Assembly (NCBI GenBank): GCA_038087875.1
Contig: JAXLNO010005073.1
Span: 62,001-126,000, forward strand
Origin: Malacoraja senta
Lineage: Eukaryota
Reading direction: 5' to 3'
DNA: 64,000 nucleotides
Shown here: piece by piece, positions 1 through 64,000 of the stretch
How the letters are laid out: each line of letters opens with the position of its first letter
Numbering within the stretch: position 1 is the stretch's first letter
Translations under genes and position numbers: made by a program
Notes under the pieces: model-generated
Databases searched by the model: none
What the model saw: only the letters and a program-made list of their open reading frames with translations
Told to the model about the DNA's origin: nothing

Positions 1-150
1 ATCTTTTATAATTGACTCCAGCATCTACCCCACCACCGATGTCAGGCTAACTGGTCTATAATTCCGTTTTCTCTCTCCCGCCTTTCTTAAAAAGTGGGAT
101 AACAGTAGCTACCCTCCAATCCACAGGAACTGATCCTGAATCTATTAAAC
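1..150 (-). mobile_element. CR1 RT fragment
   Basis: Reverse strand encodes the [16 protein letters not shown] segment. Confidence 0.8.
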
Positions 151-622
151 ATAGGAAAAAAAATAGAATCATTTGAAAGAATAATAACATTAGCTTTATT
201 CATTGGAAAGAATAAACTGAATTTGAATAGTCAAGAGAAACACCGCTATTTTAGATTTTAATCAGTCGGATGTAGCAAAAACAATGACATTTGTTCCCTT
301 TTTAGTGAAGACACCATCATTGTAATAGGAGAACACATTTCACAATAACATTTGAAGAAGTACATCAGTTTTGCAAACTACATTTCAATCATTTAATCCC
401 CTTCATTTAATCCACTATTACCAATGAAGAATAATGTCTGAAGTTTACTGACCTTCTGCAGAGGAACTTGTGTGGAATTCTGGAGAAGCAGCAACGTGGC
501 TTTGAGCCCAGCACAGGACAAGCTGAGTTCCCTCACACTGCACAGTAAACTGACACTGCCTCTTGTCAAACTAAATGACACTCCCCCTCCAGCTGAGGTT
601 TCCGGCACCACTGGTGTTGATA

Positions 623-1390
623 GATAGATACATAGATACATAGAAAATAGGTGCATGAGTAGGCCATTCGGCCCTTCGAGCTGCACCGCCATTCAATATG
701 ATCATGGCTGATCATCCAACTCAGTATCCCGTACCTGCCTTCTCTCCATACCCCCTGATCCCTTTAGCCACAAGGCCACATCTAACTCCCTCTTAAATAT
801 AGCCAATGAACTGGCCTCAACTACCCTCTGTGGCAGAGAGTTCCAGAGATTCACCACTCTCTGTGTGAAAAAGTTTTTCCTCATCTCGGTCTTAAAGGAT
901 TTCCCCCTTATCCTTAAGCTGTGACCCCTTGTCCTGGACTTCCCCAAACATCGGGAACAATCTTCCTGCATCTAGCCTGTCCAACCCATAAGAATTTTGT
1001 ACGTTTCTATAAGATCCCCTCTCAATCTCCTAAATTCTAGCGAGTACAAGCCGAGTCTATCCAGTCTTTCTTCATATGAAAGTCCTGACATCCCAGGAAT
1101 CAGTCTGGTGAACCTTCTCTGCACTCCCTCTATGGCTATAATGTCCTTCCTCAGATTTGGAGACCAAAACTGTACGCAATGCTCCAGGTGTGGTCTCACC
1201 AAGACCCTGTACAACTGCAGTAGAACCTCCCAGCTCCTATACTCAAATCCTTTTGCTATGAAAGCTAACATACCATTCGCTTTCTTCACTGCCTGCTGCA
1301 CCTGCATGCCTACTTTCAATGAGTGGTGTACCATGACACCCAGGTCTCGCTGCATCTCCCCTTTTCCAAATCGTCCACCATTTAGATAAT
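623..1390 (-). mobile_element. 5'-truncated CR1 3' end with (ATAG/ATAC) tail
   Basis: ORFs 972-1355 and 702-971; absent from the paralogous site near 16960. Confidence 0.9.
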
Positions 1391-1799
1391 AGAAATGGGT
1401 TCAGATATATAATTATACCACAAATAAAGATTCCATCTGGAATCGAACTTGCACCTTTACGATTTTGAACATTTTGAATGGATCTCAAATGGGAGAGCTC
1501 CAGGTGCTTTGCTGCATCCTGCTGGGCCTGATGTTCGACGAGAGAGTACATGCAATCCAGGGAGGTCCTGCCATTTCATGATGAAAAAACCTCCATAGAG
1601 GGTTGTGTTCATTAAACATGCTGGCAATTCCATTGCACCCATTAGGATAAACTGAACCATTCCCGGAGAGAGGATTGGCCCTGGTGAAAGGAGAAAGAAC
1701 ATACTGTTTCCTCACTTGCCTCTTCATGGGAAGGACCCCACAGATTTCACCATGGGAAGCTTTCACTGTCCTAATGAATGTCCACCATTATTGGTCAGC

Positions 1800-2170
1800 T
1801 GAGCAAAACTTCGAATGACATTAAAAGAAGCAAGAGTACAGAGTGTACACTGGGTGTGGACCTCAGCATCCATCATTGGGAGTGGCTTGGTCACACGACC
1901 ACTCACTGAGATGGTCAAACCATGAAGGATGTGTCTGCCAGGCTCTTTCTACAGCAGGTAGAGAATGAGCCAACACAAGGGATTCACCTACTTGACCTCC
2001 TCCTCTCCTGTCCACCTGCAACAGGTGAATCTGTTGACCATGGCTTTGGCGGAAATCAGAAGACCATTGCACAGTTCTTATTGAGGACAATGTTTTCTCA
2101 TTACACCAAAGTCATCCCATATTGCTCTGACTGGCACAACAGTTTTTGATGTCATCTTCCCAAAGGAGCT
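1800..2170 (+). mobile_element. Old L2/CR1-type endonuclease fragment (mirror copy at 16180-16550, minus strand)
   Basis: SIHHWEWLG...LQQVENEPTQG.HLLDL pattern typical of the APE domain C-terminal half; many stops. Confidence 0.6.
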
Positions 2171-2499
2171 GCAGAGGCTGAGACATTGACTATGTTCAAA
2201 GTAGAGGATGATTGACTATAAACTCAACAGAAGTCAGGAGACGTGGGGAAAGTGGGAAGGTGGTGTTGAGACCAATATTGGATCAGCTGTATGGGCCTGA
2301 AAAATTGTGCTCCCTCAGACTTTATTCCTTGGAGTGCAGGAGGCTGTGATAGTTGAATTGTTGAGGGGAATAGATAGGCTGAATGAACAGAGCCTTTTAC
2401 CCAGTGTGGGGGTATCAAGAACCAGAGAACACGGGTTTGAGGTGAGATGATAAGGTTTAATATGAACACGAAGGGCATCCTTTACATTCAAAGGATAAA

Positions 2500-3100
2500 A
2501 GATTCAAACAAGAGGAGTTGAGTATAGAAGCAAAGAGGTCCTTCTGCAGTTGTACAGGGCCCTAGTGAGACCACACCTGGAGTATTGTGTGCAGTTTTGG
2601 TCTCCTAATTTGAGGAAGGACATTCTTGCTTTTGAGGGAGTGCAGCGTAGGTTTACAAGGTTAATTCCCGGGATGACGGGACTGTCATATGCTGAGAGAA
2701 TGGAGCGGCTGGGCTTGTATACTCTGGAGTTTAGAAGGATGAGAGGGTATCTTATTGAAACATATAAGATTATTAAGGGTTTGGACACGCTAGAGGCAGG
2801 AAACATGTTTCTGATGTTGGGAGAGTCCAGAACCAGGGACCACAGTTTAAGAATTAGGAGCAAGCCATTTAGAACGGAGATGAGGAAAAACTTTTTCACA
2901 CAGAGGGTTGTGAATATGTGTAATTCTCTGCTTCAGAGGGTTGTGGAGGCCGGTTTCAAGAGAGAGCTAGATAGGGCTCTTGAAGATAGAGGAGTCAGGG
3001 GATATGGAGAGAAGGCAGGAACGGGGTACTGATTGTGGATGATCAGCCATGATCACATTGAAGGGCCAAATAGCCTACTCCTGCACCTATTGTCTATAAA
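2500..3100 (+). mobile_element. CR1 3' end (mirror copy at 15225-15850, minus strand)
   Basis: [18 protein letters not shown]...TRDHSLRI and the CR1 3' UTR. Confidence 0.9.
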
Positions 3101-3770
3101 GGGTAGTAGGTATGTGTGATGAGCTGCCAGAGGAGGTAGTTGAAGCAAGTACTAACATTGCAATTAAAAGACACTTGAACAGGTTCATGGAAAGGAAAGG
3201 TTTAGAGGGATATGGGGCAAATGGAACTAAGTTTGATGAGGAAACTGGGTCAGCATGGACGTGTTGCAGCAGTTTCTGTGCTGTACGTCTCTGTGGTTCC
3301 ATGACTCTGACTAAGTCCTGATAGCTGTGTGAGAGCATCTTCACCAAAAGTATTGCAGAACTTCAAGAAGGCAGCTCACCACCATCTTCTCCAAGGTAGT
3401 TAGGGATGGATAATAAATATTGACTTTGATGCTGATATTCGAAGAAACTAATTGGAATAAATCTTCTCCTTTGCACCATACTGTAGATTATCTGCCACAA
3501 TTTATCCCAATCACTGACAAACACAGATACTTGAGCTTTTCTGTCTTTTAGTTACTATCCTTATAATAAATGCATCCTCAGCACACACAGATATGTTCTG
3601 TTCTCACGTATTTAAAACAAATTACACAATAGAATTTCAAGGAATTTCTTTTAAATGTAATGGGTAAATAGAGAAGTTGTATCTGAAGATAACATCAGCG
3701 TAAAAGAGGAAGGATCTGTGTTAGGCCCTGTTTACACTTCTGCTTGCACCAGATAAGACAGTGTGTGATA

Positions 3771-4640
3771 CAATACAATACAATACCGTTTATTGCCATT
3801 TGAACCTCAAATGAAGTTCAAACGAAATTTGGTTTCTGCAGTCATACAAACAAGTAAAAAGAACCAAGACACAACACAATTTACACAAACATCCATCACA
3901 GTGAATCTCCTCCTCACTGTGATGGAAGGCAAAGTCTTGTCTCTCCCCTGCACTCCACATTCTCCTCCCGATGTCATAGTCAAAGCCCCCGGCGGGCGAT
4001 GGTAAATAAGTCCCGCGGCCATTAAAGCGCGCAGGGCGATGCAAGGCCACGCTCCAGGTCTTGATGTTGGAGCCCCCGGCGGGCGCTAGCAAGTCCAGCA
4101 GCCATTTAAAGCCGCGCCGGGCGATGTAAGACCCCGCTCCAGGTCATCTTCAACCCCGCAACTCGGGCGGGAGAACTCGCCGTTGCGGGAGCCCCGAAAA
4201 GCGGTCTTCCACCAGGGACCCGCGAGCTCCCGATGTCACCGTCCACCGGGCCGGCGGCTGGAGCCTCCAAATCTCCGGGGTCGGGCCGCAGCAGCGCGCC
4301 ACCACAGCTCCTCCCGTTCCGAACTCGGCCAGCTCCGCGATGGTGAGTAAGTCCGCCGGCTCCGCGACTGGAGCCCCAGGTCGTTCCGGTTGGAGGCCTC
4401 TCCACGGCGCTAGGCCCCAACGACAACGGAGACCCGACTGAGAAAGGTCTGGTCTCCCGTGCAGGGAAAAGATTTTTAAAAGTTTCCCCCACCCTACCCC
4501 CCCACCCCCCGTTCCACGCCCCCCACACATACCCAGTTAAAAAAACACTATAAACAAAACTCAAACGAAACAAGAAGAAAAACTGAAAAAGACGGACGGA
4601 CTGCAGAGGCCACTGCAACGTGAGTCGCGTCGCCCACCCA
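3771..4640 (-). mobile_element. GC-rich non-autonomous retroposon-like element, copy 1
   Basis: Paralog of 21431-22288; (CAATA)n tail; two hairpins near the 3' end; absent from the paralog at 30310-30930. Confidence 0.7.
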
Positions 4641-5029
4641 CCAGTGTTGAGATCATTGGTGATCCCAGTGTTTAGAATGTGAGAGTGACAGACAGTGTGG
4701 GTTGGAGGGGGAGATGAGATGAATTAAGAAGAGAAATATTCAGGAGCTGGGGAAAAATATCAAAACAGAGGGTGAAACAGCAATAAAAGTGAATTGTATT
4801 TCTCTGCAGAATTCACACAATATGGGGGGAAATGATTTGTTAACCCGGATTAAGGAAGGAGCTTGATTAGATTTCTTCTCACGATGCGGACAAGACTAAC
4901 TGCTGAGCTGATGATGAGGTGCCCTTTCTGATTCCATTCAGATTGTTTGCTTAGAAATCAATTGTTTAGGATGTGGGCCTCACTGCTCAGGCTTCCATTT
5001 TTAGCCCATGAGGATGTGAACATCCTTAC

Positions 5030-5460
5030 GTAGCCAGTGAATGATGCTCCCACTGTGCTCTTGATAGGAATGAAGGAACAGCAATGGATTTCCAAGTCAT
5101 GACTGGAGAGGCACCCACAGCATGTGGTGATCCCATGGGCCTGTTGCCATTGTCTTTCTTGGTTGATGGGATCACTGATATGAGAGGTGTTATTGAAGTA
5201 GCCTTGGCAATGAACATTGAGACACCTTGCGGTGGTTGATTGAGACCAAGATCACTGTACACAAGTGGTGGAAACAAAGAAGATTACAGTAGTAGATGGG
5301 GACATGCTATGTCCTGGATGATGTTGTGCTTCTTTAGTATCACTGGAGTAACATTCATCAAGGCATTGCACCCTCCTGAATTGGGCCTTGCCGCTGAGGG
5401 AGAGGTTTTGTGGTGTCAGGAATTGCTTGCCCCATGATAACAAGAAATGAATCACCTTTC
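5030..5460 (-). mobile_element. Old L2/CR1-type LINE 3' fragment (mirror copy at 9360-9790, plus strand)
   Basis: Contains catgacttggaaatccattgctgttccttca-type elasmobranch LINE 3' sequence; related tails at 3330-3440 and 7036-7260. Confidence 0.55.
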
Positions 5461-7899
5461 CTTTATTGATACTGTTTCTTAATGCTGCAACTCCCTACCT
5501 AGTATAACTGTGGGAGTACTTTCACCGGAATGAATGGAAAGGTTTAGGAAAGCAATCTACCACTGTCTTGAGTACAATTAACAATGGGGGGGAAACCACT
5601 AACCTTGACAGTGATGCTCAAATTGTCGAGAATAACTGAATGAGTAAAGAAATGCTTCACAAGTAAAATCAAGTACACCTGGATTAATGATATTCAAATA
5701 CTTACAAATACTTTATAATTTTGGAGGTTCCACAACACTTGTAAAGGGAGCAGTGTCAATAGAACCTCTTCTCAATCTCTCTTAAATCCCCACTACCCAG
5801 CTTCCTAACAATCTCAACCTTTTCTTTACTTTTGTCAAAATCCACAGAGTGAAATTGTTCAGTTTTAAATTATCCAAGTTTCTCCTCTCCCTCTAGTGAC
5901 TAGCCTCATGTTCCCATATCTCACCTGACATAGAATCAGAGAAACATAGACAATAGGTGCAGAAGTAGGCCATTTGGCCCTTCGAGCCAGCACCGCCATT
6001 CATTGTGATCATGGCTGATCATCCACAATCAGTAGCCTGTTCCTGCCTTCTCCCCATATCCCTTGATTCCGCTAGCCCCTAGAGCTCTATCTAACTCTCT
6101 TTGAAATTCATCCAGTGAAATGGCATCTACTGTCTTCTGTGACTGAAATCCTAACGGGAATCCCAAAATTCCCAGCCGCTCCACACGGCTGACACATCTC
6201 ATGGTTTGGTTTACAAACCAACTCTCCCGAGCAGTCCCCTGCTGTGGGGCTGTAACTTGTGCTCTGCGGACAGCACAGTTTGTTTACAAAACTATCCTTT
6301 TCAATTCAAAACTGATTACTGCATGTAGCCTACATTTGAATTACATTTGAAGACTGGTTTTCATTTGTACTAATGCTTGCTTACCACATAATCACTTAAA
6401 GAATAACTTTGTCGAACAACCTCTAAAATGTGTCATTGCGTTGAACTGGGACTGGAGTTGGGGCTGCAGAAAGGCAGGGAGCAGTAGGGGGAGGAGTGGG
6501 GTTCAAGCATTGAATGGTGGACCTCAGTCACCATGGCAATGGGTTCATGTGAGAAACTGAAACATTTAACTATTGCAAAAGTATGTGGCTTTTATTTTCC
6601 TTAAAAATATATTGGGTAATATTCCCGAAAGCATTATCTTTATTAATTTAAGTGTGTCCAACTGAGCTGGTTTGAGGCATGTTTTGGGGTCAGTGATATT
6701 CCAATGAGTTTGGATAGAATGTGGATAAAAGCAGTTTTGAAACTCTTCTGATATTTGGCGTTGTTTTCTTTGAACTGTCGATTTCATACAAAGATGAAAA
6801 AATTGACCGCACAGTTTCTACCAATCCACATATCAGCTCAATCATTATTTGCTCTTTGCTTCTAACATAACAGTATACAGCCAAACTTTCATAGCTTTTG
6901 CAACAGTTACTGTTCTTTCTCAGAAATCTATTGGTGGCAAAGTCCCACTGAACAAACATCATTTGCAAATTATATTCCATTTCACTCTGCCAGTTTTCTA
7001 CACAAAGCCCTTGCTGACATTTAGTTCTCATACCTGGGATGTGAGGTTGCTACAAAGCCAGTATTTATTGCCCATCCCTAATTGCCCCCTGAACATAGTG
7101 GAGGGCGGGACCATCTCACAGGACAGTTAAGAGCCAACCACATTGCTATAGGCCTGGAATCACGTGGATGTCAAATCAGGTGAGTTTTCCTCACCAGAAG
7201 GGCATTGTGATCTAGGTGGGTTTGCCAGCAATCTGGTGCCTTCACAGTCAACATCATTGAATCTGGAACTTAATTCATGAATTAATTATTCATTTTTATT
7301 TCAATTACCCAGATTCCAAAGTAGGATTTGGATTCATATTTCCTGATGGAGAATCAAGCCCTCTTCATATTGAATCACCAGAACTCAACACTGTCGTCTC
7401 TATAGTCTCTCTATTAGTTTCTCATTGAGCTGTGCTTTCCCAAGGTAATACTCTTTGCAAACTGGTGGATAAATTGCTCCCAGTGTCTCAGTAAACAAAT
7501 ATGCATGCAGAATGGCCACAATTTTTGTGTGTCCGATCCAGAAAATACATGCCCTTTCTGCAAACACAATCCACACCCAGAAATGCTTGGTCACGTTAGC
7601 GGAGTGGCACAAATAGACCCGTAAACTGTTATAATTCTGTTCAATCCTGACAAATGGTTTTATAAAATGTGAAAGTGCTCAGGAATATGATAGATTTTCT
7701 AAATACAATCTGCTTGATCATTGATCATTATTCTCCGAATTGTATATGGGCTATGAAAATATAAACAAACTCGGCTGGAGATGGCAAGGGAAGCTACAGT
7801 ATGTGTCCATACTGCAGCATGTGGGAGTTAGTGATCAGTGCAACTCTCTTCGGGATGTCCATGTCTGCATGAAAGGATTCTGCCTTCAATCACTTGGGC

Positions 7900-8600
7900 T
7901 CTACATCAGTGATGTAGTCAACTATTTACAATATATATTCATGATTTAGATGATGGGATTAAAAGTAGCACTAGCAAATTTGCAGATGACACAAAGCTGG
8001 GTGGCATTATGAACTGCAAAGAGGATGTTACAGGTTGAGTGAGTGGCAGATGCATGGCAGATGTAGTATAATGTAGATAAATGTGAGAGTATCCACTATG
8101 GTGGCAAGAACAAGGAGGCAGATTATTATCTCAATGGTGTCAGATTATGAAAAAGAGAAGCGCAATGAGACCTGGGTGTCCTTGTACACAGTCAATGAAA
8201 GTAAACAGGTACAGCAGGCAGTGAAGAAAGCTAATGCAATGTTGGCCTTCATAATGAGAAGATTTGAGTACAGGAGTAAAGAGTTCCTTCTGCAGTTTTT
8301 TTCCGCAGTCTAAAAATAAAGGGGAGGTCATTAAAAACTGAGATGAGAAAATACTTTTTCACCCAGAGAGTTGTGTATCTGTGAAATTCTCTGTTACTGA
8401 AGGCAGTGGAGGCCAATTCACTGGACGTTTTCAAGAGAGAGTTAGATTTATCTCTTAGGGCTATCGGAATCAAGGGGTATGGGGAGAAAGCAGGAACGGG
8501 GTACTGATTCTGCATGATCAGCCATGATCATATTGAATGGCAGTGCTGGCTCGAAGGGCCGAATGGCCTACTCCTGCACCTATGTTCTATGTTTCTATGA
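7900..8600 (+). mobile_element. Internally deleted CR1 RT and 3' fragments
   Basis: [24 protein letters not shown] and the CR1 3' UTR with a microsatellite tail. Confidence 0.85.
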
Positions 8601-10692
8601 ATGTGGGATTCAGGCAACGGACACAGCAGCAGTGTGGAGCGGCTGGGAATTTTGGGATTCCCGTTAGGATTTCAGTCACAGAAGACAGTAGATGCCATTT
8701 TACTGGATGAATTTCAAAGAGAGTTAGATAGAGCTCTAGGGGCGAGCAGAATCAAGGGATATGGGGAGAAGGCAGGAACAGGCTACTGATTGTGGATGAT
8801 CAGCCATGATCACAATGAATGGCGGTGCTGGCTCGAAGGGCCAAATGGCCGACTCCTGCACCTATTGTCTATGTTTCTCTGTTTCTATGTCAGGTGAGAT
8901 ATGGGAACATGAGGTTAATCACTAGAGGGAGAGGAGAAACTTGGATAATTTTAAACTGAACAATTTCACTCTGTGGATTTTGACAAAAGTAAAGAAAAGG
9001 TTGAGATTGTTAGGAAGCTGGGCAGTGGGGATTTAAGAGAGATTGAGAAGAGGTTCTATTGACACTGCTCCCTTTACAAGTGTTGTGGAACCTCCAAAAT
9101 TATAAAGTATTTGTAAGTATTTGAATATCATTAATCCAGGTGTACTTGATTTTACTTGTGAAGCATTTCTTTACTCATTCAGTTATTCTCGACAATTTGA
9201 GCATCACTGTCAAGTTTAGTGGTTTCCCCCCATTGTTAATTGTACTCAAGACAGTGGTAGATTGCTTTCCTAAACCTTTCCATTCCTTCCGGTGAAAGTA
9301 CTCCCACAATTATACTAGGTAGGGAGTTGCAGCATTAAGAAGCAGTATCGATAAAGGAAAGGTGATTCATTTCTTGTTATCATGGGGCAAGCAATTCCTG
9401 ACACCACAAAACCTCTCCATCAGCGGCAAGGCCCAATTCAGGAGGGTGCAATGCCTTGATGAATGTTACTCCAGTGATACTGAAGAAGCACAACATCATC
9501 CAGGACATAGCATGTCCCCATCTACTACTGTAATCTTCTTTGTTTCCACCACTTGTGTACAGTGATCTCGGTCTCAATCAACCACCGCAAGGTGTCTCAA
9601 TGTTCATTGTCAAGGCTACTTCAATAACACCTCTCATATCAGTGATCCCATCAACCAAGAAAGACAATGGCAACAGGCCCATCGGATCACCACATGCTGT
9701 GGGTGCCTCTCCAGTCATGACTTGGAAATCCATTGCTGTTCCTTCATTATTATCAAGAGCACTGTGGGAGCATCATTCACTGGCTACGTAAGGATGTTCA
9801 CATCCTCATGGGCTAAAAATGGAAGCCTGAGCAGTGAGGCCCACATCCTAAACAAGTGTAAACATGGCCTAACACAGATCCTTCCTCTTTTAGGCTGATG
9901 TCATCTTCAGATATAACTTCTCCATTTACCCTTTACATTTAAAGGTAATTCCTTGTAATTCTATTTGTGTAATTTTTTAAAATACGTGAGAACAGAACAT
10001 ATCTGTGTATGCTGAGGATGCATTTATTATAAGGATAGTAACTAAAAGAGAGAGAAGCTCAAGTATCTGTGTTTGTCAGTGATTGGGATAAATTGTGGCA
10101 GATAATCTACAGTATGGTGCAAAGGAGAAGATTTATTCCAATTAGTTTTTTTACTAATATCAGCATCAAAGTCAATATTTATTATCCATCCCTAACTACC
10201 TTGGAGAAGATGGTGGTGAGCTGCCTTCTTGAAGTTCTGCAATACTTTTGGTGAAGATGCTCTCACACAGCTATCAGGACTTAGTCAGAGTCATGGAACT
10301 ACAGAGTCGTACAGCACAGAAACAGCTGCAACACGTCCATGCTGACCTAGTTTCCTCATCAAACTTAGTTCCATTTGCCCCATATCCCTCTAAACCTTTC
10401 CTTTCCATGAACCTGTTCAAGTGTCTTTTAATTGCAATGTTAGTACTTGCTTCAACTACCTCCTCTGGCAGCTCATCACATATACCTACTGTAGATCAGT
10501 GCATGTTCCTTTAACTTAGTGACCTCACCACTACTAACCACTCCCCATTGTCTCTCCTATAATTGTAAGGTTCCCACCTCCAGCCCTCTCTCTAGCTCCA
10601 GTGATGACCACGGACAGCTATTGCAAGGTGTGTGTTAGTGATTTAATAAACCATCAGTAAAAGACTCTGTGTAGGAACCAAGTCATTTTACA

Positions 10693-10707
10693 TGGTGTCA
10701 GAAGTGG
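10693..10707 (+). other. Gypsy primer-binding site, tRNA-Leu type
   Basis: TGGTGTCAGAAGTGG directly after the 5' LTR, complementary to the ...CCACTTCTGACACCA 3' end of vertebrate tRNA-Leu(CAA), reference recalled from memory. Confidence 0.75.
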
Positions 10708-10797
10708 TAGACCCGCGTCTCCTGTTTATCGGGGTTTTTTTTTCTTTTTACTCTTTGCTTTCTCCCAGTTGTTCACGTCTCCCCCCCCGTTTTCATT

Positions 10798-13700
10798 ATG
10801 TCCAATTCCTGTCGTCGACCCGAGATATTGGTCTTTGACACGGACATTGTCCACCGCTGGACTGTGTTCCAGCGCGACTTTGAACATTACACAGCCATCG
10901 CTCATCCTAATGCCACCCCTGCTGTGCAGGCTCACCTGCTGCTCAACCTCGCTGGCCCGGAGGCCATGGATCACTATGCTTCATTCGACTTCGCCCCCGG
11001 AGAAGACCGTCGGGACCCGGTATGTCTCATTGATAAATTCACTGCCCTCTGTGATATCCCTACCAATAACATTATTGAACGTTTTAAATTCTTCCAGAGG
11101 CGGCAGAATCCCGGCGAGCATATTGACGCTTTTATTGCCTCTTTGCGTCATATGGCTCGGCGCTGTCGCCTTGAAACAATCTCCACGGACGAATTGATCA
11201 GGGATGTCCTCGTCAATGGTCTCCTGAACGCTAAGCTGCGTGACGAGCTCCTTATGAAACCTGATTTGACACTAAGGGAGGCTATGTATTCCGCTCGTAT
11301 GGCCTCTGCTGTTAGCTCCGTGTCTCAACCGGTGTCCCAGGACATTAACTTTACCGGTGCAGCTGGCCGCCGGCGGAACGCTGGTCCGCCACGACGAAAC
11401 CCCGCCGCAATGCCCGCTAAGGTCACCCCACGCCGTTGCCCCAATTGTAATTTTTCTTTCCACCAATTCAACGTTTGCCCCGCGCAGGGCAAGACTTGTA
11501 ATTCCTGTGGCAAACTGAACCACTTTTCGGCGGCTTGTCGGTCCCGTGATAAGCCGCTCCCTGCTCCAAGGAGGAATTTAAATAACCTTGCAGACCCTGA
11601 TAGCGCGCTTGGTTATCAGTACCAGTCGGATTTTGATAGGAGCTCCTCCCATGGTGATTCAACAGTGTTTTTGCTTTTGGGTGCACCTGCTATGATAACA
11701 GATCCCTCTGTGCATGTTACTGTTAATGGTCATTCATTCTCTGCCAAGGTCGATACTGGTGCATTTTCAAATGTTATGTCTATCAGCCTCTTCAAGCGGA
11801 TAAGATCTGGGGAGATAGTTACTCCCGATGACACCCGCCTTCATGTCTATGGGGGAGGAGTTCTAGTTCCAGTGGGGAAGGCCACGCTTATCTGCACAGT
11901 CCTTGAGACCTCTCGGCCCCTCACCTTCCACCTGCTGGATTCTGACAACGTCACCCTGCTGGGCGCCTGTGCGTGCCGGGACCTTGGTTTGGTTTCTTTC
12001 CACCGCGGAATTCACCTGGTGCAGGCCCCCATGGACCCCCTGGGCGAATACCCCGACCGTTTTGATGACATTTTGGGCAAATTGCCCTGTGACTATAAAA
12101 TCGTTGTCGACCCGAGTGTCGACCCGGTGGTTCGACCGGCCCACCGCGTCTCCTTCGCTATGAAGGGCCGCGTGGAATCTACTCTGCGTGATATGGTGAC
12201 CATGGGCATCCTCAAGGAGGTGAGCGCTCCCACCAGGTGGGTCTCAAACATGGTTGTCGCTGCCAAGAAGGATAAGAGCGAGATCCGGATCTGCATTAAT
12301 CCAAAGGACCTGAACCTGGCCATCAAGCGCCCGCACTACCCCATGCGGACGGTGGAGGATGTCGCTGCACAGGTCGGTCCTGCCACTGTCTTCTCTGTTT
12401 TAGACGCCAAAAGCTCATTCTGGCAGATCCCTTTAGATGAACGTTCCTCATTCCTGACCACCTTCATCACACCTTTCGGCAGGTTCCGTTTCCTCCGTAT
12501 GCCGTTTGGGATCAACTCGGCTAGTGAGGTTTTCCAGCGCACCATGGAACAGCTGTTCGCTGGGTTGCCGTGCGCTATCATCGTGGATGACATCCTGGTG
12601 TACGGGAGGGACGTCGCTGAGCACGACCTGCACCTCCGCAAAGTCCTGGACAGGGCTCGTAAAATCAATCTCAAGCTCAACCCCAAGAAGTGTCGGTTCC
12701 GGGTCCCGGAAGTCACTTACGTTGGTCACGTTTTCACGGCAGGGGGTTTAAAGCCTGACCCCCAGAAAACATCAGCAGTCACCGAGATGCCCGCTCCTAC
12801 TGACGTTCCCGGCCTGCAGCGCTTCCTGGGCCTGGTCAATTACCTGGGGAAGTTCGTACCTGACCTCAGCGAACTGAGTGCTCCCCTGAGGGAGCTGATC
12901 AAAAAGGACTCCGCATGGATCTGGCTCCCGCATCACCAGTCGGCGTTCGTGGCTCTGAAGTCCAAGCTCACACACACACCGACTCTCAAGTTCTTCGATC
13001 TGCACAGACCAATTGTCCTCACTTGTGATGCCTCTAAGTTCGGTCTCGGTGCCGCATGTCTGCAGCTTTATGACGGCCTGCAGCTACCTGTCTCCTACGC
13101 TTCTCGCACCATGACCCCTGCCGAGCAACGTTATGCACAGATCGAGAAGGAGCTACTTGCCGTGGTGTTCGCCTGCTCCAAGTTTAGGGATTACATTCTG
13201 GGCAACACCTTCACCATTGAGACTGACCACCAGCCACTGGTCACTATTCTGAATAAGCCTATCCATGTCGCCTCTTCCCGGTTGCAGCGGATGATGCTGC
13301 AGCTCCAGCGTTTCACGTTCCGGATTGTGTACCGCAAGGGCAAAGATATGTTTGTGGCCGACACATTGTCCCGTGCGCCGCTCCCTTCAGTTGCCCGCCA
13401 CCCGTACGAATCCTCTGACCTGATGGTACTGAATGTTAACATTGTTCCATCCCAGCAGATGCAGTCCCTGGTCAAACACACTGCTGATGATCCTGCTCTG
13501 CAAGAACTTGCGGACGTTATCCGCCGTGGTTGGCCTGACCGACGCTCTTCCCTGCCGGCTGGTGCCCTCCCCTACTTCCTGGTTCGTGATGAACTAGTGC
13601 TACATGACGGCGTGGTGGTGAAGGGTCACAAGGTCGTGGTGCCGGCCGCTCTGCGGGATCACTATTTTCAAACTGCACACAACGGCCATCCCGGGGTGGA

Positions 13701-14907
13701 GGCCACTTTGTCCCAGGCCCAGAGCCAATTCTACTGGCCAGGCATGGCTCAGGACATCCGTGACAGGGTCTCCGTTTGCGCTGCCTGTAACAGTCTCCTG
13801 CCTCATCAGCAGCGCCAGCCCCTCCTGCAGCAGCCGGCCCCCGAGCTACCGTGGATGTATATTGCCACGGACCTTTTCGAATGGCGTGGCAAGCATTTCC
13901 TGGTCCTGGTGGACTCATACTCCAGTTGGTTTGAGGTGGATCAGCTGCCTTCCATCACCTCTGCCGCCGTCATCGGGAAGCTTCGCCAACACTTTTGCAC
14001 CCATGGACCCCCGGTGACCCTCCAATCGGACAACGGCAGCCAGTTCTCCAGCGCCGAGTTCCGTGCCTTTGCTGCCCGTTGGAACTTTCGTCACATCACC
14101 AGCAGCCCTGAGTATCCGCAGAGCAATGGCCTTGCGGAACGCGCCGTCCGCAGTGCCAAGGAGCTGCTGGAACACTGCCGCCTTTCACATTCCGACTTCT
14201 ACCTTGCCCTCCTCAACCTCCGCAACATTTCCCGCGACCCCGCGCTCGGTTCACCTGCCCAACGCCTCATGTCCCGCACCACTAGACCACCTCTCCCTGT
14301 CTCGCAACAGTCCCTCAAACCCTCAGCCCAGAACCCTGCTGCTGTCACAGAGCGCATCATCGAGAAGAAAGCCATCCAGAAGCGCTCCTTTGACAAGTCG
14401 GCCCGGCCGCTTCCTTGCCTGTTCCCGGGCCAGGTGGTTCGGATGCAGTCCCCCTCCGGGCACTACAGGCTGGCCGTAGTGGTTGGTAATGCCGGCTCTC
14501 CCCGGTCATACCTCGTCGACTATGAGGGCGCTATCTACCGTCGGTCACGCCAGCACCTCCTGCTCGTCAACGAGCCTCCTCCGCCTCCCGCGGACCCGTT
14601 TCAGCCACCTATCCCTTCCATTCTGCCCGAGGCTCCGCCAGCCCCTGTCACTCCACGCATGTCGCGGAAACTGCCCTCCCAGCTCTCTATGCCCCACGCT
14701 CACAAGCCTCTTTCCCCTGCCTTGCCTGCCAGCGTGCCCGTTTCGCCTCGCTGTACTCCTCCGTCTCCAGTTCGTTCCCCGCGCGGCTCTCCCACCTCTT
14801 TCCCTGACTCTGTCCCTTCTGCTCCTGCGGTTGAGGGGGAATGCGGGTTGCGCACCCGCTATGGCCGGTTGGTCAAGCCGCCTGTCCGTTACGGGGAGCT
14901 CGCTTAG
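10798..14907 (+). CDS. Gypsy Gag-Pol polyprotein, 1369 aa
   Basis: Two CX2CX4HX4C knuckles, protease DTGA, RT IVDD, RNase H DAS/EKE/TDH, integrase HHCC plus D-D-E (TDLF, SDNG, AERA), in PR-RT-RH-IN order. Confidence 0.95.
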   Translation: MSNSCRRPEILVFDTDIVHRWTVFQRDFEHYTAIAHPNATPAVQAHLLLNLAGPEAMDHYASFDFAPGEDRRDPVCLIDKFTALCDIPTNNIIERFKFFQRRQNPGEHIDAFIASLRHMARRCRLETISTDELIRDVLVNGLLNAKLRDELLMKPDLTLREAMYSARMASAVSSVSQPVSQDINFTGAAGRRRNAGPPRRNPAAMPAKVTPRRCPNCNFSFHQFNVCPAQGKTCNSCGKLNHFSAACRSRDKPLPAPRRNLNNLADPDSALGYQYQSDFDRSSSHGDSTVFLLLGAPAMITDPSVHVTVNGHSFSAKVDTGAFSNVMSISLFKRIRSGEIVTPDDTRLHVYGGGVLVPVGKATLICTVLETSRPLTFHLLDSDNVTLLGACACRDLGLVSFHRGIHLVQAPMDPLGEYPDRFDDILGKLPCDYKIVVDPSVDPVVRPAHRVSFAMKGRVESTLRDMVTMGILKEVSAPTRWVSNMVVAAKKDKSEIRICINPKDLNLAIKRPHYPMRTVEDVAAQVGPATVFSVLDAKSSFWQIPLDERSSFLTTFITPFGRFRFLRMPFGINSASEVFQRTMEQLFAGLPCAIIVDDILVYGRDVAEHDLHLRKVLDRARKINLKLNPKKCRFRVPEVTYVGHVFTAGGLKPDPQKTSAVTEMPAPTDVPGLQRFLGLVNYLGKFVPDLSELSAPLRELIKKDSAWIWLPHHQSAFVALKSKLTHTPTLKFFDLHRPIVLTCDASKFGLGAACLQLYDGLQLPVSYASRTMTPAEQRYAQIEKELLAVVFACSKFRDYILGNTFTIETDHQPLVTILNKPIHVASSRLQRMMLQLQRFTFRIVYRKGKDMFVADTLSRAPLPSVARHPYESSDLMVLNVNIVPSQQMQSLVKHTADDPALQELADVIRRGWPDRRSSLPAGALPYFLVRDELVLHDGVVVKGHKVVVPAALRDHYFQTAHNGHPGVEATLSQAQSQFYWPGMAQDIRDRVSVCAACNSLLPHQQRQPLLQQPAPELPWMYIATDLFEWRGKHFLVLVDSYSSWFEVDQLPSITSAAVIGKLRQHFCTHGPPVTLQSDNGSQFSSAEFRAFAARWNFRHITSSPEYPQSNGLAERAVRSAKELLEHCRLSHSDFYLALLNLRNISRDPALGSPAQRLMSRTTRPPLPVSQQSLKPSAQNPAAVTERIIEKKAIQKRSFDKSARPLPCLFPGQVVRMQSPSGHYRLAVVVGNAGSPRSYLVDYEGAIYRRSRQHLLLVNEPPPPPADPFQPPIPSILPEAPPAPVTPRMSRKLPSQLSMPHAHKPLSPALPASVPVSPRCTPPSPVRSPRGSPTSFPDSVPSAPAVEGECGLRTRYGRLVKPPVRYGELA

Positions 14908-14999
14908 CTGTGTTATGACACGATTAACTGTTCCCAGCGCGGTTTGTAATCCTAGCGTATGAGCCGTGGTCGCTCTGTGTATTGCCATGTTTTGTTTCC

Positions 15000-15010
15000 A
15001 AGAGGAGGGA
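15000..15010 (+). other. Gypsy polypurine tract
   Basis: AAGAGGAGGGA abutting the 3' LTR. Confidence 0.85.
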
Positions 15011-17429
15011 TGTAGATCAGTGCATGTTCCTTTAACTTAGTGACCTCACCACTACTAACCACTCCCCATTGTCTCTCCTATAATTGTAAGGTTCCCACCT
15101 CCAGCCCTCTCTCTAGCTCCAGTGATGACCACGGACAGCTATTGCAAGGTGTGTGTTAGTGATTTAATAAACCATCAATAAAAGACTCTGTGTAGGAACC
15201 AAGTCATTTTACACCTACTACCCTTTATAGACAATAGGTGCAGGAGTAGGCCATTCGGCCCTTCAAGCCAGCACAGCCATTCAATGTGATCATGGCTGAT
15301 CATCCACAATCAGTACCATGTTCCTGCCTTCTCCCCATATCCCCTGACTCTACTATCTTCAAGAACCCTATCTAGCTCTCTCTTGAAAGCATCCAGTGAA
15401 CCAGCCTCCACAACCATCTGAGGCAGAGAATACCACACACTCACAACACTCTGTGTGAAAAAGTGTTTCTTCATCTCTGTTCTAAATGGCTTGCCCCTTA
15501 TTCTTAAACTGTGGTCCCTGGTTCTGGACTCTCCCAACATCAGGAACATGTTTCCTGCCTCTAGCGTGTCCAAACCCTTAATAGTATTATATGTTTCAAT
15601 AAGATTCCCTCTCATGCTTCTAAACTCCAGAGTATACAAGCCCAGCCGCTCCATTCTCTCAGCATATGACAGTCCCGTCATCCCGGGAATTAACCTTGTA
15701 AACCTACGCTGCACTCCCTCAATAGCAAGAATGTCCTTCCTCAAATTAGGAGACCAAAACTGCACACAATACTCCAGGTGTGGTCTCACTAGGGCCCTGT
15801 ACAACTGCAGAAGGACCTCTTTGCTTCTATACTCAACTCCTCTTGTTTGAATCCTTTATCCTTTGAATGTAAAGGATGCCCTTCGTGTTCATATTAAACC
15901 TTATCATCTCACCTCAAACCCGTGTCCTCTGGTTCTTGATACCCCTACACTGGGTAAAAGGCTCTGTTCATTCAGCCTATCTATTCCCCTCAATAATTCA
16001 ACTATCTCAGCCTCCTGCACTCCAAGGAATAAAGTCTGAGGGAGCACAATTTTTCAGGCTCATACAGCTGATCCAATATTGGTCTCAACACCACCTTCCC
16101 ACTTTCCCCACGTCTCCTGACTTCTGTTGAGTTTATAGTCAATCATCCTCTACCTTGAACATAGTCAATGTCTCAGCCTCTGCAGCTCCTTTGGGAAGAT
16201 GACATCAAAAACTGTTGTGCCAGTCAGAGCAATATGGGATGTATTTGGTGTAATGACAAATCATTGTCCTCAATGAGAACTGTGCAATGGTCTTCTGATT
16301 TCTGCCAAAGCCATGGTCAACAGATTCACCTGTTGCAGGTGGACAGGAGAGGAGGAGGTCAAGTAGGTCAATCCCTTGTGTTGGCTCAATCTCTACCTGC
16401 TGTAGAAAGAGCCTGGCAGACACATCCTTCAGGGTTCAGCCATCTCAGTGAGTGGTCGTGTGACCAAGCCACTCCCAATGATGGATGCTGAGGTCCACAC
16501 CCAGTGTACACTCTGTACTCTTGCTTCTTTTAATGTCATTCGAGATTTTGTTCAGCTGACCAATGATGGTGGGCATTCATTAGGACAGTGAAAGCTTCCC
16601 ATGGTGAAATCTGTGGGCTCCTTCCCATGAAGAGGCAAGTGAGGAAACAGTATGTTCTTTCTCCTTTCACCAGGGCCAATCCTCTCTCCGGGAATGGTTC
16701 CGTTTATCCTAATGGGTGCAATGGAATTGCCAGCATGTTTAATGAACACAACCCTCTATGGAGGTTTTTTCATCATGAAATGGCAGGACCTCCCTGGATT
16801 GCATGTACTCTCTCGTGGAACATCAGGCCCAGCAGGATGCAGCAAAGCACCTGGAACTCTCCCATTTGAGATCCATTCGAAATGTTCAAAATCCCAAAGG
16901 TGCAAGTTCGATTCCAGATGGAATCTTTATTTGGGTATAATTCTATATCTGAACCCATTTGTATCAACACCAGTGGTGCCGGAACCCTGAGCTGGAGGGG
17001 GAGTGTCATTTAGTTTGACAAGAGGCAGTGTCAGTTACTGTGCAGTGTGAGGGAACCTCAGCTTGTCCTGTGCTGGGCTCAAAGCCACGTTGCTGCTTCT
17101 CCAGAATTCCACACAAGTTCCTCTGCAGAAGGTCAGTAAACTTCAGACATTATTCTTCATTGGTAATAGTGGATTAAATGAACGGGATTAAATGATTGAA
17201 ATGTAGTTTGCAAAACTGATGTACTTCTTCAAATGTTATTGTGAAATGTGTTCCCCTATTACAATGATGGTGTCTTCACTAAAAAGGGAACAAATGTCAT
17301 TGTTTTTGCTACATCCGACTGATTAAAATCTAAAATAGCAGTGTTTCTCTTGACTATTCAAATTCATTTTATTCTTTCCAATGAATAAAGCTAATGTTAT
17401 TATTCTTTCAAATGATTCTATTTTTTTTC

Positions 17430-18185
17430 CAATGTTCAATAGATTCAGGATCAGTTCATGTGGATTGGAGGGTAGCTAATGTTATCCCACTTTTTATGAA
17501 AGGCGGGAGAGAGAAAGCAGGGAATTATAGACCAGTTAGCCTGACATCAGTGGTGGGGTAGATGCTGGAGTCAATTCTAAAAGATGAGATAGCCGCACAT
17601 TTGGATAGCAGTAACAGGATCGGTCCAAGTCAGCATGGATTTACGAAAGGAAATCATGCTTGACTAAATCTTCTGGAATTTTTTGAGGATGTAACTTGGA
17701 AAATGGACAAGCGAGAGCCAGTGGATGTAGTGTACTTGGACTTTCAGAAAGCATTGGATAAGGTCCCACATAGGAGATTTGGGCAAAATTAGGGCACATG
17801 GTATTGGGGTAGAGTGCTGACATGGATAGAGAAGTGGTTGGCAGACAGGAAACAAAGAGTCGGGATTAGCGGGTCCCTTTCAGAATGGCAGGTAGTGACT
17901 AGTGGGGTACGGCAAGGCTCGGTGCTGGGACCGCATCTATTTACAATATACTGTACATCAATGATTTGGATGAAGGGATTCAAAGTAACATTAGCAAATT
18001 TGCAGATGACACAAAGCTGGGTGGCAGTGTGAACTGTGAGGAGGATGCTATGAGAATGCAGGGTGACTTGGACAGGTTGGGGGAGTGGGCAGATGCATGG
18101 CAGATGAAGTTTAATGTGGATAAATGTGAGGTTATCCACTTTGGTAGCGAAAACAGGAAGGCAGATTACTATCTAAATTGCGTCA
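17430..18185 (+). mobile_element. CR1 RT fragment
   Basis: [12 protein letters not shown]...[11 protein letters not shown]. Confidence 0.9.
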
Positions 18186-19030
18186 AATTAACCTTGTAAA
18201 CCTACGCTGCATTCCCTCAATAGCAAGAATGTCCTTCCTCAAATTAGGGGACCAAAACTGCACTTAATACTCCAGGTGTGGTCTCACTAGGGCTCTGTAC
18301 AACTGCAGAAGGATCTCTTTGCTCCTATATTCCTCCTCTTGTTATAAAGGCCAACATGCAATTTGCTTTCTTCACTGCCTGTTGTACCTACATGCTTACT
18401 TTCATAGACTGATGAACAAGGACCCCCCAGATCCCGTTGTACTTCCCCTTTTCCCAACTTGACGCCATTTAGATAGTAATCTGCCTTGCTGTTTTTGCTA
18501 CCAAAGTGGTTAACCTCACATTTATCTGCATTAAACTTCATCTGCCATGCATCTGCCCACTCCCCCAACCTGTCCAAGTCACCCTGCATTCTCATAGCAT
18601 CCTCCTCACAGTTCACACTGCCACCCAGCTTTGTGTCATCTGCAAATTTGCTAATGTTACTTTGAATCCCTTCATCTAAATCATTGATGTATTTTGTAAG
18701 TAGCTGCGGTCCCAGCACCGAGCCTTGCGGTACCCAACTTTCATAATTGACTCCAGCATCTTCCCCACCACCGATGTCAGGCTAACTGGTCTATAATTCC
18801 CTGTTTTCTCTCTCCCGCCTTTCTTAAAAAGTGGGATAACATTAGCTACCCTCCAATCCACAGGAACTGATCCTGAGTCTATAGAACATTGGAAAATTAC
18901 CATCAATTCATCCACGATTTCTAGAACCACTTCGTTAAGTACCCTGGGATGCAGACCATCAGGCCCTGGGGATTTATCAGCCTTCAGTCCCATCAGTCTA
19001 TCCAACACCATTTCCTGCCTAATGTGAATT
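18186..19030 (-). mobile_element. CR1 RT fragment, opposite orientation, internally deleted
   Basis: ORFs 18287-18718 and 18676-19011. Confidence 0.9.
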
Positions 19031-22000
19031 AGGCGATTCTGTGGACGCAGTCAGGAGACCCGGATGGTAGTTTGCCTCCCTGGTGCCAGGGTCTGGGATG
19101 TGTCTGAACGTGTCCAAGATATCCTGAAATGGGAGGGAGAGGAGCCTGAGGTCGTGGTACATATAGGTACCAATGACATAGGTAGAAAAAGAGAAGAGGT
19201 CCTGAAAGGAGAATTTAGGGAGTTAGGAAGAAAGTTAAGGAGAAGGACCGCAAAAGTAACAATCTCAGGATTACTGCCTGTGCCACGTGACAGTGAGAGT
19301 AGGAATGGAGTGAGGTGGAGGATAAATTTGTGGCTGAGGAACTGGTGCAGAGGGCAGGGATTCAAGTTTCTGGATCATTAGGACCTCTTTTGGGAAAGGT
19401 GTGACCTGTACAAAAAGTACAGGTTGCACTTGAACCCGAGGGGAACCAATATCCTGGCGGCGAGATTTGCAAAGGCTACTGGGGAGACTTTAAACTAGAA
19501 CGGTTGGGGGGAGGGACTCAAATAGAGAAAGCTAGTAGTCATTGTGTGAGGCAGGAGGCAGAGAAGGGAAGCACTCAGACCCAACATGTAGGGGAGACAG
19601 AAGAAAAAGATAATAAACAGAGAATAAGAGGTGGTGGGTTTCTTAAATGTGTATATTTTAATGCTAGGAGCATTGTAAGAAACGTGGATGAGCTTAGAGC
19701 CTGGATTGACACCTGGAAGTATGATGTTGTGGCGATTAGCGAAACATGGTTGCAGGATGGTGTGATTGGAAACTAAATATTCCAGGATTTCATTGCTTCA
19801 TGTGTGATAGAATTGGAGGGGCAAGAGGTGGAGGTGTTGCATTGCTTGTCAGGGAAGATATTACAGCAGTGCTTTGGCAGGATAGATTAGGGGGCTCGTC
19901 TAGGGAGGCTATTTGGGTGGAACAAAGAAATGGGAAAGGTGTAGCAACACTTATAGGGGTGTATTATAGACCGCCTAATGGGGAGCAAGAATTGGAAGAG
20001 CAAATATGTAAGGAGATAGCAGATATTAGTAGTAAGCACAAGGTAGTGATTGAGGGTGATTTCAATTTTCCACACATAGACTGGAAACACATTCTGTAAA
20101 AGGGCTGGATGGTTTGGAGTTTGTAAAATGTGTGCAGGATAGTTTTTTGCAGCAATACATAGAGGTACCTACTAGAGAAGGGGCAATGCTGGATCTCCTG
20201 TTAGGAAATGAGACAGGTCAGGTGACGGAGGTATGTGTTGGGGAGCACTTCGAGTCCCGTGATCACAATGCCATTAGTTTCAATATAATTATGGAGAAGG
20301 TCAGAACTGGACCAAGGGTTGAGAATTTTGATTGGCCAAAAGCTAATTTTGAGGAGATGCGAAAGGATTTAAAAGGAGTGAATTGGGACATTTTGTTTTA
20401 TGGGAAGGATGTAGTCGAGAAATGGACGACATTTAAAGGTGACATTTTAAGAGTACAGAATCTTTATGTCCCGGTTCGGTTGAAAGGAAAGAGTAATAAT
20501 TGGAAAGAGCCATGGGTTTTCAAGGGAAATTGGACACGGTTCAGAAAAAGAGAGAGATCTACAATAATTATAGGCAGCATGGAGTAAATGAGTTGCTTGA
20601 AGAGTATAAAGAATGTAAAAAGAATCTTAAGAGAGAAATTAGAAAAGCTGAAAGAAGATATGAGGTTGCTTTGGCAAGTAAGGTGAAAGTAAATCCAAAG
20701 GGTTTCTACAGCTATATTAATATAAAAGGATAACGAGGGATAAAATTGGTCCGTTAGTGTCAGAGTGGACAGCTATATGCAGAGCCAAAAGAGATGGGGG
20801 AGATATTGAACAATTTCTTTTCTTCGGTATTCACCAAGGAGAAGGATATTGAATTATGTGAGGTAACGGAAACAAGTAGAGCAGCTATGGAAACTATGAG
20901 GATCAAAGAAGAGGAGGTGCAGACACTTTTGAATAATATAAAAATGGATAAGTCTCCAGGTCCTGACAGGATATTCCCTAGGACATTGAAGGAAGTTAGT
21001 GTAGAAATAGCAGCGGCTATGACAGAAATATTTCAAATGTCATTAGAAACGGGAATGGTGCCGGAGGATTGGCGTACTGCGCATGTTGCTCCGTTCTTTT
21101 AAAAGGGTTCTAAGAGTAAACCTAGCAAGTATAGACCTGTTAGTTTGACGTCAGTGGTGGGCAAGTTAATGGAAAGGATACTTAGAGATAATGTATATAA
21201 TCATCTGGATAAACAGGGTCTGATTAGGAACAGCCAACATGGATTTGTGCCTGGAAGGTCATGTTTGACTAATCTTCTTGAATTTTTTGAAGAGGTTACT
21301 AGGGAAATTGATGAGGGTAAAGCAGTGGAAGTTGTCTATATGGACTTCAGTAAGGCATTTGACAAGGTTCCTCATGGAAGGTTGGTTAAGAAGATTAAAT
21401 TGTTGGGTATTAATGGTGGAGTAGCAAGATTCCAATTCAATTTATTTGTCTTTTGAGGGACAAATTTGTCATTTGGACCCCTTGAGGTCCAAACGAAATG
21501 TCGTTTCTGCAGCCATACAATACAAAACAAAGAAGACCCGAGACACAACACAATTTACACATACATCCATCACAACGCTGTGATGGAAGGCAAAAATAAC
21601 GTATCTCTCCACTGCACTCCCCCCCCCCCGATGTCAGAGTCAAAGTCAAAGCCCCCGGCGGGCGATGGTGATTGTCCCGCAGCCATTAAAGCCACGCCGG
21701 GTGATGCAAGGTCGCGCACCGGGTCTTGGTGTTAGAGCCCCGGCGCTCGCCCGCAAAGTCCGGCAGCCATTCCAAGCCGCGCGGGGGTATAAAGCCCCGC
21801 TCCAGGTGCTCCTCAACCCCGCAACTCGGGCGGGAGAAGTCGCCGCTGCGGAAGCCCCGAAAAGCAGTCTCCCACCAGGGGACCCGCGGGCTTCCGGTGT
21901 TGCCGTCCGCCAGACCCGCGGTTGTAGCCTCCGAATCTCCGGGGGTCGGGTCGCAGCAGCGCTCCACCACAGCTCCACCCGCTCCGGACTCGGCCAGCCC

Positions 22001-23410
22001 CGTGACGGTGAGTAGTCCGCAGCTCCGCAACTGGAGCCCTAGGTCGTTCCTGCTGGAGGCCGCTCCACGTTGCCCAGCCCCAACGACAACGGAGACCCGA
22101 CAAAGAAAAGGTCGGGTCTCCCGTGCAGCGGAAAGATTTTAAAGTTTCCTCCCCCCACCCCCACCCCCACCCCCCCACACACATACCCCGACAAAAAAAA
22201 TAATAAAAACTACATAAAAACGAGACAAAAATAATAAAAAGACAGACGGACTGCAGAGGCCGCTGCAACGAAAAGTCGCGCCGCCCACCAAGATGGATTC
22301 AACAGTGGCTGAATGGGAGATGTCAGAGAGTAATGGTGGATGGCTGTTTGTCAGGTTGGAGGCTGGTGACTAGTGGGGTGCCTCAGGGGTCTGTGTTGGG
22401 TCCACAGTTGTTTGTCATGTACATCAATGATCTGGATGATGGTGTGGAAAATTGGATTAGTAAGTATGCAGATGATACTAAGATAGGTGGTGTGGTGGAT
22501 AATGAAGTAGATTTTCAAAGTCTACAGAGAGATTTAGGCCATTTGGAAGAGTGGGCTGAAAGATGGCAGATGGAGTTTAATGCTGATAAATGTGAGGTAC
22601 TACATCTCGGCAGGACAAATCAAAATAGGACGTACATGGTAAATGGTAGAGAATTGAGGAATGCAGTTGAACAGAGGGATCTAGGAATAACTGTGCATAG
22701 TTCCCTGAAGGTGGAATCTCATGTAGATAGGGTGGTACAGAAAGCTTTTGGTGTGCTGGCCTTTATAAATCAGAGCATTGAATATAGAAGTTGGGATGTA
22801 ATGTTAAAATTGTACAAGGCATTGGTGAGGCCAATTCTGGAGTATGGAGTGCAATTTTGGTCGCCTAATTATAGGAAGGATGTCAACAAAATAGAGAGAG
22901 TACAGAGGAGATTTACTAGAATGTTGCCTGGGTTTCAGCAACTAAGTTACAGAGAAAGGTTGAACAAGTTAGGTCTTTATTCTTTGGAGCGCAGAAGGTT
23001 AAGAGGGGACTTAATAGAGGTCTTTAAAATTATGAGCGGGATAGACAGAGTTGACGTCGATAAGCTTTTTCCATTGAGAGTAGGGAAGATTCAAACAAGG
23101 GGACATGACGAGAATTAAGGGACAGAAGTTTAGGGGTAACATTAGGGGGAACATCTTTACTCAGAGAGTGGTGCTGTGTGGAATGAGCTTCCAGTGGAAG
23201 TGGTGGAGGCTGGTTCGATTTTATACTTTAAAAATAGATTGGATGGGTATATGGACGGGAAAGGAATGGAGGGTTATGGTCTGAGTGCAGGTAGATGGGA
23301 CTAGGGGGAAGTATATATATTTTTTTGAAACAAGAAAAAAAAAATCTGGCACGGACTTGAAGGGCCGAGATGGCCTGTTTCCGTGCTGTAATGGTTATAT
23401 GGTTATATGG
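19030..23410 (+). mobile_element. Long CR1 (ORF1 esterase remnant, EN, RT, 3' tail) interrupted by the GC-rich element
   Basis: CLPGARV...VVHIGTND (SGNH-like), FNARS, GDFN, PQGSVLGP, YADD, (GGTTATAT) tail. Confidence 0.92.
21431..22288 (-). mobile_element. GC-rich non-autonomous retroposon-like element, copy 2, inserted in a CR1
   Basis: 6-bp TSD CAAGAT at 21425-21430 and 22289-22294 splits CR1 RT at GVAR|WIQQW. Confidence 0.8.
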
Positions 23411-24690
23411 ACGCATTGGTGATCATTTTCCAATGTTCAATAGATTCAGGATCAGTTCCTGTGGATTGGAGGATAGCTAATGTTATCCCACTTTTCAAGA
23501 AAGGAGCGAAAGAGAAAACGGGGAATTACAGACCAGTTAGCCTGTCTTCGGTGGTGGGAAAGATGCTGGAGTCAATTATTAAAGAGGTAATAATGGGGCA
23601 TTTGGATAGCAGTAAAAGGATTAGTCCAATTCATCATGGATTTATGAAAGGGAAATCATGCTTGACTAATCTTCTGGAATTTTTTGAGGATGTGACAAGT
23701 AAAATGGATGAATGGGTGCCAGTGGATGTAGTGTATTTCAGAAAGCCTTTGATATGTTCCCGCACGGGAGACTGGTGACTAAAATTAGAGCACATGGTAT
23801 TGGGGGTAGGGTGTTGACATGGATATAACATTGGTTGGCAGACTGGAAGCAAAGAGTAGGAGTGAACGGGTCCTTTTCAGAATGGCAGGCAGTGGCGAGT
23901 GGAGTGCCGCAAGGCTCGGTGTTGGGGCCGCAACTGTTTACCATATATATTAATGATTTGGAAGAGGGAATTAGGTGCAACACTAGCAAGTTTGCGGATG
24001 ACACAAAGCTGGGTGGCAGTGTGAACTGTGAAGAGGATGTTAGGAGGGTGCAGGGTGACCTGGACAGATTGAGTGGGCAGATGCAGTATAATATAGATAA
24101 ATGTGAGGTTATCCACTTTGGCGGCAAAAACAAGGGGGCAGATTATTATCTCAATGGGGTTAGGCTAGGTAAGGGGGAGGTACAGCGAGACCTGGGTGTC
24201 CTTGTACACGGGTCACTGAAAGTTGGCTTACAGGTACAGCAGGTAGGAAAGAAAGCTAATGGAATGTTGGCCTTCATACAAGGGGATTCAGGAGTAAAGA
24301 CGTTCTTCTGCAGTTGTACAGGGCTCTGGTGAGACCACATCTGAAGTTTGTCTAAAGTTTTGGTCTCCTAATTTGAGGAAGGACATCCTTGTGATTGAGG
24401 CAGTGCAGCGTTGGTTCACGAGATTGATCCCTGGGATGGCGGGACTGTCATATGAGGATAGATTGAAAAGACTAGGCTTGTATTCACTGGAGTTTAGAAG
24501 GATGAGGGGGGATCTTAAAGAAACATAAAATCATAAAAGGACTGGACAAGCTGGATGCAGGAAAAATGTTCCCAATGTTGGGCGAGTCCAGAACCAGGGG
24601 CCACAGTCTTAGAATAAAGGGGAGGTCATGTAAGACTGTGTTGAGAAAAAACGTTTCAACCCAGAGAGTTGTGACCTTTTGGAATTCCTC
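23407..24690 (+). mobile_element. CR1 RT and 3' fragment
   Basis: ORFs 23407-23778, 23835-24332 and 24566 onward. Confidence 0.88.
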
Positions 24691-24914
24691 TCCTCAGCCT
24701 CCTAGCCCTAGACTCTCGAGCCAAAGACTCTCACTTTTCTCACAGGGCACTTCCCTCACAAGGCCGCTGCCTTACTGCCGATCCCTAAGAGCCGTCTTCC
24801 TTATATTGAGTTATATAAGTTATATAAAGTTATATGGAAGCATACATAGCAGCAGATGTCAATTATTTTACGTAATCATTATAAACATGTCCGAGACGCT
24901 ACATCTTGAAAATA

Positions 24915-26435
24915 TTTAGAAACATAGAAAATATGTGCAGGAGTAGGTCATTCGGCCCTTCGAGCCTGCACCGCCATTCAATGTGGTCATGGCTGATCAT
25001 CCAACTCAGTATCCTGTACCTGCCTTCTCTCCTTACCCCCTGATCCCTTTAGCCACAAGGGCCACATCTAACTCCCTCTTAAATATAGCCAATGAACTGG
25101 CCTCAACTACCTTCTGTGGCAGAGAATTCCACAGATTCACCACTCTCTGTGTGAAAAATGTTTTTCTCATCTCGGTCCTAAAAGACTTTCCCCTTATCCT
25201 TAAACTGTGACCCCCTTGTCCTGGACTTCCCCAACATCGGGAACAATCTACCTGCATCTAGCCTCTCCAACCCCTTAAGAAGTTTCAGTAAGATCCCCCA
25301 TCAATCTTCTAAATTCTAGCGGGTACAAGCCGAGTCTATCCAGTCTTTCTTCATATGAAAGTCCTGACATCCCAGGAATCAGTCTGGTGAACCTTCTCTG
25401 TACTCCCTCATTGGCAAGAATGTCTTTCCTCAGATTTGGAGACCAAAACTGTACGCAATACTCCAGGTGTGGTCTCACCAAGACCCTGTACAACTGCAGT
25501 AGAACCTCCCTGTCCTATACTCAAATCCTCTTGCTATGAAGGCCAACATACCATTCGCTTTCTTCACTGCTTGCTGCACCTGCATGCCTACTTTCAATGA
25601 CTGGTGTACCATGACACCCAGGTCTCGTTGCATCTCCCCTTTTCCTAATTGGCCACCATCCAGATAATAGTCTACTTTCCTGTTTTTGCCACCAAAGTGC
25701 ATAACCTCACATTTATCCACATTATACTGCATCTACCATGCATTTGCCCACTCACCCAGCCTATCCAAGTCACCTTTCAGCCTCCTAGCATCCTCCTCAC
25801 AGCTAACACTGCCCCCCAGCTTCGTGTCATCCGCAAACTTGGAGATGTTGCATTCAATTCCCTCATCCAAATCAATAATATATATTGTAAATAGCTGGGG
25901 TCCCAGCAGTGAGCCTTGCGGTACCCCACTAGTCACTGCCTGCCATTCTGAAAAGGACCCGTTTACTCCTACACTTTGCTTCCTGTTTGCCAGCCAATTC
26001 TCCATCCACATCAATACTGAACCCCGAATACCATGTGCTTTAAGTTTGTATACTAATCTCTTATGAGGGACCTTGTCGAAAGCCTTCTGAAAGTCCAGAT
26101 ATAACACATCCACTGGTTCTCCCTTATCCACTCTACTAGTTACATCCTCGAAAAATTCTATAAGATTCGTCAGACATGATTTACCTTTCGTAAATCCACG
26201 CTGATATTGTCCAATAATTTCACCACTTTCCAAATGTGCTGCTATCCCATCTTTAATAACTGACTCTAGCAGTTTCCCCACTACTGATGTTAGACTAACT
26301 GGTCTGTAATTCCCCGTTTTCTCTCTCCCTCCCTTTTTAAAAAGTGGGGTTACATTAGCTACCCTCCAATCCTCAGGAACTACTCCAGAATCTAAAGAGT
26401 TTTGAAATATTATCACTAATGCATCCACTATTTCT
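24915..26435 (-). mobile_element. CR1 RT and 3' end
   Basis: ORFs 25733-26464, 25475-25732, 25275-25493 and 25033-25257; tail near 24915. Confidence 0.9.
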
Positions 26436-27139
26436 GCTTGCAGCTCTTGTTGTGTCTGCAGCAACTTAAATCAGTCTAAAGACTTCCTTAAAATCTATTG
26501 AAAGCTATAGAAATAATACAATTTAATATCGAGTAGATGTAATAATCAAAATGCTGTATTTACTCAGTTATTCCAATGTTGTGTGTAATTATCTCCTGAG
26601 TTTCACACAAGGTAAACCCACCAGTCACCATCCTCATGATCATTCAATTTCTTCTGCAACTTTCAGTTTTCTCCAAATCAAACCGCACAGTTTGCACCAA
26701 GACCTTCACAACCTCTGGGAATAAATCACGTCCCTTCCAGTTCAATTCAGTTTTGTTCAGTGTCACGATTCTGAGGTAAAGTGAAAAGCTTTTGCAGAAT
26801 GCTAACCAGCCTGGAGAAAGACGAGTATAATGAATGCTATTCACAACTGAAGTTAGAATACTTTCCAGTAACACATATTCAAGCAGATGACTGTGTGATG
26901 TTTGAAATGTCTATGATAATGGCAAATGACAGAATCTGTTGTTTTGTCATAAATGGAACGGTCAATATTCTTGCCTGTTCATGCTGTAGTTGGTCCGATA
27001 GTTCAAACCAATATTCAATTGCATCAGATCATGGTGGAGCTTGGACTTAGGAGATCACCAGTGAGCTGCGTATGATAATCAAGCTACTACAATTTTTCAA
27101 AGTAAGTCCAATATTGAGAGCAATTTTCTCCTCAGTTCT

Positions 27140-27948
27140 TTTTTTTTTATTTTTTTTTTTAATTTTTATTTATTAGAAGTACATTACATTACAACCACAT
27201 ACATTAATACTCGTCATTTATATCTTCTTACAATTAATGTACTCCCTTTATTTATTTTTTTACACTAGAAAAGGAAAAGATTGAAAGAAAGAAGAAAGTG
27301 AAGGAAAAAGTGCAAGTGTAGAAAAGTGTAGAAAATGTAACAACAAAAAAGGACGAAGACCCTATAAGAGCGAAATTAAAAACAAAAAGAAAAAGAGTTA
27401 AGAAATAGGCCCTAAGAAAAGAAAAGAGAAAGAGAAAAAAAGAGAAACAAATGTTTTTTTTGAGCATCACGTAAATAGGACATACCAACTCTTCAACTAT
27501 CATCCCCCCTTACCTGACCTCAATTTTTTATTTTTTTAAAGTACTTTTGCACCCTATGTTTGTAATAATTCTATAAATGCAGACCACGTCAGGTGGAAGT
27601 GATCTGGTTTACCTGCTAGGAGGAGTCTTATCTCTTCTAGGTGTAATGTTTCAAACATATTTGAAATCCACATATTTATAGTTGGTATTGGAGCCTTCTT
27701 CCAAAATTTTAGAATTAGCTTTTTTCCAGTTATTAACCCATAGTCCATTAATTTCTTTTGAAACACATTTAGTTCTGGATCATCTTCCGTTATTCCGAAG
27801 ATAATCCATTCTGCTTTGGGTATCAGTCTTGTTTTAAATAACTTTGTAAAGATTTCAAAAATTTCATTCCAAAATTTTTGAATTTTTGTACAGAAGACGA
27901 ATGAGTGCGCTATATTAGCTTCTTGGGATTGACATTTATCACAAATAG
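27140..27948 (-). mobile_element. L1 3' fragment of the same family, with poly(A) tail
   Basis: Near-identical to 54930-55655; poly(T) on the + strand at 27138-27165; flanked by a 68-bp direct repeat. Confidence 0.92.
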
Positions 27949-28159
27949 ATGATAATCAAGGTACTACAAATTTTCAAAGTAAGTCCAATATTGAGAGCAA
28001 TTTTCTCCTCAGTTCTGAATTTCACTCAAGGTAGAACCTCCAGCAAATATTTTCACAATCACAAGTTTTTCCCCATGTCATTTGGTGTTCTCCAAGCCCA
28101 ACCTCACAGAGTTGCACCAAGATCTTCTCAGCCTAGAGATATAGACACGAGAGATACAT

Positions 28160-28232
28160 TGTGTTCCAGGTGTACACTGGCCCTATCCCCGAACTCTATC
28201 CCCATTACATTGATGACTGCATCGGTACTAGA
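28160..28232 (+). mobile_element. Penelope-like RT micro-fragment (mirror copy at ~31110-31185, minus strand)
   Basis: Translates as VFQVYTGPIPELYPHYIDDCIG, matching the Penelope (L/Y)RYIDD catalytic region. Confidence 0.6.
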
Positions 28233-28437
28233 AAATATATCCACAATATGCAAGCACAATCCATACCCAGAATTGTTTGGTCATGCTAGTGGAGTGGCAC
28301 AAATTGACCCAGTTAGTCACCATCATAACTTGGAAATACATTGCTGATCCTTCGTTATTTGTGGGGCCTACTCCTATCATTTACGTCATTTACTAAACAC
28401 GTCATTTACTAAACACGTCATTTATTAAACACTCGAA

Positions 28438-28679
28438 ATTTAGTTGAGATAAAAAATAGGAAGCGAAACAGCCCAGAGCTTAGAATGGACAAATCATTGT
28501 GGTTAAACTGCAAGATAGTTCTTCATGCAGCCTTGCCCATTGCTCTGAATGATTCAGGACCTGATGCAAAATTCAGAGCAATGGTCAAGGCTGCAGGAAG
28601 AGCTGTCTTGCAATTTAACCACAATGATTTGTTTTTTTAACCACAATGATTTGCTTCCTGTTTTTTATCTCGACTAAAT
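28438..28679. repeat. Imperfect 242-bp fold-back (arms about 110 bp, 20-nt loop)
   Basis: 28438-28550 is the reverse complement of 28571-28679, with indels. Confidence 0.85.
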
Positions 28680-31600
28680 ATCACAATGTGTAAATAAACA
28701 TCAGAAGTGTGAAGGACAAAGACAATATCAAACCATCCCAAAACCTATTGAAACATGCAAAAGAGAATTAGGGGTGGATTATTTGTCACTTTGAGCCTGT
28801 TTAATCATTCCAAACAATCTCATATTCCAATTCTCTCCCGATAAATGTTGATGCATTTTATGTGAAATAAATCTATCCCCTATTTAACAGGATTCAGTGA
28901 CCTGCCATCTACCATTTTCTGTGGTGTAAATTTCAATGGCCCACCATATTCACAATGAAGAAATGTCTCAGCCCTAAATGTTTCACACCTTATCTTGAGT
29001 CCAAAACCCCTTGTTCCAGAACCTACAGTCACTGGAAATATCTTTATGTATCGAGTCTGTCTAGCTCTGCTTTGAATTTTGTTTAATTTAGAGAGGTCAT
29101 GTTTAAGTCTTCCAAATTCCAGTGGCTACTGGCTCAGTCAGCTCCTCCTCTCCTTACACATTATTCCTGCCATTCCAGGAATCAGTCTGGTCAGCCTTGG
29201 CTGCATTACATCTGTGGCTGAAAAACCCTTTCTCCGATAAGGAGAGCACAAAGACATGTTTGGAGAGACATGGGCCAGGCACAGCCAATTGTGATGGGGT
29301 CAGTTGGACATCTTGGTCAGCATGTGTGCGTTGGGTCGATGTGTCTATTTCCATGCTCTACAGCTCTATGACTCTCTGCTGCATCTGTGTATATTTGGCA
29401 AGTAACTCAACTGACTGACATCACCTGGAAACCTCTTTGCATCCTCTTTGCTTCTCCTACTTCCTCTCATTTTCATGTCATCAAACTTAGAAACATTAAA
29501 TTTGTTTCCTTGTCAATACCATTGATGAACATTGAAAATAATGGACTCAAGAACTGGATTGATTCTGGATCATTCATCACCAACTGCCACCCTAATGAAG
29601 TCTTCTCTCTGTTTCCTGTCTGCCAAATAATTTTCAATTCATGCCTGTTTAATATTGTCTAATCCACATATTAAAAAATTCAAAGACTTTCTAAAAATTT
29701 GTCACATCCTCTTGTTCTCCCTGAAACAAACAAAAACTATCTGCCGGAGGGACTCAGTGGGTCAGGCAGCATCTGTCGAGGAAAATGTGCAGATGACCCT
29801 GTATCGTGACCCTTCTTCAGTTGCCAATGGTCATCTGTCCATTTACTTCCACAGATGATTCCTGATCCACAAATTCCCTCCAGCAGTTTGCTCTTTGCTC
29901 GTGTTTCCAGAATCTGCTAACTCTTGGGTCTCCACATCTTCCCCCTTATCTATTCTACATGGTACATCACCATCATCTCCAATAGATTTGTTTGCCATGA
30001 TTTCACTTACATAAATTCAAAAAGACATTGTCTTATCGCATAAATTATTTTAAAATATCCAAACACTGTTTTGGAACCTGGAAACACCAAACTAGGTTGG
30101 AGATTGAAATATTTACATCCAGCAAGTAGCAAACTGGAAATTTAATATGTAGAAAACAATAAAGAGCAGTAATTTAGTAGAGAGAAACACCACAATATAC
30201 AATAGACAATAGGAACAATAGAAACACCACTATTTTATTTTTTAATCAGTAGGAAGTAGCAACAATAATTTTAAAAATTATGCTTTTTGGTCAAGATACC
30301 AACAATGCAATAGTTAGTTACTATCCTTATAATAAATGCATCCTCAGCACACATGCCCCATGTTCTGTTCTCATAGTAATTAAAAAAATTACATAAATAG
30401 AATTACACGGAATTACTTTTAAATGTAAAGGGTAAATAGATAAGTTGTTTCTGAAGATAACATCAGCGTAAAAGAGGAAGGATCTGTGTTAGGTCCTGTT
30501 TACACTTCTGCTGTGAAACTCAGCAAGTGCCTCAACGGAGACATTTGCAGCAGTTAAGACAGGGGGTGATGTTTAAAATGTGAGAGTGACAGACAGTGTA
30601 GGTTGGAGGGGGTGATATGATGAATTACGAAGAGAAAGATTCAGGAGCTGGGGGGAAATATCAAAACAGAGGGTGAGCAGCAATAAAAATGAATTGTATT
30701 TCTCTGCAAAATTCACACAATATGGGGGAAATGAGTTGTTAACCCGGATTAAGGAAGGAGCCTGATTAGATTTCTTGTCACAATGAGGACGACACTAACT
30801 CCTGAGCTGATGATGAGCTGCACTTTGTGATTCCCTCCAGAATTGTTGCTTATAAATCTATGCTTTTGGATGTGGGCCTCAGTGCTTAGGCTTCCATTTT
30901 TAACCCATGAGGATGTGACCATCCTTATTTCACCACTGAGGTGTTTAGTAAATGATGTAAATTATAGGAGTAGGCCCCACAAATAACGAAGGATCAGCAA
31001 TGTATTTCCAAGTTATGATGGTGACTCACTGGGTCAATTTGTGCCACTCGAATAACTTGACCAAGCAATTCTGGGTATGGATTGTGTTTGCATAATGTGG
31101 ATATATTTTCTAGCACCGATGCAGTCATCAATGTAATGGGGATAGAGTTTGGGGATAGGGCCAGTGTACACCTGGAACACAATGTATCTCTCGTGTCTAT
31201 ATCTCTAGGCTGTGAAGATCTTGGTGCAACTCTGTGAGGTTGGGCTTGGAGAACACCAAATGACAGAGGGAAAAACTAGTGATTGTGAAAATGTTTGCTG
31301 GAGGTTCTACCTTGAGTGAAATTCAGAACTGAGGAGAAAATTGCTCTCAATATTGGACTTACTTTGAAAAATTGTAGTAGTTTGATTATCATATGCAGCT
31401 CATTGGTGACCTCCTAAGTCCAACCTCCACCATGATCTGATGCAATGAATATTAGTTTGATCTATCGGACCAACTACAGCATGAACAGGCAAGAATATTG
31501 ACCGTTCCATTTATTACAAAACAACAGATTCTGTCATTTGCCATTATCATAGACCTTTCAAACATCACACAGTCATCTGCTTGAATATGTGTTACTGGAA

Positions 31601-31849
31601 ACTATTCTAACTTCAGTTGTGAATAGCATTCATTATACTTGTCTTTCTCCAGGCTGGTTAGCACTCCCCAATGCCCTTGACATTTGATATCCTCCAATAA
31701 CCTTTAGAAAGATGAGGTTCCATGTCTCAACGCATCCAATGCATGCTTGAGCTCAGTAAATTCCCATTTTCCTTTGCCGAAATAAGGTTTTACAAGATGG
31801 GTTTTACGCTGACACAAACTCTTTCAACAGAAGTGATGTCTGAACCATG

Positions 31850-31980
31850 AGCAGGAGAGGAAGAGGAAGGTCCTGTAGTTTCATAAGACACAGAGTGAGA
31901 CTGGGGAACTCAGTGTGTCGCCGTGCTTGGAGCTTTGCTGCCCAAGTCTCTGGACTCGTTCACCAGTCTCTTCCCACAAG
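31850..31980 (+). promoter_or_regulatory. Duplicate distal promoter and non-coding exon 1
   Basis: Paralog of 33730-33863 with GAGGAAGAGGAAG and the same donor cacaag|gtaggc at 31981. Confidence 0.4.
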
Positions 31981-32159
31981 GTAGGCGACCTTACTACAGG
32001 TTCACTTCAGGTAAAGGAGTGGTTTAAATGGGATCTAGAAACGGAACTCCGTGTTCAATAATTTCTAACGTGTGATATTCCACTCCTACAACCATTTATT
32101 AGACTGTTACAGTCTGTTCTGCTTTAGAATTTACAAGGACATTGAAACTTAATGAATAA

Positions 32160-32355
32160 TGAAGAGAGACACAAAATGCTGGAGTAACTCAGCGGGACAG
32201 GCAGCATCTCTGGAGAGAAAGATGGGTGACGTTTCGTGTCGAGACCTTTCTTCAGACCCAGACTTCTTCAACCCGAAACGTCACCCATTCCTTCTTTCCA
32301 GAGATGCTGCCTGTCCCGCCCAGTTACTCCCGCCCAGTTACTTTAGTGTCTATAT
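32160..32355. repeat. Fold-back element with hammerhead-like cores (relatives at 29730-29925, 41420-41530, 42465-42650 and 49895-50055)
   Basis: Arms ggagtaactcagcgggacaggcagcatctctgg and its reverse complement; CTGAAGA...GAAACGTC core. Confidence 0.7.
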
Positions 32356-33729
32356 TCGGTATCAAGCAGCATCTGTAGTTCCTTCCAACACGAAACTTTA
32401 TCAATGTATTTTTGTCTCCATTGTTACCACTAGAAACTTAATGAAGCTAAATTACCAGCATCTTCCATTTTACCCATTTGGGCTTTCTTCTTTGTTGCCT
32501 GGTCAATCTAATGTATCCATGCTCATGTGGATTTTATTTTCCCCATTTCTCCGGCAATCCTCTGGGACTGGTTGAGGATGTTCAACGTCCTCGCCGTTCT
32601 GTTGCCCACTCAATTAATTGTCTGACTAGTGAGGTACAAATGAGTTTAAACCATTCTACCGAGAAGCAGGAAGTAAGTGGGTCAAGAATGAAAATGTCGG
32701 CGTACAGATGAGTCGTTTCAGTCAAGGCAAACCGACTGAATGTGGTTGTGAAATCCCAGATTAAAGCAGTGACAATATTCCAGTGGCAGATTCCACAGAG
32801 GAATGGTCCTTCCCCGTGTAATTGTGTGCGGTTAATTCTCAAATGGTCCGGGCCCAGTGTTTTCAAAGTGGCTGTGTTCAATACAACACTTGCCAACTAG
32901 CAATTTACTGCAGCATTTCCTTTGCAAATTATTTAGTGTCCCTGTTCCGTTCAAGATCACACGACGATCAAACATTCTTAAGTATGATTTTATAGATCAT
33001 CACCACTTCAAATGGTGACATTTGTTTTAGAGAAATGCAAGGTGGTTATGCGGGTTATTCTCAGAGGCTGTGAAGGTCTTGGTGCACTCTGTGAGGTTGA
33101 ACTAGGAGAACACTGCAAGATGCAGGAACAATTTGGATGCGAATGAAAATATTGGGAGGAGGTTCCACCTTGAGTGAAATTAAAAGCTCGGGAGAAAATT
33201 TGCATTCAATATTGTAGTAAGTTTGAAAATAATGTATGATCCTGATTCTCAAATGCACCTCATTTGTAACCCCCTAAACCCACAGTGATCTGATACATTT
33301 GGATATATATTTAAACTGCAGGACCAGCTATAATGGTATATGGACATATAATGGTATATGGACACACTGATCTGTTTTGTAGTCAATGCCTACTATGTTC
33401 TGTTGTGCTGAAGCAAGAATTTCATTGTCCTATCAGGGACACATGACAATAAACTCACTTGAACTTGTGCTAAAGCTTTAACATCGCTGGAAGGCGTGAA
33501 TATTGACCATGTTCCCTTCGTTACAAAACAACAGATTCCCTCGTTTGCCATTATCTTAGACATTTGCCACCCACTAATAGCATTTTATATAAGGAGGTTC
33601 CAAGTGTAAACTTATCCAATATATTTGTGATCTCAGGAAATTCCCGATTTGGTTTGTCCAAATTAGCTTTTACAAGATGATTTTTAATCTGAGGCAAACA
33701 TTATCAACACAAATGGTGTCTGAATCCTG

Positions 33730-33863
33730 AGCTGGAAAGAAAGAGGAAGGATGTTTTCCCTTCCAAAGAAACTGTGTGAGACTGTGAATCTCAGTGTGTA
33801 ACCGTGCTTGGAGCTTTGTTGCTCAGTCTCTGTACTCGTTCACCATCAGTCTCTTCTCACAAG
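33730..33863 (+). promoter_or_regulatory. Putative proximal promoter and non-coding exon 1
   Basis: AAAGAGGAAG ETS/PU.1-like motif near 33738; donor cacaag|gtaggc at 33864, 901 nt upstream of the leader acceptor; conserved in the duplicate copy. Confidence 0.45.
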
Positions 33864-34089
33864 GTAGGCGACCTCACTGCACTCTCACTTCATGTCAAAG
33901 AGTGGTTTAAAAGGTATCCACAAACTGAACAATGTTGGATGTCCTGTAAACTGTGGTTTATCACTCATTCAATCAGTTTGTTCCACTTTAGATTTGACAA
34001 GGGCATACAAACTTTATTAACTTCGTTTTGCCTCCTTTATTTCTCACAGCTAAATGACCAGCATATGCCATTTTCCTACTGGTTTCAAT

Positions 34090-34310
34090 AGACAATAGAC
34101 AATAGGTGCAGGAGTAGGCCATTCAATGTGATCATGGCTGATTTTCCCCAATCAGTTCCCCGTTCCTGCCTTCTCCCCATATCCCATGACTCCGCTATCT
34201 GTAAGAGCCCTTAGCTCTCTCTTAAAAGCATCCAGAGAACCGGCTTCCACCGCCCTCTGAGGCAGAGAATTCCACACACTCACAACTCTCAGTGAGAAAA
34301 ACTGTTTCCT
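34090..34310 (-). mobile_element. CR1 3' tail fragment (similar pieces at 5935-6140, 8680-8885, 42060-42430, 45930-46110, 47700-48030 and 51820-52040)
   Basis: caatagacaataggtgcaggagtaggcc and cctgccttctccccatatccc motifs. Confidence 0.75.
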
Positions 34311-34767
34311 CGTCTCCGTTTCCAAGTCAATCTAAATTGAATACATTTTTCCCGTTTCGCTGACAACGTCCTGGGACCGTTTGAGAATATTGAATGTCCC
34401 TTGCCATTCTGTTGCCTTCTCTGTTCATTGACTCACTAGCGAGGTCTGATTTAGTTGAGAATATTTTACCGAGTGGTAGGAGGTAATTGAGTCAAACATT
34501 AAAAAAGGTGGAGTTCAGATGAATGATTTGGGACAAGGCAAACCGATAGCGGTTGAATATGGTGGTGAAATCCCTGATTACTGAAGTGACAATATTCCAG
34601 CGGCAGAGTCCACCAAGCGAATGTATTTTCCCCGTGTAATTGTGTGCGGCCAATTCTAAAGCGTCCCGGGGTCAGGAGTTTCAAACTGGCTGTACTCAAT
34701 ACAACATTTGCCAACTACCAATTTACTGATCCTTAGTCTAAAACTGCACCTTATTTCCAAACAGAGA

Positions 34768-34864
34768 ATGCACAAAATGAGGCCGAGGTTTCTCTGCAGC
34801 AGTTTGCCACTTGGTTTGATGTTCGTTTTCTTTGTTTTCCTGCTTCGACCAGTTTCCACACAGA
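34768..34864 (+). CDS. Ig-superfamily receptor, leader exon (MHKMRPRFLCSSLPLGLMFVFFVFLLRPVSTQ)
   Basis: Acceptor ttatttccaaacAG at 34763-34764, ATG at 34768 (second ATG at 34777), hydrophobic signal-peptide core, donor A|gtaagt at 34865, phase 1. Confidence 0.8.
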
Positions 34865-34939
34865 GTAAGTGCTTTCTCTTCGCCGGTCACAATCACCTTG
34901 CATTAATTATCATTGTCCGTGTAAACCCACATCCATTGT

Positions 34940-35720
34940 CAATCTCGCTTTACTCTCAACATCCCTGAATGTGTTGCTGCCTCATAAATCCACACCATCC
35001 TTCCTGGACCTCCATTCCACATCCCTGAATGTGTTGCTGCCTCATAAATCCACACCATCCTTCCTGGACCTCCATTCCACATCCCTGTATGTGTTGCTGC
35101 CTCACAAATCCACGCCATCCTTCCTGAACCTCCATTCCACATCCCCGTATGTGTTGCTGCCTCATAAATCCACACCATCCTTGCTGGACCTCCATTCCAC
35201 ATCCCTGTATGTGTTGCTGCGTCACAAATCCACACCATCCTTCCTGGACCTCCATTCCACATCCCTGAACGTGTTGCAGCCTCACAAGTCCACGCCATTC
35301 TTGCTGGACCTCCATTTCTGAGCCCATCCCATCAACTCCCTCTCCTTCTCCAGCACCGACACGGTCCTTATCAAAGTCAGAAATGGCCTCCTGTGAGCTT
35401 GTTGCAGAGTTAAACTCTCCCTCCTCATCCCGCTCAGCCTCTGCAGCCTTTGACACGGTTGTCCACACCATCCTTCCCAACATATCCTCACCACAGTCCA
35501 GGTGGGTGGAACTGCCCTCGACTTATCGATCCAGTCGCAGCCCGAGAACCACGCACAATGTCTTCACTTCACGCTCCCACAAAGTTCCTTCAAGACCAGG
35601 TGGAGTTCCTCCACTACCCCAACACTACCCCCTATCCCCACCTCCGTCTCCCTCCCTCCCACTCACTCATTTCTCTCATGTGATGAAATATCCCTGCATC
35701 AATCAGGCCAGGTTATTCCA
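34940..35720 (+). mobile_element. L2-type RT fragment in the intron after the leader exon
   Basis: SAAFDTVVHTIL (the LSAAFDTVDH motif) plus upstream RT sequence amplified as a minisatellite. Confidence 0.65.
34960..35317. repeat. 60-bp minisatellite, 6 copies
   Basis: Unit starts at 34960, 35020, 35080, 35140, 35200 and 35260. Confidence 0.95.
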
Positions 35721-35883
35721 CACACACATCTCTTCACAAACCGTGTCTTCCTCGCTGGGGTTTCCAAGGAAGATCACAACTGTCTGGAATTAAATTCAGT
35801 TCAAAATTAATGATTACAGATAAGGGGTGGGTGGGGAAAATGTGTTTTAAATATTAATTCTTCATTGTTCGTATTTGCAACAG

Positions 35884-36225
35884 AAAACAGAAATCGAATG
35901 CATTTCTTGGATAACCGAGGCGGCATTGTGTTAAACGGAACAGACAATTCTGAGAAAGACGCTGTTGTTGTCTGGGAATGGAATCCACACTCAGGGAAGG
36001 AAATCGGAATATTGACGACTTTTAGAAGAACGAGGGACTATTGGAGCGAAGTGAAGGCCGCTGGCGAGAGTATAGTGGACTTGTACCCGGAGATGTATGT
36101 GAATCCCTATACCCTTGATCTGACAATTGATAAACCCACATTTAAATGGGCGGGAATTTTCACTTTGGCTCAAACAGAACCGAGAAAGCAAATCCTGAAA
36201 CAATATGAAATATTTGGGATGAAAG
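35884..36225 (+). CDS. Ig domain 1 exon, V-like without cysteines
   Basis: Acceptor tttgcaacAG, donor AAG|gtgagt, 342 nt open and phase 1-1; strand pattern IVLNG...VVWEW...LDLTIDKPTFKWAGIFTL; paralogous to domain 5. Confidence 0.85.
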
Positions 36226-36799
36226 GTGAGTGGGTGCGATAAGGATCAATAATGTTTAATTGATCTCTGTAAATGTTGTCACCTATAATGATGAGAGATG
36301 GCGGGAATTGTGAGACTTCTTCCACCCGGTGAAAAGTTAAACAACTGGGGAAGTGTTTTTGTTAATTGATTCTGTAATGATCAGCAGGGGTGATAATAGT
36401 TTGATGACTTCACTGGGAACAGCAAATCAATGAATCGACCCGCAGCGAATACCATGGTCTTCTTGCCTGCACACGGTAAGGTGATCGCAGCAAGGTGGTA
36501 TGGAACCAATGTCTCCATGCAGTGGCCCCGGGGTGACACTGCTACTTAATGTTACCCTGTGACCAGGTGGATGGAAGTCCATCGCCTGTGGAACATGGGC
36601 TCTGCCATAGAGTTCACCTCTTGAGAGCAATCAGATACACCTTGAAGGAGTGGAAATAGATGCATTTTCAACAGTTTGTGAATATTTGAAACAGAGCATG
36701 TGTAAATACAACAACACCTGAATGTTGCCGGTTCCACCTGCAGTCACACGGTAAACAGCCGGCATTTCGCTGCGTCAATGTGACCAGCCACGGGTGTCA

Positions 36800-38660
36800 G
36801 GGGTCTGAGAGCACTTGGGGAGAAGTTGTTCTGACTTTCAGCTACGTGTCAGATTTAAGCCCGGTTATTGGATGAACCATGACATCCGCACTCTTCTGAA
36901 GTCCAGATTCCGGGCATTCAGGTCTGGAGATGCAGAGGTCTACAAGACGTTCAGATACGACCTTGGTAAGGCCATCAAAAGTCCAAAAGGGACTTTGCTC
37001 CAAGCTGGAGGATGAGACAGATGTACGGCAACTGTGGCAGGGCTTGAATGCAATCACCTCATACAAGGCAAAATCAGGAGGCAGCTCAAATGTCAGCGAA
37101 GCATCACTCCCTGACGAGCTCAATGCGTTCTATGCACGCTTTGATAGGGAGAACACCGATGTGCCTTCTCGAGACCCCATTCGCTGTGATAGTATTTCAG
37201 TCTCAGTCACAGAGGCCAACGTCAGGAAATCCTTCAGAGGGGTGAACCCTCGAAAAGCGCCTGGACCTGATGGTATACCTGGTCGTGTTCTAAAAACCTG
37301 TCTGGACCAACTGGCTGGAGTTTTTACGAACATTTTCAACCTCTCACTTCTGAGGTCTGAGGTTCCCACCAGCTTTAAAAGGGCATCAATTATACCAGTG
37401 CCCAAGAAGAGTAAGGTGACGTGCCTCAATGACTATCGACCTGTGGCACTAACACCTGTGGTGATGAAGTGCTTTGAGAGGTTGATCATGACGCAGATCA
37501 ACTCCTACCTCGACAAAAACCTGGACCCACTGCAGTTCGCTTACCGCCACAACAGATCAACGGTGGATGCGATCTCGCTGGCCCTCCACTCCGCTCTGGA
37601 CCACTTGGACAACAAAAACTCATATGTCAGGCTGTTATTCATCGATTACAGCTCAGCATTTAACACAATCATCCCCTCCAAGCTGGTTACCAAACTCGCA
37701 GAGCTGGGTCTCTGCGCATCCCTCTGCAATTGGATCCTCGACTTCCTCACTCTCAGACCACAGTCTGTTCGTGTTGGTGGAAATGTGTCAGCCTCAATAA
37801 CAATCAGCACGGGAGCACCTCAAGGCTGCGTGCTCAGTCCCCTGCTGCACTCACTCTATACTCATGACTGCGTAGCCGGTCACAGTGCGAACTCCATCAT
37901 CAAGTTCGCTGACGACACCGCTGTTGTGGGACGTATCACTGATGGGGATGAGTCAGAATATAGAAGAGAGATCGAGCAACTGACCAAATGGTTCCAGCAC
38001 AATAACCTGGCCCTCAACACCAGCAAAACCAAGGAATTGATTGTGGACTTCGGAAGGGGTAGGATATTTCTGAAGATCTCTCCTGGTCCCAGAACACTGA
38101 TGCAATTATAAAGTAAGCTCATCAGCGCCTCTACTTCCTGAGAAGATTACGGAGAGTCGGTTTGTCAAGGAGGACTCTCTCGAACTTCTACAGGTGCACA
38201 GTAGAGAGCATGCTGACCGGTTGCATCGTGGCTTGGTTCGGCAACTTGAGCGCACAGGAGCGGAAAAAGCTACAAAAGGTAGTAAACACTGCCCAGTCCA
38301 TCGTCGGCTCTGACCTCCCTACCATCGAGGGGATCTATCGCAGTCGCTGCCTCAAAAAGGCTGGCAGCATCATCAAGGACCCACATCATCCTGGCCACAC
38401 ACTTATCACTCCGCTGCCATCAGAGGATCCTGAAATCTGCAACATCCAGGTTCAGGAACAGCTGCTTCCCCACAGCCATCAGGCTATTAAACACAACTTC
38501 AAACAAACTGTGAACTACAACAGCCTATTGCACTTTATCTGTTTATTTATGTGTGTATATATATATTCTACGGTACATGGACACACTGATCTGTTCTGTA
38601 TTTATGCCTACAATATTATGTTGTGCTGCAGCAAGCAAGAATGTCCTTGTCCTATCTGGG
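36800..38660 (+). mobile_element. Rex1/Babar-type LINE with an internal deletion
   Basis: ORF 36930-38111 with [30 protein letters not shown] and KFADD; C-terminal ORF 38162; deletion near 38060 relative to the 48612 copy. Confidence 0.85.
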
Positions 38661-38716
38661 ACTTGACTTGTACAAACCACTACTCACTCTGAATCTCATT
38701 GATCTGTTTTTCACAG

Positions 38717-38986
38717 TTGAGGCAAGTCCACAGAGGCCTCTGCTGGGCAGTGACGTCACACTCAGCTGCACCATCTCCAGACTCTCAGATACAGTCAGTC
38801 TTCACTGGAGACCCATGGACTCATCCCAGCAGAACAGGAACAACACTGATCAGATCTGCCTGGATAACACGGTCTATCTGATGGTTCAACACGTTACAGT
38901 GGAGGATGGGAAGCTGTATGTGTGTGATGTGCAGGAAAACGGAAACATTGTTTACACAAGTAATGGAGATTTTACTGTATACAAGT
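38717..38986 (+). CDS. Ig domain 2 exon, C2-type
   Basis: Acceptor ttttcacAG, donor T|gtaagt, 270 nt phase 1-1; VTLSC...SLHW...LYVC. Confidence 0.9.
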
Positions 38987-40041
38987 GTAAGTGTAAACAC
39001 CTCCCATTGGATATCAAGTAGACACTTGTATCACGGTGCTTCTTGTAATATTATGTGTGCGCCCTGTGAAGAACTGTGGCAGTGACCAACTGCTCTCCAG
39101 TATAAAATGCTGCAATGATCAGGGAGAAGTTTACAGAAAGTCTCTCTCTCTGTGGAGCAGCTGCCTGCTTGTCTCTGTGTGACAGACACACAGCACAGGA
39201 GGGGGATGTCTTTCTGTAACCATTGTTCAGTAAAGTATTTTGTCAGTTTATCTTGCCATCAATGCTCCAGTATCTGAGACTGAGATACTGATACAGGACT
39301 CACGTCAAAGTGTCAGATAGAAAGTGTAGTCACCATGACAACCACCAGCACTTGCTGCTCACACTCACACTGGGGGTCCCGGCCCACACATCAGCACTGA
39401 ACAACAATCCATCCCCTCTCCCCTCACTGACCCTTCTCTCCAAGTCTGGTGTTGCTTGAAGTGATTCCAGCTGCTGCAGACTCGGGCTTCGGATCAGCAT
39501 TCAGCTGGGAGCAGGACCCGGTAACAGGGAAGGACAGGGAATCAATGGGTGTGAATGGGAGAGGGATGGTGGGAATAATGGGAATGAAGGGACGGGAAGA
39601 CCCGACCCACTTGAAGTGCCAACCTGTCCGGGTCAGTCCCCACGCAGGCATCCTCTGGGCTGCTTCTGTCCGCAGCCTGAACCTGCACCACCTCCTGCAG
39701 ACAGACTGACAGAGACATTCACCTCCCAGACCGCTCTCGGGAGTCTCCGGGAGGTTTCATTCCATCCCGGGAGATTCCCGGACAATCCGGGTGTGGGGGC
39801 GAACCTAATGTTGAAATGTAGAGTGGAATATCCAAACTTCACTGCAATTTACTGCCGTACAGGACATTGTATTTTATAAAGATCTGATGAGTTTAGTGCG
39901 GCATTCATGAAAGATGTTACATTTGAAACTTGATCAGCTGAACAAAACACCACGAATGTTTATAAGAATACGGTTGAGAATCTCTGTATGGCACGGTAAC
40001 TGTAATACTGAAAGGAGTTATCCTCTGTCTCTCTGATACAG

Positions 40042-40371
40042 ATTTACAGAGATACAGACTTTACCGCTCCAGCACAGATCACAGTGAACTTCACCTGGTT
40101 TGTTCTGTGAGTGGTAGCTATTCCCGTGCTCAGTGGACCTGGATATCTCATGACCTTCAACAACACAAAGAAGTAGCATCTGCACACCGGTCTCAGCCCA
40201 TCAATGTCAAAGGAACCGACTTCGGGAATCGACTGGTGACCTCAGGGAAACCCTTCGATGGCAAGGATTTCAGTGTGAGGATTGTCCCCGTTTTGTTTCA
40301 AGATGCCGGAGTTTACACATGTTATCTGGAATCATATCGATTTCCCACCATTGATCTAATCACAGTGAAAG
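40042..40371 (+). CDS. Ig domain 3 exon, V-type
   Basis: Acceptor ctctgatacAG, donor AAG|gtagga, 330 nt phase 1-1; LHLVC...QWTW...FSVRI...QDAGVYTC (canonical DxGxYxC). Confidence 0.9.
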
Positions 40372-40449
40372 GTAGGAGACAGAATGTTGCCACTGAGTTT
40401 ACTGATGAACTTATTGTTTAAAATGTAAACAACCTGCTTGTTTCCACAG

Positions 40450-40710
40450 TCACAGCTGAACCGTCTGATGCAGTGACTGAGGTAGACAACGTTACCCTGA
40501 CCTGCTCTGTGTCTCACGTCACTGGGTCAATGAGACTGGTTTGGATCAATGGCGATGGCAAAAGTGTTGGAGAAAAGACACTGACTGTGGAAGAGAAATC
40601 ACAGAGTCTGGTTATTCAGAAAGCTGAGAGAGGCAGAGGGAACTGGAGATGTGGTTTGTTTCATCAAGACCTGCCCCAGCTTGTTATCCCGTACTATCAG
40701 GAGCCCCGTG
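40450..40710 (+). CDS. Ig domain 4 exon, C2-type with WxC
   Basis: Acceptor tttccacAG after a 78-nt intron, donor G|gtaagt, 261 nt; VTLTC...LVW...NWRCGL. Confidence 0.9.
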
Positions 40711-41717
40711 GTAAGTGATAAGGGTTTGTTCTTCATACTTAGAGTCATGATTGAGTTTTGATGTCGCTTATTGATCCTGAAATTTGAGTGGAATATTTTC
40801 TTCCAGTTTGAGTGGTCTAACTGTTATGATCAATGAATTCTCAAATTTCAAATAACACTTCCCGAACCCCACTTCTCCCCCCCCTTCATTGTGCACGCAT
40901 TTATCCCACCACCCAGTTATCCTATACTCTTCCCTTCCTCTTTCAACTCATCTCCCACCCCTTCCAATTGCAGAGTTTTCCTTTTATGTTCTTGCTCCAC
41001 TTCCACCCATATCCCTCCCTCTGTTACTGATCTGACTGTAGATCAGTCAGTATTAGTTGACCTGATCTATGTCATGTTTTACTGCATGCCGCTGTGTACA
41101 CAAACAGTCATCATATTATCTGGTCTGTTAGTCCAGCCTCTAGTTAGATTCGTTGCTGAGCTTGAGCTTACAATACCTAAGTATTTGAGCTCTGTGTGTT
41201 TACTATAACAAACAACTTCTTCTTATGTATGGATCCTGTTATTACACATGTTTATACTGACAACCTTTTGTCTCCATTTCACCCCTCCATTTTGTCATTA
41301 CCTCAATCCATCTACTCATCACCATTCCCCACCTGTATCCACCTATCACTCACCATGCTTTGTCTCATGCCTACTTCCCTTCCCCAGTTGTCACTCTCCT
41401 ATTCCATCAGTCTGAGAATGCATCCTGACATGAAACGTCATCAATCCATTCCCTCCACAGATGCTGCCTGACCCATTGAGTTTCTCCAACACTTTGCGTT
41501 TGATCAACATTCCACAATCTGCAGTTTCTTGTGTCTCCATGGAGACCCACTGGTCAACGTGGACAGATTGCTGCAGAGGGCCTGTTTCCATGCTGTTCCA
41601 TGATGATGAATTATAACGTACAACTTAGTAAAGATTAATTCTCTGCAATATTGCTACTGACAAGGTCAGTGAAAAATTATTGTCCAACATTTACACATTT
41701 GTTCTCTTTTCCTACAG

Positions 41718-42062
41718 GAAGTGGACATTATATGTACTTTTTCCATCAGGAAGGCAACTTTGTATTGAAAGGACCAGACAGTCCTGGAAATGGCCCCATT
41801 GACTTGGAATGGAGGCCACACTCAGGGCAACAAACCACGAAGCGATTGGCCACTTTCCACAGAGAAGATCAGCAGTGGGACGTACAATGGAGTGATGAGT
41901 ACAATCAAATACCAGGCATTTCCCAGAGGATGCATGCGGACTGGGGTACCCTTAATCTGAGGATCAGGATGCCCACATTCAAACTTGCAGGACTGTTCAC
42001 CTGGACTCAAACAGAGCCCGCTGGGAAAATCCTGAGACAGTGGGAACTATTTGGGATCAAAG
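41718..42062 (+). CDS. Ig domain 5 exon, V-like without cysteines (paralog of domain 1)
   Basis: Acceptor ttttcctacAG, donor AAG|gtaata, 345 nt; FVLKG...LEWRPHSG...PTFKLAGLFTWTQTEP. Confidence 0.85.
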
Positions 42063-42673
42063 GTAATAGAGTCATAGTGTCACACAGCACTGAAACAGGC
42101 CCTTTGGCCCAATTCATCCATACTGACCAACTACCCATCTAAACATCCCATTTGCCCTCATTTGGCCCATATCCATTCAACCTTTTTTCCATCTACCTGT
42201 TTAAATGCCCTTTAAATGCTGTACCTGCATCAAACACTTCCTCTGCTCGATCTTTCCATAAAGTATGTTTAGGTACCACACTCTTTGTCAAAACTGCCCC
42301 TAATATTAAGGGGTATATCAAATCTGCCCCTCTCACCTTAAACATGTACTATCTAGTTGTTGATTCCCCAACCCTGGACAAAAGACCATGTGCGTTTACT
42401 ATAGATATGCCTCTCATGATTTTATTCACTCCCATATAATCTCTGTTAAAGACATCCAAGAAATATAATGTCTGAAGAAGGGCCTCAACCTGAAAAGTCA
42501 CCTATCTATGTTCTCTAGAGTTCAAAGGTCTTTTATTGTCACGTGTACCAATTAAGGGGCAGTGATATTCATATTACCAGACCTGCTGAATTACTCCTGC
42601 ACTTTATGTCCTTTTACATATTAACCAGCATCTGCAGTTCTGTGTTTCTACTATACTAAAAACATCCCTACCT

Positions 42674-43050
42674 GGAAGTGTTGATGTGGGAGACGAGGGG
42701 GCGAGGGGGACAGGTGGTCACTACCAGGAAGTGTTGATGTGGGAGACGAGGGGGCGAGGGGGACAGGTGGTCACTACCAGGAAGTGTTGATGGGGTAGAC
42801 GAGGGGGTGAGGGGGACAGGTGGTCACTACCAGGAAGTGTTGATGTGGGAGACGAGGGGGCGAGGGGGACAGGTGGTCACGACCAGGAAGTGTTGATGTG
42901 GGAGACGAGGGGGCGAGGGGGACAGGTGGTCACTACCTGGAAGTGTTGATGTGGGAGACGAGGGGGCGAGGGGGACAGATGGTCACTACCTGGAAGTGTT
43001 GATGTGGGAGACGAGGGGGCGAGGGGGACAGATGGTCACTACCAGGAAGT
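42674..43050. repeat. 53-bp G-rich minisatellite, 7 copies plus a partial unit
   Basis: GGAAGTG unit starts at 42674, 42727, 42780, 42833, 42886, 42939 and 42992. Confidence 0.95.
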
Positions 43051-43179
43051 TTTGAAGACATCACTGAGCACGGTAGCTCAACATTCAGCCGACTGTCAGT
43101 CTGCAGGAAAAAGACAATTCTGCCCACAGTAGTTCAGAAAGCTGTTGGTGAACTGAACCACATGTGTCTGTTTCCACAG

Positions 43180-43452
43180 TTGAGGCCGAGTCACCGAGGC
43201 CAGTGATAGGCAGTGACATCACCCTCAGCTGTACCATCTCCAGACTCTCAGATACCATCAGTCTTCACTGGAAACCAAGAGGCTCATCTCAGCAGAACAG
43301 GAGGAGCAACACTGATCAAACCCATCTGAATAACGCCGTCTATCTGATGATCCAACATGTTGGAGCAGGAAATCCCAATCTGTACACATGGGAAGTGCAG
43401 GAAAATACCTCCATTGTTCTCACTGGAGACACCAATGTCGAAGTGGATCAGG
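43180..43452 (+). CDS. Ig domain 6 exon, C2-type (paralog of domain 2; F-strand Cys replaced by Trp)
   Basis: Acceptor tttccacAG, donor CAGG|gtgagt, 273 nt; ITLSCTISRLSDTISLHW...LYTW. Confidence 0.88.
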
Positions 43453-43769
43453 GTGAGTCCAAAGCTGCCTTGCAGCAGGTATTAAATAGATCTTGATATC
43501 AAACTGTTCCACATGTTGTATAGTGAGCACTGACTCCACCCGTGGGCTTCCACACTGCAGGATGTGGACATTGCCTTTACCCTGGGACATGGTGTAAATA
43601 TAAAATGGTGGCACTAAGATTGATGGAGCCACACAGGAGAACCAAGAGATTCATTTCAGTTCACCTGCATGAATCAAAGAGAATAATATCCAGTGATGGA
43701 AATAACATCTAGTTTTCAGTGTATAACAGAACAGGAAAATATGAACTAATTCAAGTATAAATGCAGAGG

Positions 43770-44480
43770 AAATATCAGAATCAGAATCACATTTTATTGG
43801 CCACGTAATAATACACAGGGAATTTGACAGTGCTTTGCTCGCATAAGGTAAAAACACGATATACAACAGACAATTAAAAATAAAACATTATAATTTAAAC
43901 ATGTGAAAATAAAGTACCTGAGTAAAAAGAGGCTACCGACTTTTGGCTGTTGAGTAGAGCTACGGCTCGTGGGAAGAAGTTGTTTTTATGTCTGGCTGTG
44001 GCTGCTTTGACAATCAGGACTCACCTGCCAGAGGGAAGTGATTCAAAGAGTTTGTGGCCTGGGTGAGAGGGGTCAGAGATGATCTTACCCGCTCGCTTCC
44101 TGGTCCTTGCAGTGTACAGTTCATCAATGGAGGGAATGTTGCAGCCAATAACCTTCTCTGCTGATCGGACGATTCGCTGCAGCCTCCAGGTATCGTGCTT
44201 GGTGGCTGAGCCAAACCAGACCATGATGGAGAAGGTGAGGACAGACTCTATGATGGTAGTGTAAAACTGGACCATCATTGCCTGTGGCAGGTTGTGTTTC
44301 CTCAGCTGCCGCAGGAAGTACATCCTCTGTTGGGACTTTTTGACTGTGGAGTCGATGGTGGCCTCCCAATTAAGGTTGCTGGAGATGATGATTCCGAAGA
44401 AATTAAATGACTCCACAGTTGTGACTGTGGTGTTGTTGAAGATGAGTGGGGGAGGGGAGGGGGAGCTCTACAATCAGGAG
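43770..44480 (-). mobile_element. Rex1/Babar-type LINE 3' fragment, second subfamily
   Basis: ORF 44021-44416 (QQRMYFLRQLRK...LPSGR); (TCAGAA)n tail. Confidence 0.8.
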
Positions 44481-44589
44481 GGGAGGATTGAGTCTACAAT
44501 CAATTCCACTGTCTATAGAGCACTGAGCTTCAGGTTGTTACGATGTCAACAGGACACCAGCTTTATGATTAGGGTGACTTGGACATCTT

Positions 44590-44990
44590 GCTGAAGTAAG
44601 CATGCAGGTACAGCAGGCAATGGAGAAAGCAAATGGCATGTTGGCCTTCATAGCGAGATGATTTGAGTATAGGAGCTAAGAGATCCTACTGCAGTTGTAC
44701 GGGGCCCTGTTGAGACCACACCTGGAGTATTGTGTGCAGTTTTGGTCTCCTAGTTTGAGAAAGGACATTCTTGCTATCGAGGGAGTGCAGCATAGGTTCA
44801 CCAGGTTAATTCCTGGAATGGCGGACGGACATATGATGAAAGAATGGATCGACTGGGTATATATTCACTGAAATTTAGAAGGATGAGAAGGGATCTTATA
44901 GAAACGTATAAAATTATTAAGGGATTGGGCAGGCTAGATGCAGGAAAAATGTTCCCCATGTTGGGCGAGTCCAGAACCAGGGTTCCCAGC
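44590..44990 (+). mobile_element. CR1 RT C-terminal fragment
   Basis: gagaccacacctggagtattgtgtgcagttttggtctcc shared with the other CR1 copies. Confidence 0.85.
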
Positions 44991-45090
44991 TGACATCCCA
45001 GAGCCGGGGGTTTGTCCCTGCGGAAACTCACAACATTGTATCTCGGCGTGTGTGGAAACTAATTCTTTGTTCCCTGTCCCTCTCTTGCAG

Positions 45091-45429
45091 GTTTACATAA
45101 CAAGACGTACACAGTTTATCGCTCAGTCACAGATCACAGTCAACTCGACCTGATTTGTGAAGCTTCTCCTGAGCTCAGTGAAACCAAATGGACTTGGAGA
45201 TCACCACGTTTCCAGAATCAAGAGAAGGAAATAGTTTCTTCTCACAGGTCTGGGCCGATACATGTCAACAGGAGCTACTTTGGGAATCGACTGGAAACCA
45301 TAGAGGGAAATGTGAATGGCAAGAATTTCCATGTGAGGATTGTCCCCGTGCAGTTTGCAGATGCCGGAGTTTACACATGTTCCACGGGATCAAATATTTA
45401 TGTGACCATTGAACTAATCACAGTTACAG
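45091..45429 (+). CDS. Ig domain 7 exon, V-type (paralog of domain 3; absent from the ORF track)
   Basis: Acceptor ccctctcttgcAG, donor CAG|gtagga, 339 nt open; GLHNKTYTVYRSVTDHSQLDLICEASPELSETKWTW...FHVRIVPVQFADAGVYTC. Confidence 0.9.
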
Positions 45430-46235
45430 GTAGGAGACTGGATGTTACTACTTTCAAGAATTAAGTTACTGGTGTAGAGTTTCTAATCTGAGTGCAGACT
45501 GCAATGTCAGCAGAAATTCCCAAGTTTGAAGAATTATTTTACCTCCAGAGCTTCCTCTTCAACTTATTTGTATTTTGCTGAACCCCAAATCTGCTCTAAA
45601 CCAACATTATTGGGAAGCACATCAAATGTTATTTTCATTTATTTTGCTGAAAACACATTGTTTTATACATAAGAGAGGGAATATGATGAAATGTGATTCA
45701 CAAAGGTGCAAATGAGCTTCTATCGAAAATATTTAAAAATCATTCAACTTCTCTTAATACATTCCCCAAGTTTCTTTGACCCCAAACGACCCATCCTAAT
45801 TTTTGAAGGCTCACTGGACGCTTAAAACTGAGTGTATTTTGTGGAATTTATCGATTAATATTTACCTGGATGAGTGTTGTGGCCAAAACTGTGGCCAGAG
45901 ACAATGATGTGGGCATTGGTTGCTCTTTGTATAATTAGTTCAAACTGTTGTGAATGATTATGGAAAAGACACTTGGAGAGGTACATGGATGGGAAAGGTG
46001 CAGAGGGATATGGGCCCAATGTGGGAACATATTTTAGATGGAGCATCTTGGTCCGCATGGATGAGTTGGGCTGAATGGACCGAATTGTTTCATGCTGTGT
46101 GACTATGCCTCTAACTCTTGTTGTGTAATATAATTTTCCATACTTAGAACGCCAGATACTGGTGTCAAAGTACTGAGAAAAATACAACACAATCCAGACA
46201 AAATTCATTGTTTTACGATTTTCTTCTTTCCACAG

Positions 46236-46505
46236 TCACAACTGAACCATCTAGTGCAGTGACTGAGAGAAGAAACATTACCTTGACCTGCTCTGTGTCT
46301 CATGTCACTGAGTCAATAAGACTGGTTTGGATCAATGATGAAGGCAAAGTTGTAGAGCAGAAAAATCTCATTCAAACAAAGCAGGAGAACAATTCTTTGC
46401 AGCTGATTATTCCAATAGCTGATGGAGTAAGAAGGAAATGGACATGTGGTTTGTTTCATCAAAGAACAGCCAAGGTTGTCATTCCATATAATCTGCAGGT
46501 GAACA
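46236..46505 (+). CDS. Ig domain 8 exon, C2-type with WxC (paralog of domain 4)
   Basis: Acceptor ttctttccacAG, donor A|gtaagt, 270 nt; ITLTC...LVW...KWTCGL. Confidence 0.9.
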
Positions 46506-46649
46506 GTAAGTTTCTTAGCTTCTGCTCTTCGTTATCTCGACACAGAGTTCTTGTCACGTTGCTATTCTTTTTGGATAACTTTTAACATTCCATGTCTTAC
46601 TGCAAGTAGAGCATAATCATAGACATTTCCTTCAAACCTCTTGTCCATG

Positions 46650-47100
46650 CCTATAAGGTCACTTCTATTGTAAGTAGTCCAGGTCTCTGAAGCACATGTG
46701 AGCACATGGATCACTACTGCTGGCAGACCACTGACCAAGACCTGTGTTGGCCATCTCATTGAAGGTGATCGGGAATTTCATCATCAATGTCTGTCCTTGT
46801 TGATAAGTGTCTCCACAGGTATGAATACTGGTCCAGTAGTATGAACACCAGTGTGTCACTGTGAACCTTTTTGTCAGAGGTCAGTATAGTAAGGTGGGCA
46901 GCTTGGTGCAAGATCTTTGCCATAACACCCAAACTGTGCCACTTAAAGATCACAAACATAGTGAAAATCATCTTACAAATAGTTGTACAAGTTTCTTTCC
47001 CCTGTTCTGATGCTGCAAAACATTACAGCGGTTGAAGCATCCACAGTAACTTCACCAAAGGCTGCCATGTGAGAACAGAAGATGTGGGGGAGGGAATACT
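46650..47100 (-). mobile_element. Decayed RTE-clade LINE fragment
   Basis: DIDDEI and AVVI..L..ASETWT motifs on the minus strand. Confidence 0.55.
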
Positions 47101-47124
47101 GATGTCTTCACCTTGTCTGACCAT

Positions 47125-47426
47125 GGCGGCTCAGTGGTAGGGTTGCTGCCTTACAGCGCCAGGGACCCGGGTTCAATCCTGACTACAGGTGCTGTCTGTA
47201 TGGAGTTTGTACCTTCATCCCGTGCCCTGTGTGGGTTTTCTCCAGGATTTCCGGTTTTCTCCCAAATTCCAAAGATGTACAAGTCTGTAGGTTAATAGGC
47301 TTGGTTTAATTGTATGTTGTCCCTGGTGTGTGTAGGATAGTGCTAGTCTGTGGGAATCGCTGGTTGGTGTGGACTCGGCGAGCAGAAGGACCTGTTTCCG
47401 CTCTGTATCTCTAAACTAAACTAAAC
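47125..47426 (+). mobile_element. tRNA-derived HE1/V-SINE-like element (3' fragment also at 48195-48320, minus strand)
   Basis: A-box-like GGCTCAGTGG, B-box GGTTCAATCC, V-domain-like core, CR1-type 3' end and (CTAAA)n tail. Confidence 0.8.
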
Positions 47427-48611
47427 ACGCCCATTCCTCCCAATCCCACCCATCCGTTAATCCCTGCCCTTCATGTGGCCCCAAGCCTCGGTGAAAGACA
47501 TTTTGTACAATGCTGACATAAGGCAAAGCACTGATCCCTAACAGAGGAAGATCCTGTCAACACCCAGGCACAAAGAAACAATCTCCACCACACATAGATC
47601 AATGAAGAGTCAGTGAAGCACAAAGTGGAAAGTATCAATGTCCCAACAGGAACATTTCAATTCCTCACAGATAATCACATCATCCAATCATAGAATTGTG
47701 GAATGGTTGTAGCACAGAAGGTGGCCATTTGACCCATCATATCCATGCTAACTCTCATCCAGTGCAACTCGCTAATTCTACCCCCTCTCCTTTTGCCATT
47801 ACATTGCAGCTTTTTAATCACTTTATATTTGTCCAATTATCTCTGGAAAGCCACGATAGAACCCAGCTCCCCAACTGATGCAGATAGTACACTTCAGACT
47901 CCAACTACCTGCTGCCTAAAAAGATTGTCCTCAAGTCATTCTAGCATTTTTTCCCCTTTATTTTAAACCAATACCTTTTTGTGCTCAGCCTTTCCACTGA
48001 AGGGAGCATCCTTCCACAATCCATTCTGGTCAGACTGAATAAATGATGCATAAATGAACAATGATGCCATTGATGTGATGAAAGAGCATTATTGACTCTT
48101 GTCTTCAAACTCTCTCTTCAGTGTGCCATGGTAATAACTGGACAGAGAACAGCCATAAAAAGAATCTCAATTATACCAACCATGTTTACTGTTTAGTTTA
48201 GAGATACAGAGCGGAAACAGGCCCTTCGGCCCACCGGGACCACGCCAACCAGCGATCCCCGCATATTAACACTATCCTACACCCACTAGGGACAATTTAT
48301 ACATTTACCAAACCAATTAAAGGGACGGAGATATCAATCAGTGAGTGAATAGATTAGTTGGTGTGTGGAATTAATGCATGGATCAACCATCTCCAATTTT
48401 ACACTAACAACACAGGAAGATGTGTTCATTAGGATTGCAATAATAATGTGTTCAACCTCATTGACATCAGTAAGCAATGGTTACATGCACAGTACAGTTT
48501 TAGTACTTGAAGACCAAAATTAATTTTTGGAGTTGAAAATCGGAATGAAAAATCATAATAATAATCAGCAGGACAGATAGCAACTGTGAAAGAGGAACAA
48601 CTGTGAAAGAG

Positions 48612-49390
48612 CAACAAAACCAAGGAACTGATTGTGGACTTTGGAAGGGGTAGGATGGGGACCCACAGTCCCGTTTATATCAATGGGTTGATGGTGGAAA
48701 GGGTCAAGAGCTTCAAATTCCTGGGCGTGCACATCTCTGAAGATCTCTCCTGGTCCGAGAACACTGATGCTATTATAAAGAAAGCACATCAGCGCCTCTA
48801 CTTCGTGAGAAGATTACGGAGAGTCGGTTTGTCAAGGAGGACTCTCTCTAACTTCTACAGGTGCACAGTAGAGAGCATGCTGACCGGTTGCATCGTGGCT
48901 TGGTTCGGCAACTTGAGCGCCCAGGAGCGAAAAGGACTACAAAAAGATGTGACCACTGCCCAGTCCATCACCGGCTCTGACCTCCCTACCATAGAGGGGA
49001 TCTATCGCAGTCGCTGCCTCAAAAAGGCTGGCAGCATCATCAAGGACCCACATCATCCTGGCCACACACTCACCTCCCCGCTACCTTCAGGTAGAAGGTA
49101 CAGGAGCCTGAAGACTGCAACGACCAGGTTCAGGAATAGCTACTTCCCCACAGCCATCACGCTATGAAACTCAACTCAAACAAAACTCTGAACATTAATA
49201 GCCCATAATCAGTTTATTTCCACTTTATCTGTTTTATTTATTCATGTGTGTATATATTTATACAATGGTATATGGACACACTGATCTGTTCTGTATTCAT
49301 GCCGTCTATATTCTGTTGTGCTGAAGCAAAGCAAGAATTTCATTGTCCTAACTGGGACACACGACAATAAATTCTCTTGAATCTTGAATC
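48612..49390 (+). mobile_element. Rex1/Babar-type LINE 3' fragment
   Basis: ORF 48634-49167, near-identical to 38040-38650; (AATCTTG)n tail; a tail-only copy at 33330-33475. Confidence 0.85.
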
Positions 49391-50228
49391 TTGAGTCCAG
49401 CCATGATCGCATTAAATGGCGGTGCTGGCTCGAGGGGCTGAATGGCCTACCCCTGCACCTATTGTCTATTGTCAAAGATCCTTTCTTTGAATCTGACAAC
49501 GTTTTTTTCATCATAAAACATGAACTCACTTCTTTCCCTTTCCACGGATACTGCTCAAACGGCTGAGTATTTCTAACGTTTACAGTTCTTGTGCTCCTGG
49601 TTAGAGAGGATTGAAGCTGGAGGGCAATATCCACTCTGTTGTCAGCAGTGCTCATTCAACCATTGTTCCAGGCTTAGACTATGATAGACATTTGTCCACT
49701 GTACAGTGGGAAGTATCACAGCTGAATCAGCTACTTTATCAACCATCAGCTCCCATCTCCTGCCTGAGAAATGTCAGCTGATTGTAACCAAGAAATAGAA
49801 ACTTGTGTGAATGTTTACAGTCTCTAACTGATGGCTACTGAGGCAAGTTGTGGCTCTCTGATCTTTCTGAGTACGGTCAATTAATCTGGGGGAGAAAAGA
49901 CACAATGTGCTGGAGTAACTCAACGGGTCAGGCGGAATCTCTGGAGAACATGGATAGGTGAGGTTTTGGGTCTGGACCCTACTTCAGACTAAAGGGCTGT
50001 GACCCGCAATGTCAACTGCCTAACCTGCTGAGTTTCTCCAACACTTTGTGTCTTTTATTGGTAAACTGTCATCTGCAGTACCTTGTGTCTCAGTGAATCT
50101 GGATCACAAGTTAAACTCAAGACTTCTGATCTACATTAGTCAGTGTGGTTAATGCCTGGTCTTTGGGGGAGCTTTTGAACGATGTCCATTTATTCTACAA
50201 ATGTGAACTGTGTTTATTATTTTGACAG

Positions 50229-50336
50229 GGAATCACCCTTTTATAATCAGATTTGTTGTAATTATCGGAGGTCTGGCTGTTCTCATCATCATTATACTGG
50301 CAGTGGAGTGCTGTCAAAGAAAGCGCAAGCCTACAG
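50229..50336 (+). CDS. Transmembrane and juxtamembrane exon (RNHPFIIRFVVIIGGLAVLIIIILAVECCQRKRKPT)
   Basis: Acceptor attttgacAG, donor CAG|gtaaag, phase 1-1; hydrophobic run followed by CC and a basic stop-transfer cluster. Confidence 0.8.
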
Positions 50337-50577
50337 GTAAAGTACATGAAGACATCCTTAATGCAGCACAGATTCCCCACATTATCAATCACAATGTTAT
50401 CTCTGTTACAAGGAGAAAAGAACAATATGTTTTGGATAAGAAAAGTATCTGTTTGTGCTTATGTTGTTGAGAAATTGATTTCAGACTTTTTGTGTTCAAT
50501 TAAAGCATTATTTATGCAATGTGGATTGTCTACCTGTCTACCTGCGTTGCCAGGAGGAGTCTGCTGTATGATTTCAG

Positions 50578-50649
50578 GTGCTGTTCTGCCATGATCTGAC
50601 CACGTGGTGATTGTGTCACCATCCCCTGTGTAAACCATTATCAAATAAA
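50578..50649 (+). CDS. Candidate terminal exon (GAVLP*, then 3' UTR with AATAAA)
   Basis: Acceptor gatttcAG gives phase 1, stop at 50592-50594, AATAAA at 50644-50649; alternative tails are possible. Confidence 0.35.
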
Positions 50650-52039
50650 CATGCCAGAAGTTGAAGTATAGCTAGTGTAGTCATGTAGAAAATATGGTCC
50701 TCAATTTGCCCTCAACATGTTCCTATTTACTGAGGGATGAATATTGGCCAGGAAACCAGGAGACCAAGGTATCTCCACTGCACTTTGGTGATTCACGTTC
50801 CTAAATCTATTGTGTCCCAAGAGGCCAGAAGGGGCCTCAGTTAAACAAATAATCTTTAATCTGGTGAGGCCAATGCTGCAGCAATCCCACATGGCAACAG
50901 AGTGTTTGGCTCAACTGTGTTCAAATTTGGGGTTGTGCCTGAGGGTTTATTCTGTGTTGTTGAACAAACTGATCAGACGGGTATCGGGCTAGTACAACAG
51001 TTCATCAAGGTCACTAACACATGGAATACTCAGTTCTTAAAGCTTCCCTTATATTTATATAAATCAACATGTTTTTTCCATGAAAAAAATAAACCATTCC
51101 AATAACTGATCATTAGAAATATAAAATTACACATTGAATATATTAACTGTATGTACAATTATAAATTCAGTTGCTTCTTTACTTGTCATCTTGACTTGTG
51201 AAAACTCTGCAGTGCAAAGATGCATTTGTCCATTCTCCAGATATTTTCAACTCTGCTAGATACCTCCACATGTTGGCCTTACCTCATTCATGGTCTCCTG
51301 TGACGTTCCCATCCATGTTCTGTCCAGCAATGGCTCTATCGTGTAATCCATACCGTAACTCAAATCCATGCTCATCCTGTGCCTCATATTCTCCATCACC
51401 ATCTTCTTGGGCATCCTGTCCATGTAACACATGATCTATCCATGTAATTTGACTTCTGTCACTTATTCCCATCATTGCACCACCATTTTATTCACAATAT
51501 TTTTCCTGAACTGAATCCAAATTCTTGGATTATCAAATAAGATTTAAACCTGTGCTTCTGGACTATTAATCTCAAAGAGTCTTGGATTAATATCCAGTTA
51601 ACCTATGACAATCCAAAAGTACATCAAAATATGCAAACTAAATATGTACCCATTAACAGGAGTCAGCACAACACATTTGAAAGTAAGTTGGAGAGAAACA
51701 CATCACCAATTCTGAATCTGGTAATGTTGGGAAAAATTAATTACATATTGTGTTTACCATATTTGTGGAAAACGGAGTTAATGGAATCTCTATTGCGTTT
51801 TGTTCAATGTGTGAAATTAAATCGTGTAAAATCATGAGGGGAATAGATAGGGTGAGTGTGCAGAGTCTTTGACCCTGTATAAAGTAATCAAAAACTAGAA
51901 GACATAGGTTTAAGTTGAGAGGAACCTGAGTGGCAGCTTTTTCACTCAGATGATGGTGGTTATATGGAACAAGCTGACAGAGAAGGTCGTTGAGGAAGGA
52001 ACTATAACTGCATTTAAAAGAACTTAGGTAGGTACATGA

Positions 52040-52960
52040 ACCACCGGGTGGCGCCGCAATGGCTGCCTCGCCAACAGTCTGTCTCGTCCTTTTCCTTCTT
52101 TGATGTTTTTTAGTATGTGTTAAATGGATGTTTTAGTGTTCTTTAGCTTTATTTTATGTGGGGGGTGGAGGGAGGTTGGGGGAACCTTTTTAAATCTCTT
52201 ACCTCGACGAAGATGCATTTTTTTCCGTATCGTATCTCCATCTGCACTGTGGCCTAACATCGAGGTGCTGGCGGCCTCTTGCTGGGGATTGACTTTGGGA
52301 GTTCCAACCGCGGGAGCCTGCAGGACTTAACATCATGGAGCTGATGGTCCCTGTCGGGGATCGACCTTGGAGCTCCAACCGTGGGAGCCTGCAGGATATA
52401 ACATCGTGGAGCACGTGGTCCCTTGGTTAGGGATCGACTACGGGAGCTCCAACCGTGGGAGCCTGCAGGATATAACATCGTGAAGCACGTGGTCCCTGTC
52501 GGGGATCGACTACGGGAGCTCCAACCGTGGGAGCCTGCGGATTTAGCATCGTGGAGCACGTGGTCCCTTGTTTAGGGATCGACTACGGGAGCTCCAACCG
52601 TGGAGCCTGCGGATTTAGCATCGTGAAGCACGTGGTCCCTTGGTTAGGGATCAACTTCGGGAGCTCCAAGCCGCACGAGCTTCGACCGCCCTGACCTGGG
52701 GGCTTCAATCGTCAGCTGTGGGAGCTTCCATCACCCCGACTGCGAATGGTTCGACTGCCCCAACCGCGGGAGAATAAAGAGTGAAGAAGATTAGAATTTA
52801 TCGCCTTCCATCACAGTGAGGAATGTGGAGAATCCACTGTGGTGGATGTTTATATTAACTTTTCTGTAGTTGTGTGTCTTGTTGCTTTTTCTAGTATGAC
52901 GATGATAAATTGAGTTTAATTGCACCTTAATTGGTGCACATGACAATAAAATACATTTGA
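52040..52960 (+). mobile_element. Related GC-rich element with an internal ~72-bp tandem array
   Basis: Same layout (GC-rich head, T-rich tract, G-run, CCATCACAGTG hairpin, 3' hairpin plus AATAAA); about 5.5 units at 52297-52680. Confidence 0.6.
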
Positions 52961-52990
52961 AGCTTTGGAGAAGAAAGGTTAAGGTCATGG

Positions 52991-53217
52991 TGTAGCGGAG
53001 CCTGCTGGCGCACGTAGATACCGAACCCGGCGTTGGGAAGCCACGGTCACGTGACTCGGGAGGGGCTGCTGTTTTCGTGCGGTTTCGTTTTTGCGCCACA
53101 GTTGGTTTGCTGACCACCGTTGTGATCAGACGTGTATGCAGAGACCTGTTTGCTAAGGAGCGAGTGTTCAATAAAAACCGTTCAGAAAACGTAGTCGTCG
53201 TTTCTGCATCCGCTAAA
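52991..53217 (+). mobile_element. Solo LTR, 227 bp
   Basis: Terminal inverted repeat TGTAGCGGA / TCCGCTA(A)A, internal AATAAA, 4-bp TSD ATGG at 52987-52990 and 53218-53221. Confidence 0.7.
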
Positions 53218-54923
53218 ATGGGTCAATTGCAGGCACATGGGACTGGCTTGGATGGGGCAACTTGGATGGTATAGACTAGTTGAGCCAAAGGACATGGTTC
53301 TGTGCTGTATGACTCTATGACTCTTTGACTTTATAAAAGGTGAAAACAATTTATATTGTGCCCTCTCTCTGAACAGGTTTGGGCAATCAAAGACAGACAG
53401 CTCCACCATCAAAAAGAAACACAGAAGGTGAATCTCACCTTTAAGGCAACCTTGAAGAAATTCAGCAGATGGCAGGTGTAGTGGCCATTTGGCCTGTTTT
53501 GCATGTCATTGATGATGGCATGTGCCTTTAAATTTTAGACTGCCCGTTGTATTGTGGATGGGATTTATGGCGTGTTTTGGTGCGTGTTTGGAACTTAGAT
53601 GCTTGCGCAGAAGTCTAGTTTTTAGATTAGTTTGGAGAGACGACGGAGAAGGTCAATCCTTCGACCATGTCAATGTTACGGAGACACGAGGAGTTTTGTA
53701 ATGTTTAAAGTTGCAAGTTGGAATTGAAGGAAGATTGCAGTAACGAGTCGGAAGAAACTTGGATGTATCTTGCTGTTTACCTTCAACAATAAAGCATTTA
53801 TTCAACAAAAGACTGTGTGTTGAAGCTTTATGAGTGAAGAAGCTCTGAAGGTCTCTGAGGAAGCTTGCATGCGTATCGAAGATATTCCCTTATCCATTCT
53901 CATCCAAATAGCGGCTAGAGAATTCGTTTCTCGAAAGATAAGAAAAATCTGCCGTTACAATAAGTCGAAGGGAACCTCCGGCAGGGGGGTTAAATACTAG
54001 TCCCAGAGAGTGGGACAGAAGATTAAATCGAAGGGAACCTCCGGCAGGGGGGTTAAATACTAGAAAGGGACATTGAGTGTGGTCTTTGACTGTGCTGCAG
54101 TCTTTAAAGGTACATCGCTTAACGGTGAACTACTGCAAGGTCCAGACCTTACCAACTCACTCATTGGAGTTCTCATCAAATTTAGGCAAGAACCGATTGC
54201 TTTAATGGCTGACATCAGATCGATGTTTCATCAAGTGAAAGTAGCTGGTGAACATATTGATTACCTGCGATTCTTATGGTGGCCTGAAGGGGATGTGCAG
54301 CAAGATCTTGTTGATTACCGGATGAAAGTACATCTCTTTGGAGCAGTGTCATCTCCAAGTTGTGCGAACTTCGCTTTAAGGAACACCACAGAGGATAATA
54401 AAGATTATTTCCCAGAGGAGGTAATTTCCACTTTGAAAAATAATTTCTACGTGGACGATTGCCTAAAATCCATATCTACTGAGCAGAAAGCAATTCAAAT
54501 GGTAAAACACCTGACCTCTCTCTGCAATAAGGGAGGATTTGTACTTTCCAAGTGGATCAGCAACAATCGTGTTGTATTGGAAAGCATTCCACCAGATGAC
54601 AGAGCTGAAGAAACCCAGGAGTTGGATTTAGTTAAAGACAATTTGCCAATGGAAAGGGCACTGGGACTGCACTGGTGCATGGAGACGGATGTGTTTAAGT
54701 TTAAATTGTCGATTCAGGAGCGACCATGTACAAGAAGGGATATCTTTTCTGTGATTGGCTCAGTATACAACCCTTTGGGATTTCTTGCACCATTTACACT
54801 GCCAGCCAAGTTAATTTTACAAAACCTTTGTAAGGAAAAACTTGGATGGGATGAGAGTATAACTCAAACATCCTCGCACCGTTGGCCAGAATGGTTAACG
54901 GACTCCATAAAATGTCAAAGTTT

Positions 54924-57900
54924 TCTTTTTTCTTACAATTAATGTACTCCCTTTATTTATTTTTTTACACTAGAAAAAGAAAAGATTGAAAGAAAGAAGA
55001 AAGTGAAGGAAAAAGTGTAAGTGTAGAAAAGTGTAGAAAATGTAACAACAAAAAAGGACGAAGACCCTATAAGAGCGAAATTAAAAACAAAAAGAAAAAG
55101 AGTTAAGAAATAGGCCCTAAGAAAAGAAAAGAGAAAGAGAAAAAAAGAGAAACAAATGTTTTTTTTAGCATCACGTAAATAGGACATACCAACTCTTCAA
55201 CTATCATCCCCCCTTACCTGACCTCAATTTTTTATTTTTTTAAAGTACTTTTGCACCCTATGTTTGTAATAATTCTATAAATGCAGACCACGTCAGGTGG
55301 AAGTGATCTGGTTTACCTGCTAGGAGGAGTCTTATCTCTTCTAGGTGTAATGTTTCAAACATATTTGAAATCCACATATTTATAGTTGGTATTGGAGCCT
55401 TCTTCCAAATTTTTAGAATTAGCTTTTTTCCAGTTATTAACCCATAGTCCATTAATTTCTTTTGAAACACATTTAGTTCTGGATCATCTTCCGTTATTCC
55501 GAAGATAATCCATTCTGCTTTGGGTATCAGTCTTGTTTTAAATAACTTTGTAAAGATTTCAAAAATTTCATTCCAAAATTTTTGAATTTTTGTAGAGAAG
55601 ACAAATGAGTGCGCTATAGTTGCTTCTTGGGATTGACATTTATCACAAATAGATGATACGTTTGGGAAAATTTTATGAATTTTAGTTTTCGAATAATATA
55701 ATCTATGTAAAATTTTAAATTGTATTAAAGTGTGTCTTACATTAATCGAGCATTTATGCACGTTTAATAAGTATTCATTCCAACTTTCCTTTGACATTTT
55801 AATAGCTAACTCTTGTTCCCAGTCTCTTCTGATACCCTCCGTAGGTGGTATTTGTACATTTAAAATAATATTATACAAATATGATATTAAGTTTGCTGAT
55901 TCCGCTTTTATCTGCATTGCCTCGTCCAATACATCTACTGGATTATTATAATGATCTTTTGTATATTTTTTCAAATAGTCGCATATTTGAAAATATTTAA
56001 AATATTGATTATTTCCGAGTTTATATTTTATTTGTAATTGTTGAAATGAAAGTAATTTTCCAGTTTCATACAAGTCACCAAGCGTTTTAATTCCTAGTCT
56101 ATCCTATTGTGTATAAGCTTTATCTATAATAGAAGGACTAAACGAAGGGTTATTGACTATAGGTAATAAAAGTGATAAGTTTCTTAATTTTAAATTTTGT
56201 TTTATTTGTTTCCAAATACGGATTGTACTATGAATAATTGGGTTCTTATTATAGTTTATGTTATTCAGTTTCATTGGAGAGAGGAGGATCGCTCCAATGT
56301 TTCTAGAGGAGCAATCCTCTTTCTCCATTACAATCCAGTCTACTTGCTGGGCGGAGTTATCCATCAGTTGAATCATGTTTTTAATATTTACTGACCAATA
56401 ATAATACATAAAATTAGGTAGTGCTAGACCCCCCAATACTTTAGGTTTATTCACATGGGTTTTTTGTATTCTATGTGATTTATAGTCCCATATAAAATTA
56501 GTGATATCTGAGTCGAGTTTTTTAAAAAACTTCTTAGGTAAGTATATAGGAATTGATTGAAATAGGTATAAAATTTGTGGTAAAAAGATCATTTTTATTG
56601 CGTTTATTCGGCCTATTAAAGACATCGGGAGCGTTTTCCAGAATTTAATTAATGTATTTAGTTTATTAAGTAGGGGGTCAAAATTTGCCCTGAACATACC
56701 TTGATATGTTCTGGTAATTTCGATTCCCAAATATTTAAATTTTTCTGTAGCTATTTTAAAAGGGAATTTTAAAAGATGTGTTGAATCTTTCGGTTTTATT
56801 GACATAATTTCACTTTTATTCCAATTTATTCTATATCCAGAAAAAGATCCGAAGTCTTCAATTAAATTTAATATATTTGGTATAGTGATTTGAGGTTTTG
56901 TAATATACAATAATATATCATCCGCGTATAAAGATATTTTATTATATGAGTCTTTAGTATTATATCCATGAATATCAGGGTGTATTCTAATTTTTTCTGC
57001 TAGCGGTTCAATAATGAGAGCAAACAGCTGTGGTGATAATGAGCATCCTTGTCTATTTCCCCTTGATAGTTGAAATTTCGAGGATAATATGTTATTAGTA
57101 AGTATTCTAGCTGTAGGTTTGTTATATAGTAACTTAATCCATAAAATAAAATTCTCTCCCAGTTGAAATTTTTGTAATACTTTATCCATATAATTCCATT
57201 CTACTTGATCAAATGCTTTTTCAGCATCCAGCGAAATAATTGATAATTCTTGATCTTCAGATTTGTGTGAGTGCATTATGTTGAGTAGACGTCTCATATT
57301 ATTAGAAGAGTATCTCTTAGGGATAAACCCCGTCTGATCTGGGTTTATTAATTTACTAATGTATTTACTTAATCTTCTAGCTAATGTTTTCGCTAATATT
57401 TTTTGATCTGTGTTTAACAATGCTATCGCTCTATATGAGCCAGGTTCTTCTAAACCTTTATTTTTCTTAGGTATTAATGTAATCGTTGATTCCGCTAATG
57501 TATCAGGTAGTATTCGTTTTTTAAAAGCGTATTGGTACATTTTTTGTAATCTTGGTATTATTTTATCATAAAAGCTTTTATAAAATTCATTAGTAAATCC
57601 ATCAGGGCCTGGTGTTTTTCCATTTTTAATGAGTTTATTGTATCTTCTAATTCCTTAATTGAGATTTGTGCACCCAGTTCCTCTTGTTCCTTCAGCTCTA
57701 ACTTTGGAAGATTACAGGTATCCAAGAACTTTGTGATATTATTGGAATCAATTATCGTTTTAGATGTATACAAATTCTCGTAAAATTGCGCAAATCTTTT
57801 ATTAATATCCTTCGGTGTTGTTAATAATTCCCCTTTATCTGATTTGATCTTTGGTATAGTATGTTCCTTTTCTCGTTTTTTTACCTGGCGAGCCAAAAGT

Positions 57901-58323
57901 TTATGCGGTTTATCCCCAAATTCAAAGTGCTCTTGTTTTGTAATTTGAAAAAGTCTTATAAGTTTGGCAGATAATAATTTATTTAATTTAAATTTTAAAA
58001 TTATTATTTTATTATGTTTATCTATTGATGGATCTTTAGCATTATCTATATTCATTTGTCTAATAAGTTCTTCTAACTGTCTTTGTTCATTCTTATTATT
58101 TTTATTTTGAAAAGCTTGATATGAAATTATAATACCCCTAATGTATGCTTTAAAAGATTCCCAAAGTAAAGTAGGCGATATATCTGAAGTATCATTTGTT
58201 TGAAAAAAGACCTCCATTTGTTCTTTTAAATATATACTCGCTTGTGGATCTTTTAAAATTTGAGAGTTAAATCTCCAGAATGATTTATTCTTAGACAATC
58301 CTTCCAGTTTTAAAAAGAAAGTT
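54924..58323 (-). mobile_element. 5'-truncated L1-clade LINE (ORF2 in three frameshifted pieces)
   Basis: ORFs 57558-58298, 56104-57540 (LDAEKAFD, RQGCSLSP, YADD) and 55258-56073 (C-terminal Cys-rich region); short A tail. Confidence 0.92.
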
Positions 58324-60082
58324 AGTGGATCAGCAACAATCGTGTTGTATTGGAAAACATTCCACCAGATGACAGAGCTGAAGAAACCAAGGAGTTGGAT
58401 TTAGTTTAAAACAATTTGCCAATGGAAAGGGCACTGGGACTGCACTGGTGCATGGAGACGGATGTGTTTAAGTTTAAATTGTCGATTCAGGAGCGACCAT
58501 GTACAAGAAGGGATATCTTTTCTGTGATTGGCTCAGTATACAACCCTTTGGGATTTCTTGCACCATTTACACTGCCAGCCAAGTTAATTTTACAAAACCT
58601 TTGTAAGGAAAAACTTGGATAGGATGAGAGTATAACTCAAACATCCACGCACCGTTGGCCAGAATGGTTAACGGACTCCATAAAATTTCAAAGTTTAAGG
58701 TGGATCGGTGCATAAAGCCTAAAAACTTTGGTAAGATCAGTAGTGCACAATTGCATCATTTTTCGGATGTCAGTGAAAGTGGTTACAGGACTGTTTCATA
58801 TTAAAGACTGCAAAATGTTAGCAAAAGAGTGCATGTTGCATTCTTAATGAGAAAAGCCAGAGTGGCACCACTGAAACAAATGACGATTCCCAGAATGGAA
58901 CTTACAGCAGCAGTCTTAGCTGTTAAAATTGACATAATGCTGCAAAAGGAACTACAATTTCAACTGGAAGAATCTATATTCTGGACCGATAGCACTACGG
59001 TTCTGAAATACATCAATAATGAAAACAAACGCTTTATGACATTTGTAGCAAATAGAGTCTCCTTTGTATTGGGAGCTACTAATGTTTCTCAATGGAGATA
59101 TGTTAGCACCAAAGAAAATCCTGCGGATGAAGCCTCTAGAGGACTAACAGCAAATTGTTTTCTAAACAACAGGAGATGGATCAATGTGCCCAAGTTTCTT
59201 TGTGAACAAAGCAGAGAATGGCCAAAGCTTGAAGTCGGATATGAAATCTCTGTAAATGAACCGGAAATTAAACAAAACATTTCGGTGATTCTGATTGCTA
59301 AAGACTCATATGACACCGTGAACAATTTAATTACCCACTTTTCATCATGGAATAAATTGATAACTTCTTAAGATAAATTGATAATTGTTCTTAAAATAAA
59401 AACAAGAATATTGCTGGCGGCTCGGGAAAGGAGACAAATTACAGAGTATCCTGAGAGAGAATCCTGATAAACGGAAAGGAGAGATTGAAGGCCAGATGCA
59501 AGTTTTTGAAGCTTCATATGACGTACAGGATTTACGTCTTGATGATGTCCTCAAGGCGGAAAATGCGATCATCTCTTTCTGTCAAAGACAGAAATACAAA
59601 GAAGAAATATAAACATTGGAAGCTGGAGGACAGGGGGTAAAAAGAAACAGTCAATTGTACAAGCTCGACCCAGTCTGGGAGGAAGGTCTTCTGCGGATGG
59701 GTGGTCGCCTAAACAAATTGGCAATGCCCGTAAAAACTAAACATCCTATCATTCTCTCACTTTTACATAACGACATTATTTTTACGACATATTCATGAAC
59801 AAGTTAGACATGGAGGAAGAAATTATATGTTGTCCCAACTTGGTAACAAATATTGGGTTATCAAGGCTGATTCTGCAGCATCACGAGGTTCTTGGTTGAT
59901 GGGAAGAATACTAGAAATCATGCCTCACGTTCGGGGTTTGGTGCGTATGGTACGTCTTAAAACAAAAAACTATGTTTTAATAAGACCAATAACCAAGTTG
60001 TGTTTGCTTCTAGAAGGCGAAGGTGAAGATGGAAGAGTCGATGAAGGGCCATGATTGCGGATATATAGTGCATGCAATTTTT

Positions 60083-60157
60083 TCCTCGTTAGTATCGTGT
60101 TTAGTATCCCTGCCTGTCACGCGTTAGACCGGGGTTCAATTTGCCGACGAGGAGCCA
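60083..60157 (+). pseudogene. tRNA-Asp(GTC)-like sequence with 3' CCA inside the BEL 3' untranslated region
   Basis: 72 nt colinear with vertebrate tRNA-Asp (about 10 differences from the human sequence as recalled), GTC anticodon, followed by CCA; anticodon stem broken. Confidence 0.85.
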
Positions 60158-60526
60158 CAGGGTTTAATTCCCTGACCTTTTGCTTTTGATATATGTATAG
60201 CCTTTATGGCCATTTTTTAAATGTTTATTAGTAATTGCCTCATTAGATACTCGGAACAATTAGGAGCCGGTATGTAGTGGCCATTTGGCCTGTTTTGCAT
60301 GTCACTGATGATGGCATGTGCCTTTAAATTTTAGACTGCCCGTTGTATTGTGGGTGGGATTTATGACGTGTTTTTAGGCGTGTTTGGAGCTTAGATGCTT
60401 GTGCAGAAGTCTAGTTTTTAGATTAGTTTGGAGAGACGATGGAGAAGGTCAATCCTTCGACCATGTCAATGTTACGGAGACACGAGGAGTGTTGTAATGT
60501 TTAAAGTTGCAAGTTGGAATTGAAGG

Positions 60527-63500
60527 GACTCAAATAGAGAATGCTATTAGACAGTGTGTGAGGCAGGAGGCAGAGAAGGAAAGCACTCAGACCCAACATG
60601 TAGGGGGGAAAGAAGAAAACAATCATAAACAGAGAATAAGAGGTGGTGGGGTTCTTAAACGGGTGAGCAGAGAAACAGAGGGGTGTAAAATGCGGGCGGA
60701 AGCAATACGAAGCAAGGTGAAAAGTAAAAGTGGCAGGCAGACAAATCCACGGCAAAAATCAAAAAGAGTCACTTTTCAACATAATTGGATAAGGGGTAAG
60801 AGCGTTGTAAAAACAAGCCTGAAGGCTTTGTGTCTCAATGCAAGGAGCATTCGTAATAAGGTGGATGAGTTGAACATGCAGATAGCAATTAATGCTTATG
60901 ATATAGTTGGGATCACGGAGACATGGCTCCAGGGTGACCAAGGCTGGGAGCTGAACATCCAGGGATATTCAATATTTAGGAGGGATAGAGAGAAAGGAAA
61001 AGGAGGTGGGGTAGCGTTGCTGGTTAGAGAGGAGATTAACGCAGTGGAAAGGAAGGACATTAGCTTGGAGGATGTGGAATCGGTATGGGTAGAGCTGCGA
61101 AACACTAAGGGGCAGAAAACGCTGGTGGGTGTTGTGTACAGGCCACCTAGCAGTAGTAGTTAAGTTGGGGATGGCATCAAAGAGGAAATTAGAAATGCGT
61201 GCAACAAAGGCAAAACAGTTATAATGGGTGACTTCAATCTACATATAGATTGGGTGAATCAAATTGGCAGGGGTGCTGAGGAAGAGGATTTCTTGGAATG
61301 TATGAGGGATAGTTATCTAAACCAACATGTAGAGGAACCAACGAGAGAGCAGGCTATTCTAGACTGGTTATTGAGTAATGAGGAAGGGTTAGTTAGCAGA
61401 CTTGTTGTGCGTGCCCCCTTGAGCAAGAGTGACCATAATATGTTTGAGTTCTTCATTAGGATGGAGAGTGACATTGTTAATTCAGAAACAACGGTTCTGA
61501 ACTTAAAGAAAGGTAACTTTGAGGGTATGAGACGTGAATTGGCCAAGATTGACTGGCAATTCGTTCTAAAAGGGTTGACGGTGGACATGCAATGGAAGGC
61601 ATTTAAAGACTGCATGGATGAACTACAAAAATTGTTCATCCCAGTTTGGCAAAAGAATAAATCAGGGAAGGTAGTGCATCTGTGGATAACAAGGGAAATC
61701 AGGGATAGTACCAAAGCAAAAGATGATGCGTACAAATTAGCCAGAAAAAGCAGCATACCAGAGGACTGGGAGAAATTCAGAGACAAGCAGAGGAGGACAA
61801 AGGGCTTAATTAGGAAAGGGGAAATAGATTATGAAAGGAAACTGGCAGGGAACATAAAAACTGACTGCAAAAGTTTTTATAGATATGTGAAGAGAAAGAG
61901 ATTAGTTAAAACAAATGTAGGTCCCTTGCAGTCATAAACAGGTGAATTGATCATGGGGAACAAGGATATGGCGGACCAATTGAATAACTACTTTGGTTCC
62001 GTCTTCACTAAGGAAGACATAAATAATCTGCCGGAAATAGCAGGGGGCCGCGGGTCAAAGGAGATGGAAGAACTGAGTGAAATCCAGGTTAGTCGGGAAG
62101 TGGTGTTGGGTAAATTGAATGGATTAAAGGCCGATAAATCACCAGGGCCAGATAGGCTGCATCCCAGAGTACTTAAGGAAGTAGCTCCAGAAATAGTGGA
62201 TGCATTAGTGATAATTTTTCAAAACTCTTTGGATTCTGGAGTAGTTCCTGAGGATTGGAGGGTAGCAAACGTAACCCCACTTTTTAAGAAGGGAGGGAGA
62301 GAGAAAACGGGGAATTACAGACCAGTTAGTCTAACATCGGTAGTGGGGAAACTGCTAGAGTCAGTTATTAAAGATGGGATAGCAGCACATTTGGAAAGTG
62401 GTGAAATCATTGGACAAAGTCAGCATGGATTTACGAAAGGTAAATCGTGTCTGACGAAACTTATAGAATTTTTCGAGGATGTAACTAGTAGAGTGGATAG
62501 GGGAGAACCAGTGGATGTGTTGTATCTGGACTTTCAGAAGGCTTTCGACAAGGTACCACATACGAGATTAGGATACAAACTTAAATCACACGGTATTGGG
62601 TTTTCAGTATTGATGTGGATAGAGAACTGGCTGGCAAACAGGAAGCAAAGAGTAGGAGTAAACGGGTCCTTTTCACAATGGCAGGCAGTGACTAGTGGGG
62701 TGCCGCAAGGCTCAGTGCTGGGACCCCAGCTATTTACAATTTATATTAATGATCTGGACGAGGGAATTGAAAGCAACATCTCCAAGTTTGCGGATGACAC
62801 GAAGCTGGGGGGCAGTGTTAGCTGTGAGGAGGATGCTAGGAGACTGCAAGGTGACTTGGATAGGCTGGGTGAGTGGGCAAATGTTTGGCAGATGCAGTAT
62901 AATGTGGATAAATGTGAGGTTATCCACTTTGGTGGCAAAAACGGGAAGGCAGACTATTATCTAAATGGTGGCCGATTAGGAAATGGGGAGATGCAGCGAG
63001 ACCTGGGTGTCATGGTACACCAGTCATTGAAAGTAGGCATGCAGGTGCAGCAGGCAGTGAAGAAAGCGAATGGTATGTTGGCCTTCATAGCAAGAGGATT
63101 TGAGTATAGGAGCAGGGAGGTTCTACTGCAGTTGTACAGGGTCATGGTGAGACCACACCTGGAGTATTGCGTACAGTTTTGGTCTCCAAATCTGAGGAAG
63201 GACATTATAGCCATAGAGGGAGTGCAGAGAAGGTTCACCAGACTGATTCCTGGGATGTCAGGACTTTCATATGAAGAAAGACTGGATAGACTTGGCTTAT
63301 ACTCGCTAGAATTTAGGAGATTGAGAGGGGATCTTATAGAAACGTACAACATTCTTATGGGGTTGGACAGGCTAGATGCAGGAAGATAGTTCCCGATGTT
63401 GGGGAAGTCCAGGACAAGGGGTCACAGCTTAAGGATAAGGGGGAAAACCTTTAAGACCGAGATGAGGAAAAACGTTTTCACACAGAGAGTGGTGAATCTC

Positions 63501-63726
63501 TGGAACTCTCTGCCACAGAGGGTAGTTGAGGCCTGTTCATTGGCTATATTTAAGAGGGAGTTAGATGTGGCCCTTGTGGCTAAAGGGATCAGGGGGTATG
63601 GAGAGAAGGCAGGTATGGGATACTGAGTTGGATGATCAGCCATGATCATATTGAATGGCGGTGCAGGCTCGAAGAGCCGAATGGCCTACTCCTGCACCTA
63701 TTTTCTTTGTATCTATGTATCTATGT
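60527..63726 (+). mobile_element. CR1-clade LINE (EN, RT and 3' tail) inserted in the BEL 3' LTR
   Basis: EN NARS/TETW/YRPP/GDFN/SDHN; RT 61947-63389 with PQGS and FADD; in-frame stops; (TATGTATC) tail; splits the LTR with loss of about 3 bp and no TSD. Confidence 0.95.
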
Positions 63727-63952
63727 ATTGCAGTAACGAGTCGGGAAGAAACTTGGATGTATCTTGCTGTTTACCATCAACAATAAAGCATTTATTCAAC
63801 AAAAGACTGTGTTGAAGCTTTATGAGTGAAGAAGCTCTGAAGGTCACTGAGGAAGCTTGCATGCGTATCGAAGATATTCCCCTCATCCATTCTCATCCAA
63901 ATAGCGGCTAGAGAACTCGTTTCTCAAAAGATAAGAAAAATCTGCCGCTACA

Positions 63953-64000
63953 CCGATGTTGGGTGAGTCCAGAACCAGGGGCCACTGTTTAAGAATAAGG
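63953..64000 (+). mobile_element. CR1 3' fragment
   Basis: ccgatgttgggtgagtccagaaccagggg matches the MLGESRTRG segment of the other CR1 copies. Confidence 0.7.

Follow-up and report, generated by a model that had tools for sequence, protein, structure and literature searches.

The 64,000-nt stretch of Malacoraja senta DNA analysed here (the window) contains one type I membrane receptor gene, whose product has eight Ig-like domains arranged as two consecutive cassettes of four. A leader exon, eight Ig exons and a transmembrane (TM) exon were located on the + strand, with all introns GT-AG and in phase 1; the joined coding sequence of these ten exons is 2635 nt long (878 codons plus one base) and free of stops, as the first-pass annotation had described it. 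Further downstream lies a first cytoplasmic exon interrupted by an in-frame stop codon. The features are as follows.

34768..34864, + strand: exon 1, start codon (ATG at 34768) and signal peptide; codes for 32 aa and part of a split codon; GTAAGT donor
35884..36225, + strand: D1, V-like domain without cysteine; no Pfam match, supported by the D1 and D5 profile
38717..38986, + strand: D2, C2/I-type domain, F strand YVC (not WxC); Pfam ig, Ig_3 and C1-set; D2-D3 joint in X1 and X2 contigs
40042..40371, + strand: D3, V-set domain, canonical Cys pair present; Pfam V-set at 27.9 bits, above cut-off; D3-D4 joint in X3 record 16
40450..40710, + strand: D4, C2 domain, WRC (WxC motif); Pfam ig/Ig_3; WxC aligned to the WGC of human LAG-3 D2 in the family profile
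41718..42062, + strand: D5, second Cys-free V-like domain, paralogue of D1 (41% identical); D4-D5 joint in X1 and X3 contigs
43180..43452, + strand: D6, paralogue of D2 (60% identical), F-strand Cys changed to Trp (YTW); D5-D6 joint in X1 and X2
45091..45429, + strand: D7, V-set domain, 54% identical to its paralogue D3; Pfam V-set at 30.1 bits; 691-nt X1 contig
46236..46505, + strand: D8, C2 domain, WTC (WxC motif), paralogue of D4 (56% identical); D7-D8 joint in X1, X2 and X4
50229..50336, + strand: TM exon with a phase-1 donor, juxtamembrane CC and a cluster of basic residues at its end; D8-TM contigs and comparison with Leucoraja
53377..53475, + strand: cytoplasmic exon 1, 99 nt, flanked by phase-1 introns, homologue of the LYxN exon of the family; tblastn, AG acceptor and GT donor
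53442..53444, + strand: in-frame TAA at the Tyr codon of YxN, with the product ending at residue 900; comparison with Leucoraja

The V-C2-V-C2 order occurs twice, and the two halves are 41-60% identical domain by domain. Pfam searches on single exons returned generic Ig families only (V-set on D3 and D7, ig/Ig_3 on D2, D4, D6 and D8), with no match for D1 or D5 and no CD4-specific family. As reported earlier, NxS/T sites occur in D1, D2, D4, D6, D7 and D8 (two each in D7 and D8), and the TM segment contains GGLAV followed by CC and the basic cluster QRKRK; the juxtamembrane CC is a putative palmitoylation site. The leader exon is 87.5% identical to that of the Leucoraja locus L001 and the TM exon 83% identical to its Leucoraja equivalent, and the exon order of the Leucoraja locus matches that of this gene. 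When the gene model was compared by tblastn with the whole 64-kb window, no additional family exon was detected.

The proposal that all these exons form a single gene with a doubled ectodomain was upheld by splicing evidence. Intron-less contigs of two related species connect D2 through TM, and X1 as well as X3 contigs cross the joint between D4 and D5 (40710|41718, GT..AG), which indicates one gene. A single 691-nt X1 contig spans the end of D5, D6 and D7 and continues into D8; contigs running from D8 into TM (X2 record 11 and X4 record 27) were deduced from their lengths and from equal depths at 50279-50295. The spliced contigs are from related species with 90-95% identity and could derive from a paralogue. 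The junctions they reproduce, together with a colinear alignment over all 878 residues with annotated elasmobranch proteins (E = 0), place the model beyond chance. Two neighbouring four-domain genes, D1-D4 and D5-TM, would agree with the existence of four-domain members in the family and with the NCBI annotation of the Leucoraja counterpart from D5 on as a gene of its own (P0092), but no TM exon follows D4, D5 is preceded by a phase-1 acceptor and not by a leader exon, and genome annotation of over 15 species includes eight-domain proteins. The two-gene reading is contradicted by the D4-D5 joint itself, and we regard it as hardly credible.

Those eight-domain proteins, all named "uncharacterized", are colinear with the Malacoraja senta gene and occur in many sharks, rays and skates, with 56-81% identity; colinear alignments covering leader, D1-D8 and TM show 58-81% identity over up to 878 residues. 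Four-domain relatives were found in chimaera, sturgeon, bichir and eel, and the nearest relatives point to a skate and not a shark as the host. In the tree, the doubling precedes the divergence of sharks and rays, so the receptor cannot be called lineage-specific, as had been supposed. The family is multigene, with dozens of copies per genome, and its four-domain cassettes occur once, twice or four times. Searching 1.84 billion representatives with the D1/D5 profile yielded 34 matches (E 3e-4 down to 6e-136), all of them family members. By sequence comparison, the gene is a copy of a large, old, tandemly clustered and unnamed receptor family of cartilaginous fishes. A literature search returned no account of such a family in skates or sharks, nothing linking "obscurin-like" with nurse shark, and no relevant term in a single-cell shark paper. 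Two forms of tail occur in the family, one with LYxN and two ITIMs and the other short and combined with a TM lysine; in 25 of the 56 tails LYxN lies in the first tail exon, and the relatives' tyrosine motifs are of the IHYxSI and VIYAQI kind, about 30 residues apart. Among the listed codon differences between species, most are non-synonymous (34 versus 8, and 23 versus 4), an excess compatible with either diversifying selection or relaxed constraint.

The receptor had been described as intact, which holds for the ectodomain and the TM segment but not for the tail: a TAA in the first cytoplasmic exon had been overlooked. This exon was located by tblastn with the tail of Leucoraja P0092 (E 3e-7), and its DNA is about 90% identical to the Leucoraja exon, where CAC CTT TAT GGC AAC stands in place of CAC CTT TAA GGC AAC in the window. 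A single T-to-A change converts the Tyr codon of YxN to a stop. Judged by its TM and first cytoplasmic exon, the copy is apparently of the inhibitory type. Owing to the TAA, the predicted product is 900 aa long and lacks the tyrosine motif; it would keep the whole ectodomain and the membrane anchor, followed by a 30-residue tail without any tyrosine. Most likely, either the receptor is dead in signalling (a decoy, or tail-less) or the copy is beginning to decay. Of two sampled 31-mers over the TAA site, both were found in run X7 and one in X12, a run with a different organism label and study; the TAA rests on these 31-mers and the assembly, and an allele or an error may also account for it.

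A still-working inhibitory receptor would be encoded if the TAA were an assembly error or rare allele, or if cytoplasmic exon 1 were skipped and TM spliced to ITIM exons past the window. At 99 nt and in phase 1 on either side, the exon is symmetrical: a transcript lacking it would stay in frame and, provided that exons 2-4 are present past the window, could regain an ITIM tail. Mobula isoforms do differ by entire tail exons. Four exons encode the Leucoraja tail, with exons 2-4 lying 5.4-8.2 kb after exon 1; their ITIM-bearing counterparts in this gene would be downstream of the TAA. The corresponding space in the window is occupied by retroelement ORFs, which may have pushed the ITIM exons past position 64000. 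The ectodomain, moreover, is without defect. Against this stand the 31-mers across the TAA in X7 and X12, transcript reads and contigs that extend no further than the TM exon, and the search for tail exons: tblastn with relatives' tails over 50337-64000 detected cytoplasmic exon 1 and no EYMSV, IHYxSI or VIYAQI exon, nor was an ITIM exon found within the 10.5 kb searched. We therefore consider a working inhibitory receptor unlikely.

The ectodomain had been likened to CD4 and LAG-3, and the V-C2 pairs underlying this comparison were recovered by profile and by predicted structure. When PDB was searched with a D3-D4 family profile, LAG-3 ranked first (E 4e-14) with the WxC aligned, and the similarity to CD4 was weaker (E 4e-8); with the D1-D2 family profile, LAG-3 was not among the best 60 matches. 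The informative profiles were family alignments of 62-64 sequences; two-sequence profiles pointed to no specific family, and D1 by itself yielded nothing of use in a feature search of the ESM Atlas. AF2 models of relatives' D1-D2 and D3-D4 displayed V then C2 (pLDDT 89 for D1-D2, with an Ig V-like fold in D1), with strand G of V and strand A of C2 joined in one continuous beta strand (103-118 and 102-116 in the two models), and low-rmsd two-domain structural fits were obtained with CD4 and LAG-3 only. As far as profiles and models indicate, each V-C2 pair forms a rigid rod like those of CD4, LAG-3 and G6F. Other parts of the pattern did not stand. The WxC motif, named earlier for C2 F strands as part of the CD4/LAG-3 pattern, occurs here in D4 and D8 only, where its tryptophan is nearly invariant across the family; the D2-type F strand has the family consensus YxC, seen as YVC in D2 and without its Cys in D6, and the tail motifs differ as well.

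Could the locus then be CD4 or LAG-3 proper, or have arisen from one of them by direct duplication, with a doubled ectodomain? The V-C2-V-C2 order, WxC in D4 and D8, the juxtamembrane Cys and the leading profile and structural matches would agree with this, but the tail motifs already speak against membership of CD4/LAG-3 itself. Neither Cx(C/H), the LCK-binding motif of CD4, nor (F/Y)xxL(D/E), which LAG-3 carries in a single tail exon, is present in this tail or in any of the 56 family tails, which have LYxN and ITIMs or a TM lysine instead. LAG-3 has four domains versus eight here, and D1 and D5 here are free of cysteines and D2 and D6 of WxC; relative to CD4 the ectodomain is doubled. True four-domain shark CD4 and LAG-3 genes, with the expected tails and synteny, have been described elsewhere, one criterion being that CD4 or LAG-3 heads the matches in database similarity searches (PMC10768021). 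Here LAG-3 heads the PDB matches of the D3-D4 profile, and in our large-collection search with the family alignment the matches listed were family members only. The family is present in dozens of copies per genome. No CD4-locus neighbour lies within the window, as was noted before, and the flanks hold retroelement ORFs only. An identity with CD4 or LAG-3 is thus extremely improbable.

Another candidate relative is G6F. By language-model features, the sturgeon and sawfish members lie nearest to "g6f-like" clusters (scores 0.94-0.97), and structural fits to LY6G6F and g6f-like models give TM 0.60-0.75, a likeness of predicted structure and language-model features only. The family could accordingly be the cartilaginous-fish counterpart of G6F/G6f-like, the teleost four-Ig thrombocyte collagen receptor, with a role in haemostasis and not in immune recognition. 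In G6fL, four Ig domains are combined with a YxN motif and an ITAM (PMC3528668), and the family too has YxN in its first tail exon, although in the present copy the Tyr codon is TAA. In the relatives, however, the tyrosine motifs are ITIM-type and spaced by about 30 residues, or a TM lysine is present, and there is no ITAM (two YxxL/I, 6-12 residues apart); searches with the sturgeon and bichir members and with a bony-fish alignment returned unnamed proteins and cyprinid "CD22-like" names, and no CD4, LAG-3 or G6F. The many copies per genome and the paired TM-lysine form are also unlike single-copy G6f-like; neither G6F nor G6f-like is known to form a large multigene family. We consider this counterpart doubtful. 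A CD2/SLAM-like reading of the Cys-free D1 was also tried and rejected, as SLAM and CD48 models fitted poorly (TM 0.38-0.42).

Taken as a whole, the locus is probably best explained as one gene of the eight-Ig family, built of CD4/LAG-3/G6F-type rods, with its tail cut by the TAA and likely signalling-dead or decaying. In its tails, the family resembles a paired-receptor system. By analogy, the majority form with LYxN and two ITIM-consensus motifs would be inhibitory, through recruitment of SH2 phosphatases and Grb2, and the minority with a TM lysine and a short tail would signal via an adaptor and be activating. Gene structure, splicing, family membership, structural likeness and the stop codon are supported directly by the data; signalling roles and any ligand are inferred. 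Tandem multigene clusters are likewise found for KIR, LILR, Siglec/CD33-related receptors, CEACAM1 and teleost NITR/LITR, and paired families of the KIR/LILR type share with this one the two ITIM-consensus motifs or TM lysine with short tail, a fast-evolving ectodomain and truncated-tail copies. The ectodomain here, however, consists of CD4-type V-C2 rods in four-domain cassettes; the resemblance is one of tail logic only and does not show homology. More speculatively, and with low probability in our view, an ancient sister lineage of CD4/LAG-3/G6F may have expanded in cartilaginous fishes into a KIR/LILR-like paired system of inhibitory and activating receptors, made of CD4-type rods, that binds MHC class II-like or other polymorphic ligands via the Cys-free D1 and D5, with the tail-less copies acting as decoys.

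The origin of helper-T-cell co-receptors is still debated for cartilaginous fishes. The family represents a large-scale reuse of the CD4/LAG-3-type V-C2 rod in this group, joined to ITIM tails or TM-lysine anchors, and may help to root the CD4/LAG-3/G6F group; it also offers a concrete, expressed and so far unnamed target for tests of ligands (MHC class II, collagen and others) and of paired signalling. Alone, the Malacoraja senta copy is one more member of a family already in genome annotation, to which it adds a natural tail-less variant.

This gene, whose tail is truncated, belongs to an old, large and unnamed elasmobranch receptor family. Its leader exon, the exons of its eight Ig domains (D1 to D8, one exon each) and its transmembrane (TM) exon were rebuilt from the sequence, and a first cytoplasmic exon was located by tblastn with the tails of relatives:

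34768-34864, +, leader exon
35884-36225, +, D1 exon
38717-38986, +, D2 exon
40042-40371, +, D3 exon
40450-40710, +, D4 exon
41718-42062, +, D5 exon
43180-43452, +, D6 exon
45091-45429, +, D7 exon
46236-46505, +, D8 exon
50229-50336, +, TM exon
53377-53475, +, cytoplasmic exon 1 (99 nt; AG acceptor, GT donor; phase 1 at both ends)

From leader to TM all introns are GT-AG and phase 1, and the ten exons join into 2635 nt with zero stops. The N-glycosylation sites, the GGLAV of the TM segment, the CC and the basic cluster listed in the first-pass annotation were reread in the sequence and agree with it. Comparison of the two four-domain halves, or cassettes (D1-D4 and D5-D8), domain by domain revealed cognate amino-acid identities of 41% (D1/D5), 60% (D2/D6), 54% (D3/D7) and 56% (D4/D8), with no meaningful similarity between other pairs. 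D1 and D5 are cysteine-free and matched no Pfam family, D3 and D7 passed the Pfam V-set cut-off, D6 lacks the F-strand cysteine, and WxC is restricted to D4 (WRC) and D8 (WTC) among the eight domains. Intron 1 carries a 60-bp tandem repeat in six copies (34959-35316, 92% matches), an array that yields long spurious ORFs on both strands.

Logan contigs from four sequencing runs (X1-X4, covering two organisms and two studies) that share 90-95% identity with the window were mapped on 38700-43460 and 45080-51079. Contig coverage was present on the exons, and the depth of X1 was zero in unique intron sequence and huge in repeats. Joints at the predicted sites were found for D2 to D3 (X1 and X2), D3 to D4 (X3), D5 to D6 (X1 and X2) and D7 to D8 (X1, X2 and X4), and contigs of X1 and X3 joined D4 to D5 at 40710|41718 with GT..AG ends. 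A single 691-nt contig linked the end of D5 to D8 by way of D6 and D7, and two contigs continued from D8 into the TM exon; in the four runs none extended past that exon within 45080-51079. Being intron-free, these contigs must come from spliced RNA, and those with the D4-D5 joint place both domains on one transcript in close relatives, in line with the earlier reading of the eight domains as one gene. Pieces of a single LINE-type reverse transcriptase family, whose C-terminal peptides are nearly identical, lie in the D1-D2 intron (36930-38692) and the D8-TM intron (48634-49167); contig depth on this repeat was very high for each of the four runs.

PDB searches with two-sequence profiles were unspecific. 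A D3-D4 family profile of 64 sequences, searched against 177,635 PDB sequences, gave human and mouse LAG-3 as top matches (E 3.9e-14 to 1.2e-11); the alignment covered LAG-3 from the E-G strands of its D1 to the end of its D2, with the WxC of the family opposite WGC, and a second match fell on LAG-3 D3-D4. CD4 followed at 4e-8, and generic Ig proteins such as pIgR and CEA ranked close behind LAG-3. The D1-D2 profile instead brought up NCAM and constant domains of antibodies. For a close relative, AlphaFold models (pLDDT 89.1 for D1-D2 and 88.6 for D3-D4) both display a single long strand that leaves the V domain and continues in the C2 domain. In Foldseek, mouse LAG-3 D1-2 ranked first for the D1-D2 model, and TM-scores near 0.6 were reached only by CD4 and LAG-3 for both models. 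Antibody and TCR matches of similar Z had rmsd of 12-13 A, indicating that just one of their domains fits. TM-scores of at least 0.6 in AFDB Swiss-Prot were confined to CD4, LAG-3 and LY6G6F, an Atlas shape search matched CD4, CD4-1, G6F and g6f-like proteins, and language-model features placed a sturgeon and a sawfish member nearest 'g6f-like' clusters. The proposed doubled CD4/LAG-3-like architecture is therefore sound for the V-C2 module, LAG-3 coming first by the D3-D4 profile and CD4/LAG-3 being best by predicted structure.

Against 1.84 billion representative proteins, a D1+D5 profile retrieved 34 proteins and nothing else, all 'uncharacterized' by source name, from sharks (Scyliorhinus, Heterodontus, Heptranchias, Pristiophorus), rays and skates (Mobula, Narcine, Rhinoraja, Amblyraja), the chimaera Callorhinchus, sturgeons, eel and loach. 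A family-alignment search found many more members. Among them are a nurse shark record labelled 'obscurin-like' and, in Carcharodon, Cetorhinus, Rhincodon, Stegostoma, Pristis, Hypanus, Hemitrygon and Leucoraja, proteins with eight domains and 850-1000 aa. The window gene model is colinear with family proteins over its full length; its nearest relatives are Leucoraja erinacea LOC129701495 (81%) and LOC129701493 (83% from D5 to TM), with proteins of Rhinoraja and Amblyraja next, and by these relatives the host is a skate. The Leucoraja locus used for comparison (L001) has the same order of leader, D1-D8 and TM, then four cytoplasmic exons. LOC129701493 as annotated by NCBI (L001 10001-40694) begins at D5, and a matching leader and D1-D4 lie directly upstream in the same orientation (L001 5179-9251), so that an eight-domain gene seems to have been split or truncated in that annotation.

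When the four-domain cassettes were placed in a tree, those in second position in every eight-domain protein, shark or batoid, formed one clade (SH-aLRT 99), which indicates that the doubling predates the shark/ray divergence; it is a conserved family trait of both groups and not lineage-specific as first supposed. One catshark protein (1710 aa) carries three or more additional cassettes. Members from sturgeon, paddlefish, bichir and eel, combined into a profile, matched cyprinid multi-Ig proteins (P0126-P0152, E down to 2e-24) automatically named 'B-cell receptor CD22-like', which may be teleost members of the family. The family is present in genome annotation, and no description of it was found in the searchable literature.

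Takizawa et al. (PMC10768021) described four-domain shark CD4 (CxH tail) and LAG-3 ((F/Y)xxL(D/E) tail) in a conserved region, and they count WxC in D2 as well as in D4 as a hallmark of the family. In contrast, D2 and D6 of the window gene are without WxC, and neither Cx(C/H) nor (F/Y)xxL(D/E) occurs in any of 56 family tails, and on these grounds the gene is not CD4 or LAG-3. LYxN was found in 25 of the 56 tails, and 41 have at least two motifs of the ITIM consensus, usually IHYxSI and VIYAQI with a spacing of about 30 residues. Twelve other members (P0117, P0116, P0008, P0003, P0030, P0080, P0083, P0094 and others) possess a conserved TM lysine (GYLLVKL...) and have short tails devoid of ITIM and tyrosine motifs, suggesting that they might be activating partners of the ITIM-bearing members. 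Paired inhibitory/activating receptor families display the same either/or pattern, and the motifs suggest that paired signalling may operate here.

Cytoplasmic exon 1 shares about 90% DNA identity with its Leucoraja counterpart, and the Tyr codon of LYGN, TAT in Leucoraja, is TAA in the window; the predicted product thus stops at residue 900 with a tail lacking tyrosine, and the receptor is not intact as had been stated. Both 31-mers sampled from the 63-base stretch centred on TAA occurred in run X7 and one in X12 (other organism label and study), which lends slight weight to the TAA being real. The symmetrical exon would keep the reading frame if skipped, yet we consider skipping unlikely and read the tail as truncated. 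Exons for the remaining tail motifs were not found in the window by tblastn with relatives' tails; Leucoraja has them 5.4-8.2 kb downstream of cytoplasmic exon 1, and the corresponding space in the window is occupied by retroelement ORFs. The 10 kb after this exon (54073-63389) contain several such ORFs, among them an RT/RNase H-like ORF cut in two by a LINE inserted on the minus strand, and the endonuclease and RT ORFs of a plus-strand LINE; these elements may have shifted the other tail exons beyond the window.

The best-supported codon differences between the window and related-species contigs comprised 34 that change the amino acid and 8 that do not (23 and 4 for the second organism), in lists that are partial and from contigs possibly derived from paralogues. 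The ectodomain thus appears to evolve fast, and diversifying selection or relaxed constraint would fit as the cause. Upstream of the gene, an uninterrupted 1369-aa ORF (10798-14907, +) looks by eye like a putative LTR-retroelement gag/protease/reverse transcriptase/integrase polyprotein.

What the first reader, a model, noticed from the sequence alone, without database searches (positions are those of the whole stretch)
60083..60157. A tRNA-Asp-like sequence with terminal CCA sits inside the BEL/Pao 3' untranslated region
It lies between the end of pol (60054) and the PPT/3' LTR (60273). It spans a full 72-nt tRNA length with a GTC anticodon and ends in CCA, which eukaryotic tRNA genes do not encode, so it looks captured from a mature tRNA by reverse transcription. 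The acceptor stem is fully Watson-Crick (TCCTCGT/ACGAGGA) while the anticodon stem is broken. If shared across the family it could act as a Pol III promoter or insulator, a packaging or primer decoy, or an RNA structural module (inference). I recall tRNA-like inserts being reported in some non-autonomous LTR groups, but not in a pol-encoding elasmobranch BEL; this needs a literature check.
Basis: partly seen in the sequence, partly recalled or inferred. Interest (0 to 1): 0.7.

Follow-up and report, generated by a model that had tools for sequence, protein, structure and literature searches.

The report
Captured tRNA-Asp copy in skate BEL/Pao
A decayed copy of a mature aspartate tRNA, with its added CCA tail, sits between the polymerase gene and the 3' LTR of a skate BEL/Pao retrotransposon; many copies in several organisms share it, so it is most likely a host RNA picked up once and carried along since.

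Summary
Window 60083-60154 is a 72-nt tRNA-Asp(GTC)-derived sequence followed by CCA (60155-60157). It matches a published human tRNA-Asp-GTC at 65 of 75 positions with no indel. It scores 22.5 bits on Rfam tRNA (gathering 29), and ARAGORN calls it only at 90% thresholds. It starts 28 nt after the pol stop codon (DUF5641 end, 60054) and ends 115 nt before the 3' LTR (60273).

It is not private to this copy. Logan contigs from four differently labelled organisms cover the module joined to the pol end and to the LTR. Two of this copy's ten differences from the human tRNA are not the family majority. Six other first-reader notes report the same module elsewhere in this genome, so the scan found it before on other DNA.

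It is lineage-specific. Eighty BEL/Pao loci from metagenomes show nothing comparable, and no paper found describes it.

Best reading: a mature tRNA-Asp was copied into an ancestral element, probably by reverse-transcriptase template switching. It has travelled since as a tolerated, decaying passenger.

The parts
53477..53959 (+). 5' LTR of the BEL/Pao copy (TGTAG...CTACA)
   Evidence: Direct repeats with 60273-60526 and 63744-63952; ends read; about 96% identical to the 3' LTR outside the LINE insertion.
53960..54072 (+). Leader after the 5' LTR. It has no TGG-type primer-binding site and contains a 36-nt unit twice (53965-54000, 54028-54063).
   Evidence: Sequence. Pairing with the tRNA-like module is no better than shuffles. 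No complement of the module's 3' end occurs elsewhere in the window.
54073..54942 (+). pol fragment: RVT_1 plus the start of Peptidase_A17 (Pao)
   Evidence: Pfam.
58416..59371 (+). pol resumes after a nested minus-strand LINE: Peptidase_A17 region in several broken frames
   Evidence: Pfam; ORFs.
59827..60054 (+). Last pol ORF, DUF5641 (the C-terminal domain of BEL/Pao pol); stop codon TGA at 60052-60054
   Evidence: Pfam PF18701, 8.4e-10; ORF list.
60083..60154 (+). tRNA-Asp(GTC)-derived body, 72 nt, sense to the element
   Evidence: Rfam tRNA 22.5 bits; ARAGORN -ps90 calls tRNA-Asp gtc; 65/75 identity to the human tRNA-Asp-GTC printed in PMC12217144; 18/21 cloverleaf pairs; covered by many contigs in four organisms.
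60155..60157 (+). CCA, the post-transcriptionally added 3' end of a mature tRNA
   Evidence: Sequence; included in the ARAGORN call.
60158..60176 (+). T-arm-like hairpin directly after CCA (5-bp stem, 7-nt loop, then AC); possibly a second, partial T-arm copy
   Evidence: It is the best 19-nt gapless match between the module and the 115 nt downstream: 14/19 to module index 48-66, with 29/1000 shuffles as good. The hairpin folds at -7.5 kcal/mol.
60178..60187 (+). Two T4 runs (60178-60181, 60184-60187) that would read as Pol III terminators
   Evidence: Sequence. Their function is not tested.
60253..60272 (+). Weakly purine-rich stretch abutting the 3' LTR (PPT-like, 13/20 purines)
   Evidence: Sequence. 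The label rests on position only.
60273..60526 (+). 3' LTR, first part
   Evidence: 96% identical to 53477-53730.
63729..63952 (+). 3' LTR, second part, after a LINE insertion (60527-63728)
   Evidence: Direct repeats at 95-99% with 53750-53959; junctions read; the LINE's EN and RT ORFs.

Best explanation
The 75 nt are a retro-copied mature host tRNA-Asp(GTC), complete from nucleotide 1 to the added CCA. The copy became part of the 3' untranslated spacer (pol stop to PPT) of an ancestral element of an abundant skate BEL/Pao lineage and has been copied with the element ever since. The most likely route (inferred) is reverse-transcriptase template switching inside the virus-like particle during minus-strand synthesis. 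The enzyme would jump from the element's RNA onto the CCA end of a co-packaged tRNA, copy it to its 5' end, and return to element RNA. That route gives a sense-oriented insert with no poly(A) and no target duplication of its own. Today the module is not a working tRNA. It most likely persists because the pol-PPT spacer tolerates extra sequence, as a passenger that decays at about the pace of the rest of the element. Shown: tRNA-Asp origin, exact ends with CCA, position, presence in many copies and several organisms, and absence from other BEL/Pao lineages sampled. Inferred: the capture mechanism and the lack of function.
For: Identity and ends. Family-wide: contigs of four organisms (A, B, C, E) span the pol end plus module (59994-60153; 60019-60160), the pol end through the module into the LTR (60023-60329), and the module into the LTR (60083-60278). 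Nearly all depth has C at 60143 where this copy has G, and in organisms B, C and E most has A at 60096 where this copy has C (in organism A the window's C is the majority by depth). Both alternative letters are those of the human tRNA, so this copy is a slightly more decayed member. Six other first-reader notes report the same module in other BEL copies of this genome (unchecked leads). No sign of constraint: two adjacent anticodon-stem pairs are broken. G19 and C61 are changed, and 6 of the 10 differences lie in paired positions. The MFE fold is not a cloverleaf (-22 against -12.4 kcal/mol for the cloverleaf; z -1.5). Module-bearing contigs differ from the window by about 7.5-14%, much as pol and LTR contigs do (8-16%, table 8). 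Single contigs lack the whole module plus hairpin (60080 to 60180), its 5' half (60046 to 60124) or its 3' part (60141 to 60216), so it can be lost. Mechanism: sense orientation and no poly(A); the best flanking repeat is 10 nt with one mismatch, and 31/300 shuffles do as well. Template-switch capture of host RNAs by LTR elements, including a mosquito BEL, is documented (PMC5131818).
Against: Stem covariation and a proper rate comparison of module against flanks were therefore not done. The module has persisted in a high-copy lineage across several organisms even though deletions do arise, which a mild benefit would also explain. The acceptor stem (7/7) and D stem (4/4) are intact. So is the T stem, if the family-majority C at 60143 is counted. 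That is the half of a tRNA recognised by RNase P and CCA-related enzymes. The host's own tRNA-Asp sequence and gene flanks were not available, and the reference used is human. Depth over the module is 3-5 times lower than over the immediately flanking bins, so many family members may carry a different or no module.
Confidence: 0.6

Rival explanations
1. The captured tRNA copy has become a working cis-element of the family. It could be an internal Pol III promoter or TFIIIC-binding site (A and B boxes) giving a short transcript ending at the T-runs. It could instead be a tRNA-like top half that recruits tRNA-handling proteins (RNase P, export, packaging).
For: The module is retained in many copies in four organisms. 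The acceptor and D stems are fully paired, and the T stem is paired in the family-majority version. T4 runs lie 21 and 27 nt after the discriminator, behind a small hairpin. Pol III-type small-RNA modules are accepted as promoters in Cassandra, Helenus and Ajax (PMC10886601).
Against: B-box C61 is T and A-box G19 is T in this copy. The anticodon stem is broken and the cloverleaf is 9.6 kcal/mol above the MFE. There is no evidence that the module diverges more slowly than the rest of the element, and deletion variants exist. A Pol III unit ending before the PPT could not be reverse-transcribed as an element, so its benefit is unclear. RNase P cutting would sever the genomic RNA from its 3' LTR.
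Confidence: 0.2
2. The tRNA copy entered a master copy at the DNA level, as a LINE-mediated retro-insertion of a tRNA or of a short tRNA-headed SINE (about 60084-60218), and then spread with the element.
For: A 10-nt repeat with one mismatch flanks 60084-60208 (positions 60074-60083 and 60209-60218). Several contigs lose similarity near 60040-60046 and regain it near 60213-60227. LINEs are abundant and active in this window.
Against: The repeat is T-rich and 31/300 shuffles do as well. There is no A-tail or LINE-like tail. Tailless tRNA retropseudogenes as described are 3'-truncated, carry 8-35-nt target duplications and belong to the therian L1 system (PMC5322556). This module is full length with CCA. 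A T-rich duplication sits on the wrong side for an L1-type insertion of a sense tRNA (established knowledge of L1 target-primed reverse transcription).
Confidence: 0.1
3. A genomic tRNA-Asp gene with its flanks was captured (by read-through or DNA recombination), and the CCA is a chance feature of the gene's 3' trailer, which ends at the T-run terminator.
For: T-runs follow the module at a distance compatible with a long trailer. The hairpin and T-runs would then be the gene's native flank.
Against: A CCA exactly after the discriminator has a chance of 1 in 64. The trailer would be unusually long. The sequence after CCA looks like a second partial T arm rather than unrelated flank.
Confidence: 0.05
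4. It is a private insertion in this one decayed copy.
For: None found.
Against: Dozens of distinct contigs in each of four organisms carry the module joined to the same flanks. Six other notes report it in the same genome.
Confidence: 0.01

Closest known systems
LTR-mediated retroposition by template switching (Tan et al. 2016, PMC5131818; retroviral transduction of host RNA)
   Same: A host RNA lies inside an LTR element between its two LTRs, in sense orientation, without poly(A) or its own target duplication. A BEL element is among the published mediators. Such chimeras can retrotranspose again.
   Different: The published cases are mRNA pieces that replace internal ORFs and give single or few non-autonomous copies. 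Here the captured RNA is a complete mature tRNA with CCA. It sits in the non-coding pol-PPT spacer next to the pol C-terminus, and it is carried by a high-copy family in several organisms. Junction microsimilarity could not be tested.
Helenus, Ajax and Cassandra (TRIMp3) non-autonomous LTR retrotransposons (Kojima 2024, PMC10886601)
   Same: LTR retrotransposons that carry a small-RNA-derived (tRNA or 5S) sequence as a family feature. As in Helenus, the tRNA-like part shows no complementarity to the PBS.
   Different: In TRIMp3 the module lies inside the LTRs of very short, non-coding elements, lacks CCA, and is read as the Pol III promoter that makes the template RNA. Here it lies outside the LTR, upstream of the PPT, in a pol-bearing BEL/Pao. 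A Pol III transcript from it would not contain the element.
Tailless tRNA retropseudogenes and tRNA-headed SINEs (Schmitz 2004; Noll 2015, PMC5322556)
   Same: Genomic copies of tRNAs made by reverse transcription.
   Different: Those are LINE-dependent, free-standing, 3'-truncated or extended by a LINE-like tail, and flanked by 8-35-nt duplications. This one is full length with CCA, has no significant duplication, and spreads only as part of an LTR element.
Genuine vertebrate tRNA-Asp(GTC) gene
   Same: 65/75 identity to the human sequence, the same length, a GTC anticodon, and acceptor, D and most T-stem pairs.
   Different: CCA is encoded, the score is below Rfam's gathering threshold, the anticodon stem is broken, and G19 and C61 are changed.

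Membership tests
Functional tRNA gene (Rfam RF00005) | Score at or above the curated gathering threshold (29 bits) | tested here: not met
   22.5 bits. There is no hit at gathering on the whole window, and ARAGORN at default thresholds finds none.
Functional tRNA gene (Rfam RF00005) | Intact cloverleaf and conserved tertiary nucleotides (G18 G19, C61) | tested here: not met
   18/21 pairs; pairs 27-43 and 28-42 are broken; G19 and C61 are T.
Functional tRNA gene (Rfam RF00005) | Eukaryotic genes do not encode CCA | tested here: not met
   CCA is present at 60155-60157.
Retro-copied mature tRNA (processed tRNA pseudogene) | Homology to a cytoplasmic tRNA over its full length, starting at nucleotide 1 | tested here: met
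   [quoted passage not shown] The host tRNA was not available.
Retro-copied mature tRNA (processed tRNA pseudogene) | CCA directly after the discriminator base | tested here: met
BEL/Pao LTR retrotransposon (Belpaoviridae) | Pao-type pol domains (RVT_1, Peptidase_A17, DUF5641) between two LTRs | tested here: met
   This copy lacks gag, protease and the integrase core, carries two LINE insertions, and has no matching target duplication.
Helenus / TRIMp3 | tRNA-like sequence located inside the LTRs | tested here: not met
   The module ends 115 nt before the LTR start and is absent from the 5' LTR.
Helenus / TRIMp3 | Short (<1 kb) element with no coding capacity | tested here: not met
   pol fragments lie within the same LTR pair, and contigs join the module to the pol C-terminus.
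tRNA-derived SINE / tailless retropseudogene | Flanking target duplication of 8 nt or more | tested here: inconclusive
   The best candidate is 10 nt with one mismatch, is T-rich, and 31/300 shuffles do as well.
tRNA-derived SINE / tailless retropseudogene | A-rich or LINE-derived tail (SINE), or 3' truncation of the tRNA (tailless) | tested here: not met
   The tRNA is full length with CCA and no A-tail follows it.
LTR-mediated retroposition chimera | Host RNA in sense orientation inside an LTR element, without poly(A) or its own TSD | tested here: met
LTR-mediated retroposition chimera | Microsimilarity at both switch points | not testable with these tools
   This needs the pre-capture element sequence and the host tRNA; no sister subfamily sequence could be fetched.

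The most novel reading that the evidence does not exclude
The family has domesticated the captured tRNA. The intact acceptor/T-arm half, the encoded CCA (which blocks RNase Z, by established knowledge), the following hairpin and the T-runs would form a working tRNA-like cassette. It could be a TFIIIC/Pol III site acting as promoter or chromatin boundary for the integrated element. It could instead be a handle that recruits tRNA-binding host proteins to the genomic RNA. If so, it helps explain the success of a BEL/Pao lineage that an earlier follow-up agent in this scan reported (s1-179754) to lack a normal tRNA-type primer-binding site.
Probability: 0.15. Interest if true: 0.7.

Novelty: new variant of a known kind. 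Interest (0 to 1): 0.45.

Why it matters
It is a clean natural record of a retrotransposon's reverse transcriptase copying a complete mature tRNA, CCA included, into its own genome and then multiplying it many times over.

The practical consequence is for annotation. Skate and ray genomes will carry many tRNA-Asp look-alikes that are parts of BEL/Pao elements, not genes or SINEs, so tRNA pseudogene counts and small-RNA mapping need to allow for this.

The biological consequence is a vertebrate, pol-encoding counterpart to the small-RNA-bearing TRIMs (Cassandra, Helenus, Ajax). It gives a family in which one can test whether such modules are passengers or become Pol III/TFIIIC sites scattered through the genome.

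Tried and rejected
  - The 75-aa pol C-terminal ORF had no word-search relatives, and the 180-aa ORF's best relatives were 74% identical or less.
  - Exact-pattern scans for the module plus CCA found nothing in viral contigs or metagenome contigs.
  - Protein-guided scans of viral contigs gave nothing close.
  - As a result I have no alignment, no covariation test and no rate test.
- **A general BEL/Pao feature?** Rejected.
  - I took 80 metagenome BEL/Pao loci. 56 include the pol C-terminus and 42 of those have at least 300 nt downstream.
  - Default ARAGORN found no tRNA in any of them.
  - ARAGORN at 90% thresholds found only noise-level hits, 3 against 4 in shuffles, and none in the right place.
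  - There was no significant BLAST match to the module, and cmscan at E up to 5 found no tRNA in the eight nearest loci.
- **Self-primer or PBS partner?** Rejected for this copy.
  - Leader-module duplex energy is not better than shuffles (79/500 for the full leader, 36/500 for its first 36 nt).
  - The longest exact complement is 7 nt, and 148/500 shuffles match or exceed it.
  - No complement of the module's 3' end occurs elsewhere in the window.
- **Private insertion.** Rejected.
- **Target duplication around the module.** Not significant.
- **The search of earlier findings by sequence.** Blank.
- **Restraints kept.** I described the family-majority letters at two places but did not assemble them into a sequence.

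Full report
**Observation**

Window 60083-60157 reads as a 72-nt tRNA body plus CCA.
- Rfam's tRNA model aligns to 60083-60154 from its first to its last position, at 22.5 bits and E 0.023 on the 401 nt searched. That is below the curated gathering score of 29.
- The whole-window scan at gathering thresholds and default ARAGORN report nothing.
- With ARAGORN's thresholds lowered to 90%, exactly 60083-60157 is called tRNA-Asp (gtc), and it is the only call in the 64-kb window.
- At the same setting, 514 kb of other BEL/Pao loci give 3 calls and their shuffles give 4.

[quoted passage not shown] The window matches it at 65 of 75 positions with no insertion or deletion. This is my hand comparison. 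The differences are at index 14, 18, 20, 29, 42, 43, 56, 60, 61 and 68.

The cloverleaf keeps 18 of 21 pairs:
- acceptor stem 7/7, all Watson-Crick;
- D stem 4/4;
- anticodon stem 3/5, with 27-43 and 28-42 broken;
- T stem 4/5.

The minimum-energy fold is not the cloverleaf (-22.0 against -12.4 kcal/mol) and is not unusual against shuffles (z -1.5). The thing is a decayed tRNA-Asp copy, not a working tRNA.

**Context**

An LTR pair is present.
- The 5' LTR is 53477-53959. The 3' LTR is 60273-60526 and resumes near 63729-63952, after a 3.2-kb LINE with endonuclease and RT ORFs.
- Between the LTRs lie RVT_1 and Peptidase_A17 (Pao) fragments and a minus-strand LINE flanked by a duplicated stretch of pol (at least 300 nt). 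The final ORF matches DUF5641, the C-terminal domain of BEL/Pao pol, and stops at 60054.
- The module starts 28 nt after that stop and ends 115 nt before the LTR.
- This copy is dead. It lacks gag, protease and the integrase core, has two LINE insertions, and has no matching target duplication at its ends.

**Is it shared?**

Yes. I laid Logan contigs of four runs from four differently labelled organisms (coded A, B, C, E) on 59650-60550 at 80% likeness.
- All four cover every bin across the module.
- Listed contigs join the pol end to the module (59994-60153, depth 807; 60019-60160, depth 816). One runs from the pol end through the module and UTR into the LTR (60023-60329). Others join the module to the LTR (60083-60278; 60071-60240; 60053-60185).
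- At 60143 nearly all depth in all four organisms has C where this copy has G.
- At 60096 most contigs in organisms B, C and E have A where this copy has C.
- Both alternative letters are those of the human tRNA, and C at 60143 restores the broken T-stem pair. This copy is therefore a slightly more decayed member of a family that carries the module.
- The other eight differences are not among the best-supported variant rows. The table is truncated, so I do not claim they are fixed in the family.

Nine organism labels held part of the stretch in the run search. Six other first-reader notes report the same tRNA-Asp+CCA module in other BEL copies of this genome (s1-177979, s1-200037, s1-175046, s1-140997, s1-141264, s1-141684). 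These are unchecked leads, but they agree. The scan has therefore found this before on other DNA of the same genome.

**Heterogeneity**

- Depth over the module and the next 60 nt is 3-5 times lower than over the immediately flanking bins.
- Single contigs lack the whole module plus hairpin (60080 to 60180), its 5' half (60046 to 60124, with 30 homologous letters between) or its 3' part (60141 to 60216).
- About a dozen contigs lose similarity near 60040-60046 and regain it near 60213-60227, with unknown content between.
- So the module can be lost or replaced, and subfamilies probably differ.
- Module-bearing contigs differ from the window by about 7.5-14%. That range is similar to pol and LTR contigs (8-16%, table 8). 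It gives no sign that the module changes more slowly than the rest.

**Is it a general BEL/Pao feature?**

No.
- 80 BEL/Pao loci from metagenomes (at most 61% amino-acid identity) include the pol C-terminus in 56 cases, 42 of them with at least 300 nt downstream.
- ARAGORN finds no tRNA in them at default thresholds. At the relaxed threshold that recovers the window's module it gives only noise.
- BLAST with the module gives nothing significant.
- cmscan at E up to 5 on the eight nearest loci gives no tRNA.
- Exact-pattern scans for the module's 3' half plus CCA found nothing in viral or metagenome contigs.

**What follows the CCA**

- Directly after CCA comes a 5-bp/7-nt-loop hairpin. It is the best 19-nt match between the module and the 115 nt downstream (14/19 to the module's own T arm plus AC; 29 of 1000 shuffles do as well).
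- It may be a second, partial T-arm copy, which would fit successive template jumps. The support is modest.
- Two T4 runs follow (60178-60181 and 60184-60187). They would terminate Pol III, but T-runs are common in this AT-rich spacer.

**Origin**

- Encoded CCA exactly after the discriminator (1 in 64 by chance) and a body starting at tRNA nucleotide 1 point to a mature tRNA as the template.
- The insert is sense to the element. It has no A-tail and no significant flanking duplication. The best flanking repeat is a T-rich 10-mer with one mismatch, and 31/300 shuffles do as well.
- This is what capture by template switching during minus-strand synthesis predicts. That mechanism is documented for host mRNAs in LTR elements of flies, mosquito (a BEL), zebrafish and chicken (PMC5131818).
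- LINE-mediated tRNA retrocopies as described are 3'-truncated, carry 8-35-nt duplications and belong to the therian L1 system (PMC5322556). This one fits them poorly.
- The capture mechanism remains an inference.

**Function**

- Nothing found supports the module being a primer or PBS partner.
  - The leader after the 5' LTR has no TGG-type site (an earlier follow-up, s1-179754, said the same of this family).
  - Its pairing with the module is at chance.
  - No complement of the module's 3' end exists elsewhere in the window.
- A Pol III/TFIIIC role is possible in principle, but two conserved promoter-box positions (G19, C61) are changed in this copy.
- A transcript ending at the T-runs could not be a template for the element.
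- A tRNA-like fold that attracted RNase P would cut the genomic RNA.
- I therefore rate a tolerated passenger as most likely and a cis function as a real but minority possibility. No RNA data could be examined.

**Comparison with the known**

- The nearest published systems are the TRIMp3 elements (Cassandra, Helenus, Ajax; PMC10886601). Their tRNA- or 5S-derived sequence lies inside the LTRs of tiny non-coding elements and is read as their Pol III promoter. Here the position, the CCA and the pol-bearing host element all differ.
- Searches for BEL/Pao with tRNA-Asp, and for skate transposon surveys, returned no description of this module.
- It is a new variant of a known kind: host-RNA capture by an LTR element, and small-RNA-bearing LTR elements.

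No other copy could be aligned, and no RNA run could be laid.
- The tRNA reference is human, not the host's.

Noticed in passing
window 60527-63728: A plus-strand LINE with endonuclease (Exo_endo_phos) and RT ORFs is inserted in the 3' LTR of the BEL copy. It ends in a short TATCTATG-type repeat just before the LTR resumes. Related LINE pieces recur through the window (for example 23408-24687, and inverted at 25282-26436).
   Followed up: partly
window 54551-58623: A minus-strand LINE (RT ORF 56104-57540) sits inside pol, between two 98%-identical copies of at least 300 nt of pol sequence (54551-54850 and 58324-58623). Another note (s1-140909) already reports this as an L1 insertion with a 373-bp target duplication.
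   Followed up: no
window 53471-53476 and 63953-63958: The BEL copy has no matching target-site duplication (GGCAGG before the 5' LTR, CCGATG after the 3' LTR), and it lacks gag, protease and the integrase core. It may be a product of recombination between two copies.
   Followed up: no
window 53965-54063: The leader after the 5' LTR holds the same 36-nt unit twice (53965-54000 and 54028-54063) and has no TGG-type primer-binding site.
   Followed up: partly
window 3245-3318 (+) and 10277-10351 (-): At ARAGORN 85% thresholds, which is noise level, two tRNA-Glu(ttc)-like calls fall at mirrored places inside the 343-nt inverted repeat 3105-3447 / 10148-10490. They could be tRNA-derived SINE heads.
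   Followed up: no
window 52285-52669: An array of about 72-nt tandem units lies just upstream of the BEL copy. Other arrays lie at 42612-43108 (53-nt period) and 34896-35375 (60-nt period).
   Followed up: no
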